Shown here: one piece after another, positions 1-64,000 of the stretch
Layout: every line of letters begins with the position of its first letter
Position numbering within the stretch: the first letter of the stretch is position 1
From: Treponemataceae bacterium
GTDB lineage: Bacteria; Spirochaetota; Spirochaetia; Treponematales; Rectinemataceae
Assembly: GCA_963678065.2 (NCBI GenBank)
Contig: CAXXVZ010000002.1
Location: forward strand, 160,001-224,000
DNA length: 64,000 nt
Reading direction: 5' to 3'
Position numbers and translations under genes: made by a program
Notes under the pieces: model-generated
What the model was told of the DNA's origin: nothing
Database searches by the model: none
Seen by the model: the letters and a program-made list of their open reading frames with translations, nothing else

Positions 1-969
1 CAGGGCCTCCACGCTCCTCCTGATCCGGACACATGCCGCCGCGTACGCCTCCGGGCTGAAAACGCTCTCTTCGCCGCAATCCCCCCTCGCCCCCGACCTT
101 GTCGCGCCGGCCACGGCATCATCGGCAAAAAAGAGGGGTGGTCCGTACCTGAATGCCGCCCGCACGGCGCCCCTGGCCTCGTGGAAAGCGCCCGCCAGTT
201 CCGACGGACGCCCGGCGAGCCGGGATAAGCCTCCCCGAGGCAGGCGGCCCAGGTAGCGCCCTCCGAATTCCTCGGCGAGAGCGAAAACTTCGGCCGCCGC
301 GCCCCGCCCCTCGTTTTTCAGCGCAAGCAGGGCCCTCCTGCCGGAAACGGCCGATCCGATTATCCTGCAATCGGCCCGGGCAAGCTCGCGGACGAGCTGG
401 GCCAGGGCTGGATCTCCGCCTGATCCCTCCGCCGGATCGAAGTCGAGGAAGAGTATCCGATAGGGGCGCTCGAAGGCGGGGTCGGCAAAAGCGAAAAGAG
501 CCTCACCGCGCATGAGCGTCAAAGCGGCCGCGGCGAATCCGGCCGCGGCGCAGGCGCTTCCGCCATCCGGACCCGCCAAGCGCCCCGTCGAGCCTGTCCT
601 TTTCCCGAGCGCGCGAGAGAATGACTCGAGCAATTCCGGAGTCTTGAGGCTGAGTTTGAAGACATAATCGTCCGCTCCGGCCCGCATCGCCTCGCGCACG
701 AGCTCGAAATCGTTCCGGCAGGAGAGGACAATTATGGCGACGCCCTGATTGTCCGCGCGAAGCCTGCGGATCAGCTCCAGGCCGTCGCCTTCGGCCATGA
801 CGAGGTCCGTCAGGACGATATCCGGATCGAGCCTCGCGACGACGGACGCGCCCTCGATCCCGCCTGCAGCCTCCCCGACGACGCTGTACCCGGCCTCGCC
901 GTCGTCCAGAAGGGACCTGATGCCGATGCGGACCAGGATTTCATCATCGACAACGACAACGCGTCTCAT
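1..969 (-). CDS. Response regulator, YesN-like (partial, runs off left edge)
   Basis: Not in the ORF track. Manual translation from ATG at 969 gives MRRVVVVDDEILVRIGIRSLL...DIVLTDLVMAEGDGLELIRRL...GADDYVFK, a receiver domain. The start overlaps the kinase stop (ATGA). Confidence 0.85.
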   Translation of the reverse strand, partial: MRRVVVVDDEILVRIGIRSLLDDGEAGYSVVGEAAGGIEGASVVARLDPDIVLTDLVMAEGDGLELIRRLRADNQGVAIIVLSCRNDFELVREAMRAGADDYVFKLSLKTPELLESFSRALGKRTGSTGRLAGPDGGSACAAAGFAAAALTLMRGEALFAFADPAFERPYRILFLDFDPAEGSGGDPALAQLVRELARADCRIIGSAVSGRRALLALKNEGRGAAAEVFALAEEFGGRYLGRLPRGGLSRLAGRPSELAGAFHEARGAVRAAFRYGPPLFFADDAVAGATRSGARGDCGEESVFSPEAYAAACVRIRRSVEAL

Positions 970-2828
970 CGTGTTTCCACCTCGTCGCTCGCAGGTATCC
1001 GTATCCTGACCACCGCGCCACCCCCTTCGCGGGCCTCGAGTTCGAGCGAAGAGGCGGGGCCGTAGGTGATGGCGAGCATGTCCCGCACGTTCGCGATGCC
1101 GAGACCCTCGTCGGGCTTCGCCTCGGTTCCGGCCACGGCTTTAGCTCCGGCCGGAGACGCCGGCCCGCTATCCTGCCCATGCGCTGCTCCGGGACCCACG
1201 CCCCGATCGGCCACTTCGATGACCAAGGTCCCCCCTCCGGTATGCGCGGAAATTTCCACCAGTCCCTCCTTCGAGACGCCCCTGTAGCCGTGAACGACAC
1301 AGTTCTCGACCAGGGGCTGAAGCATGAACCGGAGTACCCCGGCATCCAGAAGTCTCTCCGGAACCTGAATCCCGAGGGCGAATCTCCCGCCGTACCTGAT
1401 ATTCTGGATCGCAAGATAGTTCTCGACACTTTTGAGCTCCTCTCTGAGCGTGGAGCGGTCGCCGCCCTTGCCCATGCTGTATGACAGAAGTCCCGAGAGG
1501 TGATCCAGAGCCTCGACCATATTATCTGCCTTCCGCAGTATGGCCATCCAGCGGAGGGAATTGAGACTGTTGAACAGGAAGTGCGGGTTGAGTTGGGCGC
1601 TGAGTGCCCGGTAGCGGTAGAGTTCCTTCACTGCGTGTTCGCGCTGGAGACTCGCGATGAGTTCTCCGACCTTGCGCTCGAGGCGGAGGAAAGAGCGGTC
1701 GAGCCTCCCTATCTCATCCTGCCTCTCTAGTATTCCGCCGCCTTCCGGAACTTCGGGAACCGGATTGTCGGGACTCCAGGCCTCCATCCTCCGCGAGAGC
1801 TGCGATATGGGTTTTACGATCCTCCGCGATGCGAAGTACGAAGCCACGAGGGCGAACAGAAGCAGAACAATGAAGGATGGGGCAAAGAGCGCGCGGAGGC
1901 TCGCAAAGCGCCTCGCGAGGTTGCCGTAGTCGTAGAGGACGACGAGAGTCCAGCCCTGCTCCCTCAGCTCGGCGGGCAGTCCCGTGAGTCTTCTGCCTGC
2001 GGCGAGATACCCGCCGGTTTTCAATCCGGAGGAACCCTTCCCTCCGGCAAAGAGGCTTGCCGCGAGGCCTGTCGCCGCGGCTATGGTGCCGCCCGTCACG
2101 GGCAGATTGGCCGTATCGACGAGGACGCCCCCCGGCGTGACGAGGAGGGCCGAGAAATTGGCGCTCGCTCTCCTCTCCCGGAAATACTTCCGGAAAGCCT
2201 CCCGCTCCGCCTGAAAAATGACGACCCCTGTGGGCTCTCCCCGGCCCGCCGGCATCGATCGAGCCACCGATACGAGGAGCTCGTTTTTCCCTTCCTCCAC
2301 GACGAATGAGGGACTGAAGCCTTCCCAGACGAGATGACCCGCCTGGGCCTCGGCTTTTCTGGCTATCGGCAGCCCGGCGAGAAAGGCGTAATCGTGAAAA
2401 TTTCTCGACCAGCTCGTGAAAATGCGATTCCGACCCAGGATCGCGCTCTGACCCAGGATCGTGTAGCGTATGGAATCCCTCCCTGGGATGGCCGCGAGGA
2501 CGGATTCGACGGCGCGGTCCACGATCCGGACCCGCTCGTATTCCGGTCTGTCCGAAACCAGGGCGTGCCTGACCTCCTCGTCGTTCGCGACGACACCCGA
2601 AACGGCGACGAGATCGGCGAGAAACTGCGTGAGGTCCCGCTCGGATCGGTCCAGCGAACTCTGCAGCTCGCCGTCGACGGATTGCCTGACCGCCCCTTCA
2701 AAAAGCGTGAGCCCCGCCACGAAGAGCAGACCCGCGGGCACGACGACAGCGGCCGCGACCACAAGAAAAAATCTCGCCGTAAGCCGCGAACGGACGGAAT
2801 CGGCGATATGGCCGGCAAGTCTGAACAT
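966..2828 (-). CDS. Sensor histidine kinase, YesM-like (HAMP + His_kinase + HATPase)
   Basis: Two TM segments, HAMP (QDEIGRL), SAQLNPHFLFNSLN, LQPLVENCVVHG, DRGVG, GLGIANV. Start placed at MFRLAG because the longer ORF overlaps ROK. Confidence 0.9.
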   Translation of the reverse strand: MFRLAGHIADSVRSRLTARFFLVVAAAVVVPAGLLFVAGLTLFEGAVRQSVDGELQSSLDRSERDLTQFLADLVAVSGVVANDEEVRHALVSDRPEYERVRIVDRAVESVLAAIPGRDSIRYTILGQSAILGRNRIFTSWSRNFHDYAFLAGLPIARKAEAQAGHLVWEGFSPSFVVEEGKNELLVSVARSMPAGRGEPTGVVIFQAEREAFRKYFRERRASANFSALLVTPGGVLVDTANLPVTGGTIAAATGLAASLFAGGKGSSGLKTGGYLAAGRRLTGLPAELREQGWTLVVLYDYGNLARRFASLRALFAPSFIVLLLFALVASYFASRRIVKPISQLSRRMEAWSPDNPVPEVPEGGGILERQDEIGRLDRSFLRLERKVGELIASLQREHAVKELYRYRALSAQLNPHFLFNSLNSLRWMAILRKADNMVEALDHLSGLLSYSMGKGGDRSTLREELKSVENYLAIQNIRYGGRFALGIQVPERLLDAGVLRFMLQPLVENCVVHGYRGVSKEGLVEISAHTGGGTLVIEVADRGVGPGAAHGQDSGPASPAGAKAVAGTEAKPDEGLGIANVRDMLAITYGPASSLELEAREGGGAVVRIRIPASDEVETR

Positions 2829-2878
2829 GGAAAGGAGTCTAGCACGGAGTTGCGGCAGGAAGTAGAAGCGGATACAGC

Positions 2879-4084
2879 TCAGGATCCGAAGTAGATATCC
2901 GCGAGGCAGAGCGCGCCGCCCACGAGCGGCGCGGCCTCGCCTGATTCCGAAAACATGATCCGGAGCGTCTTCGGCATTTTCGTGATCGCGAGCCCCTGCG
3001 CGAATTCCATGATACGGTCGAGGAAGCCCTGTCCGGCTTCCGTATAGACGCCCGACAGCATGATGACGTCCGGATTCAGAATGAGGTTGATATTGTTGAG
3101 TCCGATGGCCATCCACCTCGCGATCTCATCCATGAAGAGAGCCGCTTCGCGCTCGCCTCGCCGGAACCCGGAGAACACTGTGGCCAGATCCCGGGGACTT
3201 TTTCCGCCAGCGCGCGAAAGAAGCCTCCAAGGGCTCACCTGTTGCTCGAAACATCCAGTGCTTCCGCAATTGCAGGTCCCCGTTTCCACCGGATTGATCA
3301 TCATGTGGCCCAGCTCGCCGGCCAGGTTTTCGCTCCCGCGCAGGACACGCCCGTCCATGACAATTCCGGCTCCGAGTCCCTCCCATCCGCAATACACGTG
3401 GACGACGGAGGAGTCACCCTGCCTTCTTCCTCTGCGACACTCGGTCAGCGCGCTCATCCTGAGGATATTGTCGACCCGCACGGGCATATCGGCGCCCAGA
3501 CACTCCGTCAGCATCTTCTGAAGCGGAAGATCGGTACCCCACGAGGGGAAACGCGCGGCGGTACGGATGATCCCGGCATCCGTATCCACGACACCCTGCG
3601 TCGCGACGGCCATCCCGAGTATCTCGCGGTCTCTGCAACCGGGGAAGGCGCGAATCTGCGCGACGAATTTCGCGATCCTGCCGACGACGGAAGGCGCGTC
3701 CTCGTCATCGTACAATTCCTCGCGGACAATGTGCCGTATGCGGGCCAGGGAATCGGTCACGGCCATATCGAGGCTGTTTCCGCAGATGCTGACGGCGATG
3801 ATGCAGGCACAGGAAGCATTGAAGTCATAGAGGTGCGGGGGCTTGCCGGTCGGACGCGCACCCTTCACCCCCTTGGGGTCGACATGTATCGCCAGCCGCT
3901 TTTCACACAACCTGTCCGCAACCCTGAGTACGGTGCCGCGGCTCAGCGCAGAAGCCTCCATCAGGGCAGCTGTCGAAGAGACACCGCGCGCTCTCAGGAT
4001 GCCGAGCATGGTCTTCTGGTTTTCCCTCTCGTCACTGTCGTAGGGATCCTTCATGGCCGGAGTCTTCGTGTCGGGGGCTTCCAT
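2879..4084 (-). CDS. ROK family transcriptional regulator
   Basis: N-terminal HTH, GLGAGIV, LAGELGHM, CNCGSTGCFE zinc motif. Confidence 0.9.
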   Translation of the reverse strand: MEAPDTKTPAMKDPYDSDERENQKTMLGILRARGVSSTAALMEASALSRGTVLRVADRLCEKRLAIHVDPKGVKGARPTGKPPHLYDFNASCACIIAVSICGNSLDMAVTDSLARIRHIVREELYDDEDAPSVVGRIAKFVAQIRAFPGCRDREILGMAVATQGVVDTDAGIIRTAARFPSWGTDLPLQKMLTECLGADMPVRVDNILRMSALTECRRGRRQGDSSVVHVYCGWEGLGAGIVMDGRVLRGSENLAGELGHMMINPVETGTCNCGSTGCFEQQVSPWRLLSRAGGKSPRDLATVFSGFRRGEREAALFMDEIARWMAIGLNNINLILNPDVIMLSGVYTEAGQGFLDRIMEFAQGLAITKMPKTLRIMFSESGEAAPLVGGALCLADIYFGS

Positions 4085-4227
4085 CTTGGAACGACATCAT
4101 ATCACGGTATCAAAATATCGCAAGAACAAATGCTGTGCAAAGTGCGTGGCAGAGGACAGCCGCTCATCGCAATACAGGGCGCACGCGCGTGCACCGGGAA
4201 CAACCTGGCAGCGCAGTTCGGTTTCGG

Positions 4228-4842
4228 CTAACGCGCCACCGGCTGGCGGATGATCGTCCTCAATTTCTCCGGCGCCACGCGCCGCGCATCGGAGAGATAT
4301 ATCTCGCGGTGGAATCCTTCTTTTCTCAGACCTGAAGTGTCGATATACGCGTGGAGCCGCGCGATGGTCGGCGGTTCGTCGTCGTAGGGGCCGAGATGAA
4401 GGATCTGTGCCGCCTCATGGGCTTTTCTGCGCTCGAATCGCAGGTCGGCGAGGGCGGGAGAGGCGTCTTTCTTGGCCCGTGCCGATTCAATCGCGGCACG
4501 CGCGTCCGCCTCGGCGATGAAATCGGGCTGAACGATCATGAGTGTCCATTTCCACTCGGCCGTGCGCTCCATCGAAAACTGGACCATGTCCTCGCACCAC
4601 CAGTCACCTTCGAGGCCGAGGACGCCCCAGTCGAGGCCGCGCGATTTCTTGAGCGCGAACTTGAGCGTGAAGCTCGCCGCATAGAGCGCCGCGACGCCGT
4701 CCTGGAAGCGCTGCGAGCCATTGGGGTCGCCTGAGCCGTCTACGGCGAAGACGGCGAGTTCGGGCACGGAGACAAGGGCAGGTTCGGCTTTGGCCGAGTA
4801 GAGCTCTTTGTAGATCTTCTTCAGATCGATCTTTTCGGACAT
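4228..4842 (-). CDS. GyrI-like small-molecule-binding domain protein
   Basis: MSEKIDLKKIYKELY, DGSGDPN, LEGDWW, LHLGPYDDE, HREIYLSDARR. RBS GAGGAGG precedes ATG at 4842. Confidence 0.85.
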   Translation of the reverse strand: MSEKIDLKKIYKELYSAKAEPALVSVPELAVFAVDGSGDPNGSQRFQDGVAALYAASFTLKFALKKSRGLDWGVLGLEGDWWCEDMVQFSMERTAEWKWTLMIVQPDFIAEADARAAIESARAKKDASPALADLRFERRKAHEAAQILHLGPYDDEPPTIARLHAYIDTSGLRKEGFHREIYLSDARRVAPEKLRTIIRQPVAR

Positions 4843-5013
4843 GTCGTCCCTCCTCTTTTGCTCGCGGCGGCGGAATGGTCTGCCGGGACGGCGGGCGCAA
4901 CGGCCTCGCCGCTCCGGCATGTGGCATAATACCACAAAAACTCCAGGACAGTCTTTGCCACGGCATTTCAGTATGCCGGGGACGGTCACTTCCCCTTCGC
5001 TGCTCCGTGCCGA

Positions 5014-6030
5014 CTAAAGCGGGCGAACCGGTTCGCAGATGTCGAGGATAAACTTGTGTTCCGGGTGGGTCTCCGGATCGTTGACGTAGAGTTCGTAGCA
5101 CATCCTGTCGTCGGGCTGCCAGCCGGATGAGGGAAACCACTCGCCCATGAGAAGATCCCAGGCCTCGCCGAACTGATCCATGGTGATCGCGAAATGCGCG
5201 ACGGCGAATTTCCCGCCCGGAATGACCATGAGGGAGATTCCATTCGAGATCTCGGTCCCGGCGGGTACGGTGACACAGGCGCTCGAGCGGAGCTTGTCCG
5301 GGTCCGTCACTTCGGGGCTGTCGTGGTAGACGGCGAGGGTCTTCGCGTCGGGGACCGAATAGAATCCGCGGGGTCCGGCCCAGCGGCCGAGCCTCTCGAA
5401 CGCTTCGCCCATCCCGCTGTAGGGACCGATGTGGCGCGCGTATGCGACATGGAGTTCGGGAAGGTCTTTCACTTCCACAGTGTAGCTGAGCTTGGACATG
5501 GGGAGCCTCCGTTCATCAATCGTGATGAAAGGAATGTACTCCCCCGCTCCGGGATTCTCTTGCCCGGGAGTGCCCAGCGCATTGCGCGCAGTGCCGGATT
5601 CTTTGCCGATCATGCCGGCCACTTTGCTACCCTTGCGCCCGGCGGGCATGCCGTCGAGGTCCCGACCGCGGCCGCTCCGCCACTCGCTCGCCGATACGGA
5701 AAATCGCTCTCTGAATGCGCGGGAAAAGACACTCGGGCTCGAGAAGCCGCAGGCCATGGCTATCTCGGTGACCGATTCCAGAGGATGGTCCGTCAGCCGC
5801 GAAGCCGCGCGCTCGAGCCTCGTGCGCTTGAGGAAATCCCCGACCGTTTCGCCGACTACGCCGGCGAACACCCTGTGAAAATGGAAGCGCGAAAAGGCAG
5901 CCACATCGGCAAGATCGTCGATGGAGAGATCTTCGCCGTAATGTGCGTAAATATAGTCGATGACACGCTCTATCCGCGCGCAGTATTCGCGCCTGAGCAG
6001 CTCTTCCCGTGTCGCCATGCCGTTCTCCAT
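5014..6030 (-). CDS. AraC family regulator with C-terminal GyrI-like effector domain
   Basis: FSRFHFHRVF and CGFSSPSVFSRAF HTH motifs; C-terminal RHIGPY...YHDSPEVTDPDKLRS. Start uncertain (6018-6078). Confidence 0.9.
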   Translation of the reverse strand: MENGMATREELLRREYCARIERVIDYIYAHYGEDLSIDDLADVAAFSRFHFHRVFAGVVGETVGDFLKRTRLERAASRLTDHPLESVTEIAMACGFSSPSVFSRAFRERFSVSASEWRSGRGRDLDGMPAGRKGSKVAGMIGKESGTARNALGTPGQENPGAGEYIPFITIDERRLPMSKLSYTVEVKDLPELHVAYARHIGPYSGMGEAFERLGRWAGPRGFYSVPDAKTLAVYHDSPEVTDPDKLRSSACVTVPAGTEISNGISLMVIPGGKFAVAHFAITMDQFGEAWDLLMGEWFPSSGWQPDDRMCYELYVNDPETHPEHKFILDICEPVRPL

Positions 6031-6193
6031 GTACACATCTGTATAGTCTATTTTACCAGAGGATGCGACAAGACGCAAGGCAAATACTGCCGCGCCGACG
6101 CATCATGCCTATCCGGATAGTGCAATGGGTAATGACCTCCTGCCTCTCGTTGGCATGTTCTCCTAAAGTTGCCGCCGCAGGACGAACACCATA

Positions 6194-6595
6194 TCAAAAA
6201 TCAATTTTCCTTGGAGGCTGTCCCGCAACATCAGATACAAGTGCAGTTCCATGGTCAAGATAAAATACCTCGAATGCCGGATGATCGACTGTCTTGTAGA
6301 TCGATTTAACTACACTGCTCTTTTCCAATATTGCAGCCTTGATCGCGGGATCATTGCTGAACTTGACATCGCCTGAGAGCCGTATCCAGCCACCCTGCGG
6401 GTTTGAGCACGAAAACTCTGTAGTCGGATTCAGTTTGAGCTGTTTGCATACTTCTTTCGTGTTGTTGGTGCTGAAGCACAGTTTCCCTTCGAATTCCAGC
6501 ATGAATTGATAGGGGCGCACCCTCGGCCTTCCTTCCTCAAGAGTCGCGAGAAAGCCGTTGATGTTCTCGTCCAGAAATTTGACAATGTCCTGCAT
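6194..6595 (-). CDS. Pyridoxamine 5'-phosphate oxidase-like (split-barrel flavin-binding) protein
   Basis: FLATLEEGRPRVRPYQFM, FSTNNTKEVCKQL, WIRLSG. AGGAGG RBS before ATG at 6595. Confidence 0.8.
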   Translation of the reverse strand: MQDIVKFLDENINGFLATLEEGRPRVRPYQFMLEFEGKLCFSTNNTKEVCKQLKLNPTTEFSCSNPQGGWIRLSGDVKFSNDPAIKAAILEKSSVVKSIYKTVDHPAFEVFYLDHGTALVSDVAGQPPRKIDF

Positions 6596-6684
6596 GATGG
6601 TAAACCTCCTTAAAATGAGATATATCCGGGCGGCAGGGCAAAAAGCCTCACCGGACATGATCTGGTTGAACTTGATCCGGCCGA

Positions 6685-6950
6685 TTATTTCACCACATCC
6701 GGATCTTGCAAGTAATGAACCTTCCCATCGGAATCCCTGTAGAACTGGCAGAGGAACTCGTCTCAGAAGAACCAGGCCTCCTGTACGGAGAAGTTGTACT
6801 AACGCCCCTGCATGATCGAGTAGCGTACCATTGGCACGCCTGCCGCGTTCAGCCAAACCTGGTGATTGTAAAGGCCGGATGTATATGTCAACGGCTTCTC
6901 GATGTCCCTGGCCTTGCTCCGCCCGATCCAGTACATCACGGTCGCCATCG
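6685..6950 (-). pseudogene. 3' remnant of a secreted esterase paralogous to 39490..41328
   Basis: Manual translation ATVMYWIGRSKARDIEKPLTYTSGLYNHQVWLNAAGVPMVRYSIMQGR*YNFSVQEAWFF*DEFLCQFYRDSDGKVHYLQDPDVVK* aligns with the C-terminus of the 39490 protein. In-frame TAG (6799-6801) and TGA (6763-6765). Confidence 0.8.
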
Positions 6951-7124
6951 GCCCGGAGGTCACGCCGCGAAGATATCGGGTGCCAGCTATAGGCTTTTAC
7001 ATCGGATGAAAAGCACGAACGGTGCAGAAGCTGCTTGCGGAGCTATCAGGAGATAAATATTTGTGCGCAGCACAAAATTCTTGCCATCAAGTTCCTTCAC
7101 AGTTGCCATCACGATTTCCTTTTA

Positions 7125-7190
7125 CGATATATCGCACATATATATTCAATATTTCATCAGGATATTACACCCGTGTTTTTGTGCTGTCAA
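7125..7190 (-). promoter_or_regulatory. Sigma70-type promoter with downstream CGATATATCG box
   Basis: Minus strand TTGACA-N17-TAATAT (7190-7162); palindrome CGATATATCG at 7125-7134. Confidence 0.6.
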
Positions 7191-7264
7191 CGAGTATTTC
7201 CAGGATTGTCAATGAACAATTGGAATGACCCCATTCCTGGCAGAGCAGACATCCGGCCTGCCTG

Positions 7265-8146
7265 TTATGATGATTGAGCGGGGCAAAACGAATCGATGAA
7301 TGCTTTGGCCGCCTTGGACAGGTATCGCTTCCCGTTCCAGGCCAATCCGACGATGAGGACGAGTGGCTCGGCAAGCGGGCGGACCATGACGGAGTCCTGA
7401 TTACGAGCAATATCTTCGATGAAGAACGTGATGCCTGCCCCTTGACTGACCAGACCGATGACAGTGCCGATCTGGCTCGATGAAAAAGCAATCCGGGGGA
7501 CAAAATGGAATTTGTCGCACTCTTTCAAGATCATCTGCCGGCTGTATGTGTCCTCCCCGAACAGGATGAAAGGCTGGTCTCGCAATTTGTCGAAAGGGAT
7601 TCTTTCGTACTCCCCAAGCGGGTGACCAGGGGGCAGGCAGACCAGAATCTGACCTCGGCTTATCTGCTGGCTCTTCAGATCGGAAGGCATGTCAGATGTG
7701 ATCATGATCCCGATATCAAGTTCTCCCTTCTCGAGTTGGGCTGCAATGGACAGAGATCCTTCTTCCACGACAGCGATGCTCACATTCGGAAAATTTTTCT
7801 GAAAATGAGCGAATGCCGACGGAAATAGAACGGCTCCCATCATGGGAGTGATCCCGATCCGGATTGTTCCCTTCTGCAGCAGGCGATGGTCGTTCATTTC
7901 TGCAATCGAATCGCTCACACGCGTCAGTATGTCTTCCACATGGCGCAAGAATATCTGTCCCTCCGGAGTCAGCGAGATCCGTTTCTGGCTGCGGTTCAGG
8001 AGCTTTACCCCCAGCTCTTCCTCAAGACTCTGGATCCCGATGGTCACCGAAGGCTGGGAGACATGCAATTGATCGGCTGCCCTGGTAATGTTATTCAGTC
8101 GACTCGCAGCCTGAAAATACTCGAGTTGTCGAAGTTCCATTGCCAT
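7265..8146 (-). CDS. LysR family transcriptional regulator
   Basis: MELRQLEYF...ITRAADQLHVSQPSVT HTH plus LysR substrate domain; divergent from the aldehyde dehydrogenase. Confidence 0.95.
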   Translation of the reverse strand: MAMELRQLEYFQAASRLNNITRAADQLHVSQPSVTIGIQSLEEELGVKLLNRSQKRISLTPEGQIFLRHVEDILTRVSDSIAEMNDHRLLQKGTIRIGITPMMGAVLFPSAFAHFQKNFPNVSIAVVEEGSLSIAAQLEKGELDIGIMITSDMPSDLKSQQISRGQILVCLPPGHPLGEYERIPFDKLRDQPFILFGEDTYSRQMILKECDKFHFVPRIAFSSSQIGTVIGLVSQGAGITFFIEDIARNQDSVMVRPLAEPLVLIVGLAWNGKRYLSKAAKAFIDSFCPAQSS

Positions 8147-8154
8147 ATGCTCCC

Positions 8155-8177
8155 TATAATAGTTTCAAACTATTATA
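8155..8177. promoter_or_regulatory. Probable LysR operator
   Basis: Perfect inverted repeat TATAATAGTTT-C-AAACTATTATA in the divergent LysR/ALDH intergenic region. Confidence 0.65.
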
Positions 8178-8339
8178 CTATAAAAAACAAATATTTTACA
8201 TCTATGATTCATCTCAGTATCATGCAATCAGATCTGATTGTGGCTCGCGAGCCGGTCTTGCGATGCACTGACTGGGCGCGCGCTGTTACAAGGATCTGAG
8301 CACAGAAAGCCGGGGAAAGGCCGGAAAAGGAGAAAAGGT

Positions 8340-9797
8340 ATGGGTGAAGTGCGGAATCATCGAAATTTCATCGACGGCAAATGGGTCGCACCCCATTCGG
8401 GGAAGTACCTTCAGGACAGCAACCCCGCTGACTGCACTGATCTCATAGGCAATTTTCCCTTATCAGACGCGGAAGATGTCCATGCCGCCGCGGAAGGTGC
8501 CCACAAGGCTTTCAAGCTCTGGAGTCAGCTGAAACCTGCAAAGAGGGAGACATACATCGATCGTTTTGCGGCGCTTCTGGAGCGGAACAGACAAAAAATC
8601 GGCGAAGCGCTCTGTCGCGAGGAAGGAAAAACTCTCAAGGAAGCCATCGGGGAGCCTGATCGCGGTGTTGAGGAATCCCGTTATTTTTCCGGCGAAGGTC
8701 GACGCCTCGAAGGGATCACGATGCCCAGCGATCGCGAGGGGGTGACGAGCGTGGCAACCCGTGTGCCGATCGGGGTTGTCGCCGCGATCAACCCGTGGAA
8801 TTTCCCCATCCTGACGCCCCTTCGCAAGATCATCCCGGCGCTGGTCACTGGCAACACAGTCCTCTTCAAACCGGCAAACGATACACCCCATTGCGGCGTA
8901 CTGCTGATGGAGTTGTTCGAGGAGGCCGGCTTGCCGCCTGGTGTGGTGAACATGGTCATCGGGCAGGGCAGCACAATGGGCGACGCGATCGCGGGCAATC
9001 CGCTGGTCCGGGGGATCACCTTCACTGGCTCTACCGCAGTCGGGCGCAGAATCAACACTGTGGCCGCAGGGCACTTTGCCAAGGTACAGCTGGAGATGGG
9101 CGGTAAAAACCCGGCCATCGTCGCAGATTACCAAAACCTGGATTTCGCCGCTGCCCAGATCACTTCAGCGGCGTTCGCGGTAAGTGGGCAACGCTGTACC
9201 TCGATCAGCCGTCTTATAGTGCTCAGAGAACATGCCGAGGCCTTGGAAAACAAGATCGCGGAGAAGATGAAGTCCTATATCGTCGGCAACGGCATGAATC
9301 CCAAGGTCACGATCGGACCGATCATCAATCGCGCCGCCGGCGAGAGCATCATGGCGTATATCCGCGGGGCCAGGGAGACGGGAGCCACGATCAAGGCCGG
9401 GGGCAATCAGCTGAAAGGCGGCGACCTGGATAGAGGATTTTACATCGAACCGACGCTTATATCTGACGTCACACCTGACATGAAAGTGGCTATCGATGAA
9501 ATCTTCGGACCCGTCCTGGTCAGCATCAAGGTGGATTCGTTCGAGGAGGCCATGGAAGTTGCAAACAACACCGAATATGGTTTGGCCGCTTCGCTTTTTT
9601 CCGACAATCTCTCATATATCCATACATTCCAGCGCGATATAGAAACCGGCATGGCTCATGTCAACCATGGGACCATAACGGACTCCTGCATGCCTTTCGG
9701 CGGCGTGAAAAGTTCCGGCTTGGGGCCATTCTCCAAGGGGGCGACAAACAAGGATTTCTTCACGACCTACAAAGTCAATTATCTGAAATTCATTTAG
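8340..9797 (+). CDS. NAD(P)-dependent aldehyde dehydrogenase
   Basis: INPWNFP, FTGSTAVG, LEMGGKNP (Glu), SGQRCTS (Cys), EIFGPV, PFGGVKSSG. Confidence 0.95.
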   Translation: MGEVRNHRNFIDGKWVAPHSGKYLQDSNPADCTDLIGNFPLSDAEDVHAAAEGAHKAFKLWSQLKPAKRETYIDRFAALLERNRQKIGEALCREEGKTLKEAIGEPDRGVEESRYFSGEGRRLEGITMPSDREGVTSVATRVPIGVVAAINPWNFPILTPLRKIIPALVTGNTVLFKPANDTPHCGVLLMELFEEAGLPPGVVNMVIGQGSTMGDAIAGNPLVRGITFTGSTAVGRRINTVAAGHFAKVQLEMGGKNPAIVADYQNLDFAAAQITSAAFAVSGQRCTSISRLIVLREHAEALENKIAEKMKSYIVGNGMNPKVTIGPIINRAAGESIMAYIRGARETGATIKAGGNQLKGGDLDRGFYIEPTLISDVTPDMKVAIDEIFGPVLVSIKVDSFEEAMEVANNTEYGLAASLFSDNLSYIHTFQRDIETGMAHVNHGTITDSCMPFGGVKSSGLGPFSKGATNKDFFTTYKVNYLKFI

Positions 9798-9812
9798 AGC
9801 GTATGGATAAAC

Positions 9813-10625
9813 CTATGGCTTTGCCATGGCTCTGTCACCGCAGTGCGGACAGGCTGGATCCCTCGGAATTTCAAGTTCGACAAATTTCATCTGGATACCG
9901 TCGAAGAACAGGAGACGTCCCGGAATGACCGTGCCTCTACCCGTGATTAGCTTTATCGCTTCTGTAGCCTGCAGGGTTCCGATAAGCCCGGAGGCGGTTC
10001 CAATCACAGGCGTAATGCCTTTTTGCACAGCATCGCGATACAGACACACAAGACAGGCTGACTTTCCGGGAAACACAGTCATCATCTGGCCGCTGAAGGA
10101 ATTCACGGCTCCGTGAACAACAGGCAGGCCACGTTCGATCGCAGCTTTGTTCAATATGAAGCGGGAAGGAAAATTATCAAGAGCATCTATTATCAGACTG
10201 CAGTCGCCGATCAAGGCGTGGGCGTTTTCGGCAGTCAACTCCACGTTTTTTGACTCGACTTCTACCATGGGGTTGATGCGCGAAAGGCTTTGGGCGATGA
10301 CGGATGCTTTTCCCTTCCCGATATCCTCTTCGGCATACAGGATTTGTCGATTGAGATTGCTGAGTTCTATCCGCCCGTTATCCACGATTCCGAGGTAACC
10401 GACTCCTGCGACTGCAAGATAGAGCGCGATGCTGCATCCCAAACCGCCAGCGCCAGCTATGAAAACTCGGGCATTGGCCAGTTTTTCCTGTGCCTCCGGG
10501 CCAAAACCATCTATCGCCAGTTGCCTGGAATACCTCTCGCCATTGCTGTCAGAAAGCATTGCTGACCCCGCATGAAAATCCGCTACAAAAGTGCGCATCC
10601 GATCCGTCAGTCGACGATCTGCCAT
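9813..10625 (-). CDS. moeB: HesA/MoeB/ThiF family adenylyltransferase
   Basis: ERYSRQL, GAGGLG, SNLNRQ, DALDNFPSR, two CxxC motifs. Alternative start at 10559. Confidence 0.85.
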   Translation of the reverse strand: MADRRLTDRMRTFVADFHAGSAMLSDSNGERYSRQLAIDGFGPEAQEKLANARVFIAGAGGLGCSIALYLAVAGVGYLGIVDNGRIELSNLNRQILYAEEDIGKGKASVIAQSLSRINPMVEVESKNVELTAENAHALIGDCSLIIDALDNFPSRFILNKAAIERGLPVVHGAVNSFSGQMMTVFPGKSACLVCLYRDAVQKGITPVIGTASGLIGTLQATEAIKLITGRGTVIPGRLLFFDGIQMKFVELEIPRDPACPHCGDRAMAKP

Positions 10626-11737
10626 TCCCGGCCGAGATCGCCAAGTCCTTCGCAGCCTGATTCAGTGACGGCCACAGCATCTTCTATCTTCACATGGCCC
10701 ACTCCGGGATGGAGAAAATCCGTTTCGATAGACAAAACCATGCCCTTTTCCAGCAACTGCGCGCTTTCGCCGGTAAAAATCGGCTGTTCGTACGGAACCA
10801 TGCCGATGCCATGTATCACAAACCGCGCATAATCAGAAAATGCGTAACGATGGGCGGCGGTGGCCCCTTCCTCGATCAATTTCCTGCACGAAGCACCTGG
10901 CTGTATGAGACTCCGGACATAGTTTTGAACCTGGATACAAGCATCGTACAATTCCTTCGCAAGTTTGGGCGGTTCCCCGATACATCCCATCCTGCAAATG
11001 TCGGCGATCAGATCCCGTTCGTTTCCGCCGGCATCGATATGGAGTATCTGGCCCTTTTCCCACCGTGCCGACGAAGGCGCGCGCAAAAAACCGGGACCTG
11101 CGCACACAAGCGCGAACAGGAACGAAACATTCCTTCTGGTCAATTCCAGTTCTACCCGCGATGCGATTTCCCGAGTCGTCTCGCTCTGGCGACTCGCCCT
11201 GAAAGCAGCCTGTATGGCCTCGGCGGTATGCGAATAGACTCGCCTTATGATCACCAGCTCTTCTTCGCTTTTTATCGCGCGGAGCTTATCCATTACGGGG
11301 GTAATATCCGTGAAATTCGCATGGGGAAGCTCTGTCGTGAGCGCCATAAAAACATCCGCGGGCAGAAAAGGCATCTCGACTCCGATGGTCGCGGTCTGAA
11401 GCCCCAAGCGCTTTATCGCATCGATAGCACCGAGAGCGGTTGTCGTCGTACCGCGAAGCGCCTCAACGAAGTCGGTTATCCAGATGCCTCCTTCGGCATC
11501 TATCTGCCCCCGTTCCTCTGCCCTTCCGACATAAAAGGATTCCGAAAGACGATCGCGCGGGATGCCCAGCAAAGGAAGATACTGCGACAACCCCATCCTC
11601 GAAGAGAGGGCATGAAAATGATAATAATACCCTCCCAGAAGATACCTCACATTGTGCCTAGTATTGATGAGCATCAGGGAGATGCCGGCTTCGGTCAGGA
11701 GTCCATTCAGCTTTCTGGAATCAAAAGGCACATTCAA
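10607..11737 (-). CDS. M24 (Xaa-Pro peptidase/creatinase fold) hydrolase
   Basis: LRAIKSEEEL, HIDAGG...ADICR, HGIG, SIE, KIEDAVAVT. Start (TTG/GTG) is approximate. Confidence 0.85.
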   Translation of the reverse strand: MNVPFDSRKLNGLLTEAGISLMLINTRHNVRYLLGGYYYHFHALSSRMGLSQYLPLLGIPRDRLSESFYVGRAEERGQIDAEGGIWITDFVEALRGTTTTALGAIDAIKRLGLQTATIGVEMPFLPADVFMALTTELPHANFTDITPVMDKLRAIKSEEELVIIRRVYSHTAEAIQAAFRASRQSETTREIASRVELELTRRNVSFLFALVCAGPGFLRAPSSARWEKGQILHIDAGGNERDLIADICRMGCIGEPPKLAKELYDACIQVQNYVRSLIQPGASCRKLIEEGATAAHRYAFSDYARFVIHGIGMVPYEQPIFTGESAQLLEKGMVLSIETDFLHPGVGHVKIEDAVAVTESGCEGLGDLGREWQIVD

Positions 11738-11751
11738 GGGTTCACACTTCC

Positions 11752-12198
11752 TCAGCGTTGTTTCTTCACCAGATGAGAGTGCAATGCCCGAAGGGCCAAC
11801 AAATAGCTGTCTATTCCCAATCCGGATATCTGTCCGATACATACGGGCACGATTACGGATTGATGCCTGAATGACTCACGGGCGTGAATATTGGTGATAT
11901 GAACTTCTATGGCAGGGAGGTTGACGGAGGCGACGGCATCCCGCAAGGAATAGCAGTAGTGGGTAAAGGCACCGGGATTGATCAGGATTGCATCCGCCCA
12001 TTCCGATTCCTGCTGGATCCAGTCGACAATCTGGCCTTCCCAGTTGGTCTGGAAAATCTTCAGCTCCACATCCAGTTCCCCGGCCAGTTTTTTCAGGGCA
12101 TCATTGACATCATTCATCGTGAAGTTGCCATACATCGCCGGTTCGCGTTTTCCGAGCCAGTTGATGCTGGAACCATGCAACACCAGAATCTTGTACAT
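11752..12198 (-). CDS. aroQ: Type II 3-dehydroquinate dehydratase (variant N-terminal motif)
   Basis: LGKREPAMYG, FQTNWEG, INPGAFTH, EVHITNIHARESFRH. RBS AGGAG. Confidence 0.9.
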   Translation of the reverse strand: MYKILVLHGSSINWLGKREPAMYGNFTMNDVNDALKKLAGELDVELKIFQTNWEGQIVDWIQQESEWADAILINPGAFTHYCYSLRDAVASVNLPAIEVHITNIHARESFRHQSVIVPVCIGQISGLGIDSYLLALRALHSHLVKKQR

Positions 12199-12323
12199 CT
12201 TGAACTCCTGTATCGCTGTTTCAGACGGATCAAAATGCATCCATACATGCGTCACCCTACATGAATCCACTATTCAGGACAATCCTTCCTTCGACAACTT
12301 CATGGTTTTTTTAGCCTTTTTGA

Positions 12324-12575
12324 TCAACCTCCTCCGATAGGAGGGAAGAGTGACAGCTTTTCCCCGCCTTCCAGTACCGAATCGAGCTGACTGCGCTTGT
12401 TATCGATGAAAACGAGCCCGACATAGTCTTCCGGTATGCCGAGTTCAACGAGAATGTCGCCTACAGATATTTGATTTTCAATGGAATACCCATTCTGGAT
12501 CCGTGATTTGTATTTTTGAAGCGAAGCATACAGTACCACTTCAACTTTCTTCACGGGCGCACTTTTCACCGTCAT
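12324..12575 (-). CDS. MoaD/ThiS sulfur carrier protein
   Basis: About 83 aa, ubiquitin-like, ends LFPPIGGG. RBS AAGGAG. Confidence 0.85.
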   Translation of the reverse strand: MTVKSAPVKKVEVVLYASLQKYKSRIQNGYSIENQISVGDILVELGIPEDYVGLVFIDNKRSQLDSVLEGGEKLSLFPPIGGG

Positions 12576-12711
12576 CGCTCCTTGCCCGAAATTTCCTTTC
12601 TTTAACCTTGCATTCACAACAGATAAAATAATTAGCGTGCGCTATGTCGTCGTATTACCACAAACGGAACCGGGTGACAAGAATTTGTTTGATTTATAAA
12701 ACCTACAGGGC

Positions 12712-13974
12712 CTATTTTACTACAGCATGTCCCTTCCGGCCTCTGGCAATCAGAGCGAAGCCCGACAGGGCGCACAGAAAGATCGATCCTGCCATAGCCG
12801 ACGGATTTGATCCTCCGATCGCGCTGACCGCGATCGAGGCCACAGTCGCCATAACCATCTGAAGCGAACCGAGCACTGCTGCGGCGCTGCCCGCCTTTGT
12901 CCCGAAAGGTCCAAGCGACATCGCGGTTGTGTTGGGATTGAGAAAGCCGTGACAGAAAAGGTATGTCATCAGAAATGCACTCGTGGTGAGTGGTCCGAGA
13001 ATGCCTGCCACCGCGCAGACTGCCATGGCCGTCGCCGTCAGCGCCTGGACGGCGCTCGCGGCGAGCGTCAGATCAGCAATCGGGCGGGAACGAAGAAGCC
13101 TCCTGTTGAGCTGGCTGCCAACGACAAGGCAAACGGCGTTCAGGCCGAAAGCCAGTCCAAACTGAGTTTTGGAATATCCGAAGTGCTGCATGAAGACCGA
13201 TGCCGCGCACGCGATGTAGGCGAACATGCCGGCGCCAGAGAATCCCCCGGCGAGAGCGAGTCTCATGAAAGCCGGATTTCTTGCGACCCGCGCCAGATCA
13301 CGGGCCGCCGTCCCTGCCCATTGGCCTGTCGCAGGAGAATGAAGCGAATCGCTTGCAGCAGGCGCGGATGGATCGGCGGACACGCCCTGGCTCCCCTTCG
13401 CCCGGGCTGGTCTGTTGTCGGGAATGAACACCCAGGTGATGAAAGCGAGCACCATGGAAAAGAGGGCAAGGATGGCAAAGATAAACCGCCACCCGAAGGC
13501 GGAGACAATCATGCCGCCGATGCTCGGGGCGACCATGGGCGCGACGCCCATCACGAGCATAATTAGCGAGTAGACTCTCGCCGCTTCATTGACAGGAAAG
13601 AGGTCGCGCACTACCGCGCGACTGCCTACCATCCCGGCGCAGCCCCCAAGTGCGAGCATGAATCGCATGAATACCAGAGTGCCGAGGTTCGGCGAGAGGC
13701 CGCAGCCCAGCGCGGCGAGACAATAGATGACCAGTCCCGCGAGGAGCGGAAGGCGACGACCGAACCTGTCCATCAGGGGACCGTATGCGAGTTGCCCGAG
13801 GGAAATGCCGATGAAGTAGCTTGACAGCGAATACCCGACGCGCGATACCTCCGCGCCGAAGTCATGTGCGATGGCGGTGAAGGAAGGAAGATACATGTCG
13901 ATGGACATAGGACCGATGGCAGCGAGCATCCCGAGGGCAATTATCATCGTTGAATCTTTTTGCCGTTCAGGCAT
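12712..13974 (-). CDS. Bcr/CflA family MFS efflux transporter
   Basis: SIDMYLPSF, GQLAYGPLMDRFGRR, about 12 hydrophobic segments. Confidence 0.9.
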   Translation of the reverse strand: MPERQKDSTMIIALGMLAAIGPMSIDMYLPSFTAIAHDFGAEVSRVGYSLSSYFIGISLGQLAYGPLMDRFGRRLPLLAGLVIYCLAALGCGLSPNLGTLVFMRFMLALGGCAGMVGSRAVVRDLFPVNEAARVYSLIMLVMGVAPMVAPSIGGMIVSAFGWRFIFAILALFSMVLAFITWVFIPDNRPARAKGSQGVSADPSAPAASDSLHSPATGQWAGTAARDLARVARNPAFMRLALAGGFSGAGMFAYIACAASVFMQHFGYSKTQFGLAFGLNAVCLVVGSQLNRRLLRSRPIADLTLAASAVQALTATAMAVCAVAGILGPLTTSAFLMTYLFCHGFLNPNTTAMSLGPFGTKAGSAAAVLGSLQMVMATVASIAVSAIGGSNPSAMAGSIFLCALSGFALIARGRKGHAVVK

Positions 13975-14183
13975 CTCTTCCTCCCTGCCGTGCCGGAATT
14001 GCGCCGGCACCAGCAAAATTACTACTTGATCAGGATCATAAATGGCGGATTACTCAGCTACAGATCATACCGCGGGGCCAGGGCTCGCGCCTCTTTTCTG
14101 ATACTGGAGTGATACGGAATGTCGCAAAAACAGCGCATAGAAACGCTGATTTCCTCATGAGTCATCCACCAGGGGAAACAGTA

Positions 14184-14211
14184 CCGCTCGACTCCATGCG
14201 GAATCGAGCGG
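14184..14211 (-). terminator. Hairpin downstream of esterase pair
   Basis: CCGCTCGAcTCC-ATGC-GGAaTCGAGCGG inverted repeat about 25 bp past the stop; weak U-tract. Confidence 0.4.
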
Positions 14212-14234
14212 CTTCAGGTTTATAGTGTGACTGC

Positions 14235-15164
14235 CTATCCCAGCATGCCGAATTCCCGCCTCAGCGCATTGAACATCCCCTCGCGAATCCACATCGTCAG
14301 CGGAGCGGGCACGAGGTCCACACCGTGTGAAACTCGCGGAAGGCTGTACAGTTCGGTAGGCACGGCGAACTCCATGAGGCGCCTGGCATAGTCGATCCCC
14401 TCATCGCGCAGGGGATCGTACTCGCAAGTGACGACGCAAGCCGGCGGAAGACCGGATAGGTCCCTGGCCAGGGCGGGTACGGCGTAATAGGAGGGCTGGC
14501 CGCCATTGAAACCACCTGTATACAATCCCCAGACAAAAGACATCCCATCGCCTTTGACTAGAGGCGCGCCCTCAAAGAATTGATGCACCGAGAGGGTGTT
14601 CGGCTTGTAGTCGAAGGTGGAATAGTTCAGTATCTGAAGGCGTATCTTCGGACCTCCCTTGTCGCGGAGCCAGAGGCAGAGACCAGCTGTGATGGCTCCG
14701 CCGGCGCTCGTGCCAAGAAGGGCGATCCTTTCGCGGTCCACGCCGATCTCGACGGCGTGCTCGTAGACCCAGGCGAGCACCGCGAGGCAATCCTCGATCT
14801 GGGCCGGAAAAACTGCCTTCGGTGCGAGCCGGTATTCGACGGAGAGGACGACGCAGGGCACGCCGGCGGCGAAGGCCGCAGCGCGGTGGTTGTCCCGGTC
14901 CCTCCCGCCGGAGACGAAACCGCCCCCGTGGATGTTGATGACGAGGGGGGCGTTTTTCACGGCGGGATCCTTATAGAGGCGGACCGGGACCTCGGGGGCG
15001 TCCTTCGGTCCGGGAACGTTGAAATCCCTGATCTCCATGCCCTTGGGCGGCTTGTAGTTGGTGACCGCTGCAAGTCTGGCATCGAAATTCCCTATGTCAT
15101 CCGGCCTTGCCGAGGCGCTCAAGTCCCACAGGCACTGATATCCGGGATGCGGATTCATCTTCAT
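14235..15164 (-). CDS. Alpha/beta hydrolase, HSL/acetyl-esterase family
   Basis: HGGGF oxyanion motif, GTSAGG nucleophile, EYDPLRDEG, HG. No signal peptide. Confidence 0.9.
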   Translation of the reverse strand: MKMNPHPGYQCLWDLSASARPDDIGNFDARLAAVTNYKPPKGMEIRDFNVPGPKDAPEVPVRLYKDPAVKNAPLVINIHGGGFVSGGRDRDNHRAAAFAAGVPCVVLSVEYRLAPKAVFPAQIEDCLAVLAWVYEHAVEIGVDRERIALLGTSAGGAITAGLCLWLRDKGGPKIRLQILNYSTFDYKPNTLSVHQFFEGAPLVKGDGMSFVWGLYTGGFNGGQPSYYAVPALARDLSGLPPACVVTCEYDPLRDEGIDYARRLMEFAVPTELYSLPRVSHGVDLVPAPLTMWIREGMFNALRREFGMLG

Positions 15165-15327
15165 TTCATTCGCTCCTCTCGACGCGCGTCCCGATCGGCG
15201 CTTCGTCCTTGTTTCATTCCGCGCTGGCGCGGTCGGATTGTCATTGAAACTCTGTCCCCGTATCGTTCCCAATCATCGTCCGAGGATGGGCGGGATCAAC
15301 TCCCTGCCTGAAAGGCTCGGGACACCG

Positions 15328-16242
15328 CTATTCCCGCATACCGAATTCCCTGCGGAAAGAAGCGCAGACCCCCTCATGCATCCATTCGGTGAGGGGAGCA
15401 TCGAGGATGGCGTATCCATGGACGACTCGCGGCAAGCAGTAGAGTTCGCAGGGAACGCCCGCCTTCAGGAGACGGAAGGCGAACTCGATGGCCTCGTCGC
15501 GGAGAGGGTCGTATTCAGCGGCGATGACCACCGTCGGAGGCAGCCCGCTCAGGTCGGGACAGAACATGGGAAGCTGGTAGTAGGAGGGAGAGGTTACGCT
15601 GATGTCGCTCATCAACTCCCTCGCGGTCGCGGTCAGCGACGAGCCCTTGATGGTTGGACCTTCGCTGAACTGGGTCCTGGAAACGGAGGGGCGTATATCC
15701 AGCATGGGGCAATTAAGGACAGTCAACGTGATCCTTGGGCCGCCCTTGTCGCGCAGGTAGAGCGAGAGCCCCGCGGCGAGCTTGCCCCCGTAGCTCGTAC
15801 CATGCAGCCCTATCCTGTCCTTGTCGCCGCCCAGCTCGGCCGCGTGCTCATATATCCACTCGAGCGAGGCCAGGCAGTCCTCCAGGGACTTCTCGCCATA
15901 CTCTATGGATACGAGGACGCACTCGAGACGGGAGGCGATGTACCGATTGCGGAAATCGTCGATATCGAGAGTCGCCCGCCAGCCGCCGCCGTGTATGTCG
16001 ACGACGATCGGCGCCCCCGCTGGCAGGTCGGCCATCCTGAATATACGGATCGCATCCCCTTTCACCCCGCTGCCGTGGATCACTCTGTCCTGGACCGTGA
16101 GGCCCTCGACCGGGTCGCATCGGTGGAGGATTTTCTGGAAATCGGCGTTGCCGACATCCTTCTCCGCCTGGGTCGTGCCGTTGTTGATCTTTTCGTAGGC
16201 ATCGGTCAGTGCCATGTAGTCAGGATGAAGCCATAGCTGCAT
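15328..16242 (-). CDS. Alpha/beta hydrolase, HSL/acetyl-esterase family (paralog of neighbour)
   Basis: HGGGW, GTSYGG, EYDPLRDEA, VHG. Shares YLRDKGGP and RREFGM segments with the 14235 gene. Confidence 0.9.
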   Translation of the reverse strand: MQLWLHPDYMALTDAYEKINNGTTQAEKDVGNADFQKILHRCDPVEGLTVQDRVIHGSGVKGDAIRIFRMADLPAGAPIVVDIHGGGWRATLDIDDFRNRYIASRLECVLVSIEYGEKSLEDCLASLEWIYEHAAELGGDKDRIGLHGTSYGGKLAAGLSLYLRDKGGPRITLTVLNCPMLDIRPSVSRTQFSEGPTIKGSSLTATARELMSDISVTSPSYYQLPMFCPDLSGLPPTVVIAAEYDPLRDEAIEFAFRLLKAGVPCELYCLPRVVHGYAILDAPLTEWMHEGVCASFRREFGMRE

Positions 16243-16325
16243 TTTTTAGTCCCCTTTCGAGCGAGGAAGACGCCACTGCGGGAGGAGGACACCGTTCCAC
16301 TCCGGGCCGCAGGCATGATCGCGGG

Positions 16326-16388
16326 CGCCGGCGCTTCGCCCCTGCCGGGAGTAGCGCCGGCCGCGGCCGTTTGGCTGCAAACGGCCGC
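16326..16388. terminator. Tandem hairpins after dctP
   Basis: GCGGCCGTTTG-GCTG-CAAACGGCCGC (16363-16388) and an adjacent GCCGGCGCT...AGCGCCGGC stem. Confidence 0.5.
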
Positions 16389-16398
16389 TTTTGTTTAC

Positions 16399-17409
16399 TT
16401 ACTTCGAAGCCGCGGCGACCTCGCTCAACAGGGCGTCCACCAGATCCTGCCCGACTGCCTTGCCGATCATGTCGTAAACAGGCTTTGCCAGCATCTTTAT
16501 CTTCGCGAGCATCTCGGGCGAGGGCTGGATGACTTCCTTGCCCTGAGTCTTGAGCTTCACCAGAACCTCATCCGCATTCGCCAGCGCCTTCTTCGCAGAC
16601 TCGATGCCTGTTTCGTAGAGAACCTTGTCGATCAGTTTCTGGAGGTCGGCGGGCATGCCGTCATAGAGTTTCTTGTTCATGACAACCGTGTTGATGAAGA
16701 GGATATGATGGGTCAGGATGACATATTTCTGGACCTCGCCCAGCTTGGACGCAATGAGGACTTCTACGGGATTCTCCTGGGCCTGCACCATATTCTGCTG
16801 AAGGGCGATATAGAGTTCGCTGAATGCGAGGGGGGTGGGATTGGCTCCGAGGGCTTTCCAGAAAGCCAGGTGGTAGGGGTTCTCCATCGTCCGGATCTTG
16901 ATGCCCTTGAAGTCGTCCATGTTCCTGACGGCCTTGTTGCTGCTCATGTCGCGGAAAGCGGAGGGCACCAGTTGCACGAGCTTGAGTCCTGCCTTGTCGT
17001 AGTAGGTAGAGATCTTGGTTCTGAAAGCTCCCGCGCTCAGCGCCTTGGTAGCAGCATCGGGATCGGTCAGGGCGCATGGCATATCGAATACCGCAAGCTG
17101 GGGAATGAAGCTGACCTGGGGCGCAGTGGCCTGCATGACCATGGAAATGTCGCCAGCCTGGCAGCCCTCAAGGAGCTCACGGTCGCCGCCCAGCTGGGCA
17201 TTGGGATAGATTTCGACCTTGAACGCGCCGCCGGATTCGGCTTCCAGGCGCGACTTGATCGCGTTCCCCGTTTCGCCCGCGCTGCTCTTGTCGGACGCGG
17301 CATAGGCGAATTTCAGGACATACTGCTTCGCCGGAGCGGCCGAAAGAGACGCCGCGCCGACGAGACTCAAAACAAGGATAGCCGCTAAAAACCGGACAGA
17401 TGCTTTCAT
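16399..17409 (-). CDS. dctP: TRAP transporter substrate-binding protein
   Basis: Signal peptide, YPNAQLGGDRE, KGIKIRTM (carboxylate-binding Arg), FSELYIALQQ, QENP. Confidence 0.92.
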   Translation of the reverse strand: MKASVRFLAAILVLSLVGAASLSAAPAKQYVLKFAYAASDKSSAGETGNAIKSRLEAESGGAFKVEIYPNAQLGGDRELLEGCQAGDISMVMQATAPQVSFIPQLAVFDMPCALTDPDAATKALSAGAFRTKISTYYDKAGLKLVQLVPSAFRDMSSNKAVRNMDDFKGIKIRTMENPYHLAFWKALGANPTPLAFSELYIALQQNMVQAQENPVEVLIASKLGEVQKYVILTHHILFINTVVMNKKLYDGMPADLQKLIDKVLYETGIESAKKALANADEVLVKLKTQGKEVIQPSPEMLAKIKMLAKPVYDMIGKAVGQDLVDALLSEVAAASK

Positions 17410-17428
17410 GACATTCCTCCTTCGGAGA

Positions 17429-18718
17429 TTAGCCCAGCAATACCAGGCTTATGGCCGGGAAAACGGTGACAAGGGCGAGAGCGACGATGAAGGCCAGTAC
17501 GAAAGGATAGGCTTTTATTCCTACCTTCATGACCGGAGTCTGGATGAGGGGGGCGGTAACGAAGAGGTTGACTCCGAAAGGCGGCGTGACGAAGCCGATG
17601 GCGAGGTTCATCACCATGATGATGCCGAGGTGGACGGGATTGATTCCCAGAATCATCGCGGTCGGCAGGAGCATGGGAGCGAGGATTATCACGGCAGGGC
17701 CCACGTCCATGACCATGCCCAGGATGAGGAGGATCACGTTCAGGGCGAGCAGGAAGGAAATTTTGCTGGTGAATGTGCCGGTAAGGAAAGCCCCGATCAT
17801 CGCGGGCGCCTGGGCCAGGGAGAGAACCCGTCCGAAGGCTATTGCAAGCCCCATGAGGAGGGCGAGGGGCGCGTAGGAGCGCACGGTCTCCACCAGGATT
17901 TCAGGTATCTTCCTGATGCTGATCGTCTTGTAGATGAAGACACAGATGAGGAGCGAATAGATTACGGAAATGTTGGCTGCCTCGGTCGGGGTCACGATGC
18001 CGGTGTAGATCCCGCCCAGGATGATCACGGGCGAGAGGAGGGCCCAGAAGCTTTCCCTGAACACCCGCAAGAAGCCTTTGCTCTTGAGGGCATTGTAGTT
18101 GGCACTGATCTTTTCCTTGTCCTCTCCGTGCCGCTTGCAGTAGAAGAAAGCGTAGGCCATGAGGCAGATGCCGATAAGGAGTCCGGGGAGGATGCCCGCG
18201 GTGAACATGGCGCCGACCGATGTGCCGGTGACGAGGCCGTACATGATGAATGGGATGCTCGGAGGTATGATGACCCCGAGACCTCCAGCCGTTGCGACGA
18301 GGGCAGCGGCAAATACCTTGTCGTAGCCGAGGGAAATCATGATCGGGATAGTCATCCCCCCGACCGCCGCGGCCGTCGCGATGCCCGATCCGGAAATCGC
18401 GCCGTAGAAGAGGCAGGTACACACGACCGCGATGGGTATCCCGGCAGTCTTGTTGCCGATGAAATAGGCGAAAACGTCGAAAAGCTTTTTGGATATTCCG
18501 CCCTTTGCCATGATGGCGCCGGAGAGGATGAAAAGGGGAACGGCGAGAATGGCAGTGTTGTCGACCCCCGTCAACGTTCCGCGGATGACGAACTGGATGC
18601 TCGCCGCGAAATTAGGATCCATGATGGCCGGAACGATCGAGGCCACGCCGAGGATGACGGCGATGGGGATGCTCAGAATCAGGCCGGAGAAGAAAACGAT
18701 GAAAACCATTGTAAGCAT
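17429..18718 (-). CDS. dctM: TRAP transporter large permease
   Basis: AVPLFILSG, ISGSGIATAAAVG, IIPPSIPFIMYG, TPTEAA, TPPFGVNLF. Confidence 0.93.
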   Translation of the reverse strand: MLTMVFIVFFSGLILSIPIAVILGVASIVPAIMDPNFAASIQFVIRGTLTGVDNTAILAVPLFILSGAIMAKGGISKKLFDVFAYFIGNKTAGIPIAVVCTCLFYGAISGSGIATAAAVGGMTIPIMISLGYDKVFAAALVATAGGLGVIIPPSIPFIMYGLVTGTSVGAMFTAGILPGLLIGICLMAYAFFYCKRHGEDKEKISANYNALKSKGFLRVFRESFWALLSPVIILGGIYTGIVTPTEAANISVIYSLLICVFIYKTISIRKIPEILVETVRSYAPLALLMGLAIAFGRVLSLAQAPAMIGAFLTGTFTSKISFLLALNVILLILGMVMDVGPAVIILAPMLLPTAMILGINPVHLGIIMVMNLAIGFVTPPFGVNLFVTAPLIQTPVMKVGIKAYPFVLAFIVALALVTVFPAISLVLLG

Positions 18719-18721
18719 GAT

Positions 18722-19225
18722 CTACATCCTCCCCGAGTTGACTGCCGATACACCAACATCCTTGCGCAGCATGACGATTATCTTCTGTACGCCGCGCATG
18801 ACCGCGAGCAGGAAACCCACGACCAGGGATATGTAGATGGCGACCATGGGGAGGCCCAGTGCCGGACTGGTCTGGCCACTCCTCGCGATCTTCTGAACGA
18901 CAAAGATCGAGTTGTAGAGCATCAGTCCGAAGAACGCGAGAACGAAAAGCTCAACGAATACGTCCAGAGGTTTGCGCCAAGACTTTGGAAGGTACTGTAC
19001 CACGATGTCGATCCTGAGCATGGTACTCTTTTTTATGCTGTAACCGATGCTGATGAAGGTCGACCAGACAAAGCAGTATCTGGCAAATTCCTCGCTCCAC
19101 GAGAGCGAGGCGTTGAAAATGTACCTCATGATAATTTGCAGCAGCAGCGACAGGGAGATCCCGGCAAGCAGGATCACCATTGTCCATTCCTCGAAATGCT
19201 CGTCGAGCCATTTTATCGCTCGCAT
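18722..19225 (-). CDS. dctQ: TRAP transporter small permease
   Basis: Four TM segments, WSEEFARYCFVW. Confidence 0.9.
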   Translation of the reverse strand: MRAIKWLDEHFEEWTMVILLAGISLSLLLQIIMRYIFNASLSWSEEFARYCFVWSTFISIGYSIKKSTMLRIDIVVQYLPKSWRKPLDVFVELFVLAFFGLMLYNSIFVVQKIARSGQTSPALGLPMVAIYISLVVGFLLAVMRGVQKIIVMLRKDVGVSAVNSGRM

Positions 19226-19357
19226 CTGTCCCTCCTCTGGGAAAGCATGATTTCTGGCAGCTCACCATCTCTCATTCTGCGATACGATACCGGACTGAAA
19301 CGAAAGCGGGTAGTAGATTACGGAATGTGGCAAGCACAACTGAAGAAGTTTACCATG

Positions 19358-19413
19358 CCGATGTATCTGTTATATATCGGAGTAATTTTCTGTCTGAATT
19401 TCAAATTTGTCAA
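19358..19413 (-). promoter_or_regulatory. Promoter and operator upstream of first TRAP operon
   Basis: Minus strand TTGACA-N17-GAAAAT-TACT-CCGATATATAACAGATACATCGG; same spacing as at 39105-39151 and 41905-41949. Confidence 0.65.
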
Positions 19414-19670
19414 TTGCATATTTTTGCATTTCGATCACAACGGGGAATCAGGCCTCCTGACAGCCCTTCAGGGCAGGAGCAAATGACAGACAGGCTCGGT
19501 AAAAATGCGCAAAGGGAGCCCCTTATCGAGACTCCCCCCACCTTTTCCATCATCAGAGCCCTGATGCGGACTGAGGCCTCAAATCGGCCTGAAGATCGCG
19601 CAGCGCTTCGTCGCCGCGCTTTCAACAGCTCTCACAAAGCTTCTGCCTTTTTATAGTCCGCCTTGTTTGC

Positions 19671-22600
19671 TCATTTCACTACAGCCTTTCCGTCGTAGTA
19701 GCGGATGCCATCCTTATAGGACCAGAGCTTCAAGTAATCCCAGAGTATCGGACTTTCGGCCATTATGTTGTTATGCGCGCGATACGCGGTCTGGGTCCAC
19801 TTGACGAGCGGAATACCCTGCGCGTTCTTCCACGTCCAGGTGGTGTACCTGCCATTCACCTCGGCTTTGGAAGGGTCTCCCACGGGACCTACATTGTTTG
19901 CCTTGAGATAGTAAGCGGCCCACTTGTCCAGGTTGTTGTCAACTGCGTCCCATAATGTACCAGTCTGGAATTCGATATCCCCTTCGCCCAAGATGCAGTA
20001 AACAGGCATTACAGCATACTTTGCGGCATTGAGAGTCGCATTCCAATCGGCATCGTTCATGCCTCCTAGCCCGGAGGTGCTCGCAATGGCCGCGAAGTAC
20101 TCGGGATTCGTCATGCCGAAGCCCTGCACAGCAAAACTGCCCGCCGACTGGCCCGTTGCGTAGAATCTGGTCGGATCGACGTTGTATTTTTCTTTGACCA
20201 ATTTTGCGAGCTGTTCGTAGAAGATACCCGTGTCCTTGTGGCTGACCACAGTGGATCGGGAGCTGTATTGCTCGCAGGGGATGACGAGAATGATGCCTTC
20301 CCTATCCGCCACCTTCCACCACTGGGTCGCATGGAAGAACACCTTGTCGGTCTGACTGTCTCCAGCGAAAACGAACAATGTCGGCGCACCCATCGGCCAG
20401 AGCTTCGCCGCCGAATCGGGCACGTATACCTGGTATTCGCGCAGATAGCCATTGACCACCATGTTGAATATCTCGCCGTACTTCGCCCTGATGGCAAGCT
20501 GATTCCCATACGCCGAGCTGTTGTCGTAGCGGACATATTCCGTCAGGAAATTGTAAATGGTCCTGCTCGTCTGCGCGTTCCAGATGTCGACTTTCTTCTC
20601 CAGGGTCGCCACTTTGGAAATCGGGCCGGAATAGGCTGTCTGCCAAGCATCGGAGTCTTTCGACTGGGTATATACGGTGCTGCCGAACAGATAGCTGGAT
20701 TTCGACCAGGTTTCGCCCTGGCAATCACTCAGGCCTTTCCAATAATCTATCGCCTTCGACACCTTGGCCAGGCTCGCGTTTACGTACCAGGTCGGCACAG
20801 GCACCTGGTTATAGGCTATCTTGATTTTTTCGGGAATCTCGATGGGTTTGTAACCGGTCTTCTTGCCGTCAAAGAACATCGCTCCGAATTGCGCGTAATA
20901 GCTGTCGCTCAGGCTTGCCGTGTTGATGTAAGCCTGACTCGCGACAAAGAGCGGGTTCGCCGCGGCCCAGGCCTCCAGCGCCGTCCCTCCCTTGCCGTAG
21001 CCTGCCAGATAGTGCTCTCCGAAAATCGAGAAATAGCTGTTGGATTTGAAGAAACCGATCGCGGCGTTGATATACGCAAGCTCGTCATCCGCGCTGCCCC
21101 ATCCGGTCTTTCCGGGCTCGAGAATGAACAGGCCTTCATCGTTCGCGTCGGCGAGATCCTTCCAGCCGCTTTTCAGGATGAAATCGTTCGTGTTGATTCC
21201 ATCGGGAACGGAAATCACCGTGAAGAAGGGGCGAATCGATGCATTCGGGGCGATATAGACCTTCGCGGTCCTGGTCGCTCCGTTCACGCTGAGCGATTTT
21301 TCCATGTAGCCGGTGAGCGGGAGTTTGTTGGCACGCGTGTAATTGTAGGCAGGGACGGAGGCATTGTCCAAGGAAGCAGGTTTGAAATCGTTCGCAACCG
21401 GCACGCCGCCATAGTACCGGACCCCATCCTTATAGGACCAGAGCTTCAGGTAATCCCAGAGCATCGGACTTTCCGCCATTATGTTGTTGTGCGCGCGCCA
21501 TGCGGTCTGGGTCCACTTGACGAGGGGGAAGCCCTGCGCGTTCTTCCACGTGTAGGTGGTGTACCTGCCGTTTTTTTCGCCTTTGTTGATGTCGCCCACC
21601 GGACCGACATTGTTCGCCTTGAGATAGTAGTCCGCCCATTGATCGAATAAGTTGTATTCCGAATCCCATAACGTACCAGACCACATGGGAATGTCGCCTT
21701 CGCCGACGATGAGGTAGGTGGGTACCATCGCATATGTCGCGTTTTCGGGCGGGGCGACGACACCGGAAGTCGTGGCGATAGCCGCGAAGTACTCAGGATT
21801 CGTCATCCCGAAGCCCTGCGTCGCCATGCTGCCCGCTGACTGGCCCGTGGCGTAGAATCTGGTCGGATCGACTTTGTACTTTTCCTTTACCAGTTTCGCG
21901 AGCTGTTCGTAAAAGATGCCCGTGTCCTTGTGGCTGACCACGGTGGATCGGGAGCTGTATTGCTCGCAGGGGATGACGAGAATGATGCCTTCCCTATCCG
22001 CCACCTTCCACCACTGAGTCGCATGGAAGAACACTTTGTCAGTCTGGCTGTCTCCGGCGAATACGAACAATGTCGGCGCGCCATTCGGCCACAGTCTCGC
22101 CGCCGAATCGGGCACATATACCTGGTACTCGCGTATGTAGCCGTTGACCATCATAGTGTTGATCTCGCCATATTTGGCATTCAGGCCGAGCTGATTCCCG
22201 TAGGCCGAGGTGACATCGTACCGGATATATTCCGTCAGGAAATTGTAGATGGTCTGGCTCGTCTTCGCATCCCAGATATCGACTTTTTTCTCCAAGGTCG
22301 CCACCTTGGAAATCGGGCCGGAAAAATCCGTCTGCCAGGCGTCGGATTTTTTGGACTGGGCATAAACAGTGCTGCCGAACAGATAGTCGGCCTTTGTGCT
22401 GCTCTCGTCCACACAGTCGCTGGCCGACTTCCAGTAGGCGACGGCTTTGGACACGGAGGCCAGGCTCTGGTTCACATACCAGGTCGGCACCGGAACCTGG
22501 CTATAGGCGATCGCGATCTGTGCGGGGATATCGATCACTTTGTAGCCGGTGTTCTTGGCGTCGAAGAACTTTGTGTCGAATTGGGCGTAGTATTTATCGC

Positions 22601-23159
22601 TCAAACTTGCCGAGTCGACATAGGCTTGACTCGTGACAAGCAGTGGATTCGCGGCAGCCCAGGCTTCCAGAGCCGTCCCGCCCTTGCCGTAGCCCACCAG
22701 ATAGTTCTCCCCGAAAATGGAGAAATAGCTGTTGCCCCTGAAGAAACCTATTGCGGTGTTCAGGTATGCAAGCTCGTCATCCACGTTGCCCCATCCGGCC
22801 TTTCCGGGCTCGAGGATGAACAAACCCGCTTCGTTCGCGTCGGCGATGTCCTTCCAGCCGCTGTTCACGATGAAATCGTTCGTGTCGATCCCATCGGCGA
22901 TGGCGATTACCGTGAAGAAGGCACGTATTGGCGCGTCGGCGGAAATATAAATCTTCGCGGTCCGGGTCACTCCGTTCACATTGAACGATTTTTCGAAGTA
23001 TCCAGTGAGCGGCAGTTTATTGGCTCGTGTGTAATTGTAATCCGGGATCGGAGCATTATCCAAAGTGGTCGGTTTTAATGAATTCGCTGCAAAGGCAAGG
23101 GTTGGTGTCATGGCCAACAGCATCGCCAAAGCCATTACAATCAATAACGCTTTCTTCAT
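19671..23159 (-). CDS. Secreted 1162-aa protein with two tandem [degenerate hydrolase + PHB-depolymerase/CE1-like esterase] units
   Basis: Signal peptide MKKALL...AFA. Each unit has a GYGKGG (Ser-less elbow) domain followed by a domain with GQSAG, GEGD and RAHNN (Ser-Asp-His). RBS AGGAGG. Confidence 0.8.
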   Translation of the reverse strand: MKKALLIVMALAMLLAMTPTLAFAANSLKPTTLDNAPIPDYNYTRANKLPLTGYFEKSFNVNGVTRTAKIYISADAPIRAFFTVIAIADGIDTNDFIVNSGWKDIADANEAGLFILEPGKAGWGNVDDELAYLNTAIGFFRGNSYFSIFGENYLVGYGKGGTALEAWAAANPLLVTSQAYVDSASLSDKYYAQFDTKFFDAKNTGYKVIDIPAQIAIAYSQVPVPTWYVNQSLASVSKAVAYWKSASDCVDESSTKADYLFGSTVYAQSKKSDAWQTDFSGPISKVATLEKKVDIWDAKTSQTIYNFLTEYIRYDVTSAYGNQLGLNAKYGEINTMMVNGYIREYQVYVPDSAARLWPNGAPTLFVFAGDSQTDKVFFHATQWWKVADREGIILVIPCEQYSSRSTVVSHKDTGIFYEQLAKLVKEKYKVDPTRFYATGQSAGSMATQGFGMTNPEYFAAIATTSGVVAPPENATYAMVPTYLIVGEGDIPMWSGTLWDSEYNLFDQWADYYLKANNVGPVGDINKGEKNGRYTTYTWKNAQGFPLVKWTQTAWRAHNNIMAESPMLWDYLKLWSYKDGVRYYGGVPVANDFKPASLDNASVPAYNYTRANKLPLTGYMEKSLSVNGATRTAKVYIAPNASIRPFFTVISVPDGINTNDFILKSGWKDLADANDEGLFILEPGKTGWGSADDELAYINAAIGFFKSNSYFSIFGEHYLAGYGKGGTALEAWAAANPLFVASQAYINTASLSDSYYAQFGAMFFDGKKTGYKPIEIPEKIKIAYNQVPVPTWYVNASLAKVSKAIDYWKGLSDCQGETWSKSSYLFGSTVYTQSKDSDAWQTAYSGPISKVATLEKKVDIWNAQTSRTIYNFLTEYVRYDNSSAYGNQLAIRAKYGEIFNMVVNGYLREYQVYVPDSAAKLWPMGAPTLFVFAGDSQTDKVFFHATQWWKVADREGIILVIPCEQYSSRSTVVSHKDTGIFYEQLAKLVKEKYNVDPTRFYATGQSAGSFAVQGFGMTNPEYFAAIASTSGLGGMNDADWNATLNAAKYAVMPVYCILGEGDIEFQTGTLWDAVDNNLDKWAAYYLKANNVGPVGDPSKAEVNGRYTTWTWKNAQGIPLVKWTQTAYRAHNNIMAESPILWDYLKLWSYKDGIRYYDGKAVVK
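19680..23080. repeat. Intragenic tandem duplication, period about 1692 bp
   Basis: GTGGATCGGGAGCTGTATTGCTCGCAGGGGATGACGAGAATGATGCCTTCCCTATCCGCCACCTTCCACCACTG begins at both 20251 and 21943. Confidence 0.9.
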
Positions 23160-23351
23160 TGATCCGCCTCCTGAAACTGATTGGAACTGACAGGAACAGT
23201 CATTCCCGAGGAAAACGTCGTTTTGCAGCCAGAGAAAAAAATCCACACTTTGCCGTAGCGGTTTCCCTATTCGATGCCATCCACCACCAGATCCTGTACC
23301 CGGCAACGCCGGATAATGTCACTCCAGAACATTGTTTGTGTTTAGTTCACC

Positions 23352-24032
23352 TCACACGCTCATCAATTCACCGATGCGCCTGAAAGCGTCCTCGCCGGCA
23401 TACAGCACAGGGGTCTTCATCTGCAGCTTCTTCAGTTTTTCGTCCATCAACGCGAAGGGAATCTGCCCCATGAGGATGCAGTCGACACCCTTTTCATCGA
23501 GCTTCCTGATATCTTCGAGCACTATCGCATCGTGCTTTTCGAATTCTCCCGCGTTGAAAAGCTCAAGGGCCGTGCCGTTGCCCGAAAAGACGATTTCAAC
23601 CTTCTTTCCGAGCTGATCCGCCCTTGTTTTCAGCCCTTCTTCGACGTAGGGAAGCACATATTCGGTGGTGGTGATGACACCGATCCTGCGGTACCTTTCC
23701 ACCGCCGCGTCGAGAATCACGGCATCCATCTGGACGAAAGGCACCGACACGACTTCCTTCGCATAGGCCGTGGCCCTGGGCATGAGGCTGCAGCAGGATA
23801 CGATGACGCCACAGCCCGCCCGCTCCAGTTCGAACGCGAAATTCGCGTATCGGAGAAGATTGCTTTTCGGCGTGATGCCGGCGGGCGAATTGAAATTGTC
23901 GACTTTGACGTTGCCATTGTAGATATGAATGAATTTCGTCCCGGGTAGGTAGAGTCCCATGTATTTCTCGACCATTCCGATCGTGGCCGGCGTAGTATGG
24001 ATGAAGCCTGCCTTTTTGCTCTCTTCGATCAT
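23352..24032 (-). CDS. Asp/Glu racemase-superfamily protein
   Basis: FIHTTPAT, VSCCSL, RIGVITTT, DCILMGQ pattern. Confidence 0.65.
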   Translation of the reverse strand: MIEESKKAGFIHTTPATIGMVEKYMGLYLPGTKFIHIYNGNVKVDNFNSPAGITPKSNLLRYANFAFELERAGCGVIVSCCSLMPRATAYAKEVVSVPFVQMDAVILDAAVERYRRIGVITTTEYVLPYVEEGLKTRADQLGKKVEIVFSGNGTALELFNAGEFEKHDAIVLEDIRKLDEKGVDCILMGQIPFALMDEKLKKLQMKTPVLYAGEDAFRRIGELMSV

Positions 24033-24185
24033 GCAGTTCCCCCCTCCGGATTCTTCGAAATTCGATCGGACTCACGACATCGAAAATGCCCGGGATCGGA
24101 AAAACAAAAACCGCCCGATACGGAATCGAACCAGGCGGCTTATGTTCACGTGCTGCTCAGTTTCCCCTTGCCAAAACTGGGATGA

Positions 24186-26294
24186 TCAGATCGTAGCCAC
24201 CGTGAATTTATAGGTACTTGTCGTGACTCCGTCGGGCGCAACTACCTGAATTGTGATGACGCTGCCTGAGGATACGGCGACGGTGGAGCCTGATCCGGAT
24301 GCGACTGCGGTTCCGTTGACCGTCATCGACTTGATCCTGGTGGACATGGATGTGGGGACGATCGTAATGCTTCCGTTGGCCGCAGGCACCTTGATCGTAT
24401 AGTTGTAGTTCCACGGATCGAATTTGTTCGGCAGTGAATAGCTCACCGATTTCGAAACTCCTGCCCATGTGTAGGCCGGCGGTGCGGCTTGCCATGTGAG
24501 CGTCGTTCCGACCAGGTTCCCGCCCGCAATCTCGACATTGCTGAGCACGGAATATTTCTGGTACCCGTCCTTGCCGTTGTAATTCACGGGAGCCGAGGTC
24601 AGAAATTCGGTATTGTCGCCCATGATGCCCAGAAGCTTGAGGGATATCCAGTTGGTCCCGTCTTTCCACATATCGCCGATGAGGGTCGTCCGGCTGTTCG
24701 GAGCGTCGTTATTGCCGCGCAAGGTGGGAGAGCAACCGGCCTCGCCCTTGTCCACGACCTGCTGGAGTGCCTGCTCGAAGAGTTTCAGGTTGATCTCGCC
24801 GAGAGGAGTCTCATCGTGGCCCGTGAAGAGTCTGACGATCTTGCCGCCATCTTTCTTGTAATTCGAATAGGTCTGCTGCGCCATCGAAAGCAGAAGATCA
24901 GCTTTTACCTGCTGAACCGCGACATTGTCTGCGGAACCGGCCCGCGTGCAGCCGTAGATGTCAGAGGCGAAAATCAGGCCGTTCGCCTTGTCCTGAAGGA
25001 TAACATTGCCGTTCTCGTGTCCGGGAATGGCATAGACATTCAGATCGCAGCCTCCTAGATGGAAAACATCACCTTCGTCGATATTCTTGATTTTGGCCTG
25101 GTCGGCGGCCAGCGGGAAGAGGGCGGGTCCCATGGGCGACGAGGCTCCGAGCGAGGACCAGCCGCGTTCATTGCAGTAGACATCGACGCCGGCGTGCAGG
25201 AAGTTCGGCGCCTGGGCCCAATGATCGCCATGCGCGTGCCCGATGATCATGAAATTGGGCTTCGTCGCGATGTTTTTGTCGACGTACTCTTTCAGGTTCT
25301 TGATATTGTCCGTAATTTGCAGGCCATCGAACATGATCCCGACATCCTGCCCCTCGATGTACCAGGCCATCGCCCGGACGGATTCCGAGTCGTTGCAGAT
25401 GCGGTAGATCGCCGGACTGGTCGCGGTTTTCGCCTGGATGAGAAGATGCTGGAAATCATCCACCACGGGGCGGTACAGATGCCAGACGAAGGTCTGCATG
25501 GGGCTTATGGCCATGCCGTCCTTGACGGCGATCGCCTTGTAGACTACGTCCCTTCCGGGAAGCTGCGCGTTGGAGAGCATCTCGTTGATGTGCCCCTTGG
25601 TAGCCACGGAATAGACTGCGCTGGCGGTGGATGGAGTCGAGCCGTCGGTGGTGTAGTAGATGGTCGCGCCCGGAGTGGGGCAGGTCAGCTTGATGTAGCG
25701 CCGCGGGGCGATCGAGTTGGTCTTCGGCAGTGCCTGCACGGGAGAAACCGTCGTGCTCGTTATTCTGGAGAAAATCGCCTCCGCTTCGGCTGCCTGGATG
25801 GAGTCGTTCGGCGCGAATGCCGCGGCTGTCTTGCCGGACATGTAGCCTGCGGCCACCATGGTGTTTACGCTGGCCCGCGCTGCCGCGCTTATGGCCGTGC
25901 TGTCAGAAAACTTCGCGAGCACATTGATGGCAGAATCCGGGACCCTAAATGCCCTGGCAAAGACGACGGCGGCATCCTGGCGCGAAATCTCTTTGTCCGG
26001 GTAGAAATTCCCCGGTGCGCCCACGCTGATGATCCCCTCCTCGACGGCGGTATCGATCTGTTTTGCATATCTATCCCCGGCTTTGACGTCTTTGAGCTGC
26101 TGGAGGGGCGTTTTCCAAATATCGTTGTACTCGGTCGGATGCGGCCAGGCGAAGTAATCGGAAATCTTCGCGACAAATTCCGCTCTCGTGAGCGGGCGAT
26201 CTGCGGCCTGGGCAAACCCGGAGCCTGCGGTGAGTGCCACCAGGATGATGCATCCTGTGAACACCATAAACCATTTCGATGGCTTTCCACGCAT
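24186..26294 (-). CDS. Secreted SLH + Fn3/chitobiase-C-like + MBL-fold metallohydrolase + cadherin-like protein
   Basis: Signal peptide; SLH-like LTRAEF, FYPDKEISRQDAA, FAPNDSIQAAEA; ATIYYTTDGSTP; HAHGDH, PGHE, FASD, TGHD; C-terminal VVAPDGVTTSTYKFTV. Confidence 0.75.
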   Translation of the reverse strand: MRGKPSKWFMVFTGCIILVALTAGSGFAQAADRPLTRAEFVAKISDYFAWPHPTEYNDIWKTPLQQLKDVKAGDRYAKQIDTAVEEGIISVGAPGNFYPDKEISRQDAAVVFARAFRVPDSAINVLAKFSDSTAISAAARASVNTMVAAGYMSGKTAAAFAPNDSIQAAEAEAIFSRITSTTVSPVQALPKTNSIAPRRYIKLTCPTPGATIYYTTDGSTPSTASAVYSVATKGHINEMLSNAQLPGRDVVYKAIAVKDGMAISPMQTFVWHLYRPVVDDFQHLLIQAKTATSPAIYRICNDSESVRAMAWYIEGQDVGIMFDGLQITDNIKNLKEYVDKNIATKPNFMIIGHAHGDHWAQAPNFLHAGVDVYCNERGWSSLGASSPMGPALFPLAADQAKIKNIDEGDVFHLGGCDLNVYAIPGHENGNVILQDKANGLIFASDIYGCTRAGSADNVAVQQVKADLLLSMAQQTYSNYKKDGGKIVRLFTGHDETPLGEINLKLFEQALQQVVDKGEAGCSPTLRGNNDAPNSRTTLIGDMWKDGTNWISLKLLGIMGDNTEFLTSAPVNYNGKDGYQKYSVLSNVEIAGGNLVGTTLTWQAAPPAYTWAGVSKSVSYSLPNKFDPWNYNYTIKVPAANGSITIVPTSMSTRIKSMTVNGTAVASGSGSTVAVSSGSVITIQVVAPDGVTTSTYKFTVATI

Positions 26295-26434
26295 TGAAAT
26301 ACCTCCTGTAAAAATTGGATTCCCCCTGCATTGGTCTCTTCGGATTTCCGGAGCACCGACATGCTGTCAGGAACGAATGACCTATGAGCGCTGCCGCTTC
26401 AGACAGTCCCCTTGAGAATGAAAACCCGGGACCC

Positions 26435-26848
26435 TCAGGCCATCGGCCACTCGAAGAACTCGACGTAGCCGATCTTGCTGCTCTTTAAGAAACAGATCTT
26501 GTTCTTCTGGAATACTCCGTTCGTGATGGGCTCGAAAATCGTGAACTCACCGGTGGCCATCAGGTCGCTCACCGTCTTCTCGATATCGTCCACGTCGTAG
26601 CAGATATGATGGAAGACGAAGGCTTCGGTCGTTGTCGTCAGAATGTCCCCCACGAAACAGGGCTTTTCGGGATCGGCCGGAGACATTATCTCCACGACGA
26701 GGCCAGCCAATTGAACCCGCTGCACGAACATGTTCTTCGGAATGTGATGTTTTATGTCCTCATGAACCTTGGTGTAGCCCATCTTCAGATGCATTTCGAT
26801 CGCTTCCGTGATATTTCTGGCCACGAAGCCGAGATGATTCAGTTTCAT
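26435..26848 (-). CDS. VOC/glyoxalase family protein (methylmalonyl-CoA epimerase-like)
   Basis: LNHLGFVARNI, VEIMSP, HHICYDVDDIE, YVEFFE. Confidence 0.8.
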   Translation of the reverse strand: MKLNHLGFVARNITEAIEMHLKMGYTKVHEDIKHHIPKNMFVQRVQLAGLVVEIMSPADPEKPCFVGDILTTTTEAFVFHHICYDVDDIEKTVSDLMATGEFTIFEPITNGVFQKNKICFLKSSKIGYVEFFEWPMA

Positions 26849-26882
26849 ATCGCCGTTCTCCTTTTCGCCGGCGTCTTGGGCT

Positions 26883-27530
26883 TCAGACGTCCGATTCGTC
26901 GGTCAGCTGCATCTCCGTCGCCATGAATATCGCCTTGGTCGTCGTTTCGTACTGGTGCCAGGGGTAGATGCAATCTTCGTCGTACATGGGCTCGTGCGTG
27001 CACCCCGGGGCCATGGGATCCTCGCGGTAGAGGGTGGCGAGGTCCTGCTCCGCATACTGCTGCATCCTGCCGAAGCCGAGGATCTGTGTGTGGACCTCGC
27101 GGAAAGGTTTGCCGCCCCAATGGGTCTTGTGCAGGCCTACGTTCAGGGGTATGCCCTCCGCGAAGCACATGTTGACCTCGGTATTGCCGAGGCGGATCTT
27201 GGGAGAGCGCCAGAGCTGTACTCCTTTGTGTCTCTCCGCTTTCGTGGCCTCGTATACCAGGGTCCATTTCTTTTTGATCGCCTCGAAGAGGGCCTCGTGG
27301 TCAGTGTTCCTCTCGAAGTCCTCGATGACGAAGCAGCGCTCGACGTCCGTGATCATCATGTTGGTGACGACGGTGGATCTGAAGAAGCTCAGGGCCTGGT
27401 GCTTGATCCCGATACCCTTTCGGGCCAGGTTGAACACTATGCTCTTCTTCCCCACCGTGTAGTCCTTCTCGTCGAGAAGGTATTTCACGGAAAAGAAGGG
27501 TTCCACGAAATCCAGGGGATGTACGCTCAT
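26883..27530 (-). CDS. Cupin-like protein resembling the aldos-2-ulose dehydratase/isomerase cupin domain
   Basis: GLHKTH...FREVHTQILGFGRMQQY...MAPGCTHEP...YPWHQY; family assignment from memory. Confidence 0.5.
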   Translation of the reverse strand: MSVHPLDFVEPFFSVKYLLDEKDYTVGKKSIVFNLARKGIGIKHQALSFFRSTVVTNMMITDVERCFVIEDFERNTDHEALFEAIKKKWTLVYEATKAERHKGVQLWRSPKIRLGNTEVNMCFAEGIPLNVGLHKTHWGGKPFREVHTQILGFGRMQQYAEQDLATLYREDPMAPGCTHEPMYDEDCIYPWHQYETTTKAIFMATEMQLTDESDV

Positions 27531-27546
27531 TTTGCCCGAACCTCCC

Positions 27547-28587
27547 TCAGGAGTTCGTGAGGATCACTTTGACCTCTTCGGTTTGGCCGGATACGAGCTC
27601 GGAGAAAATTCTGGGGCCTTCGGACATGGGAAGCACTGAGGTGATCATCTGCTTCACGTCTACCATGCCATCGCTGATCATCTTGAGGCCTTCACGCATC
27701 TCGGATGTGTACATGTAGCTGCCGAGAAGCTTCAGTTCCTTGCACACGGCGTGCTTGTACTCGATCTCGATTTTGGGAGAGGCCATACCGACCATGATGA
27801 GCTTGCCGCCATTCCTCGCGATCTCGATGCCGGTATTGACGGTGGCGGCCACGCCAGCTGCGTCGAACACGACATCGACGCCGAGGCCTCCGGTCATCTT
27901 TCTCGTGATCGCCAGAACGTCCTCCCTGGAATTGATGCTGTCGGTCGCACCGCAATCCATGGCAAGCTTGAGGCGTTTGTCGATCAGATCGATCGCGATG
28001 ATCCTCTTGGCCCCGAAACCTTTAAGGCATAACACGCCCATGAGGCCGATCGGTCCCGTTCCGAACACGGCGACGGTTTTGCCGGCGAGGTCGCCGGCGT
28101 GCTTTGTCGCCCGCAGAGAGATGGAGAGAGGCTCGACAAGCGCGCACTCGTTGAAGGAGACATGGTCCGGCAATCTCATGATCTTCACGGCGGGGGCGAC
28201 GACGTAGTCAGCCATGGCGCCGTTGTAGCTGCCGGCCTTCATCGTGGTGCCGATGATGTAGCGATTGTCGCAGACGTTGTCGAGGCCATCCTTGCAGTCC
28301 TGGCAGGTGCCGCAGAAGAGATTGGTCACGACGCCCACGCGGTCGCCGATCTGCATCCCTGTCACGTCCTCGCCCAGCTCGGCGATTTCGCCGGAGAATT
28401 CGTGGCCCATAATGAGAGGAGGCACTCTCATTGCCGAGCCGCCCTTGTAGCCGGAGAGATCCGAGCCGCAGATGGCCACGGCTTTGACCTTCACGAGGAC
28501 TTCGCCCTTTTTCGGCTTTGGCGTCTCGACTTCGACGTACCGAAGATCGCGCGGACCGTAATAGACTAAGGCTTTCATGTAACGCAC
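27547..28587 (-). CDS. Zn-dependent polyol/sugar dehydrogenase (MDR family)
   Basis: ICGSD, GHEFSG, CGTCQDC...C, GTGPIG. Confidence 0.92.
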   Translation of the reverse strand: MRYMKALVYYGPRDLRYVEVETPKPKKGEVLVKVKAVAICGSDLSGYKGGSAMRVPPLIMGHEFSGEIAELGEDVTGMQIGDRVGVVTNLFCGTCQDCKDGLDNVCDNRYIIGTTMKAGSYNGAMADYVVAPAVKIMRLPDHVSFNECALVEPLSISLRATKHAGDLAGKTVAVFGTGPIGLMGVLCLKGFGAKRIIAIDLIDKRLKLAMDCGATDSINSREDVLAITRKMTGGLGVDVVFDAAGVAATVNTGIEIARNGGKLIMVGMASPKIEIEYKHAVCKELKLLGSYMYTSEMREGLKMISDGMVDVKQMITSVLPMSEGPRIFSELVSGQTEEVKVILTNS

Positions 28588-28711
28588 CTCGTCGCCTTGC
28601 GCCTCGGCGTATTCAAATATGGCGCGAACCTGCGCAGGTTTGGTTCACGCCATCGCCCGCCCCCCCCCGAAGCCTGGGCAAAGTGTAATCGTCATGACGA
28701 ATGTCGTTCGC

Positions 28712-29518
28712 CTATTCGGCACGGTAGGGGCGCAGGTCGTGTGCGGCGAAGAAATCGATGCCCCCCCTGATCTCGGAGGCGTAGTCCTTGAATACGGAGG
28801 CCTCGACGGAGACGATCTCCTTGTACGCTATCTTCTTCAGAGTCTCTAGGAAGGGAACATAGTCGAAGCCATCGTCAAGCCTCGGCACGATCCGCTCCGG
28901 GAAGGTTGTGAGGGGATTGTCGATGTGCACGTGCTTGATGTAGGGCTCGAATTCGACGATATCGGAGAGGGGTCGACCGAGTTCGACCATGTACCGATAA
29001 TCGATGAAGGTCTTCAGGTTGGGCGCGTCGAATTTCCTGATGAAGGCGATGGCTTCCGGCAGGTTGTTCACGATGTTGGAGAGCTTCTTTCCGAGAGGCT
29101 CGATGAGGACCGTGATGTTGCGCTCGGCGGCTATGCCGAGCAACATGGAGAAGAACTCGTCGAATTTCTCGGCTGCACCGGCGATATCCCCTTCTGCCGG
29201 GAGGCTGCGGGCCTTCCCGTTTCCGAATACGAAATACCGCGCGCCCATCTCGGCTGTCCTGTCCGCGGCTACATTGAGGAAATCCCTGTAGTACTTCAGG
29301 TCGAAGGATGGATCGGCCACGCGGGAATCGAGAGGTATCGGATTGTCGAAGACCTCCGCCGGTATCCCGCAGGACTTCAGCCTGGCGAGGGCCTGTCTGA
29401 ATCCGGCATCGTCGAAGGCCATCATTTCCCGTACGTGCAGCTCTGCGCAGTCGTAGCCGGCCTCTGCGATGGCGTCCAGATCCTTTATAAAGCCAAAACA
29501 GCTCAAACGCATTCTCAT
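28712..29518 (-). CDS. Sugar phosphate isomerase/epimerase (xylose isomerase-like TIM barrel)
   Basis: AEAGYDCAE, VFGNGKAR, IEPL, IDYRYM, HVHI, VSVEA. RBS GGAGG. Confidence 0.85.
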   Translation of the reverse strand: MRMRLSCFGFIKDLDAIAEAGYDCAELHVREMMAFDDAGFRQALARLKSCGIPAEVFDNPIPLDSRVADPSFDLKYYRDFLNVAADRTAEMGARYFVFGNGKARSLPAEGDIAGAAEKFDEFFSMLLGIAAERNITVLIEPLGKKLSNIVNNLPEAIAFIRKFDAPNLKTFIDYRYMVELGRPLSDIVEFEPYIKHVHIDNPLTTFPERIVPRLDDGFDYVPFLETLKKIAYKEIVSVEASVFKDYASEIRGGIDFFAAHDLRPYRAE

Positions 29519-29680
29519 GATGATCTTCTCCTCCCGTACAGACAATAAAACCTCCAGTCCTGCACCTTCGCTGGGACGATGCTTACGCCTCCGGCCTGCG
29601 TCCCGATACCGAACACTTTCCCTAGAGTCACTCGCGCGGGCGTCTCCCGACGCTGTGCATGTTACGTATACGATCCCGTG

Positions 29681-29733
29681 AAAAAATCCACCCTGACGGT
29701 GCCTCTCCGCATCCTTACGGAGAGGCACCGTCA
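29681..29733 (-). terminator. Strong hairpin after second dctM
   Basis: Perfect 16-bp inverted repeat TGACGGTGCCTCTCCG-N8-CGGAGAGGCACCGTCA (29694-29733); T-run follows on the minus strand after a short spacer. Confidence 0.6.
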
Positions 29734-29748
29734 AATCCTGTCTTTACC

Positions 29749-31029
29749 TTACCGTATGTAGCCAAAGTACCGTGGAAGGGTCATCGAAAGAGGCTCTATA
29801 TAGGTGATCAGGAACAGTATGACGATCTCGACGGCCAGGAAGGGCAGTACGCCCTTGACGACCTTTTCGAGAGGCAGCTTGGTCATGCCGCAGACGACAT
29901 AGAGGAGAAGACCTACGGGCGGCGTGAGGAGTCCGATCATGAGATTGACTACAACGACGATCCCCAGGAAAACCGGATGGATGCCGTAGCCGGCGGTGAT
30001 CTTCAGGAGAATCGGCACGAGGATGATCATCGCCGCCGTCCCTTCCATGAAGGTTCCGACGATGAGCAGCACGATGTTGATCGCGAGAAGAAGAAGTACC
30101 TTGCTGGATATGATGCTCGAGACGAAGATCGCCATGGCCTGTGGCACCTGTTCCACGACAAGCATCCAGTTGAAGACATTGGAGCAGGCGATGACAAGGA
30201 ACACGACGCCCGTCGTCTTCGCTGTGGCCAGGAGGGCTTCCAGGATCGCCTTCATTTTAAGATCTCTGTAAACGAAGACACCGACAACCAGTCCGTAGAC
30301 GACCGCGACAGCCGAAGCCTCGGTGGCGGTAAAGATGCCGCCGATGATGCCGCCCAGGATTATGAAGGGCATCAAGAGGGGAATGATTCCGTCCAGAAGG
30401 GCCAGTCCCATCTGTTTGAGGTTTGCGAACTTGGCGGCGCGCGGATAGTTGCGCTTTCGGGCGGTAACGTAGCACACGATCATGCAACCGATGGCTATCA
30501 TGACCCCCGGAACGATCCCTCCCAGGAAAAGGGCGGCCACCGAGGTAGAACTCAGCAAGGCGTAGACGACGAAGGGAATGCTCGGCGGGATGATCGGTCC
30601 CATGATAGCGGCCGAGGCGACAAGTCCGGCGGCGAAGTCCTCGTCGTAACCCTCTTTCTTCATTCCCGGGATCATCATCGATCCGACCGCCGAACAGTCG
30701 GCGATAGCCGAACCCGTTATTCCCCCGAAAAACATGGAAGTGACGATCGTGACGTGGCCAAGTCCTCCCCTGAGTCGACCCACGAATACCGTGCAAAAGT
30801 TGACAAGCCTCTTCGTGATTCCGGAACTGTTCATCAGCTCGCCGGCCAGGACGAAGAAGGGAATGGCCATGAAGGTGAAACTGTCGAGACCCGTGAACAG
30901 GCGCGTCGCAATCAGTCCAAGTGAAACACCCTTGATGATGAGGTAGATGACGCCAGCTGCGCCGAGGCTGAAGGCCACCGGCACACCGATGAGAAGGCAG
31001 GCGATAAAAGCTGCGATGGATTCCCACAT
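29749..31029 (-). CDS. dctM: TRAP transporter large permease
   Basis: AIPFFVLAGELM, GGITGSAIAD, IIPPSIP, TATEASA, TPPVG. Confidence 0.93.
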   Translation of the reverse strand: MWESIAAFIACLLIGVPVAFSLGAAGVIYLIIKGVSLGLIATRLFTGLDSFTFMAIPFFVLAGELMNSSGITKRLVNFCTVFVGRLRGGLGHVTIVTSMFFGGITGSAIADCSAVGSMMIPGMKKEGYDEDFAAGLVASAAIMGPIIPPSIPFVVYALLSSTSVAALFLGGIVPGVMIAIGCMIVCYVTARKRNYPRAAKFANLKQMGLALLDGIIPLLMPFIILGGIIGGIFTATEASAVAVVYGLVVGVFVYRDLKMKAILEALLATAKTTGVVFLVIACSNVFNWMLVVEQVPQAMAIFVSSIISSKVLLLLAINIVLLIVGTFMEGTAAMIILVPILLKITAGYGIHPVFLGIVVVVNLMIGLLTPPVGLLLYVVCGMTKLPLEKVVKGVLPFLAVEIVILFLITYIEPLSMTLPRYFGYIR

Positions 31030-31040
31030 ACTGTCTTCTC

Positions 31041-31535
31041 CTAACTCTTGATACTTGCTGCCACGGGCGTTTTGAAAATCTTGAACAGAAGTGCCAGGTT
31101 TTCAATGAGCATCATGAATATGCCGAAAGTCACGGCACTGTAGGGGACGATCATCGGGATTTCCAAGGCGCTGGATTTCTGTATTTTCAACAGGCTGAGC
31201 TGCTCTCCGGATTTGACAAGGATAATGACGAGGAAACTGATGACCACTAGACGGGATATGACCGTGAAAACGCGCTTGACACCCGGCTTGAAAAGGTCGG
31301 TAAACATCTCCACACCCACATGGGAGTTGTCCCTTGTGGCGAGCGCGCAGCCGAAGAACCCGACCCAGATCATCATGTACCGCCCGACTTCTTCAGTCCA
31401 TGACAATGCGTTGTTGAGGATGAACCTGAAGAATACGCCTACAGTGGTGTTGATCACCATCAGGCTAACCAGAACGTACACCAGATACTCCATTCCTTTT
31501 TCCGTTGCGCGCAAAAGTTTGCTGGCAGATATCAT
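31041..31535 (-). CDS. dctQ: TRAP transporter small permease
   Basis: Four TM segments, WTEEVGRYMMIW, HVGVE. Confidence 0.9.
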   Translation of the reverse strand: MISASKLLRATEKGMEYLVYVLVSLMVINTTVGVFFRFILNNALSWTEEVGRYMMIWVGFFGCALATRDNSHVGVEMFTDLFKPGVKRVFTVISRLVVISFLVIILVKSGEQLSLLKIQKSSALEIPMIVPYSAVTFGIFMMLIENLALLFKIFKTPVAASIKS

Positions 31536-31678
31536 TCCGCGATCCCTCCCCGCCCCGTCATGTTGTACGTCAAGGCTGCGATTCGTCCCGTACGCCCCGG
31601 AATGACGGTAAGATCGCCGCAACCGGGTCGCACGGGACGGGGGAGCGGAGTTTTGCGACTCCGCTCCTCTTCATACCG

Positions 31679-32707
31679 TTATTTTATGCTCTGCTTCTGG
31701 CCGGCGATGACGTCCGCCACATTTTTCAGGACGTCGTCGATGAGTTTCTGGTCGATCTTCGTCTTGAGCCAGTCGATGACCGGCTGTTGGGCCACTTTCT
31801 TGAACTGCTCGACTTCCGCTTCGGTCGGGGAATACACCACCATCTTCTGGTCGATCAGGGACTGAACTCCCTGCGAAGCTACGAACTGCTGGACTCCGCG
31901 TCCTACCGTGCAGCTGATCTGAGCGCTGTCGAGGACGATGTACTGAAGTTCGGGCGGGAGGCTCTTGAAGAACTTCTCGTTGATGATGAACCAGTCGACG
32001 CCGTACACATGGCCGTCGAGGGTGATGTATTTCTGGACCTCAGCCAGTTTTCCCATGAGGATCGTCGGGATCGGGTTTTCCTGTCCGTCGACGACCTTGG
32101 TCTGCAGTGCGGTGTAGGTCTCGGTCCAGGCGATGGGGGTCGGGCTGGCGCCCATGGCTTTGAGCATATTGACGTACAGCGGTGTTTCCTGGACGCGGAT
32201 CTTGAGACCCTTCATGTCGGCGGGCGTCTTTATCGGCCTGACATTGTTCGTGAAGTGACGGAAGCCGACCTCGGCGAAAGCCAGACAGCGCATCCCGGTC
32301 TCTTTGAGGAACTGAGCCCTGAGTTTATCGCCGAAGGGACCATCCATGACCTGCCATGCGACTTCGCCCGAGGGGAAGAGGTAGGGAATATCGGTCACCA
32401 TCGCCGAGGGAAAGAAGTTGGAAATGACGCCCGAGGAGATGCCGGCTTCCACAGTGCCGGCCTTGACGCCTTCGACATACTCGCGCTCTGCGCCGAGGGA
32501 TCCACCGCCATAGACCTTCACGTTGATCTGGCCGCCGCTTCTCGCGTTGACCAAACTCGCGAAAGCGAGAGCCTGCGCGTGTTTGCGCGATACCGTGGCA
32601 TCGGTCGAATCGGCGTGCGCAAGCTTCAGTTCGAACACCTTTGTCTGGGCGAAGACCGCAGTCACTGCCAGGGAAACCATGAGTACGCAGATTAAGAATC
32701 TTTTCAT
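31679..32707 (-). CDS. dctP: TRAP transporter substrate-binding protein
   Basis: Signal peptide, LGAERE, GFRHFTN, KGLKIRVQ, TALQTKVVDGQENP. Confidence 0.92.
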   Translation of the reverse strand: MKRFLICVLMVSLAVTAVFAQTKVFELKLAHADSTDATVSRKHAQALAFASLVNARSGGQINVKVYGGGSLGAEREYVEGVKAGTVEAGISSGVISNFFPSAMVTDIPYLFPSGEVAWQVMDGPFGDKLRAQFLKETGMRCLAFAEVGFRHFTNNVRPIKTPADMKGLKIRVQETPLYVNMLKAMGASPTPIAWTETYTALQTKVVDGQENPIPTILMGKLAEVQKYITLDGHVYGVDWFIINEKFFKSLPPELQYIVLDSAQISCTVGRGVQQFVASQGVQSLIDQKMVVYSPTEAEVEQFKKVAQQPVIDWLKTKIDQKLIDDVLKNVADVIAGQKQSIK

Positions 32708-32760
32708 CACTCCACCTCCTGATAAAATTGGGATCGGCGGCACTGCGCCGATATCAAAAA

Positions 32761-33726
32761 TCAACTGGGCCAGGCGATTGTATACAGATGCTTCCCGCCG
32801 TTCGTCGGACCGAGAAGGAGGGCTTTCAGCTCTTCCTCGTTCCGCTGCGACATCAGCTTGCTGTCGGGGAGCTGCCCCACGGGGAATTTGGCAAGAATGT
32901 CATCGTGGAGCTTGACGAGGTAGTTGAGCACGTTCTCGATCGCCTTGTAGGCCTTGGTCGGCTCGGCGAGCGTGGCCTTCCCGAGAACGCCTTCGGGGAA
33001 GGTGACGCACTCGATGCCAGTCCCTCCGATGATGCAATGACCAGGGATGGGATTCCCGTAGATGTCCCCGCCCTTGTCCACGTGGCCGGGAGGAAGGAAG
33101 CCGCCCAGCTTCGTGTCCTCTGCGTGTTCGAGCTGGCACATCTCGGGGAAGAGGGCCATCGAGATCGAGGTCTCTGCCTCGTCGGCGTGCTGGAAGGGCG
33201 TCTCGAATGGGCCGCCGTGAGCCTTGTCCTTCAGGTCAGTTCCCATGACACGCGGAAGATCGACGAAAATGACGACTGCGGGAACCTGATACTTTTTCCC
33301 CCATTCCTGGATCGCCGAGGGGAGGGCGTATTCCTGCCCGTGCATGCTGAGGAATATCTGCTTCCTGAATCCCGTGTTCCAGAATCCGGAGATCATCGAC
33401 CTGATGTGGTCGCAGAAAACGCTGTCGGGGAGCGGAACGGTCCCTGGCTGGCCGATGTGGTGGAAGGGATGAGATCCGTACCACATGGGCTCGGCGACCG
33501 TGCAACCGGTCGCTTGAGCCACCATCTCGGCTATCCTCGTGACGATGAAGGTATCCTCGCCGTAAGGGCCGGCCTTGCCGTGGTTCTCCGTGGATCCGAT
33601 GGGGATGAGGATGACATCATCTTTCTTGAGCCTCTCCTCCGCATCGTATTTCGTCATTGTCTGGAAGTAAATCTTGGAGGGCCTGTCCATGTGTCCCTCG
33701 CGTACCGGCAAATTCCAATTAGGCAT
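32761..33726 (-). CDS. iolN: Creatininase-family hydrolase, close to 3-dehydro-scyllo-inosose hydrolase
   Basis: YFQTMT, IPIGSTENHG, GEDTF, YGSHPFHHIGQPGT, GFWNTGFRKQI, GGPFETPFQHADEAETS and PEGVLGKATLA match my recollection of Thermotoga IolN. Substrate here is uncertain. Confidence 0.75.
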   Translation of the reverse strand: MPNWNLPVREGHMDRPSKIYFQTMTKYDAEERLKKDDVILIPIGSTENHGKAGPYGEDTFIVTRIAEMVAQATGCTVAEPMWYGSHPFHHIGQPGTVPLPDSVFCDHIRSMISGFWNTGFRKQIFLSMHGQEYALPSAIQEWGKKYQVPAVVIFVDLPRVMGTDLKDKAHGGPFETPFQHADEAETSISMALFPEMCQLEHAEDTKLGGFLPPGHVDKGGDIYGNPIPGHCIIGGTGIECVTFPEGVLGKATLAEPTKAYKAIENVLNYLVKLHDDILAKFPVGQLPDSKLMSQRNEEELKALLLGPTNGGKHLYTIAWPS

Positions 33727-33755
33727 ACTCTGTTCTCCTCTCGCGAATAGTAGGG

Positions 33756-34115
33756 CTAGATCCGATGGCTCTTGAGCTGGGGCGCGTAAACCCACACGAA
33801 CTTGAGCTTCGTCGTCCCCGTGTTGACGATCTTGTGGGTGGCTCCAGGCGGGTTGTAGACGCAGATTCCGGGCTTGAGGTCGATCTCCTCGTCAGCCGTG
33901 ATGAATTTCCCCGTTCCTTCCAGGAAGAGCATCACTTCCTCTTCGGTATCATGCTTGTGCTCGGGGACCATGGAACCCGGCTCCGTCTCGTTCACCCCGA
34001 GGGCGAGATTCTGCGAGCCCACGGTCTTCTCCGAAATGAGGATCCACGAGGCCCTTGGCGGAGTTTTCCGCTCGGGCTCAACCTTGTTGATGTCGACTAC
34101 CTTCAATCCTGACAT
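33756..34115 (-). CDS. Cupin domain protein
   Basis: PEHKHDTEEEVMLFLEGTG...PPGATHKIVNTG. Confidence 0.88.
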   Translation of the reverse strand: MSGLKVVDINKVEPERKTPPRASWILISEKTVGSQNLALGVNETEPGSMVPEHKHDTEEEVMLFLEGTGKFITADEEIDLKPGICVYNPPGATHKIVNTGTTKLKFVWVYAPQLKSHRI

Positions 34116-34134
34116 GATTCTCCCTCTCCTTGTC

Positions 34135-34881
34135 TCAGCCGATGAAAATGCCGCCGTTCACGTCGAGGGTAACCCCGGTGACCCAGTCGGACCTCGCCGA
34201 TGCCAGATAGATGACCGCGTCCGCCACGTCCTCCGGATACCCGTCCTTCGATACGGCCCTGCCGGCGTTCCACGACGCGAAAACTTCCTTTGTATACTGC
34301 CTCGTCTGCTCGGTGAGCATGGGGCCCGGGCAGATGGTGTTCACATAGATGTTGAAGGCTCCGAGCTCCTTGGCGAGGCACTTGGAAACACCGATGAGGC
34401 CAGCCTTGGAAGCCGCGTAGTTGACGCCGACGCCCGGCCTGCCCGTCCTGCCGCCGAGGGAGGCGATATTGACGATCTTCCCGGAGCCCTGTTTCTTCAT
34501 GACCGGCGCGACGGCCTTGCAGCAGAGGAAGGGGCCGGTGAGGTTCACCTTGATGACGAGATCCCAGAGTTCGAGGCTCATCTCATCGAGGTTCTTGTGC
34601 CTGGAGATGCCCGCGTTGTTGACGAGGACGTCGATCCGCCCGAACTTTTCGGTCGTCCGGGCGACAGCCTCGACAGCCTCGGCCTCATCGGTCACGTTCA
34701 CTTTGACCGCGATTGTCCTCTCTCCCGCGGGATCGAGCTCGGAGGCGACCTTCCGCGCCGCCTCGAAGTTCATGTCCCAGAGGGCCACAAGAGCCCCTTC
34801 CGCGAACAGTTTCCGCGCGATCACTTCGCCGATTCCGTTGCCCGCGCCTGTCACTACGGCGACTCTATTTTCCAGTTCCAT
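34135..34881 (-). CDS. SDR family oxidoreductase
   Basis: TGAGNGIG, NNAG, YAASK, DVNGG. Confidence 0.93.
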   Translation of the reverse strand: MELENRVAVVTGAGNGIGEVIARKLFAEGALVALWDMNFEAARKVASELDPAGERTIAVKVNVTDEAEAVEAVARTTEKFGRIDVLVNNAGISRHKNLDEMSLELWDLVIKVNLTGPFLCCKAVAPVMKKQGSGKIVNIASLGGRTGRPGVGVNYAASKAGLIGVSKCLAKELGAFNIYVNTICPGPMLTEQTRQYTKEVFASWNAGRAVSKDGYPEDVADAVIYLASARSDWVTGVTLDVNGGIFIG

Positions 34882-34898
34882 TGTTTTGTCCCTCTCCA

Positions 34899-36632
34899 TC
34901 AAAGCTGGCCGGCGGGAACGTAATCGTCCCACATGGCATGCATTTCGCTCATCGGCACATCGAAAACAGCGTTGTTCGGAGGCAGGGGTTCATCCTGCAT
35001 GAATTCGGGCATGGGATGGAATTCCTCGGAGGCGCCGGATCTCCTGTTGAACTCCCGTTCGGTCATGATCGTGTCGTAGCCGAGGCGGACAACATCCTCC
35101 ACGCTCATCTCCCATCCATACCTGCCCTTGAGCAGGTTCGCGAACATCTCCGGCCTCTTGAGGAAGGGAGGCCGTACGAAGAGGCAGAGGCCGAGGGTAT
35201 CCAGGAGGGCTGCCCTGATCTGCAGCTTCCTCGAGACCGCAACCTGCCCTTCGGCCTTCAGAGGATCGAGGGTTTTCAGGGTCTCGAAGGCGTTTCCCGC
35301 CGTGTGGTCTGCGCCCATCGGCGAGGTGACATAGGTGACGCCGTTGCCCTTGACTCCCCTCGGGTCGTAGCCCGGCATGGCCTGGCCCTTGATGACCGGC
35401 ACGCGCCTGATTCCGAAAACCCTTCCGGTAATCTGGGCGCCGTTGCCGAGAACCCGGCCGAGGCAGGTCCCCTGGCCGATCTGGCGGATGAGATCCTTAG
35501 CGCCTTCGGCATCGCCGAACCGGATGATGCCGGCCTCCATGGCCACGCCGATGGCGGCCCCGGTCTCTATCCCGTCAACGCCGACCTGATTGCAGAGATT
35601 GTTCAGTTCCGCGATGTCGTCGAGGCTGCCGATCCCGCAGTTGGAGCCCAAAAGAGAGATATTTTCATATTGTATGGAGGCGACGATCTTTTTGCCGCTC
35701 CTGTCCGGAAAGATGTTGCTGCACTTGATCACACAGCCGGCGACGCAGGGCTTTCCCGCCCCACCCTCCCCGCCGCGCGCAAGTATTTCTTCCCGGACGC
35801 GTTCTCCCGCTATCTCGTCTGCGCGCTCGAAGCTGCCCGAGCTGAAATTCCTGGTAGGAAGGAGTCCCGACGCGTTGGCCAGGGCAAGAATCGCCGGAGT
35901 CCCAAAGAGATTCCGGTTCTCGGTCTTGGGATCCTTAAGGAGGGCTTCCGTCATCCACTTCGACGTGGCCGCGAGGAGTTCCGGATCGAAGATATCCGGC
36001 TTGAAGGTCGAACCTGCGTCGTCGATGACTATCGCCTTCAGCCCCTTCGACCCCATGAGAGCGCCCAGTCCGCCGCGGGCGGCGTAACGTATCTGCACAT
36101 CCTCGTTGTCCGGGGAAGCGATCCCCGCTCCGTACATGAGCATCTCACCGGCGGGACCGATGCAGAAGATGCCGACCTTTTCCCCGAATCGCTCGCGGAG
36201 AGCGGCGACCGCCTCTGCAACTTGCAGACCGCGCAATTCGGGTGCAGGTTCCATCCGGGATCCCTTCGCCGCGACGACGAGGACGTCCAGAGAGGAAGTG
36301 GCGGGCGTATCTTCTATTACGAGGGCCCTGATGCCGAGCTTCGCCAATCTCTTGCCGGCGAGGCCGCCGACATTGCTCTCCTTGACGCCCCCCGTCAGCG
36401 GGCTCTTTCCTCCTATGGACAGCTGCCCCGCCGTCGTCACGGAGGTATCCGCGAGGAGGCCCGAGGCGAAAATGAGCTTGTTCCGCCGGCCCACCGGCTC
36501 GCAGGTCGGAGGCACTTCCCGCAGGAGGAAATTTGCGAGGAGAGATCTTCCTCCCCATCTCATTTCCTCTTCTGTCGCCTTCTGCTCCAGGATGCTCCTG
36601 TCGCGGACATTCACGCGAAGAATGGTGTTCAT
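34899..36632 (-). CDS. Aldehyde:ferredoxin oxidoreductase (W/Mo-pterin AOR family)
   Basis: KSPLTGGVKESNVGG, AARGGLGALMGSKGLKAIV, CVAGCVIKC, GYDPRG, GADHT, LGLCLF. Confidence 0.92.
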   Translation of the reverse strand: MNTILRVNVRDRSILEQKATEEEMRWGGRSLLANFLLREVPPTCEPVGRRNKLIFASGLLADTSVTTAGQLSIGGKSPLTGGVKESNVGGLAGKRLAKLGIRALVIEDTPATSSLDVLVVAAKGSRMEPAPELRGLQVAEAVAALRERFGEKVGIFCIGPAGEMLMYGAGIASPDNEDVQIRYAARGGLGALMGSKGLKAIVIDDAGSTFKPDIFDPELLAATSKWMTEALLKDPKTENRNLFGTPAILALANASGLLPTRNFSSGSFERADEIAGERVREEILARGGEGGAGKPCVAGCVIKCSNIFPDRSGKKIVASIQYENISLLGSNCGIGSLDDIAELNNLCNQVGVDGIETGAAIGVAMEAGIIRFGDAEGAKDLIRQIGQGTCLGRVLGNGAQITGRVFGIRRVPVIKGQAMPGYDPRGVKGNGVTYVTSPMGADHTAGNAFETLKTLDPLKAEGQVAVSRKLQIRAALLDTLGLCLFVRPPFLKRPEMFANLLKGRYGWEMSVEDVVRLGYDTIMTEREFNRRSGASEEFHPMPEFMQDEPLPPNNAVFDVPMSEMHAMWDDYVPAGQL

Positions 36633-36633
36633 G

Positions 36634-37698
36634 CTAGTGATCCTTCTCCTCGGTGGCTGATATCCTTCGATCGCTCCCCATCACGGCGAGGATCCCGTTT
36701 ATGGCATCCACGACCGTCGCGGGAACATCTATCCCCAATCGTCGGCTCTCCTCTTCCTTCTTCAGCTCCAATTCGCCGGGGAGGAGAATCTCGGTGACCC
36801 CGGGCTGTTTCTTCAGCGCCTTGATTTCCGTGACGTACTCGTCCATCGTCTGCGCGAAAGCCTCAGGATCGACGAAGCGGCCGATGTCGGCGGCAATGAA
36901 ACAGGCCCCGACGCCCGTCGCTCCCTCGAGTTCGTGGAAACTTCTCAGCCTGCGCCCGTAGGCCGAACCGGAGATCACGCCGGAGAGGACGTCGATCATC
37001 AGCGCGAGTCCCGAGCCCTTCGGTCCGCCGAGGGGCAAGAGGGAGCCCTTCAGCGCGCGCTTCGCGTCCGTGGTGGATTCACCGTTCTCGTCGAGGGCCC
37101 ATCCGGCGGGAATACTCTCCCCGGCGAGCGAGGCCAGGCGGATCTTGCCCCTCGCAACGACGCTTGAGGACATGTCGAGGATGAGCGACTTCCCCTCGCC
37201 CGACGGAACCGCGATGGAAATGGGATTGGTTCCGAAGAAAGGCTCGCCGCTGCCGTAGGGAGCCACTGAAGGGTTCCCATTTGTCGTTATTATGGAAACG
37301 ACTCGATCCTGCGCCGCCGCAGCCGAGGAAAAGTAACCGAGAGCGCCTACATTGTTGGTGTTCCGGAGAACGACCATGCCGAGGCCGTGACGTTTCGCCT
37401 TCTCGACACAGAGACGGAGGGCTCGGAAGGCGGCAACCTGCCCGAGTCCGTTGTTTCCGTCGAGGATGGCGGTGGTATCGTCGTCCTTGATTGTCTCGAC
37501 GTGGGTTGGAAAGCTGAGCATCCCGACCGAAACCCTTTGGGATACCATGCGGAGCAGATTGATTCCGTGAGTATTGACCCCGCGCATATCCGCGCTGACG
37601 AGAGCGGCGGCGGCGATCCGGGCGTTCTCTTCATTTTCACCGAGACGGATGAGGATCTCCTCGGCAGTCTCGCGCAGCTTGGTTTCCGGTATCCTCAT
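36634..37698 (-). CDS. Ldh_2 (malate/L-lactate/ureidoglycolate) dehydrogenase family
   Basis: ADMRGVNTHG, LDGNNGLGQ, GTNPISIA, LDMSSSVVARGK, GGPKGSGL, LLPGELE. Confidence 0.9.
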   Translation of the reverse strand: MRIPETKLRETAEEILIRLGENEENARIAAAALVSADMRGVNTHGINLLRMVSQRVSVGMLSFPTHVETIKDDDTTAILDGNNGLGQVAAFRALRLCVEKAKRHGLGMVVLRNTNNVGALGYFSSAAAAQDRVVSIITTNGNPSVAPYGSGEPFFGTNPISIAVPSGEGKSLILDMSSSVVARGKIRLASLAGESIPAGWALDENGESTTDAKRALKGSLLPLGGPKGSGLALMIDVLSGVISGSAYGRRLRSFHELEGATGVGACFIAADIGRFVDPEAFAQTMDEYVTEIKALKKQPGVTEILLPGELELKKEEESRRLGIDVPATVVDAINGILAVMGSDRRISATEEKDH

Positions 37699-37705
37699 AT
37701 ACAGT

Positions 37706-38377
37706 TCACTCCTCGACCAGTCCAAGGGATTCGAATACTTTCTCGAGGCTGTTGAGCTCGACGCTCGAGGTCCCGCCCTTCAGGAGCTTCGCCTTCGACT
37801 CCTCGAACTCCACCCTCTTCAGGGATTTCTCGAGCACCGACTCGCATTCTTCCAGTCTGACGACGACCATTCCGTCGTCGTCGCCGAGGATCAAGTCGCC
37901 TGGGAAAATTGTCACCTGGCCGAAGTTCAGCGGATAGTTGATGAGACCGAGAACTCCCTTGGCTGTTCCCCGGATGCAGAAGCCCCGGCAGAAGATGGGG
38001 AAGCCCATCCTCTCGATCTCGGCAGAATCTCGGATGCAGCCATCGATCGCGAGGCCGGCCAAGCCCCGGGCGACCGCGGCTGTCGCCATCAAACCGCCCC
38101 AATAGCCATAATCGTAAGCCCCACCGACGCTGGCGACGAGGACAACGCCCTCGGGCGATCGCTGGAGTGCCTTGTGCAACATCAGGTTGTCCCCCGGGGC
38201 GCACTGAACCGTGTACGCGGGACCGCATATACGGGTCCCCTTAGCGGCCGGCCTGATGGCGTTCTCGATGAAGCCCTTCCTGCCCGAGGCCTCATACACG
38301 GTTGCAACGTCCAGAGCCTTGAATGCTTCGATAATCGAGGCCGCAGGCTTCCGGATCTCCTTCCTCACATGTGTCAT
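37706..38377 (-). CDS. RraA-family HMG/CHA aldolase (LigK-like)
   Basis: VATVYEASGRKG, CGPAYTV, PGDNLMLHKAL, YGYWGGLM, IDGCIRDS, PGDLILGDDDG. Confidence 0.82.
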   Translation of the reverse strand: MTHVRKEIRKPAASIIEAFKALDVATVYEASGRKGFIENAIRPAAKGTRICGPAYTVQCAPGDNLMLHKALQRSPEGVVLVASVGGAYDYGYWGGLMATAAVARGLAGLAIDGCIRDSAEIERMGFPIFCRGFCIRGTAKGVLGLINYPLNFGQVTIFPGDLILGDDDGMVVVRLEECESVLEKSLKRVEFEESKAKLLKGGTSSVELNSLEKVFESLGLVEE

Positions 38378-39060
38378 AGTACCGTCCTATTTCTGATAGT
38401 CAGTTGATTGATATTGACTAGCGAAAGATGCAGATGCTCTCGCATCGCCTTCTCTGCCGCGTCAGGATCCCCGTCTACGATGGCCTGAAGGATCTTCTTG
38501 TGCTCGTCCACGGTCTCGTAAAGGCGCTTCAGCTCGAAGCGTTTGATGAAGAACACCCGGATCCGGACGATGTGCGCCAGGGTAGTCCGATAGTACTCGG
38601 TCAGGAAACTGTTGCCCGATGCCTCCACGATCGCGGTATGTATCTGGTATCCCGACAGCAATGAGTGGCGCAGCTCTACCTCATCGTGGATTTTGAAGGA
38701 ATCATGGTTCTCAAGGATCTCCGCAAACTGCACGTGCGATGGAAAGGACGCCGCGATGCGCGCGGCGGCGCACTCGAGGATTTCGCGCACTTCAAAAATC
38801 TCGTGGATCAAATCGATACCGATCGGCGCCACAAAACAGCCCTTGTTCGGCACGACGACGATGAGGCGATTGTGCTCCAGCTGTTGCAGGGCTTCCCTCA
38901 CGGGAGTTTTGCTGACACCGAGATCCTTGCAGATACTCTGTTCGTTCAGGTACTCCTGCGGCTTCAATTCATTCTGAACAATTTTGTTCTTCAGGATCTC
39001 ATATACTCGTCTCTTTTTGTTGATCTCAGAACCGATCTCGACGATTGTTTCTACCGGCAT
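38374..39060 (-). CDS. GntR family regulator (FCD domain)
   Basis: LGVSKTPVREALQQL, EIFEVREILE, HTAIVEASGN, EHKKIL, MREHL. RBS AAGGAG. Confidence 0.93.
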   Translation of the reverse strand: MPVETIVEIGSEINKKRRVYEILKNKIVQNELKPQEYLNEQSICKDLGVSKTPVREALQQLEHNRLIVVVPNKGCFVAPIGIDLIHEIFEVREILECAAARIAASFPSHVQFAEILENHDSFKIHDEVELRHSLLSGYQIHTAIVEASGNSFLTEYYRTTLAHIVRIRVFFIKRFELKRLYETVDEHKKILQAIVDGDPDAAEKAMREHLHLSLVNINQLTIRNRTVL

Positions 39061-39079
39061 ATGTGGCCTTCTCCTTAAA

Positions 39080-39151
39080 TAGCGATCAGACATCGCTAAG
39101 CTATCGCCGATATATCGGCGTTATTTTCACCCCGTTCCAAGAATCTGTCAA
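39080..39151 (-). promoter_or_regulatory. Promoter with palindromic operator upstream of GntR operon
   Basis: TTGACA-N17-GAAAAT, perfect palindrome CGCCGATATATCGGCG (39105-39120), and a second IR TAGCGAT-N5-ATCGCTA (39080-39098). Confidence 0.7.
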
Positions 39152-39205
39152 CTAAAATCTTCACGTTTTCACGAATCTTTAAATGTGCCTCCTTTCAAGC
39201 CGATC

Positions 39206-39233
39206 CTGGAGAAATTGTCAGAAATTTCTCCAG
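39206..39233. promoter_or_regulatory. Inverted repeat upstream of the -35, possible regulator site
   Basis: CTGGAGAAATT-N6-AATTTCTCCAG. Confidence 0.4.
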
Positions 39234-39409
39234 TGCTACGGTACACAGCGGATATCCGACCGCGATCCGTATTAGATATTAATAATATATGATTGACATA
39301 TTGGGAAGATGTTCCTGTTCTCCCAATAAATCAGCCCTGCCCCATTTGTCAAGGGAAAGTTGAGAGGAGGCCATGGTTGGAGCCTGATATCGCAGCCATG
39401 CTCACGAAT

Positions 39410-39443
39410 GTGAAAAGACCGCGGTTGACCGCGGTCTTTTCAC
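39410..39443 (-). terminator. Rho-independent terminator (bidirectional shape)
   Basis: GTGAAAAGACCGCGGT-TG-ACCGCGGTCTTTTCAC, about 45 bp downstream of the esterase stop. Confidence 0.75.
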
Positions 39444-39489
39444 CCCATCAGGATTATCCTGAGAGATATCGAACGAATCCCTGTCGATA

Positions 39490-41328
39490 TTACTTCACAA
39501 CACTGGGATCGCGCATGTACTCGATTTTTCCACCCACTCTTCGATACTTGCTGAAATGTTCGTCCCATATCATCCAGGATTCATCGGCGATGTTGTTGTG
39601 GGCACGTCCCATAGTGATGGAATAGCGGACTATGGGGACGCCAACCTCGTTGAACCAGAGCTGGTGCTGAAATCTGCCGCTTTTATAGGTATACGGCTTG
39701 TCGATATCGCCATTCGTGAAGCGACGCACCCAGTACGCCATGGTAGCCTTGAGGACGGGGCTCTTGGTGAACCCGCCTGGCCATATGTCGTTCTCGCCCG
39801 TGATGACCCAGATGGGGACCTGGCCCGTAGTGTTGATGTTGGCCGGCCATACGAAGTTGGGCTGGTCGATACCCATGATCGGGCCGGAGGTCGCGCCGAT
39901 GGCGGCGAAGGTTTCGGGCGTCTGCATCGCCACGAGATGGCTCATCATGCAGCCGAGCGACTGTCCTGTGAGGTACACCCTGGTCGGGTCGATATTGTAG
40001 GTGGCCTCGACTTTCTTCACGAGCTCGTTGAGGAACTTGACATCGTCGGGCCGAGTCGGGTCGGCGAGGGCGTTCCACTGCGGCCGAGGCACGCAGTTGG
40101 TGCCACTTGTATACGGGAAGGCACTTGGGAAAGCGAGAATGAAACCGCGGGCATTTGCCACCTTGTACCATTCGCTGTGGTGAGCGACCATGATCTCGCC
40201 CGTCTGCCCGGAGCCGTGATTGACGACTACAAGGGGAACCGGATCCTTGGAATCGCGCAGGGCGGGAGGAACGTATTCCCACCACTCGCGGACATAGCCG
40301 TCCACCTCGAGCTGAACCTTCCTGACACCTTTCTCCACATAATTAAAAGGCGGGATGATAGTGTTCTGGAGGCAGCCTAAACCATAACGGCTGTTCTTGA
40401 GCATATAGTCGGTGTAGATCTTCTCGTTCGCTGCCGGGTCGATGTAGTTGGTCTTCTGTTCCGTCACTTGCACCCTGCCCGCGACTATCGATTCCTCGAT
40501 ATCCTTCGCAAGACTCTCTGCGGACTCCATGTAAACTGTCGTCTTGCCGTTCGTGTAGCCAACCGGATCGCACTTGTCCGCTTTTGCCCAGTAGTCGACC
40601 GTCTTCTGGACACCTGGCGTCATTTCTTCCGTGATGATCCAGACCTGTGTCTTTATCTCGCTATTCATCAGAGCCTTGTTATGCGCGGTCGGCGTCTTGG
40701 CCATGGTCTGCATGTAAGCTTCAGGGATCTCGCTGCCGTCAACCACGACCAGGGCCGAGCAGAGCTTCGGGTTGCTCATGATGTACTGTTGCAGCATCTG
40801 GCCACCGTCGCCGTAGCCGATAAAGCGGAAGTTGAACTGGTTGTTGTTGTAGTACGGCCGGACATCGATGACGCGGGCGAAGGCCTTCGTAATGTAGGCC
40901 ACTTCGTCGGCCGCCATGGTGACGTTCCACTTCTTGTCGACACCTTCGAGAACGAACAGGAACTGGGAATACTTGTCCGCGATTGCCATCCAGCCACTCG
41001 CCTCGAGGAAGGCGACTGCGTCCACGCCCGAGGGCACGGCGACGACGATGTTGTTTTGCCCCTGCTTGGCGCTTGCAGGGATATAGACCTTGAACGACCG
41101 CTTCACGCCGTTGACATCGAGAATGTCGTCGTACAGTCCCTGGTAAACAGGAGCGTAGGCGTCTTTCGGGTTCAGGGTCTTCACCATATTCACGAAATCC
41201 GGAGTGGCCGGGAAGAGCTTCACCGCCGTTTTGGCTGGCGACAAAGACAAATCGCTTGCAGCCGACAGCGGGAGAGCCAACGCCAACCCGACTATCGCCG
41301 CCAGGAAATGAATCAGACCTCTTCTCAT
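39490..41328 (-). CDS. Secreted [degenerate hydrolase + PHB-depolymerase/CE1-like esterase] protein
   Basis: Signal peptide; first domain GYGDGG; second domain NHGSGQ, GQSLG, GEND, RAHNN. RBS AAGGAG before ATG at 41328. Confidence 0.8.
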   Translation of the reverse strand: MRRGLIHFLAAIVGLALALPLSAASDLSLSPAKTAVKLFPATPDFVNMVKTLNPKDAYAPVYQGLYDDILDVNGVKRSFKVYIPASAKQGQNNIVVAVPSGVDAVAFLEASGWMAIADKYSQFLFVLEGVDKKWNVTMAADEVAYITKAFARVIDVRPYYNNNQFNFRFIGYGDGGQMLQQYIMSNPKLCSALVVVDGSEIPEAYMQTMAKTPTAHNKALMNSEIKTQVWIITEEMTPGVQKTVDYWAKADKCDPVGYTNGKTTVYMESAESLAKDIEESIVAGRVQVTEQKTNYIDPAANEKIYTDYMLKNSRYGLGCLQNTIIPPFNYVEKGVRKVQLEVDGYVREWWEYVPPALRDSKDPVPLVVVNHGSGQTGEIMVAHHSEWYKVANARGFILAFPSAFPYTSGTNCVPRPQWNALADPTRPDDVKFLNELVKKVEATYNIDPTRVYLTGQSLGCMMSHLVAMQTPETFAAIGATSGPIMGIDQPNFVWPANINTTGQVPIWVITGENDIWPGGFTKSPVLKATMAYWVRRFTNGDIDKPYTYKSGRFQHQLWFNEVGVPIVRYSITMGRAHNNIADESWMIWDEHFSKYRRVGGKIEYMRDPSVVK

Positions 41329-41659
41329 AAAAAACTCCTTAAAAAAAGGATCAAGAATATTGCGTACAGGCAATAATCCACTAATCCACTGCCCGCAGAA
41401 CCTGACTATCCTGGCAGACAAATAATTTCCACGCCGCCAACATACTCGACAATTTGCGGACTTCATTGTGCAACATCAACAAGCAATCTATTTGTTCATT
41501 ACAGCCAACTGTCGTATCCTCCTCCCGAGGCATCTTTGACTTTGACAAAAGAACCAATGACGTCGCAACTTGCCATACAAATCTTGTCAAGAGGGTAAAG
41601 CTCTCACCGTTTATGCTGCCGCAACCCATCAATGTTTTGTGGGCAATTGTGATTGGACC

Positions 41660-41870
41660 ATCGGACGAGATTGTTTCCAGTTGCTGCAGGGTCTCCTTCT
41701 TGGGAGTCGTGCTGATACCACGATCAATGCGGAAACTCTGTTAATTAGGTACACGGCGGCTTCAATTCATCCCGGACAATCCTGTTCTCCAAAAACCCGT
41801 ATACCCAACGCTGTCTGGCGATCCCGCAATCGATCTCGACGATTGTTTCTACCGGAACGCTAGGCTCACT
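41660..41870 (-). pseudogene. Decayed copy of the 5' part of the GntR gene
   Basis: DNA similarity to 38860-39075, e.g. CGATCTCGACGATTGTTTCTACCGG, GCGGCTTCAATTCAT, TCCAGyTGyTGCAGGG. Start codon is lost and the frame is broken. Confidence 0.75.
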
Positions 41871-41879
41871 CCTTGGATA

Positions 41880-41949
41880 GCAATCGGACATCGCTAAGTT
41901 ATCGCCGATATATCGGTAATATCCTCACATCGTTCTTCAAATCTGTCAA
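41880..41949 (-). promoter_or_regulatory. Second copy of the GntR promoter/operator
   Basis: TTGACA-N17-GAGGAT-ATTA-CCGATATATCGG; GACATCGCTAAG is also conserved. Confidence 0.65.
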
Positions 41950-42312
41950 TAAATATTTTCACTCTTTTTACGAATTTCGACTTTCTCGTCAAAGACTTTC
42001 TCTATCGAATTGGGAGAATCCCATCTTCTTCAAAAGGCCCATTCAGGGGTGTCGAAATCTGCCACCAAAATACTGTCGCGGCAGCGCATCCGTGATATGG
42101 CTCGCACTGGATACAGAAGATCACAATGAGCCAGAAAATGCCCGCAAGAGGATATACCCCCTTATCGCCCTGAGCGGCTCGTCGACGCAGGCGGGCACAG
42201 TCGCTGGCAAATAGTCCTCCCGGGCTTCGCTCTCCCGATCCCGGAGGCCGTTTCCGTCATCCTTGAGCCCGCGAGCTGTACTTTCCCCCTTCCCGCCAGT
42301 ATCCTCTGTTCC

Positions 42313-43050
42313 GTGGCAGACAATTCCGTAACAGATATCGGGCAGCCGACAGAGCTTCGCGGCGCGGCCCTCCTCGCGCACCTACGGGCGGCCTTCGCGC
42401 GGCCCCTCCCCGGTCCCCGCGCCCAGATGCTCATGGCTCCCGGATACCGCGTTCGGGAGATGGCCAGGTCGCCGCGGACATCGGACCCGGCCGATATGCC
42501 GGAATACACCGGAGCCTCCGGCTCCGGGCCCCCGTACCGACATGCGGCCGTCCTCATCCTTCTGCATCCGGTCGGGAGTTCGCTGTGCTTTCCGCTCATC
42601 CGGCGACCGGAAACCATGCGACACCACAGAGGGCAGATCGGACTGCCCGGCGGCGGTATCGAGCGGGGAGAATCTCACAGGGAGGCGGCCATTCGCGAAA
42701 CGCGCGAGGAACTCGGTGAGGAACTCGGCATAGTCCTCCACCAGTCATCTGTCATAGGAGACCTGAGTCCTCTCGCAGTGCCTCACTCGGGATACATCAT
42801 CCATCCCTCCGTCGCCTATATCCCCTCGATTCCGGAATACCATCCGCAGAAAACGGAAGTCGCCGGCCTGTTCGAGGCCCGCCTCGACATCCTCCTCGAC
42901 CCCGCAAACCATCGCGTCGAAACGCGCAGATTCAGCGACGGGCCCTGGCCGGTTCCCTATTATGCCTTCGATGAGGACAAAGTCTGGGGAGCCACGGCGA
43001 TGATACTGTCGGAATTTGTCTTCATGCTCGGCTCGCGACCCGAGGCATGA
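42313..43050 (+). CDS. Nudix CoA pyrophosphatase
   Basis: AAVLILL, RHHRGQIGLPGG, Nudix box GGIERGESHREAAIRETREELG, VWGATAMIL. Confidence 0.88.
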   Translation: MADNSVTDIGQPTELRGAALLAHLRAAFARPLPGPRAQMLMAPGYRVREMARSPRTSDPADMPEYTGASGSGPPYRHAAVLILLHPVGSSLCFPLIRRPETMRHHRGQIGLPGGGIERGESHREAAIRETREELGEELGIVLHQSSVIGDLSPLAVPHSGYIIHPSVAYIPSIPEYHPQKTEVAGLFEARLDILLDPANHRVETRRFSDGPWPVPYYAFDEDKVWGATAMILSEFVFMLGSRPEA

Positions 43051-43148
43051 GCGGCCGCTCCCGCAATGAATGGATGACTGTATTTCCGGGACCACAGCGG
43101 AGATGGGGCGGAAGGACGGGCGGACAGGACTGCTCCCCCCGCCCTTTC

Positions 43149-44276
43149 TCATCTGTCGGGAGAACTCCGGGCGACGCGGGTCTTGCGGCGGAGAGGCTTT
43201 TCCATACCGACCAGGTTTTCCGACTCGTCGTGTTTCCAGCCAAGATCGGGAATCTTGCCGGAAAGGACGGAGACGAGCCCGAGAAGATAGGCGATGCCCC
43301 AGGCGGGCAGGTAGAGGACGCTGAAGAGGATATACGCGGGAAGCGAAAGCCTCGTTCCGAATTTCCGGGCGCCCGCGGCGAAATACGAGGCAGTCATGCC
43401 GAAGAGAAGGAGCCCCGCCAAGGCCATGATCGCGCGCCCGACAGTGTTTACCACGGTGTGCGAGGGGCCCGGGATGAACTGCAACAGCGCGGCGAGGGAC
43501 GCGACGATGAAGGGCAGCGGAAAGATAAGCCCCGACTTGAAGATGCCCGACGCGAGCTCGGGCGCTTCGCGCTTGACGCGGGGCATGTAGACTCGGGCCC
43601 ACAGTGGAGCGTTTATGGCCCAGCGGCGGCGCTGCTTGAACCAGATGCCGAAACTTTCCGGCACTTCGTTGTGGACGGTCAGAGAGGGCTCGAAGCCAGT
43701 CCTTGCCCCGGCGAAGAACGCTCGCGCGGCAAAATCCATGTCCTCGTTCACGACTCCGCGGAAACCGCCGATCTCCCTGAAAAGCCTTCGGCGCACGACG
43801 AAGGCGGCGCCGTTCATGGCGGGGCAGCGCCCCTCCCTCGACACGAGATAATCGGTCGCGATGACGTTGGCGAGAAATTCGCACTCCACCATGGATGCGA
43901 GAATGCCGGTGCCCATTCCCAGTTTGGGAATCTCGGCGATGTCGCAGCGCCCGAGGGTGGTCTCGCAGCCAGCGAACATCCGCATCCCGGGTTCCAGGCA
44001 GATGTCGTTGTCGAGGAAAAGGATGCCATCGGAGTCGGTCGCGGAGACAGCCTGATTGAGGGCTGCGGCCTTGCCCATGTGGGGCCTTCCCGCGATGACG
44101 CGGACTCTGGGAAGGCCGCGGAGGGAATCGAGTGCTCCGTCGATGGCGGCATTCGTCTCGCCGTCGACGACGATGACGATCTCCGAGCCGGGATGGTTTT
44201 CGGCCGAGAGGATGCGAGCTGTCTCGGCCACGCGCCGGGGGCTCGAGTATACGGGAATGAATGCCGTTATCCGCAT
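43149..44276 (-). CDS. Glycosyltransferase family 2 with C-terminal TM segments
   Basis: FIPVY, VVDG, GKAAALN, FLDND, NGAAF, NEDMDF, QRRRW. Confidence 0.88.
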   Translation of the reverse strand: MRITAFIPVYSSPRRVAETARILSAENHPGSEIVIVVDGETNAAIDGALDSLRGLPRVRVIAGRPHMGKAAALNQAVSATDSDGILFLDNDICLEPGMRMFAGCETTLGRCDIAEIPKLGMGTGILASMVECEFLANVIATDYLVSREGRCPAMNGAAFVVRRRLFREIGGFRGVVNEDMDFAARAFFAGARTGFEPSLTVHNEVPESFGIWFKQRRRWAINAPLWARVYMPRVKREAPELASGIFKSGLIFPLPFIVASLAALLQFIPGPSHTVVNTVGRAIMALAGLLLFGMTASYFAAGARKFGTRLSLPAYILFSVLYLPAWGIAYLLGLVSVLSGKIPDLGWKHDESENLVGMEKPLRRKTRVARSSPDR

Positions 44277-44336
44277 TGTTCTTTCCTTTCAGTACCGAAT
44301 TGTCAGAATACCGATTCCGCGATATTGTAGGCAAGT

Positions 44337-45500
44337 ATGCCCGAAACACCCCGGACGGACGAACAGGAACTGGCCCGAGCCGCCACTGCGGAACTGGCAG
44401 CAGGGTCAGGCGGCGAAGCCGCGCGCAAACCGAAAAAACTCGGCAAAAACATTCTGATCGCCGTCCTGGCCGGACTGTTCATCAACACGCTCTTCGGTCT
44501 CCTCCTCGACTACAAGGAACTGCTCGCCACACTCTCCCGCGTGCGTGTGTGGCAGATCGCCCTGCCATTTTTCACCATAGTTCTGGTGTATATCATAGAC
44601 TCTCTCAGATATCTCCTGGTATTCCGGCAATTCCATGTCAGGCTGTCATTTCTTGATGCATTCTACAACAACATCATCGGATATTTCATCAGCGGAATAA
44701 CGCCGAGCTCTGCCGGCGGACAGCCATTTCAGGTCTACCACTTCACCAAGCTCGGGCTGGACTCGACGGCATCGACGAACATCGTGTTCTCCCGCCTCAT
44801 GGTGGCGAACCTGGCACAGCTCGCCGTCGTCATCATCTTCATCCGGAACGGCATCAACCTTTTGGGAACCGCCGGCAATGGCGTCTACATCCTCGGCCTC
44901 GGCATGCTGACGACGATCGCGGTCAGCGTCATCCTCTTCTTCGTGTTCGTGAAGCCGAGCATCCTCGGCCAGCTCGCCCTCAAAATCGAGGGAACGAAGC
45001 TGGGGCACTTCATCAGCCACCGGACCCGCGATGAACACTGGGCGGAAAAGATGTCGACCTGGAGCTTCGGCCTGCGCGATAGTTTCCGCTACCTCTGGGC
45101 CGGCCGGACATGGACCATGATACTCGATCTGATCCTCTTCGGGTTCGACCAGGTCATCTGGGCCTTCGGACTGTACTATCCCCTCATCGCCCTCGCGGGA
45201 ACTCCGATCCATTTCGGCGGATTCCTCTTCGCCTTCATCCTCTGCGGCCTCGTGTCGGCCTACGTTCCCACCCCGGGAGCCTCGGGCAGCATCGAAACCG
45301 CCTACGCCCTCGTCCTCGGCGGCGTGACGGGCTCCCCTGGCGCCGCGCTGAGCGCCATCATCCTGTGGCGTCTGGGCTCCTACTACCTCCACCTCATCGT
45401 GGGCGGGCTCGTCTACTCCCTCGTTCCGGTCGCCCGCGGATGCTACGCGAAGGGCGCCGACGGCACGGTGCGGAAGATCAGCGTCCCTTCCAGTCCCTGA
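44337..45500 (+). CDS. Lysylphosphatidylglycerol-synthase-TM (flippase-like) membrane protein
   Basis: ITPSSAGGQP, VPTPGASGSIE, LWRLGSYY; multiple TM segments. Confidence 0.85.
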   Translation: MPETPRTDEQELARAATAELAAGSGGEAARKPKKLGKNILIAVLAGLFINTLFGLLLDYKELLATLSRVRVWQIALPFFTIVLVYIIDSLRYLLVFRQFHVRLSFLDAFYNNIIGYFISGITPSSAGGQPFQVYHFTKLGLDSTASTNIVFSRLMVANLAQLAVVIIFIRNGINLLGTAGNGVYILGLGMLTTIAVSVILFFVFVKPSILGQLALKIEGTKLGHFISHRTRDEHWAEKMSTWSFGLRDSFRYLWAGRTWTMILDLILFGFDQVIWAFGLYYPLIALAGTPIHFGGFLFAFILCGLVSAYVPTPGASGSIETAYALVLGGVTGSPGAALSAIILWRLGSYYLHLIVGGLVYSLVPVARGCYAKGADGTVRKISVPSSP

Positions 45501-46701
45501 GGATGGCGCGGTAGCGCTCCCCCACCTCCCCGATCACGCTCTCCCACGACCTGTACAGGGTGGAGTAGGCTCCGAGGCCTGCCATCCTCCGCGAGTCAGG
45601 GTCGGCGAGGGCGGCGGCCAGGCGCCTGGCCATGCCCTGTGCGCTGTTTTCGGCGAGGAAACCGTTCTTCCCGTCCACGACGCCCTGCGCGGTGGTCGAC
45701 CCTGAGACGAGAAGGGTCGGAAGGCGCATGCCCGCCGCCTCCTTCACGATGAGACTCGACGTGTCGTACAGGGAGGGGAAGTAGAGTATATCGGCCCGCG
45801 CGTAAGCCCGTTTGATGAGCTCGCGGTCGCGCACGACGCCCTTGAACAGAACCTTGTCGCCGAGGCCCAGTTCCGCGACCCTGGCTTCGAGCGCCTCCCT
45901 GTGGTAGCCGCCGCCGATGAAGACCATCCGGAAGTCCGTGCCTCCGGCGGAGAGGAGCCCCAGAGAATCGACGAGGAGATCCAGGTTCTTTTCCTTTATG
46001 TGCTGCCCGATGTACAGGAGGACGGGCAGGCCGGATGGCAGGCCGAGGAACTTCTCGCCCTCGGCGCGGAGCATCGGCAGCTCCTCCTCGTCGACGATGA
46101 GGTCCGTCCCGTTGGGCATAACCTCGATCGGGCCCTTGTATCCGTAAGAGCGGAGAGTCTCGATCGTCTCGGAGCTCGGCACCCAGACGAAATCGACGGA
46201 GTTGTAGAAGAGCACCAGCCTGAACACGGCTATGTCGACGAGGAGCTTTCCCTTCAGGGATTGCTGGAAATCCTCCCGGTACTTGGTGTGGAAGGTTGCG
46301 ACGAGAGGAATCTTCTTGACGGTCGCAACGCGTTTGGCGAGCTCTCCCGAAGTGAAGGGGCAGTGGGCGTGCACGAGCGAAAACGGTATGTCGAATACGT
46401 TCGTGGAGAGCCGCTCCCTCAGATTATCTCCGCGCCGGCGCTTTTCGTGGACCTCCCCGACGAAATTCATGCCGAAGCGGTATGGAGGCCGCGCGTGGAG
46501 GGGCAGGGAGAAATAGCGGTAGACGGGAAATTCTTCCGAGTCGTAGTAGTCGGGCATGTCGGGAGTGACTACGCAGGAGGGTCCGACGAGGCGGTTCAGC
46601 CAGTGGGCATAATTCTTCGTCACCATGGCGACCCCGTCGGTGATGGGAGCGTAGGAGTCGTTGAATATGCCGGTTACCAGCTCCTCCTTTTCCCCGATCA
46701 C
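45478..46701 (-). CDS. GT4 glycosyltransferase, diacylglycerol glycosyltransferase-like
   Basis: FNDSYAPITDGV, HAHCPF, ATFHTKY, PNGTD, GQHIKEKN, FPSLYDTSSLIVKEAA. Confidence 0.85.
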   Translation of the reverse strand: MIGEKEELVTGIFNDSYAPITDGVAMVTKNYAHWLNRLVGPSCVVTPDMPDYYDSEEFPVYRYFSLPLHARPPYRFGMNFVGEVHEKRRRGDNLRERLSTNVFDIPFSLVHAHCPFTSGELAKRVATVKKIPLVATFHTKYREDFQQSLKGKLLVDIAVFRLVLFYNSVDFVWVPSSETIETLRSYGYKGPIEVMPNGTDLIVDEEELPMLRAEGEKFLGLPSGLPVLLYIGQHIKEKNLDLLVDSLGLLSAGGTDFRMVFIGGGYHREALEARVAELGLGDKVLFKGVVRDRELIKRAYARADILYFPSLYDTSSLIVKEAAGMRLPTLLVSGSTTAQGVVDGKNGFLAENSAQGMARRLAAALADPDSRRMAGLGAYSTLYRSWESVIGEVGERYRAILRDWKGR

Positions 46702-47798
46702 AGGTCGGCCACCTTTTTCATGACCGCGGCCACGACCTGGTCCATGTTGTAGTACTGGTATTCGGCCAGTCGCCCGATGAAGAGATGAGTCCCGGCGGAT
46801 TCAAGGGCAGCCGCATCCTTCATGTAGGACTCGCGCCGGGCGAGATTGTCCTCGGTCATGACGATGTAGAAAGGTTCGCCCTCCTGTTTCGGGTACTCGA
46901 AGCAGACTGTCGTCTTGGACGACTTCTCGTCGAGGAAGGTCTTGTACTCGGAAATCCTCGTCCAGTCGTAGTCGTTGGGGTAGTTGACGACAGGGGCCTC
47001 CTGGTAGCGCTCCATGTCGAAGGTCTTGTTGACGAGTTCGAGAGAGCGGTACTCGAGTTTCCCGTAGCGGAAATCGAAGAAGCGGTCGAGCTCTCCGGTA
47101 AAGACCGTCAGATCCGCTCCGATCTCCGGTCCGACCTCGAACCAGTCCGCTCCGAGGAGTACGGAGATGCGGGGGTGGTCCAGCATGGAGTTGACCATGG
47201 CCGTGTAGCCGCGTGCGGGAATGCCCTGGTAGCGGTCGGAGAAATAGCGCCCGTCGCGGTTGGAGCGGACGGGGATGCGTTTGGCTACCTCGGCGGAGAG
47301 AAGCTCAGGATCGCGCTCCCACTGCTTGCGGGTGTAGTTCTCGAAAAAGAGCTTGTAGAGCCTCTCCCCCACCTGGGAGACGACGGCGTCGCGGAAGTTG
47401 CGGGGAGGGTTGTTGAAGGTCGAGTGCTCCACCTGGGCGAGGAGGAAGTCCTCCACCTCGTCGACGCCGATCGTGATGCCGAAGACCTCCCTGACGGTGT
47501 CGACATTGATCGGGAAGGGAATGAGACGGCCGTCGGCGTAGGAGAGCACCCTGTGCTGGAAAAAGTGGAATTCAGTGAAACGGTTCAGGAATTTCCAGAC
47601 TTCGGCCTTGTTCGTGTGAAAGATGTGGGGTCCATACGTGTGGACGGTGATTCCGTGTTCGTTGCGCTCGTCGTGGCAGTGGCCGGCGAGGTGCCGGTGC
47701 TGCTCTACGACGAGGACTCGCTTACCCTTCTCGGCGAGAATCCTCGCGGCGGTGGCTCCGGCCAGGCCGGCCCCAACAACTGCTACGTCATATTTCAT
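46698..47798 (-). CDS. glf: UDP-galactopyranose mutase
   Basis: GAGLAG, HTYGPHIFHT, YTRKQW, LEYRSL, NYPND, GRLAEYQYYNMDQ. Confidence 0.95.
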   Translation of the reverse strand: MKYDVAVVGAGLAGATAARILAEKGKRVLVVEQHRHLAGHCHDERNEHGITVHTYGPHIFHTNKAEVWKFLNRFTEFHFFQHRVLSYADGRLIPFPINVDTVREVFGITIGVDEVEDFLLAQVEHSTFNNPPRNFRDAVVSQVGERLYKLFFENYTRKQWERDPELLSAEVAKRIPVRSNRDGRYFSDRYQGIPARGYTAMVNSMLDHPRISVLLGADWFEVGPEIGADLTVFTGELDRFFDFRYGKLEYRSLELVNKTFDMERYQEAPVVNYPNDYDWTRISEYKTFLDEKSSKTTVCFEYPKQEGEPFYIVMTEDNLARRESYMKDAAALESAGTHLFIGRLAEYQYYNMDQVVAAVMKKVADL

Positions 47799-47999
47799 CG
47801 GTGCGGGTACTCCTCTAAAGCTTTCCCAGGGTAGAAGCGGACTGGCATCATGTCATCGGGACCCTGCAGCTTTCCCGGATACGATCTTTTGCTGCTTCCA
47901 TCCATTATACCGGCAAAACCGGAGCTCGGAAACCGGTCTCTCGCGGCACCATGAATATACCTCGGGACAGGCCCGGAAACACCGGAATACGCCGCAGGT

Positions 48000-48881
48000 T
48001 CACGCTCCTCCGATCATGAAGCAGCGCATGCCCATGGAAGCGTTCTGGATCGACTCGTGAAAATACTGCACAGGCTCCCCATCCTCCCGGAGGGCAAGCG
48101 CATAGAGCATCGGCAGATAGTGCTCGTTCGTCCGGAAGGCCCGCCGCGAAGCGGCGTTCGGTCCGCCGAATCCGATCAGGGTTTCGGTGTCTGTGGCGTC
48201 GATCTTCTCTTTCACAAGAGCATCGAAGGCGATGGCCCAGGGCAGGGCTTCGGCATTGTCGTCGAAGTCGACCTCGTCGAAGCTGTGGACGATGTTGCCC
48301 GAGCCCACGACAAGGACGCCCTCCTCCCTGAGAGGAGCGAGTCGCTGCGCGAATTCGAAACCCGCTCCGGGAGAAAGTCCTGCGTCGAGGCTCAGCTGGA
48401 GGACCGGGATGTCTTGCGCCGGATACATGTGGTGGAGGACTGACCATGCCCCGTGGTCGATCCCGCGTCCCGGATCAGGAAGAACCGTGGAGCCAGAGCC
48501 GGAGAGTGTTGCCGCGATATGTTCCGCGAGCCGTGGGTCTCCGGGCGCGCTGTAGGAGACCTTGTACAGCTCGGGAGGGAAGCCGGAAAAATCGTAGATC
48601 TGCTTCGGCCGCGGAGAGGAGGTTACGAAGCTGCCGCGCGATTGCCAGTGGGCGGACACGACGAGTATGGACTCGGGCTTCGGCAGCCGCGCCGCCACGG
48701 CCACGAGATCCCGCGTGAAATCGTTGTCCGCGACAATGTTCATGGGAGAACCGTGGGCCGAGAACAGGACAGGCATGCGAGAGCGGCGCGGGCTCGTTCC
48801 GGCATCGATACCGGCATGCGCGCCGACCTTGGCATCGGCGCTGGCGTTGGCGTTGGCGTTCATGTGATGCTCCTCGTTCAT
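48000..48881 (-). CDS. ygiD: 4,5-DOPA extradiol dioxygenase-like (LigB family)
   Basis: MPVLFSAHGSPM, VSAHW, IYDFSGFP, GIDHGAW, GSGNIVH, EHYLP; low-complexity N-terminal extension. Confidence 0.85.
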   Translation of the reverse strand: MNEEHHMNANANASADAKVGAHAGIDAGTSPRRSRMPVLFSAHGSPMNIVADNDFTRDLVAVAARLPKPESILVVSAHWQSRGSFVTSSPRPKQIYDFSGFPPELYKVSYSAPGDPRLAEHIAATLSGSGSTVLPDPGRGIDHGAWSVLHHMYPAQDIPVLQLSLDAGLSPGAGFEFAQRLAPLREEGVLVVGSGNIVHSFDEVDFDDNAEALPWAIAFDALVKEKIDATDTETLIGFGGPNAASRRAFRTNEHYLPMLYALALREDGEPVQYFHESIQNASMGMRCFMIGGA

Positions 48882-48888
48882 GGCGACT

Positions 48889-49374
48889 TCAGGAAATCTT
48901 TCCTCCGATTTCCTTTACAAAAACGATCTGCTGCTTGGTGCGCCTGAATCCGAGTCTTTCATAGAAGCGGTGCGCGTCGAGTCGGATGGCGTTGGCGCGA
49001 AGACGGATAGCCGGACAGCCTGCGGCGGCCGCCCAGCGCTCGGCTTCGGCCATCATGAGGGTCCCGATGCCCCCTTTGCGGCAGGACTCGTCCACGACGA
49101 AGCCCGAAATCTCGGCTACTGTCGGAGTGTAGAAGTGGTGGACCACGGCGACGCTCGTCCAGCCGATCACTCGTCCCCTGCCGTCGGACTGCAACGAGTC
49201 GGGCAGCGACGAGTCGCGCGCGACAATGACGGCTTCGTCGTCCCTACCGGCCATTCCGGCGATCGCCTCGGCCACGGCGCCGGGGTCCACAGGGTAGCCG
49301 AGCTGCCCGGCGAGCCTCGCGAGATCGGATGCGTCCTCAGGCGCGGCCCTGTCGATCCGAATTCCCACCTTCAT
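48889..49374 (-). CDS. GNAT N-acetyltransferase
   Basis: QLGYP, VVDESCRKGGIG, AHRFYERLGF. Confidence 0.88.
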   Translation of the reverse strand: MKVGIRIDRAAPEDASDLARLAGQLGYPVDPGAVAEAIAGMAGRDDEAVIVARDSSLPDSLQSDGRGRVIGWTSVAVVHHFYTPTVAEISGFVVDESCRKGGIGTLMMAEAERWAAAAGCPAIRLRANAIRLDAHRFYERLGFRRTKQQIVFVKEIGGKIS

Positions 49375-49700
49375 TTCCTTCCTCCTTGTCCCGAATCGGG
49401 TGCGGTCAGAACCTCGAGTTCCGCCAGGTACCGAAAAGCCTCTTCCTTGCCGGCCCCGCACATCTCCGCCGAAGCCTTGAGACCCGCGCAGAAAGCCGGG
49501 TAGTCTGGCTCCCCATGGATCACGCAGCGGTCAGCTGAGTCGAGGTTGACGCAGCGTACGCCCGCCGGCTTTCCGCCCGGCATGCCCGGTCGGCCGCGCG
49601 CTCCGGGTATGGGCGAGGCGATGGAGACGGCGATGCAGCAGGCCGCGCAGCCAGGCCGGCATTCCACGCTACCCGCGGCTCTCTCAGCTCTGTCGCGCAT
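49371..49700 (-). CDS. YkgJ family cysteine-cluster protein
   Basis: CRPGCAACCIA, GKPAGVRCVNL, CVIH, PAFC, EMCG. Confidence 0.82.
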   Translation of the reverse strand: MRDRAERAAGSVECRPGCAACCIAVSIASPIPGARGRPGMPGGKPAGVRCVNLDSADRCVIHGEPDYPAFCAGLKASAEMCGAGKEEAFRYLAELEVLTAPDSGQGGRK

Positions 49701-50357
49701 CTTTTTCCCCCTTCGCAGCCCTCGCGGCGGGCCCCCTATCCAGGTCGTCCGCGAGAGTGGCCAGGAATCCGGCCAGCCCGGCATTTTCCGGAAAGTGGGA
49801 AGTGAAGCTTTCGGCCCCCAGCTTCAGCTCGACGACGAGTGCGGCGATCCCCGAACGGTGATAGTCCAAAAGTCTGGCGATCCAGGACTTCAGGGATACA
49901 AAATCGTCGGGATGCTCCGCTCTGAGCCAGAAAAGCTCCCTCTCGAATTCACGGAATACCGACTCTCCCCTCTCCGGATCGCCGACCCTCATGTTCTCCA
50001 GAAAAGCGAATCTCGCGTAATCATAGCGCTCTTTTTCCTTGGCGTGGCGGGGTATTTCGGAAAACCCCTCGCGAAGAGGCTTTCGAGGCTCAGATAGAGC
50101 GCGCACCTGTTCAGAACGAGGCGCTCGCGCCGCCCGGCCCCGAAGCGGTAGCGGTCGAAATCCCCGAGGACATGCTCGTATTCCTCGCGGACCCGGATGA
50201 AATCCGCCGCCGCGGCTCTCTGTCCAGTGGCCGTCGGAGAGGGAGTCTGCGCGAGGTCGGGATGCGTTTCCTTGGCGAGCCGCTTGAAGAGGCTCTTGAG
50301 TTCAGCGACTGTCCCGATCTCCCCGGAACGGATCAGGCGGACAAAACGGTTGGGCAC
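49684..50357 (-). pseudogene. J-domain (HPD) protein split by a -1 frameshift
   Basis: 5' frame LKSLFKRLAKETHPD...ARGF continues plausibly in the -1 frame (IPRHAKEKERYDYARF...); junction near 50055-50067. Confidence 0.6.
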
Positions 50358-50367
50358 ACCGGCTTCT

Positions 50368-50772
50368 TTATTGAACGATCTCGAATCCAGCCGCCGAGAG
50401 GCACTCGGCCGCGGCTTTGTACGCGCCATCCTTGACGAGCACGTAGTCCGTATCGTAGGTCGAAACTGCAAAAATGCTGATTCCGGCGACAGCGAGCGGA
50501 GCGGCGATGGAACTCAGTATGCCAGTGAGCCCGAAATCGAGGGGGCCCACGACCTTGAACAGTCTCCAGCCGCCCTCGCGGGCTTGAAATTCCTCAGCGA
50601 GTCCCTCCTCGCAGACAAGGGAGAGCTCCTCTCCGGACCCCGTCAGGCTGAAGAAGCGCCCTTCTGCGGCGCGCGAAAGGAGAGCTCCGAGACGGCCTGA
50701 GCGCGGGCCCCCGACGCTTGTGGGATCGAATCTGAGGACGGCATAGAGGCCGCCCTGTTTCTGTATTTTCAT
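50368..50772 (-). CDS. ACT domain protein
   Basis: EELSLVC, GPLDFGLTGILS, ISIFAVSTYDTDYVLVK. Confidence 0.88.
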   Translation of the reverse strand: MKIQKQGGLYAVLRFDPTSVGGPRSGRLGALLSRAAEGRFFSLTGSGEELSLVCEEGLAEEFQAREGGWRLFKVVGPLDFGLTGILSSIAAPLAVAGISIFAVSTYDTDYVLVKDGAYKAAAECLSAAGFEIVQ

Positions 50773-50797
50773 CGCCGCTCACGCCTCCCGATTGTGT

Positions 50798-51289
50798 TCA
50801 GCCAATGAACAGCAGCATGCACAGGCCAGCCCGGGCCGCCTGCGCGAAAAACCGCTTGAGCTGTTCGAAATTGAAGTCGAGGTAGTTGAGGTCTTCCTCT
50901 TCGGACAATCCCGGATAGACCTCGGCGTTGCCCAGGACGAGATCCTTGAACTCGTCGGTCCTGGCCGAGAGGTCGACATCCGCGATCGCGGCATTCACCG
51001 CCTCCACGCGGCCCCGGTCGAGATACCGCACGGGAAGGTAGGCCATCTCGATATCGTTGAGCGCCGTCCCGCCGAGCACCAGGTCGGACAGGGGCGCCTC
51101 GCCCCCCTCCAGGCTCCCGCAGAGGAGGACATGGATGCCGTGCCAGGCCTTGTCGATTTCGATGCACCGATCTTCATCCGCGATCAGAAGGGAAAGTTCG
51201 TCGTCGATTCCTTCCTCACCCCTCTTCTTCGCCAGCGCGACGAGATCCGCGAGCTCCGTTTCGTCGAGTGTCAGGTAGTATCCGATCAT
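50798..51289 (-). CDS. YfbM/DUF1877 family protein
   Basis: IDKAWHGIHVLLCG, VLGG, VYPG, YL...F..L..FF. RBS GGAGG. Confidence 0.75.
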   Translation of the reverse strand: MIGYYLTLDETELADLVALAKKRGEEGIDDELSLLIADEDRCIEIDKAWHGIHVLLCGSLEGGEAPLSDLVLGGTALNDIEMAYLPVRYLDRGRVEAVNAAIADVDLSARTDEFKDLVLGNAEVYPGLSEEEDLNYLDFNFEQLKRFFAQAARAGLCMLLFIG

Positions 51290-51773
51290 CGCTCCTCCAC
51301 AGGCGAGCATAATATCCCACTGTGGCGGATTTGGCATCACCTTTTTCCGGCTCGCGCCGCGCCATACCTGTCGCCATACCTGTCGCCAAACAAAAAGCCG
51401 AGCAGCGAAAAAGAGAGCATGGGAAAACTCACGAATTTGCCACAAAACCATTTTCATACATTTCAGTATGTATCAGTATTTAGCTCATGTGCCATATATC
51501 GAAATGGTGTTTCTTATTTTGAAATTTTCTCGTCAAAATTCTGTTTCCGCAACTGTATTTTTTCGTATTGATACATTATAGTACTTTTTTTCAAGTTATC
51601 AACCTAATTGTAGCTTTATTGGTAACCATTTTTATTCTCTCGCTCCGAAAAGCACCCCAAGACTGACTCTTGTCGATTCTTTTTCCACTTTTCGACTCAA
51701 CCCCATCCGTGAAAATCGCGTAAAACAATAATAATGCCGAATTCTGCATAAATATTCATTTCCATTGCTCTAT

Positions 51774-51790
51774 CTGGCACGAGACGTGCT
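51774..51790 (+). promoter_or_regulatory. Sigma-54 (-24/-12) promoter upstream of amt
   Basis: CTGGCACGAGACGTGCT has GG-N10-GC spacing and follows a long AT-rich upstream region. Confidence 0.65.
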
Positions 51791-51831
51791 TTGTGCCTTG
51801 CATCCTGAACGGACAAGGGAGAACGGAACGA

Positions 51832-53493
51832 ATGATGCGAGAATTCTCACCCAACCCGAAGATGACGAGAGGGACTGTCTTCCTCCTCGCGGCTGGAGCC
51901 GCTCTGCTTCTCGGAGCGACCGGAGCCTTTGCCCAGACTGCGCCGGCATTGGCGGCGACGCCCGCGGCGGCAGCGATCCCGGCCGTGGACCCCGCGGCGG
52001 CGCTCCAGGCCGTCGCCGACACGGCTAAAGGCGTGACCGAGGCGATCAACATCCTCTGGATGCTGATCGCCGGCTTCCTCGTATTCTTCATGCAGGCGGG
52101 CTTCGCCCTCGTCGAAACGGGATTCACGCGCCACAAGAACGTCGCCCACACGATGATGATGAACATGATGGTGTTCTGCATCGGCGCGATCGGTTACTGG
52201 CTGGTCGGATTCGCCTTCCAGTTCGGCGCCGTCAACGCCGCCTTCCCCGCCGTCGCGAACGCGGGGGCCATCGCGGGCGAATGGGCCCACTCGCCGACTA
52301 CGCTCGGCAGCTGGGGTAGCACGCTCTCGACGCCGCTCCTGCGCTTCGGCCAGGTCGGCCTGCTCGGGGGCTCGGGATTCATGCTCCTCGGGATAGGAGG
52401 AAACACCGGCATCCTGGCCTTTTTCCTCTTCCAGATGGTCTTCATGGATACGGCGGCCACCATCCCGACCGGCTCCATGGCCGAACGACTCAAATTCTCG
52501 GGCTTCTGCCTCATGGGTCTGTGGGTCAGCATGATAATCTACCCGGTCGTCGGAGGATGGATATGGGGCGGCGGCTGGCTGCAGAACATCGGCCGCATCG
52601 CGGGGCTCGGAAACGGAGCTGTCGACTTCGCAGGATCGGGCGTCGTCCACATGATCGGAGGATCGGTCGCCCTCGCAGGAACCCTCGTGCTGGGTCCGCG
52701 CATCGGGCGATTCAATCCGGACGGATCGGCCAACGCTCTGCCCGGCCACAACATCCCTATGGGTGTGCTCGGCACGATCATCCTCTTCTTCGGATGGTTC
52801 GGATTCAACCCCGGCTCCTCCCTGGCCTTTGTCGGTTCGGGTGGCCTCCTCGCGACGAACGCCGCAGTGAACACCCTCGTGGCGGGCTCCATCGGTGGCT
52901 GCGTGGCCATGCTCTACATGTGGCTCTTCGGCCCGACCCGCAAGCCCGATCCCTCGATGTCGGTCAACGGCATACTGGCGGGTCTCGTCGCGATCACTTC
53001 GTCCTGCGCCTTCGTCGATTCGATCGGCGCTGTGGTGATCGGAGGCATCTCCGGCGTGATCGTGTGCCTCGTCAGTTTCCTTCTTGAAAAACTGCAGATC
53101 GACGACCCTGTCGGCGCCGTTCCCGTCCACTTCGCCAACGGACTGTGGGGCGTCATCGCGGTGGGACTTTTCTCCAACGGCAGCCTCGCATCCGAGGGCT
53201 GGAACGGAGTCAAGGGCACAGTCCGCGGCCTATTCTTCGGCAATCCTGGACAGCTCGCTGCCCAGCTTCTCGAAGTCGTGGCCATAATCGTCGTCGTGTT
53301 CGGATCCTCCTACGCGTTCTTCCGGATTCTGAACGCGCTCAAGCTGCTCCGCGCCGAGCCGCACGACGAAATCGCCGGCCTCGACATTCCCGAAATGGGA
53401 GCCCCAGGCTACACTACGGTGGACATGAGGATGCCCGGTGGGCGCGGACGCCTCGTGGCACAGACACCCGTCAAACACAAGGCCGGGGCCTGA
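51832..53493 (+). CDS. amtB: Ammonium transporter
   Basis: FFMQAGFALVETG, GSMAER, DFAGSGVVHMIGG, GWFGFNPGS, IDDPVGAVPVH; both pore histidines present. Confidence 0.95.
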   Translation: MMREFSPNPKMTRGTVFLLAAGAALLLGATGAFAQTAPALAATPAAAAIPAVDPAAALQAVADTAKGVTEAINILWMLIAGFLVFFMQAGFALVETGFTRHKNVAHTMMMNMMVFCIGAIGYWLVGFAFQFGAVNAAFPAVANAGAIAGEWAHSPTTLGSWGSTLSTPLLRFGQVGLLGGSGFMLLGIGGNTGILAFFLFQMVFMDTAATIPTGSMAERLKFSGFCLMGLWVSMIIYPVVGGWIWGGGWLQNIGRIAGLGNGAVDFAGSGVVHMIGGSVALAGTLVLGPRIGRFNPDGSANALPGHNIPMGVLGTIILFFGWFGFNPGSSLAFVGSGGLLATNAAVNTLVAGSIGGCVAMLYMWLFGPTRKPDPSMSVNGILAGLVAITSSCAFVDSIGAVVIGGISGVIVCLVSFLLEKLQIDDPVGAVPVHFANGLWGVIAVGLFSNGSLASEGWNGVKGTVRGLFFGNPGQLAAQLLEVVAIIVVVFGSSYAFFRILNALKLLRAEPHDEIAGLDIPEMGAPGYTTVDMRMPGGRGRLVAQTPVKHKAGA

Positions 53494-53520
53494 ACGGCCC
53501 CGAAGGCAGGAGGGATACAC

Positions 53521-53895
53521 ATGCTGAAAAGAATCGAAGCGATCATACGCGAGGAATCGCTCGACGAGGTGAAGGACGCCCTCAGGGCGATCGGAATCGT
53601 CGGGATGAGCATTGTCGAGATACAGGGGCACGGGCGGGAGGGCGGCGTCACGCTCTCCTGGCGAGGAACAGCCTACAAGATGGACATGATCCCGAAGCTC
53701 ATGCTCACCATCATCCTTTCCGACAGAAATGTCGAGAAGACGATCGAGGCCATAACCAAGGCCGCGCGCACGGGCGAGCAGGGCGACGGCATCATCTTCA
53801 TTTCGCCTGTGGACGACGTCTACAGGATCAGGACGGGAGAGCGCGGGGGAGAGGCCCTCGCCTACCCCGACGACATCGACACGAGAAAGAAATGA
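53521..53895 (+). CDS. glnK: P-II nitrogen regulator
   Basis: IEAIIR, QGHGRE, RGTAY (T-loop Tyr), TGEQGDGIIF, RIRTGERG; follows amt. Confidence 0.9.
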   Translation: MLKRIEAIIREESLDEVKDALRAIGIVGMSIVEIQGHGREGGVTLSWRGTAYKMDMIPKLMLTIILSDRNVEKTIEAITKAARTGEQGDGIIFISPVDDVYRIRTGERGGEALAYPDDIDTRKK

Positions 53896-53940
53896 CCCTA
53901 TGCGCCGGCCTTGAAAAACCGAGGCCGGCGCACACAGCGG

Positions 53941-54285
53941 TCAGACCTCGGACGGCCGTGCGCAGCCGGGATTGCGCCGCGTCCCGCTCCCCTTGTGGGG
54001 CGCCACTGCATCGACGCAGTGCAGAAAATCGATGATGCAGGTGCAGGCCAGCGAATAGAAAATGTTCTGCCCCTCGCGCCTGTCCGTCACGAGGCCGGCA
54101 TCCCGGAGAATCGCCAGATGCTTGGATACAGTGGAAATGTCTGCGCCGATCTCCACCGTCAGGTCGCCCACGCAGGCTTCGCCTTCGGCGAGGCGCAGAA
54201 CGATATAGAGCCGCGAGGAATGCGCGAGCGCCTTGAATACTTCGACCCGCCGCTCATGCATCTCACTCTGTAGTTCAGGCGTCAT
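53941..54285 (-). CDS. arsR: ArsR/SmtB family regulator
   Basis: FKALAHSSRL, ACVGDL, STVSKHLAILRDAGLV, YSLACTCI; divergent from acr3. Confidence 0.85.
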   Translation of the reverse strand: MTPELQSEMHERRVEVFKALAHSSRLYIVLRLAEGEACVGDLTVEIGADISTVSKHLAILRDAGLVTDRREGQNIFYSLACTCIIDFLHCVDAVAPHKGSGTRRNPGCARPSEV

Positions 54286-54287
54286 AC

Positions 54288-54365
54288 TTGGTATTTTTAC
54301 CAATATTTGTCACAAAGTCAACAGAAAGAGCTTGACAGCGGTTTGTTATTTGGTATTATTGCCAA
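54288..54365. promoter_or_regulatory. Paired putative ArsR operators and acr3 promoter
   Basis: TTGGTATTTTTACCAA (54288-54303) and TTGGTATTATTGCCAA (54350-54365); TTGACA-N16-TATTAT on the plus strand. Confidence 0.6.
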
Positions 54366-54408
54366 TAGTTGATGTCGATGACAGCATCGTGGAAAAAAAG
54401 GAGCCGCC

Positions 54409-55452
54409 ATGCCCGGAAAACGAATCGGTTTCTTCGCGAAGTACCTCTCGCTCTGGGTTTTCCTGTGTATCGTCGCAGGCGTCGCGCTGGGCCGCTTCGT
54501 CCCGGCCTTTCCGGCCTTCCTCGGCACCTTCGAATACGCCAAGGTCTCCATCCCGGTCGCCATCCTCATCTGGCTCATGATCTACCCGATGATGCTCAAA
54601 GTGGATTTCCAGAGCATCAGGAATGCCGGACGCAAGCCGAAAGGCCTCATCGTCACCCTCGTCGTGAACTGGCTCATAAAACCCTTCACCATGTACGCCA
54701 TCGCCTGGTTCTTCCTTAAAGTTGTTTTCCGGAACCTCATACCCGACGCGGCCGCCACGGACTACCTCGCCGGCGCCGTTCTTCTCGGCGCGGCGCCCTG
54801 CACGGCCATGGTCTTCGTCTGGTCCTACCTTTCGGATGGCGATCCCGGCTACACGGTCGTCCAGGTCGCGGTCAACGACCTCGTCATACTCCTCGCCTTC
54901 ACACCGATAGTGGCCTTCCTCCTCGGCGTCTCCAACGTCCATGTCCCCTTGGACACTCTCATACTCTCGGTCGTCCTCTTCGTCGTCATACCCCTCGGGC
55001 TCGGCTACATCACCCGCGTGAACCTCGTGAAACGGCGCGGCCTTGCGTGGTTCGAAAACGTGTTCTGCAAAAAATTCGACGGCATCACCGAGGTGGGGCT
55101 CCTCGCCACCCTTGTCATCCTCTTCTCCTTCCAGGGCGACACGATCCTCAACAACCCGGTCACAATCATCCTCATCGCTGTCCCCTTAGTCCTCCAGACT
55201 TACCTGATCTTCGCCATCGGCTACCTCTGGTCCAAGGCCTGGAAGATTCCCTACGCCATCGCAGCTCCCGCGGGCATGATCGGAGCCTCGAACTTCTTCG
55301 AGCTCGCGGTGGCCGTCGCCGTCAGCCTCTTCGGCCTGACATCGGGTGCGGCCCTCGCGACGGTCGTCGGCGTCCTCACGGAAGTGCCCGTGATGCTCAG
55401 CCTCGTCGCCATCGCGAAGAAGACGCGCGGCTGGTTCCCGGAGGCGGCATGA
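54409..55452 (+). CDS. acr3: Arsenite efflux transporter ACR3
   Basis: IWLMIYPMMLKVDF, NWLIKPFTM, APCTAMVFVWS, GASNFFELAVA, EVPVML. Confidence 0.95.
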   Translation: MPGKRIGFFAKYLSLWVFLCIVAGVALGRFVPAFPAFLGTFEYAKVSIPVAILIWLMIYPMMLKVDFQSIRNAGRKPKGLIVTLVVNWLIKPFTMYAIAWFFLKVVFRNLIPDAAATDYLAGAVLLGAAPCTAMVFVWSYLSDGDPGYTVVQVAVNDLVILLAFTPIVAFLLGVSNVHVPLDTLILSVVLFVVIPLGLGYITRVNLVKRRGLAWFENVFCKKFDGITEVGLLATLVILFSFQGDTILNNPVTIILIAVPLVLQTYLIFAIGYLWSKAWKIPYAIAAPAGMIGASNFFELAVAVAVSLFGLTSGAALATVVGVLTEVPVMLSLVAIAKKTRGWFPEAA

Positions 55453-55868
55453 AACGGGTCCTGTTTCTCTGTGTACACAATTCCGCCAGGAGCCAGATGG
55501 CTGAGGCGTATCTGCGGCGTTTCGGCGGGTCGGATTTCGAGGTCGAGAGCGCCGGACTCGAGCCGGGGAAACTCAATCCTTTTGTCGTGCGCGCCCTGGC
55601 GGAAGATGGCATCGACATCGCGGGAAAATCAACCCAAGACGTCCACGATCTCTTCAATGCCAGAAAATCCTACGACTACGTCGTGACCGTCTGTTCGAAG
55701 GAAGCGGCGGAGCGCTGCCCGATATTCCCCGGGCTCTCCATAAAGCTCCACTGGCCCTTCGATGATCCCTCGACTTTTACAGGAAGCGATGGGGAGATCA
55801 TGGCGAAGGTGCGCGCCCTGCGCGATGCGATAAAAGAGAAAGTGAAGGCCTTCGCCGAGGGCATCTGA
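55449..55868 (+). CDS. arsC: Arsenate reductase (LMW-PTP type)
   Basis: VLFLCVHNSARSQMAE, VTVC, CPIFPG, HWPFDDP. Confidence 0.92.
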   Translation: MKRVLFLCVHNSARSQMAEAYLRRFGGSDFEVESAGLEPGKLNPFVVRALAEDGIDIAGKSTQDVHDLFNARKSYDYVVTVCSKEAAERCPIFPGLSIKLHWPFDDPSTFTGSDGEIMAKVRALRDAIKEKVKAFAEGI

Positions 55869-55962
55869 GATAGAGAAACACACGCGCCGGCGATCTCAGT
55901 CCGGTTTTCCGTCTTGCGGGATCTGCTGTACCGACTTACAATTACGGTGAGAGGTGCGATCG

Positions 55963-57162
55963 GTGAACGACTCAAAAACCACTTCAGAACGGATCATCGC
56001 GATCGACGCGCTGCGCGGCTTCAACATGTTCTGGATTCTCGGGGCAGATATCCTGGTCACTTCATTGAAAGGCCTATGGAACAATCCCGCGACCCGATTC
56101 CTCGCGGTGCAGGTCGATCACAGCGATTGGAGCGGCTTCACCTTCTACGATTTCATCTTTCCCCTGTTCATCTTCATAGTCGGCCTCTCCGCCGCCCTGT
56201 CCCTCCCGAAGAGCCTCGAGCGCAGCGGCCGCTCTGCGACAATTCTGCGGATCATCAGAAGGAGTCTCCTCCTGTATGTCCTCGGGTTCATCTATTACGG
56301 TGGCTTCGCCAAACTGTGGCCCGAAGTAAGGCTGCTCGGTGTTCTTCAGAGGATCGCCATATGCTATCTCGTCGCGGGAATCCTCTTCTGCTTCTTCCGT
56401 GCGCGCGGCCTCGCGGCGGTTGCGGCTGTCATCCTGCTCGGGTATTGGGCTGCGCTCGCGCTTGTCCCCTTTCCCGACCTCAGGCCTGCAGGCATCACGG
56501 AGATCTGCAGGGAGACCGGCTTCGCCGATTCGTCAAAACTCAACTTCGCGTCGACGTCCATGCTGCGCGGTGTCTATCTCAAGGGAGTCAATCTGGCGAA
56601 TTACATCGACCAGCGATTCCTGCCGGGCTTCAAATGGGATGGATCATGGGACCCCGAAGGTTTGGCGAGCACCCCCGCGGCGATAGTCACATGTCTCGCG
56701 GGCGTTCTCGCGGGGCTGTTCCTCGTGGACGGAAAACGGACGGGGGCGAAGAAGGCGGTCACCCTCGCGCTCGCGGGGGCGGCGGCCTTTGCCGTCGGCC
56801 TGGTGTGGAATATCCCGCTCCCGATCATCAAAAAGATCTGGACGCCGTCGTACGTCCTCGTGGCCGCAGGATTCAGTCTGATGCTGCTTGCGGGATTCTA
56901 CTATCTCGTGGAACTGCGTGGAATGCGCCGATGGACGATTCCTTTCGTGTGGATAGGCATGAATCCCATCACAGTCTACCTTTTCGATACAATCGTCGAC
57001 TTCCACAAGCTGGCCGACACCATAGCGGGCGGAAGCGTCAGAAACCTTTTCGAAAGCGTAACGCCCGGTCTCGGAGATTTCATCCGCGCGGTCCTTGCGC
57101 TCGCGCTCGCGGTCATGTTCTGCCGCTTCCTGTATGTCAAAAAGATTTTCCTGAAGCTGTGA
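55963..57162 (+). CDS. Membrane acyltransferase, heparan-alpha-glucosaminide N-acetyltransferase-like
   Basis: RIIAIDALRG, H.DWSGFTFYDFIFPLF.FIVG, GVLQRIA, DPEG, IIKKIWTPSYVL, GMNPI. Confidence 0.82.
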   Translation: MNDSKTTSERIIAIDALRGFNMFWILGADILVTSLKGLWNNPATRFLAVQVDHSDWSGFTFYDFIFPLFIFIVGLSAALSLPKSLERSGRSATILRIIRRSLLLYVLGFIYYGGFAKLWPEVRLLGVLQRIAICYLVAGILFCFFRARGLAAVAAVILLGYWAALALVPFPDLRPAGITEICRETGFADSSKLNFASTSMLRGVYLKGVNLANYIDQRFLPGFKWDGSWDPEGLASTPAAIVTCLAGVLAGLFLVDGKRTGAKKAVTLALAGAAAFAVGLVWNIPLPIIKKIWTPSYVLVAAGFSLMLLAGFYYLVELRGMRRWTIPFVWIGMNPITVYLFDTIVDFHKLADTIAGGSVRNLFESVTPGLGDFIRAVLALALAVMFCRFLYVKKIFLKL

Positions 57163-57360
57163 AACCGCTTCCCGTCCGTCCCCCCCCCCGATTCGGGCTA
57201 GGGGAGGTGGAGCACTCGTTGGAAAGCCGGGAAGTCAGGAAACAATCCACAGGCGGTTTCCTGCACTGTCAAATCTCAAGTCCATGCAATACAATTGATG
57301 CATGGACGACCGGACAATCGCCATCCTCATGGTCTTGACAGGCCTTCCGGGAAAACTGGA

Positions 57361-57714
57361 ATGACGGGAAACGGAAAACCCCTCTCGGGAGAACCCCTCG
57401 TGAAAGAGGTTTGTCGCCTGATACGGCTCGCGCGGAGTCATTGGGACGCCCATGAGAACCAAGCTTGCAGGACCGAGCGCGACCGGGCGATCCGGCTGTA
57501 CGAAACACTTTCGAAGGAAGAAAAAGAGAAGATTCCGCAGGTACTCAGGGTGTGGCTGCGCTACCGGAGCGAGAAGTATTTCGGGAAGGACCGCACACCG
57601 CCTTCGGGCGCAGGGGGCGGTTCTGTCAGCCATCCCCGCGATCCCCGCGGTGTTGATTCCGCTGCCGAACCCGCCTCAAGGCCGAACATCCGCGGCAGGC
57701 AGGCTGGTCGCTAA
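57361..57714 (+). CDS. Small hypothetical protein
   Basis: Protein-like core PLSGEPLVKEVCRLIRLARSHWDAHENQACR...IPQVLRVWLRYRSEKYFG. Confidence 0.55.
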   Translation: MTGNGKPLSGEPLVKEVCRLIRLARSHWDAHENQACRTERDRAIRLYETLSKEEKEKIPQVLRVWLRYRSEKYFGKDRTPPSGAGGGSVSHPRDPRGVDSAAEPASRPNIRGRQAGR

Positions 57715-57761
57715 AAAAAAATGACCCAGGGCACGGCGGTATGCGCCGCCACCCCGGGTCA
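57713..57761 (-). terminator. Rho-independent terminator after efp
   Basis: GC-rich stem TGACCC...GGGTCA followed by a 9-T run on the minus strand. Confidence 0.65.
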
Positions 57762-57851
57762 CCGTTCATGGTCTATCGCCCGCCGTTTCATCCGGGAGCG
57801 GCGTAGTTCCAGGTCCCGGACGCCAGCCAGTCTCTCAGACAAGACGGCTCT

Positions 57852-58418
57852 TTACTTCACACGCTCGATGAAGGAACCGTCGCGGGTGTCGATCCTGACT
57901 TTGGTTCCGATGTCGCAGAAAAGAGGCACCGAGACTTCGATGCCGGTATCGAGCGTGGCCGGCTTGAAGGTCTTGCCGGAGGTGTCGCCCTTGACGCCGG
58001 GTTCGCAGTACGTGATCGTGCGCTCGATTGCGGTCGGAAGCATGATGCCGACCGGCTTGCCCTCGTAGAAGGTGATCTCGACGGGAAAATCGTCGTCGGG
58101 GGTGATGTAACCGGCATTGTCGCCCAGATCTTCTTTGGTGAGCTCGTACTGCTCGAAGGTTTCCTGCTCCATGAACACGAAGGTGTCCCCGTCGATGTAG
58201 GAAAGCTTCATTTTGAGAAGATCGAGGATGACTTCCTCGAATTTTTCGCCCGAATCGAGGGCGAGATCGGAGGTCTGGCCGGTCACGATGTTCTTGACGC
58301 GAAGCCTGGTGGTCATGCCTGCGCGGCCGCTTTTCTGGCCGAGCATGCGCTGGACGATCAAGGCGTCGTTGCCGTACTTGAAAACACTGCCGCCGCGAAG
58401 TTGGGAAGTAACTAACAT
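57852..58418 (-). CDS. efp: Elongation factor P, Arg32 type
   Basis: KSGR loop with Arg at residue 32, EPGVKGDTS, KPATLDTG, VPLF, IDTR. Confidence 0.95.
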   Translation of the reverse strand: MLVTSQLRGGSVFKYGNDALIVQRMLGQKSGRAGMTTRLRVKNIVTGQTSDLALDSGEKFEEVILDLLKMKLSYIDGDTFVFMEQETFEQYELTKEDLGDNAGYITPDDDFPVEITFYEGKPVGIMLPTAIERTITYCEPGVKGDTSGKTFKPATLDTGIEVSVPLFCDIGTKVRIDTRDGSFIERVK

Positions 58419-58504
58419 GAATGGTCCTCACCTAGAGTGGAGTATATGCCTGATTCCCGGAATCGCCGCTCCGGGAGCCTGTCCTGAATCTGCAAGGCCC
58501 TATC

Positions 58505-59827
58505 CTACAACAACTCGCGCAAAAAAGTCAGCAGGTGGGAGGCGAGGTCTCCATGGGAAGAAAGGTCCTCCGAAAATGCCGAAAAACCGCCGGCTAAGGC
58601 CTGGGCACAGCTCAGAACCGACAGGAAGTCCTCGCCGCCGCCCCTGTGGGGATCGTCGCGGAGCCTGTCGTTGAAGGCGACAAAGAGTCTCTCCAGAAGG
58701 GGGAAAGAGGCCGGATCGAAGAAGGGGCGCATGCGGTCGAGAAGGGCGCGAACCTTGACGAGCTGGTGGGCATTCTCCTGGACGTAGGCGTGCCAGAGGA
58801 AGGGCCGCCCCGACAGCGCCGCCCGGGCGAGGGATTCCTCGCCGCGGACAATGGAAAAATCCGAAGCGAGGAGAACCTCGTCCCAGGGCTCCTGAGGGAG
58901 GAATGGCAGCGGGGCGACGGGGAATGGCGAGCCGGCCGATCTCCACGCGTCGAGAAAACATGCCTGACTCCTCCCCGCGGCCGCGAGGACCAGGAGGGGG
59001 GTCGCCGCGTCGAAGGCCGCCAGATCCGCGACGATGCGGGAATAGTCTCGCTCGTAGCTGAAGACGGTGATCCAGAACCTGTCCTCGGCCGGGACCTCAG
59101 GCTCATCGCGGGATTCGCCGGCAATCCCGGCTCCGGAGCTCTTTCCCGGAAGATCGACGCCGATCCGGCCGGCGAGGATTCGACGCGCCTCTCGCCGGGA
59201 TGATCCGCCGCGAAGAGCCTCGAGGGACCGGGCAAAGCCGCGATCCACGACGAGGCCGCCCGTCCGCTCCGTGAACCCGGGCATGAACATGTATTTCTTG
59301 ACAAGCGGAGAGCGGGTCAGAGAAGGCATGCGGTGGACCTCGTCGACCCAGGTCTCGGCGGAAAGGTATTCGAGGTTGACGATATGCCGCGTCACGGGAT
59401 CGGAGGGGTCGAAGAGAATCTCCTCGAACCAATCGGGCCGTCCACAGGCAAAACACTCGATGAGATGGCGGGGACGTTCGGCGAGAAAGAGTTCCCTGAC
59501 CGCCGCGGGGGCTTCGCTTCCCGCCGACGGGGACCGCCCGCCAGCAGCTCCCGTGGCAACCGCGGCTGCCGCCGTCGCTGCGACCTCTGCCGCGCCCGAG
59601 GGATTCCACCGGACCACTGTCCAGCCTCTATAGAATTGCAGATCGCGGGCCGGGTCGATCCCGGGGGCGAGCTGGGCGAAGGCGGGAAGGTCGTCGACAA
59701 TGATCCGGAGCCGGAGCGCTGGAGTGGCCTCCGACAGTGCGCGCGCAAGCCTGTAGACGAGGCCGATGTCGCCGTAGTTGTCGACCACCCGACAGAGGAG
59801 GTCGAGGGTCCGGATCTCTCTGTCCAT
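58505..59827 (-). CDS. earP: EF-P arginine rhamnosyltransferase
   Basis: CRVVDNYGDIG, ECFAC, NLEYLSAE, PGFTERTGGL, VRGEES, PFLWHAYVQE; immediately upstream of efp. Confidence 0.9.
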   Translation of the reverse strand: MDREIRTLDLLCRVVDNYGDIGLVYRLARALSEATPALRLRIIVDDLPAFAQLAPGIDPARDLQFYRGWTVVRWNPSGAAEVAATAAAAVATGAAGGRSPSAGSEAPAAVRELFLAERPRHLIECFACGRPDWFEEILFDPSDPVTRHIVNLEYLSAETWVDEVHRMPSLTRSPLVKKYMFMPGFTERTGGLVVDRGFARSLEALRGGSSRREARRILAGRIGVDLPGKSSGAGIAGESRDEPEVPAEDRFWITVFSYERDYSRIVADLAAFDAATPLLVLAAAGRSQACFLDAWRSAGSPFPVAPLPFLPQEPWDEVLLASDFSIVRGEESLARAALSGRPFLWHAYVQENAHQLVKVRALLDRMRPFFDPASFPLLERLFVAFNDRLRDDPHRGGGEDFLSVLSCAQALAGGFSAFSEDLSSHGDLASHLLTFLRELL

Positions 59828-59944
59828 CGGGGCATGGTCCGCGAAAGTGTGCACTTTGGCAAGCGGGTCAGACTGTGTCCCGTGCGAACAGGCAGGGTTC
59901 CTGCGCACTGGCATTCCGCTCCAACCTGATGTAATCATGGGGCA

Positions 59945-61882
59945 ATGGAAGAAGGTCCGTCCGGAACAGGGGCGATCGAAAGATCCGGACACAGGCGTGG
60001 CGCCGGATCTGTGGCCGCAGCTTCAGCCGTATCCTCGGCAGGCTTCGACCGACGGCTCAAAACGGCACTCGTCGCGGTCAATCTTTTCGTCTTCCTCCTC
60101 GCGTGTGTCGTCCTCTGGTTCGTGTACCTCCGAGCTGTGGAAGAGGCAAAGATCGCGACGCAGAATCTGGCCCTCACGCTGGAAAAACACATCTCCGGAG
60201 TATTCAAGAAGGCCGAAGTCGCGCTCTTCGCCGCCGGCGACGAGGCCGAGCGGCAGCTCGCGACCGCGGGCATCGATGCCGGCTCCTACAGCCGCTTCCT
60301 CGCCGTGCAGACGGGAAGGGTGCCCGAGGTGTCGGCCATCCGCATGGCCGACAAGACGGGGCGCATCCTCTTCGGGAAGGGCGTGGCGAAGGATTCCGCC
60401 GTCAACGTCGCCGACCGCGATTACTTTGTCCACGCGCGGGACGATCGGTCGGACGGCTCTTACATTTCGTCGCCCTACCTCAGCAGGATCTCCGGCGAAT
60501 GGACCATCAACATATCCCACAGGATCGTATACAGGGATGGAAGCTTCGCGGGCGTCGTCTATGCCGGTTTCCCGACCGCTTTCTTCACGGAACTCTTCTC
60601 CTCGCTCGATATCGGCCGGAGCGGGACTGCCGCGCTCAGGGACCATGAGCTGAAACTGATCGCCCGCCATCCCGATCCCGGGAAAAATGGCAGCTTCATC
60701 GGCCAGCAGATCAGCCAGGCTTCTTTTCTCGACAGGGCGCGGTCGGGGATCGAGCAGTGGACACAGACAGAACTCTCGGACATCGACGGCTTCTACAGGA
60801 TACTCTCGTTCAGAAAGATAGAAGGCTTTCCCCTCTACGTCTCCGTCGGGGTGGCATCCGCCGATTACTTGGCCGGATGGAACAATCTCGGCCTCGTGGT
60901 GATCCTTCTGATCGCCTTCTTCGTGGCCGTAACTGTCAGGCTGAGTCAGCTCATTCTGGTTTCATGGGGTAAGGAGAAGCGGGCCGAAGAGGATTTGCGG
61001 GAGTCGAACCGGCGACTGGAAGAGGGCATCAGCGAACGCACCGCCGATCTGAGCCGCGCCAACGACCGACTCAGGATGGAGCTCGAGGAGCGGGTGCGCA
61101 TAGAGAAGAGAATCCAGAACATCAACACCGAACTCGAACAGCGGGTTCGCGAACGGACCAGCCTTCTCGAGTCGACGAACAAGGAACTGGAGGCTTTCGC
61201 ATATTCGATTTCCCACGACTTGCGCTCGCCGCTGCGCGCGCTGGACGGCTTCAGCGAAGTTCTTCTCCGCGAATACGGGGAGAAGATGGATGGGCGCGGC
61301 AGGGAACTTCTGGAGCGCATTCAGACGGCATCGCGTAGGATGGGGCAGCTCATCAGCGATCTTCTCAACCTCTCCACGATCGCCCGCATGGGGTTCGCGC
61401 GGCAGGAAGTCGACCTCTCCATCATCGCGAGGGAGACGGTGGAAAAACTCAAAGCCGCCGATCCGGCGCGAAAAATCAGCGTCAGGATAGCGCCCGGCCT
61501 GAAGGCGATGGGCGACGAGCGGCTCATCCGGTTCATGATGGAGCACCTGATCGACAACGCCTGGAAGTTCACGGGCGGACAGGATGATGCGCGCGTGGAG
61601 ATCGGGTCGGACCGATCGGGCCCACAGAAAGAATTCTTCGTCAGAGACAATGGCGTCGGATTTGATATGGCCTACGCGGGCAATCTCTTCAAGCCCTTCC
61701 AGAGACTGCACGGCATACACGAGTTCCCCGGCAACGGCATAGGGCTGGTGACCGTCCAGCGGATCGTGGCGCGGCACGGCGGGACGATCCGGGTGGAGGC
61801 AGAACCCGGGCAAGGTGCAACCTTCCGTTTCACACTCCCGCCCGGGCCTCAAGGCGCTACATCGGAGTCATGTCCGGGATAG
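59945..61882 (+). CDS. Sensor histidine kinase (Cache-like sensor + HisKA + HATPase)
   Basis: TM, VADRDYF, FAYSISHDLRSPL, LIDNAWKFT, DNGVGFD, FQRLH, GIGL. Confidence 0.93.
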   Translation: MEEGPSGTGAIERSGHRRGAGSVAAASAVSSAGFDRRLKTALVAVNLFVFLLACVVLWFVYLRAVEEAKIATQNLALTLEKHISGVFKKAEVALFAAGDEAERQLATAGIDAGSYSRFLAVQTGRVPEVSAIRMADKTGRILFGKGVAKDSAVNVADRDYFVHARDDRSDGSYISSPYLSRISGEWTINISHRIVYRDGSFAGVVYAGFPTAFFTELFSSLDIGRSGTAALRDHELKLIARHPDPGKNGSFIGQQISQASFLDRARSGIEQWTQTELSDIDGFYRILSFRKIEGFPLYVSVGVASADYLAGWNNLGLVVILLIAFFVAVTVRLSQLILVSWGKEKRAEEDLRESNRRLEEGISERTADLSRANDRLRMELEERVRIEKRIQNINTELEQRVRERTSLLESTNKELEAFAYSISHDLRSPLRALDGFSEVLLREYGEKMDGRGRELLERIQTASRRMGQLISDLLNLSTIARMGFARQEVDLSIIARETVEKLKAADPARKISVRIAPGLKAMGDERLIRFMMEHLIDNAWKFTGGQDDARVEIGSDRSGPQKEFFVRDNGVGFDMAYAGNLFKPFQRLHGIHEFPGNGIGLVTVQRIVARHGGTIRVEAEPGQGATFRFTLPPGPQGATSESCPG

Positions 61883-64000
61883 CGCCCGGCATCGAGGATA
61901 TCCACTCGCCGATGTGCGCCGCGTCGACCGGCTTTGAAAAATAATCGCCCTGGATGGCGTCTATCCGCATGCCTGCGAGGAGCTCGAGCTGCCTCTTCTC
62001 CTCGACCCCCTCGACGATGATGTCGAGGCCGAACACTGCGGCCAGTTCGGAGAAAACTTCCAGAAGTCGCGTCACCCTCTCGTCCTTTCCGATCCCCGAG
62101 AGGAACTGCCGGTCTATTTTGATCGCGTCGAAGCGATAGTCCTTCAGGTAGCCGATCGAAGAATAGCCCGAACCGAAATCGTCGAGAAAAATCCGGAAAC
62201 CCTTTCCCCGGGCCGAATCGATCATCCGGCCTGTCAGTCCTGGGTCCTCGAGGAAGGTCGATTCGGTGAGTTCGAGAACGAGGTCGGAGGGAGCGGCCCC
62301 CTCCGCGACCACTGTCTCGACCATTTTTTCGATCAGGAAGGAATCCCGGATCTGGAGCGGGGAGAGGTTGACGCTGACATAGAAGCTCCGGTCGGGATAT
62401 TCCTTTTTCCAGAGGGCGATCTGTCGGGCCGCCTTGCGGATCATGTAGCGTCCGAGTTCGAGAATGAGGCTCGATTCTTCGGCCAAAGGAATGAATACGC
62501 CGGGCATGACGAGACCGTACTCCGCGTGGGGCCAGCGCGCTAGAGCCTCGAATCCGAGGCAGACACCGTCCGAGGCCCGGACGATCGGCTGGTAGAAGAC
62601 CCCGATCCCGTCGGTACGGACGGCGACATGCAGCTCGTTCTCCAGTTCCATGCGCCTGAAGACTTCTTCGCGCATTGTTTCGTCGAAAACCTCGCGCCTG
62701 GCTCGGCCGGCCGCCTTGGCCCTGTACATGGCTATGTCGGCATCCCTGAGGACATCCTCCGTTTCGGAATACTCCTTCCTTCCGAGGTTGACGCCGATGC
62801 TCGCGGTGATCATGAAATGCCCGTCGTCAATGTCGATGGGGATGGTGAGCGCCTCTTCGATACTGTCGACGACATCGTGCACTCTGCGTTCCGGATCGCC
62901 CTCCACAAGGACTAGGAACTCGTCTCCGCCGAGCCTGACGAGGCTCTCATGTTCGTGGATGCAGGATCGGAGGCGCCAGGCCACGGCGACGAGGACCTTG
63001 TCTCCTACATTGTGGCCTCTCGTATCGTTGATGAGTTTGAAGTGATCGAGATCGAGGAAGATGACGGCATACCGGGGCCCATCTCCTTCCTTCGCCCAAT
63101 GAAGAAGGTGGCCCAGCCTTTCGTTCAGCCATTTCCGGTTGTGCAGTCCCGTCAGAACGTCGTATTCGGCCTCGAAACGCAGACGGTCCTCCGCACGGCG
63201 GCGGTCGGTGACATCCGAATTGGAGCCGGCCATCCGGAGGGCGCCTGTTCCGGGGTCGCGGAGGGCAAGTCCCCGCGTGAGTATCCAGATGTATTCGCCG
63301 TCTTTCCTGCTGATCCTGTACTCGTTTTTGAATACTGAAGTCTTGCCATCGAGGTGGGCGAAAAGTTCGCGGTCAAAACCGGGCCGGTCGAGGCTGTGGA
63401 TGCGGCTGAACCATGCTTCGGGATCGGTGCCGAACCCGTCCCTGTCGAAACCGAGCATCTGGGCGAAACGCTCGGAAAAAAAAGCTTTCCGGGTGACGAA
63501 ATCGAGTTCCCACAAACCTTCGTTGGTCGCCCTCGCGACGAGGGAATAGCGCGCTTCGCTCGCCAGAAGAGCCTTGTCCATGCGTCGCTTTTCGTGAATG
63601 GACTCGAGGTATGCGTTGAACCAGCGCACAAGGTCGCCGACTTCATCCAGGCTGGCGGATTCGAGACGGAAATCATTGTCGAGGCTGCCCTGCCCAAGCG
63701 CCCGGAAAGCGTTGCTGATACTCCGGAGCGGAGTGATCCAGCGCCGGACGACTCCGATGGTGAACACGAGTGTGCCCGCGAACATGACGAGGGCGCAGAT
63801 CAGGGTCACGAGGTAGATATCCCTGTTCCTGCCGAGGAGAATGGACTCGGGCATGAGAGCGATGAGGGTCCAGTCGGTCCTGTCGATTTTTATCGAAAAA
63901 AGCAGATTCCGCCCTCTGTCGTCGTTGTGATACCGGATCCGGGCAGTGCCCGCGAGATCGGACAAAAGGCTCTCGGGAACCGGGCCTCCGGCTGCCACAT
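61857..64000 (-). CDS. HAMP-PAS-GGDEF-EAL diguanylate cyclase/phosphodiesterase (5' truncated by window)
   Basis: DEVGDL, EGLWE...WILTRG, DLDHFKLIND, RLGGDEF, FEALARW, LDDFGSGYSS, KIDR, EGVE, QGDYFSKP. Confidence 0.93.
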   Translation of the reverse strand, partial: VAAGGPVPESLLSDLAGTARIRYHNDDRGRNLLFSIKIDRTDWTLIALMPESILLGRNRDIYLVTLICALVMFAGTLVFTIGVVRRWITPLRSISNAFRALGQGSLDNDFRLESASLDEVGDLVRWFNAYLESIHEKRRMDKALLASEARYSLVARATNEGLWELDFVTRKAFFSERFAQMLGFDRDGFGTDPEAWFSRIHSLDRPGFDRELFAHLDGKTSVFKNEYRISRKDGEYIWILTRGLALRDPGTGALRMAGSNSDVTDRRRAEDRLRFEAEYDVLTGLHNRKWLNERLGHLLHWAKEGDGPRYAVIFLDLDHFKLINDTRGHNVGDKVLVAVAWRLRSCIHEHESLVRLGGDEFLVLVEGDPERRVHDVVDSIEEALTIPIDIDDGHFMITASIGVNLGRKEYSETEDVLRDADIAMYRAKAAGRARREVFDETMREEVFRRMELENELHVAVRTDGIGVFYQPIVRASDGVCLGFEALARWPHAEYGLVMPGVFIPLAEESSLILELGRYMIRKAARQIALWKKEYPDRSFYVSVNLSPLQIRDSFLIEKMVETVVAEGAAPSDLVLELTESTFLEDPGLTGRMIDSARGKGFRIFLDDFGSGYSSIGYLKDYRFDAIKIDRQFLSGIGKDERVTRLLEVFSELAAVFGLDIIVEGVEEKRQLELLAGMRIDAIQGDYFSKPVDAAHIGEWISSMPGAIPDMTPM

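Follow-up and report, generated by a model that had tools for sequence, protein, structure and literature searches.

The Thermotoga IolN hydrolase acts by 1,3-diketone chemistry, and the inositol pathway of Thermotoga maritima, reportedly described by Rodionova in 2013, is said to run through IolG, IolM, IolN and IolO. The window analyzed here (the whole stretch of 64,000 nucleotides) resembles that pathway in its IolN-family hydrolase, Zn-dehydrogenase and TIM-barrel epimerase, and in that hydrolysis is predicted to follow two ring oxidations. It differs in that its IolN falls in a separate clade with changed residues, it has no IolM or IolO ortholog, and it carries TRAP import, a cupin-AOR-Ldh_2-CHA aldolase tail and a link to dehydroquinases. 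The Thermotoga intermediates are covered in PMC5931981 and PMC12632266. According to PMC10470551, 5-hydroxy-1,3-cyclohexanedione is hydrolyzed in the anaerobic phloroglucinol pathway of Clostridium scatologenes, which provides a precedent. The shared step is a retro-Claisen hydrolysis of a hydroxy-1,3-cyclohexanedione, performed there by a metal amidohydrolase-like enzyme; however, that pathway begins with the reduction of an aromatic, relies on a cyclase-family enzyme and finishes by cleaving triacetate. According to PMC12610400, aerobic quinate catabolism passes through dehydroshikimate and protocatechuate. As in that pathway and in the E. coli ydiM-ydiN-ydiB-aroD locus, dehydroquinate would come first and AroQ/AroD, AroE/YdiB and YdiM/N-like proteins are the neighbors, but unlike in aerobic catabolism the ring is predicted to open by hydrolysis without aromatization. 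The E. coli YcjQ-YcjR-YcjS 3-keto-glucoside module also combines a Zn-ADH with a TIM barrel, there a 4-epimerase on a cyclic 3-keto compound; at only 22-24% sequence identity it is a model for the step and not an ortholog. Lastly, the window encodes a close homolog of HMG/CHA aldolase with the tested residues kept and the same predicted final substrate; in this cluster, however, CHA is predicted to arise from a saturated ring with no use of oxygen.

This study proposes that the cluster serves the oxygen-free degradation of quinate or 3-dehydroquinate: the ring would be oxidized twice and opened by hydrolysis, and an aldol cleavage would then yield pyruvate and oxaloacetate. Judged from sequence comparisons, the full route is probably correct, and a quinate-family substrate, which is quite likely, is better supported than the step assignments. 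If so, quinate, a ring acid common in plants, can be degraded by anaerobes with no need for oxygen. No description of this route was found in the openly accessible literature that was searched.

Gene content and clade Q

The 14 genes that an earlier note had described as one co-oriented run from GntR to VOC are all present, on the minus strand and in the order claimed. The window features below, apart from the palindromic operator, are on that strand unless stated. The co-oriented run is longer than the note had it, from 41328 down to 9813, and the several esterases it mentioned are present. Its statement that no ring dioxygenase, IolD or IolE gene is visible in the cluster also held: Pfam/NCBIfam-type scans gave no ring-cleavage dioxygenase among the 14 cluster proteins, and no match to dioxygenase, IolD or IolE families among the window proteins scanned. 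Adjacent genes between gntR and iolN are spaced by -4 to 29 nt. The core order aldolase-Ldh_2-AOR/ALDH-cupin-IolN is kept across several phyla and runs opposite to the proposed step order.

Ring opening is predicted for the IolN-like creatininase-fold hydrolase (32761-33726, with a ribosome-binding site at the start, 33726), which passes NF041098 with 512.8 bits (cut-off 245). In a FastTree tree of 121 IolN rows, which did not include T. maritima IolN itself, it falls in clade Q (68 rows, support 100), separate from the inositol-type clades linked to IolM/IolO. The creatininase-type residues E35, H37, D46, H168 and E173 (numbered from 33690), which we take to be metal ligands, are conserved in every IolN clade. 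Residues 142-149 and 217 in clade Q are unlike those of IolO-linked clades; position 145, which is W in all 53 rows outside clade Q, is small aliphatic within it, and position 147 is R/K in 64 of 68 clade Q rows. IolO is nearby in 1 of 74 Q loci versus 42 of 63 other IolN loci; these locus counts are not independent, clade Q being one lineage with several near-identical loci, most of them recruited by similarity to the window's own protein.

Of the 74 Q loci, 33 have AroQ, AroD or AroE close by, versus 0 of 63 other IolN loci (26 of 43 versus 0 of 46 for loci of at least 15 kb). No Aro gene was seen in the locus DNA examined for 41 of the 74 Q loci; among them are 17 of the 43 long ones and every one of the five named Chloroflexota loci. 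In the held-out set, both new Q loci (2 of 2) and none of the nine non-Q loci had Aro genes. The partners, which are separate recruits, are AroQ (19 loci), type I AroD (13), AroE (5) and YdiM/N-like MFS transporters (9). Only clade Q, among the IolN clades, clusters with shikimate dehydrogenases, YdiM/N-like transporters and two unrelated types of dehydroquinase. In all five genomes tested for it, the AroD at the cluster was additional to another AroD copy, and four of five AroQ-type genomes tested encode a distinct type I AroD as well; biosynthetic aro-pathway neighbors were seen in four Aro-positive Q loci.

The window has an extra copy of the type II 3-dehydroquinate dehydratase AroQ (11752-12198; TIGR01088, 190 bits against 169.85), 20 kb from iolN. 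The earlier note placed this gene in the same region; it lies about 14 kb beyond the end given there for the cluster. The host genome encodes a separate type I AroD (C2:83534-84184, adjoining an AroE match), with aroB/C/A on C3. On either side of aroQ are a clear MoeB/ThiF gene (9813-10556; ThiF 244 bits) and a MoaD-like gene (12324-12617), the latter a weak ubiquitin-like match with a C-terminal GG; the two likely serve the AOR cofactor.

Proposed route and alternatives

The TRAP system would import the acid, which esterases may free from esters, and hydration by AroQ could bring in dehydroshikimate derived from shikimate. The dehydroquinase equilibrium pulls toward dehydroshikimate, away from the proposed route. 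The SDR (34135-34881; PF13561), predicted ring dehydrogenase 1, would oxidize quinate to 3-dehydroquinate, with Zn-ADH-B doing so in other genomes (20 loci with SDR, 17 with Zn-ADH-B, 0 with both). Since the window has no AroE-type quinate dehydrogenase, this step rests on an uncharacterized SDR. The AP_endonuc_2 TIM barrel (28712-29518; structure model pLDDT 95), a predicted keto-cyclitol epimerase/isomerase, would act on the keto-cyclitol, and the Zn-dependent dehydrogenase of type A (27547-28578; ADH_N + ADH_zinc_N), predicted ring dehydrogenase 2, would yield the 3,5-dioxo-4-hydroxy reductone; whether C4 or C5 were oxidized, the same reductone tautomer would result. Elsewhere Zn-ADH-C alone would suffice (29 loci with type A, 13 with type C, 0 with both). 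The TIM barrel accompanies Zn-ADH-A in 28 of 29 loci and Zn-ADH-C in 0 of 13, a co-occurrence that suggests it goes with the second ring oxidation. The predicted reductone could also dehydrate and aromatize to gallate.

The IolN-like enzyme would then hydrolyze the ring to HOCH2-CO-CH2-C(OH)(COOH)-CH2-COOH. A cupin (33756-34115; PF07883), the predicted ketol-to-aldose isomerase, would convert this ketol to the 2-hydroxy-aldehyde, the aldehyde:ferredoxin oxidoreductase (AOR, 34899-36632; AFOR_N + AFOR_C) or an ALDH would oxidize it to the 2-hydroxy acid, Ldh_2 (36634-37698; PF02615, 366 bits) would give CHA, and the RraA-type aldolase would release pyruvate and oxaloacetate. The balanced sum would be quinate + 2 H2O = pyruvate + oxaloacetate + 8 [H]. 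Where the earlier note left the aldehyde step to a cupin or an isomerase, co-occurrence favors the cupin as the likely ketol isomerase, with the TIM barrel moved to the second oxidation. AOR and ALDH are mutually exclusive in related loci (28 AOR, 5 ALDH, 0 both), and the window has a cluster-linked ALDH of the AOR-replacing type on the plus strand (8340-9797), 59-73% identical to the ALDHs inside L009, L025, L036, L054, L060, L061, L062 and L077. These swaps (SDR or Zn-ADH-B; Zn-ADH-A with TIM barrel or Zn-ADH-C; AOR or ALDH; aldolase or HMGL-like) indicate that the pathway steps are separable.

The aldolase (37706-38377; HMG/CHA type, RraA family), predicted to catalyze the last step, passes the CHA aldolase model PRK09262 (192.6 bits, cut-off 179) and is below the stricter LigK/PcmE equivalog TIGR02798 (179.6 versus 304.5); its best PDB match is 3NOJ (E 1e-45). 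It retains N71, H75, R123, D124, G144, T145 and K147, and R123, D124, N71, K147, G144 and T145 are kept in nearly all of the 44 aldolase rows. G replaces D102, within G-x20-R-D-x2-E, presumably the second metal-binding motif; 14 relatives have D. PMC5065237 describes two metal-binding motifs in this family, assigns roles to R123, D124, N71, K147, G144 and T145, and proposes N71 and K147 as binders of the CHA carboxylate. In some Q loci an HMG-CoA-lyase-like enzyme replaces the CHA aldolase, and HMGL-like and CitE/CitF proteins are the alternative terminal enzymes in related loci. Proteins of these families cleave tertiary carbinols, the type of group that C1 of quinate would supply. Co-occurrence points to a shorter variant in gut Lachnospiraceae, whose loci are without genes for the cupin, AOR/ALDH, Ldh_2 and aldolase steps; there the HMG-CoA-lyase-like enzyme would cleave the ring-hydrolysis product to oxaloacetate and hydroxyacetone.

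The best surviving alternative, although unlikely, keeps the hydroaromatic substrate and IolN opening and changes the later chemistry: AroE from elsewhere would oxidize quinate, SDR/Zn-ADH-B would act after opening and Ldh_2 would be a malate dehydrogenase removing oxaloacetate, or the aldolase would cut an earlier intermediate. The nearest solved relatives of Ldh_2 are indeed malate and L-sulfolactate dehydrogenases, a malate dehydrogenase being the closest, three AroE matches lie elsewhere in the genome, and AroE adjoins the cluster in the five loci counted above. However, 33 of the 43 related loci of at least 15 kb have cupin, RraA and Ldh_2 together, in one block with AOR/ALDH, and in the other 10 they are jointly missing, so the arrangement is not chance. 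Furthermore, turning a ketol into a 2-oxo acid needs isomerization, aldehyde oxidation and 2-hydroxy-acid oxidation, which cupin, AOR/ALDH and Ldh_2 match exactly. The cupin and AOR module is not itself quinate-specific, since the sister clade of Q has both in 8 of 10 loci, often with Ldh_2, while RraA and Aro genes are absent from those 10. The quinate-family substrate and overall route, as the earlier note framed them, draw support from Aro/YdiM/N clustering with clade Q, AOR/ALDH replacement and gene order.

It is improbable that the substrate is inositol or another non-carboxylated cyclitol (deoxy-, methyl-inositol), with Thermotoga-like opening followed by uronate/aldarate-like reactions that lead to a pyruvate aldolase. 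The 512.8-bit match of IolN is to an inositol-pathway model, these proteins are publicly annotated as 3-dehydro-scyllo-inosose hydrolase, IolO is the top structural match of the TIM barrel (Z 26.0, ahead of ketose 3-epimerase at 24.7, YcjR at 24.4 and AsbF at 21.9), and a Gfo/Idh/MocA gene occurs in 9 of 75 loci. Yet the Zn-ADH fails the IolM cut-off (205 versus 450) and the TIM barrel that of IolO (45 versus 300 bits), both of which control locus L092 passes (511.8 and 416.5). True IolM-IolN-IolO clusters belong to other clades, about 52% identical, the inositol-type loci inspected have sugar ABC systems where the window has TRAP, and the dehydroquinase, AroE and YdiM/N link would go unexplained. 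Slightly less probable still is a route via dehydroshikimate and an intermediate that is aromatic or derived from an aromatic, with the TIM barrel as dehydroshikimate dehydratase, or with gallate/3,5-didehydroshikimate opened and hydrated to CHA: AroQ/AroD normally make dehydroshikimate, AsbF and a QuiC1-like protein score Z 21.9 against the TIM model, and the esterases could act on galloyl esters, but the window proteins scanned include no dioxygenase, epimerases outrank dehydratases for that model by 2.5-4 Z units, the TIM barrel is missing from 13 of 13 Zn-ADH-C loci, and nearly every long locus keeps two dehydrogenases, in line with a saturated ring.

Regulation, transport and accessory genes

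Upstream of the GntR/FCD regulator gene (38374-39093; PF00392 + PF07729) is a sigma70-like promoter, TTGACA-17-GAAAAT (39123-39151; 10 of 12 matches). It is the best of seven promoter-like sites in 23000-42300, where 8.0 are expected by chance, so its position is the argument for it. Just downstream of the -10 box lies a palindromic putative GntR operator, CGCCGATATATCGGCG (39105-39120), which scores 25.1 bits with a matrix trained on nine relatives only, the motif also having been put through a held-out test; it ranks second in the 5.27-Mb genome, after its own duplicate (28.4 bits). That duplicate belongs to a decayed copy of the gntR promoter, operator and 5' end (41756-41967), about 430 nt upstream of an esterase, 75% identical to 38958-39169 and with a broken reading frame. 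Cluster variants share an operator-like palindromic motif, which links them. A terminator-like 20-pair hairpin with a T tail follows dctM (29692-29735).

The TRAP transporter DctP-DctQ-DctM (29749-32707; PF03480, PF04290, PF06808) has DctP relatives in the PDB that are too distant to name a ligand. Many loci have relatives of a second TRAP transporter (16399-19225) next to the cluster, with 71-87% identity in L013, and a weak operator-like site (13.1 bits) lies near the window's own copy at 19354. Two probably secreted esterases are encoded, one upstream of gntR (39490-41328) and a large one (19671-23159) above cut-off for PHB-depolymerase-type esterase models, with an internal duplication (repeat spacing 1692 nt), which might free quinate from esters.

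Several genes appear accessory. A 215-aa cupin-fold protein (26883-27530), an Atlas lead with no Pfam or NCBIfam match, resembles the aldos-2-ulose dehydratase cupin domain (4A7K: Z 17.0, rmsd 2.9, 205 aligned; next match 9.8), and its gene travels with that of an Asp/Glu racemase-family protein (23352-24032; PF01177; 7 of 75 related loci). The VOC-family protein (26435-26848; PF13669) is likewise in 7 of 75. A probably secreted SLH + metallo-beta-lactamase-fold hydrolase (24186-26294; beta-lactamase core, 40 bits versus a 100-bit cut-off) is also near the cluster in L004, L007, L011 and L015, and an M24/creatinase-fold gene (10607-11842, start uncertain) is near it in several spirochaete loci.

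The gene cluster and its IolN clade

All 14 genes that the earlier note had placed in a single run were found on the minus strand in the order it gave, and the cluster is real and conserved. Intergenic gaps from gntR to iolN range from -4 to 29 nt. The IolN-like hydrolase reaches 512.8 bits against a cut-off of 245; the RraA-type protein, a predicted aldolase for CHA (4-carboxy-4-hydroxy-2-oxoadipate), scores 192.6 on PRK09262 (cut-off 179). The Zn-dependent dehydrogenase (Zn-ADH) and the AP_endonuc_2 TIM barrel (28712-29518) fall below the IolM and IolO cut-offs (205 of 450 and 45 of 300, respectively). The co-oriented run spans 41328 down to 9813 and also holds esterases, a racemase-family gene, a second TRAP system, aroQ, an M24 protein and MoaD-like and MoeB genes; an ALDH gene lies on the plus strand at 8340-9797. 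The nearest relatives are Spirochaetota. One esterase (19671-23159) carries a tandem internal duplication with 1692 nt spacing and at most 90% identity between repeats. In addition, the VOC, racemase-family and AUDH-cupin-like genes are contiguous in six related loci (L005, L006, L013, L046, L060 and L062), and in the window (23352-27530) this group is interrupted by an SLH/MBL-fold hydrolase.

Related loci were collected as 75 named loci from one scan requiring exact 8-residue matches and 67 further regions from genome samples searched by HMM and by protein, these 67 comprising all top-scoring matches of two sample searches and the ~310-bit matches only in part. The final set contained 137 loci after removal of two from the window's own genome, two from E. 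coli and five duplicate contigs (L114, L118, L133, L134 and L136). In a FastTree analysis of 121 IolN rows the window protein falls inside a 68-row clade, here clade Q, with support 100; identity and motif served to place partial genes and the loci added later (L135, L137-L146). True IolM and IolO clusters fall in other clades (L092, for example, scores 511.8 bits for IolM and 416.5 for IolO), and their IolN is about 52% identical to that of the window. The IolN model NF041098 is passed by a distant clade as well, with scores of about 310 bits. In the samples searched clade Q is uncommon: of 401 Spirochaetota genomes 2 have it, as do 7 of the 401 sampled from Bacillota and 3 of the 351 sampled from Lachnospiraceae. 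No IolN relative was found on plasmids. Ilyobacter and Propionivibrio do not appear among the 75 named loci, which for a scan of exact 8-residue matches does not imply absence.

Assignment of steps and the predicted route

Gene swaps were counted in the 43 clade Q loci of at least 15 kb. An SDR occurs in 20 and Zn-ADH-B in 17 (both in none, neither in 6), and Zn-ADH-A occurs in 29 and Zn-ADH-C in 13 (both in none, neither in one). The TIM barrel is present in 28 of 29 Zn-ADH-A loci and 0 of 13 Zn-ADH-C loci, and for that absence a role as post-cleavage isomerase was rejected. AOR (28) and ALDH (5) never occur together. Cupin, Ldh_2 and RraA are found jointly in 33 loci and are missing from the 10 that carry an HMG-CoA-lyase-like gene. 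Since both variants share the TIM barrel and the two dehydrogenase slots, we infer that these act before ring opening and that cupin, AOR or ALDH, Ldh_2 and RraA come later. The genes usually lie in the order RraA-Ldh_2-AOR-cupin-IolN, opposite to that of the predicted steps.

The two predicted dehydrogenase slots and the TIM barrel would convert quinate to dehydroquinate and then to a reductone, whose predicted ring opening would give HOCH2-CO-CH2-C(OH)(COOH)-CH2-COOH. This product would pass through a 2-hydroxy-aldehyde and a 2-hydroxy acid to CHA, with pyruvate and oxaloacetate as the predicted end. The predicted route balances with 2 H2O and 8 [H], and as drawn from quinate to pyruvate and oxaloacetate it is, on the whole, probable. 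Late chemistry other than that drawn is unlikely. The aldolase, whose nearest PDB match is 3NOJ (E 1e-45), retains N71, H75, R123, D124, G144, T145 and K147, and has G in place of D102. N71 and K147 are proposed as CHA carboxylate binders in PMC5065237. The PDB matches of the cupin identified no function.

In the IolN of clade Q, a tryptophan present in 53 of 53 other rows is replaced, and position 147 is R or K in 64 of 68 rows; the substituted stretch may line the pocket, as in creatininase. No close solved structure of IolN was found in the PDB (best E 7e-13). Structures were compared by VIA-align. The TIM barrel model (pLDDT 95) aligns with IolO (Z 26.0, rmsd 2.5, 245 aligned), a ketose 3-epimerase (Z 24.7), the 3-keto-glucoside 4-epimerase YcjR (Z 24.4) and the dehydratase AsbF (Z 21.9). 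Since the epimerase scores lie above that of AsbF, the model favours an epimerase, a dehydratase being less probable. The 215-aa protein, which is accessory (7 of 75 loci), resembles the cupin domain of aldos-2-ulose dehydratase in fold (Z 17.0, next 9.8); a profile search of it against PDB sequences gave no match. No ligand could be inferred from the PDB matches of DctP.

Evidence for the substrate

An Aro gene, for a dehydroquinase (AroQ, AroD) or a shikimate dehydrogenase (AroE), accompanies IolN at 33 of the 74 Q loci and at 0 of the 63 other loci. Among loci of at least 15 kb the counts are 26 of 43 and 0 of 46, and among the last loci added both new Q loci (2 of 2) have Aro genes, against 0 of 9 outside the clade. 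A Fisher test (p ~1e-9) ignores kinship and was not relied on because related loci are not independent. Against the link, 41 of 74 Q loci show no Aro gene in the stretches analysed, four Aro-positive loci have biosynthetic neighbours, and clade Q is one lineage.

The Aro partner type varies with lineage: an AroQ pair is seen in spirochaetes; the AroQ of Smithellaceae, Deltaproteobacteria and Methylomirabilota is of a different type; Lachnospiraceae and a planctomycete bring type I AroD; and five loci hold AroE. A further partner is an MFS transporter 31-35% identical to E. coli YdiM across most of its length, and in E. coli ydiM and ydiN adjoin ydiB and aroD. In 5 of 5 genomes there are two AroD copies, of which the cluster AroD is one; a separate type I AroD is present in 4 of 5 AroQ genomes, the fifth having the cluster AroQ only. 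The cluster copies look surplus to biosynthesis. The window aroQ was rejected as a biosynthetic copy, as aroB/C/A and a type I AroD lie outside the cluster in its genome. In our judgement the substrate very probably belongs to the quinate family.

An inositol-type substrate is improbable. The front of the cluster route resembles the Thermotoga inositol pathway in its ring opening, and Q-clade proteins (P0010, P0030, P0035, P0122, P0135, P0136 and others) are labelled 3-dehydro-scyllo-inosose hydrolase in public sources; but the cluster does not qualify as a member of that pathway, IolO is found at 1 of 74 Q loci versus 42 of 63 others, and gene context suggests that the label is an over-annotation. 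Least probable is an aromatic-linked route. The end of the cluster route resembles the gallate/protocatechuate pathway, of which the cluster does not qualify as a member either.

The window has one AroQ only. Ten spirochaete loci hold a tandem AroQ pair (L003 at 20450-20896, L004, L005, L007, L009, L045, L047, L050, L053 and L058), often followed by a second TIM-barrel paralog. The second AroQ forms its own clade (EVFISN versus EVHISN, RK versus RE). Without this His, dehydration should be abolished, so the second copy may serve as a non-catalytic subunit or carry out some other reaction.

Plants contain quinate in abundance, both free and as chlorogenic acid, and oxidative and reductive gut routes for it have reportedly been considered in earlier work. 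Naranjo Pinta (2018) reportedly dealt with gut metabolism of labelled quinic acid, and fermenters specialised on hydroaromatic compounds are said to have been described in 2002; these are not known to use an aromatic intermediate, nor are their enzymes known to have been identified. In the open literature searched, no description of this route was found. The cluster provides a complete, balanced and testable enzyme list. If correct, the route would add a non-aromatic entry into CHA, give a tungsten/molybdenum-type AOR a fixed catabolic role and make clade Q a marker of anaerobic quinate use. Quinic acid was the metabolite most tied to a coffee-associated gut species in PMC11602726, where no assigned pathway was found.

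Regulation and variant ends

A palindrome (39105-39120) directly follows the best promoter-like site. With a matrix from nine relatives, the top scores in the genome are this palindrome and a decayed duplicate at 41901. Among held-out long loci, sites of at least 16 bits occur in 13 of 32 Q loci versus 1 of 41 others, mostly immediately upstream of one of three genes, namely gntR, aldolase or HMG-lyase-like, which ties the pathway variants together. A weak site (13.1 bits, not significant alone) precedes the second TRAP-aroQ block. Promoter-like (7 versus 8.0) and terminator-like sites (15 versus 16.1) are no more frequent than in shuffles. The gntR promoter and operator, with the gene's 5' end, recur as a decayed copy (41756-41967, 75% identity) upstream of the esterase at 39490-41328. 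This copy may have put the esterase under the same regulator.

Chances are about even that these loci represent a so far undescribed family of anaerobic quinate/shikimate pathways that spans phyla and joins one reductone-hydrolase clade to at least two, perhaps three, swappable ends. In this reading environmental anaerobes would use cupin-AOR-Ldh_2-CHA aldolase, gut Lachnospiraceae an HMG-lyase-like retro-aldolase and Oscillibacter a citrate-lyase-like system. Such a family would provide the genetic basis so far lacking for the non-aromatic fermentation of hydroaromatic acids, and would imply that inositol-pathway IolN is the wrong name for many proteins so annotated. The short, HMG-lyase-like variant occurs in the named cultured strains Faecalicatena orotica DSM 1287 (L028) and Hespellia stercorisuis DSM 15480 (L030). 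In short-variant loci, mostly from Lachnospiraceae (L024, L026-L031, L037, L042, L059, L071 and L137), a BaiCD-like flavoenzyme adjoins AroD and might use dehydroshikimate reduction as an electron sink. In Oscillibacter (L020:3650-9378, L032:1405-7200) a Q-clade IolN precedes a DASS transporter, a CitD-like small ORF, a CitE-like protein (231.8 bits, below 443) and CitF (534, above 501), with an operator-like site upstream in L032. These Cit-like genes may cleave the citrate-like product, or the link, seen in two related genomes only, may be incidental.

Immediately outside clade Q are ten related IolN loci (L086, L088, L096-L099, L101, L102, L116 and L121). RraA, IolO and Aro genes were found at none of the ten; cupin and AOR are present in 8, a CoA-transferase in 7 and Ldh_2 often, together with a nitroreductase and a 303-aa protein that belongs to no known family. 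Their gene content is possibly that of a third pathway, acting on a ring acid that has no tertiary OH.
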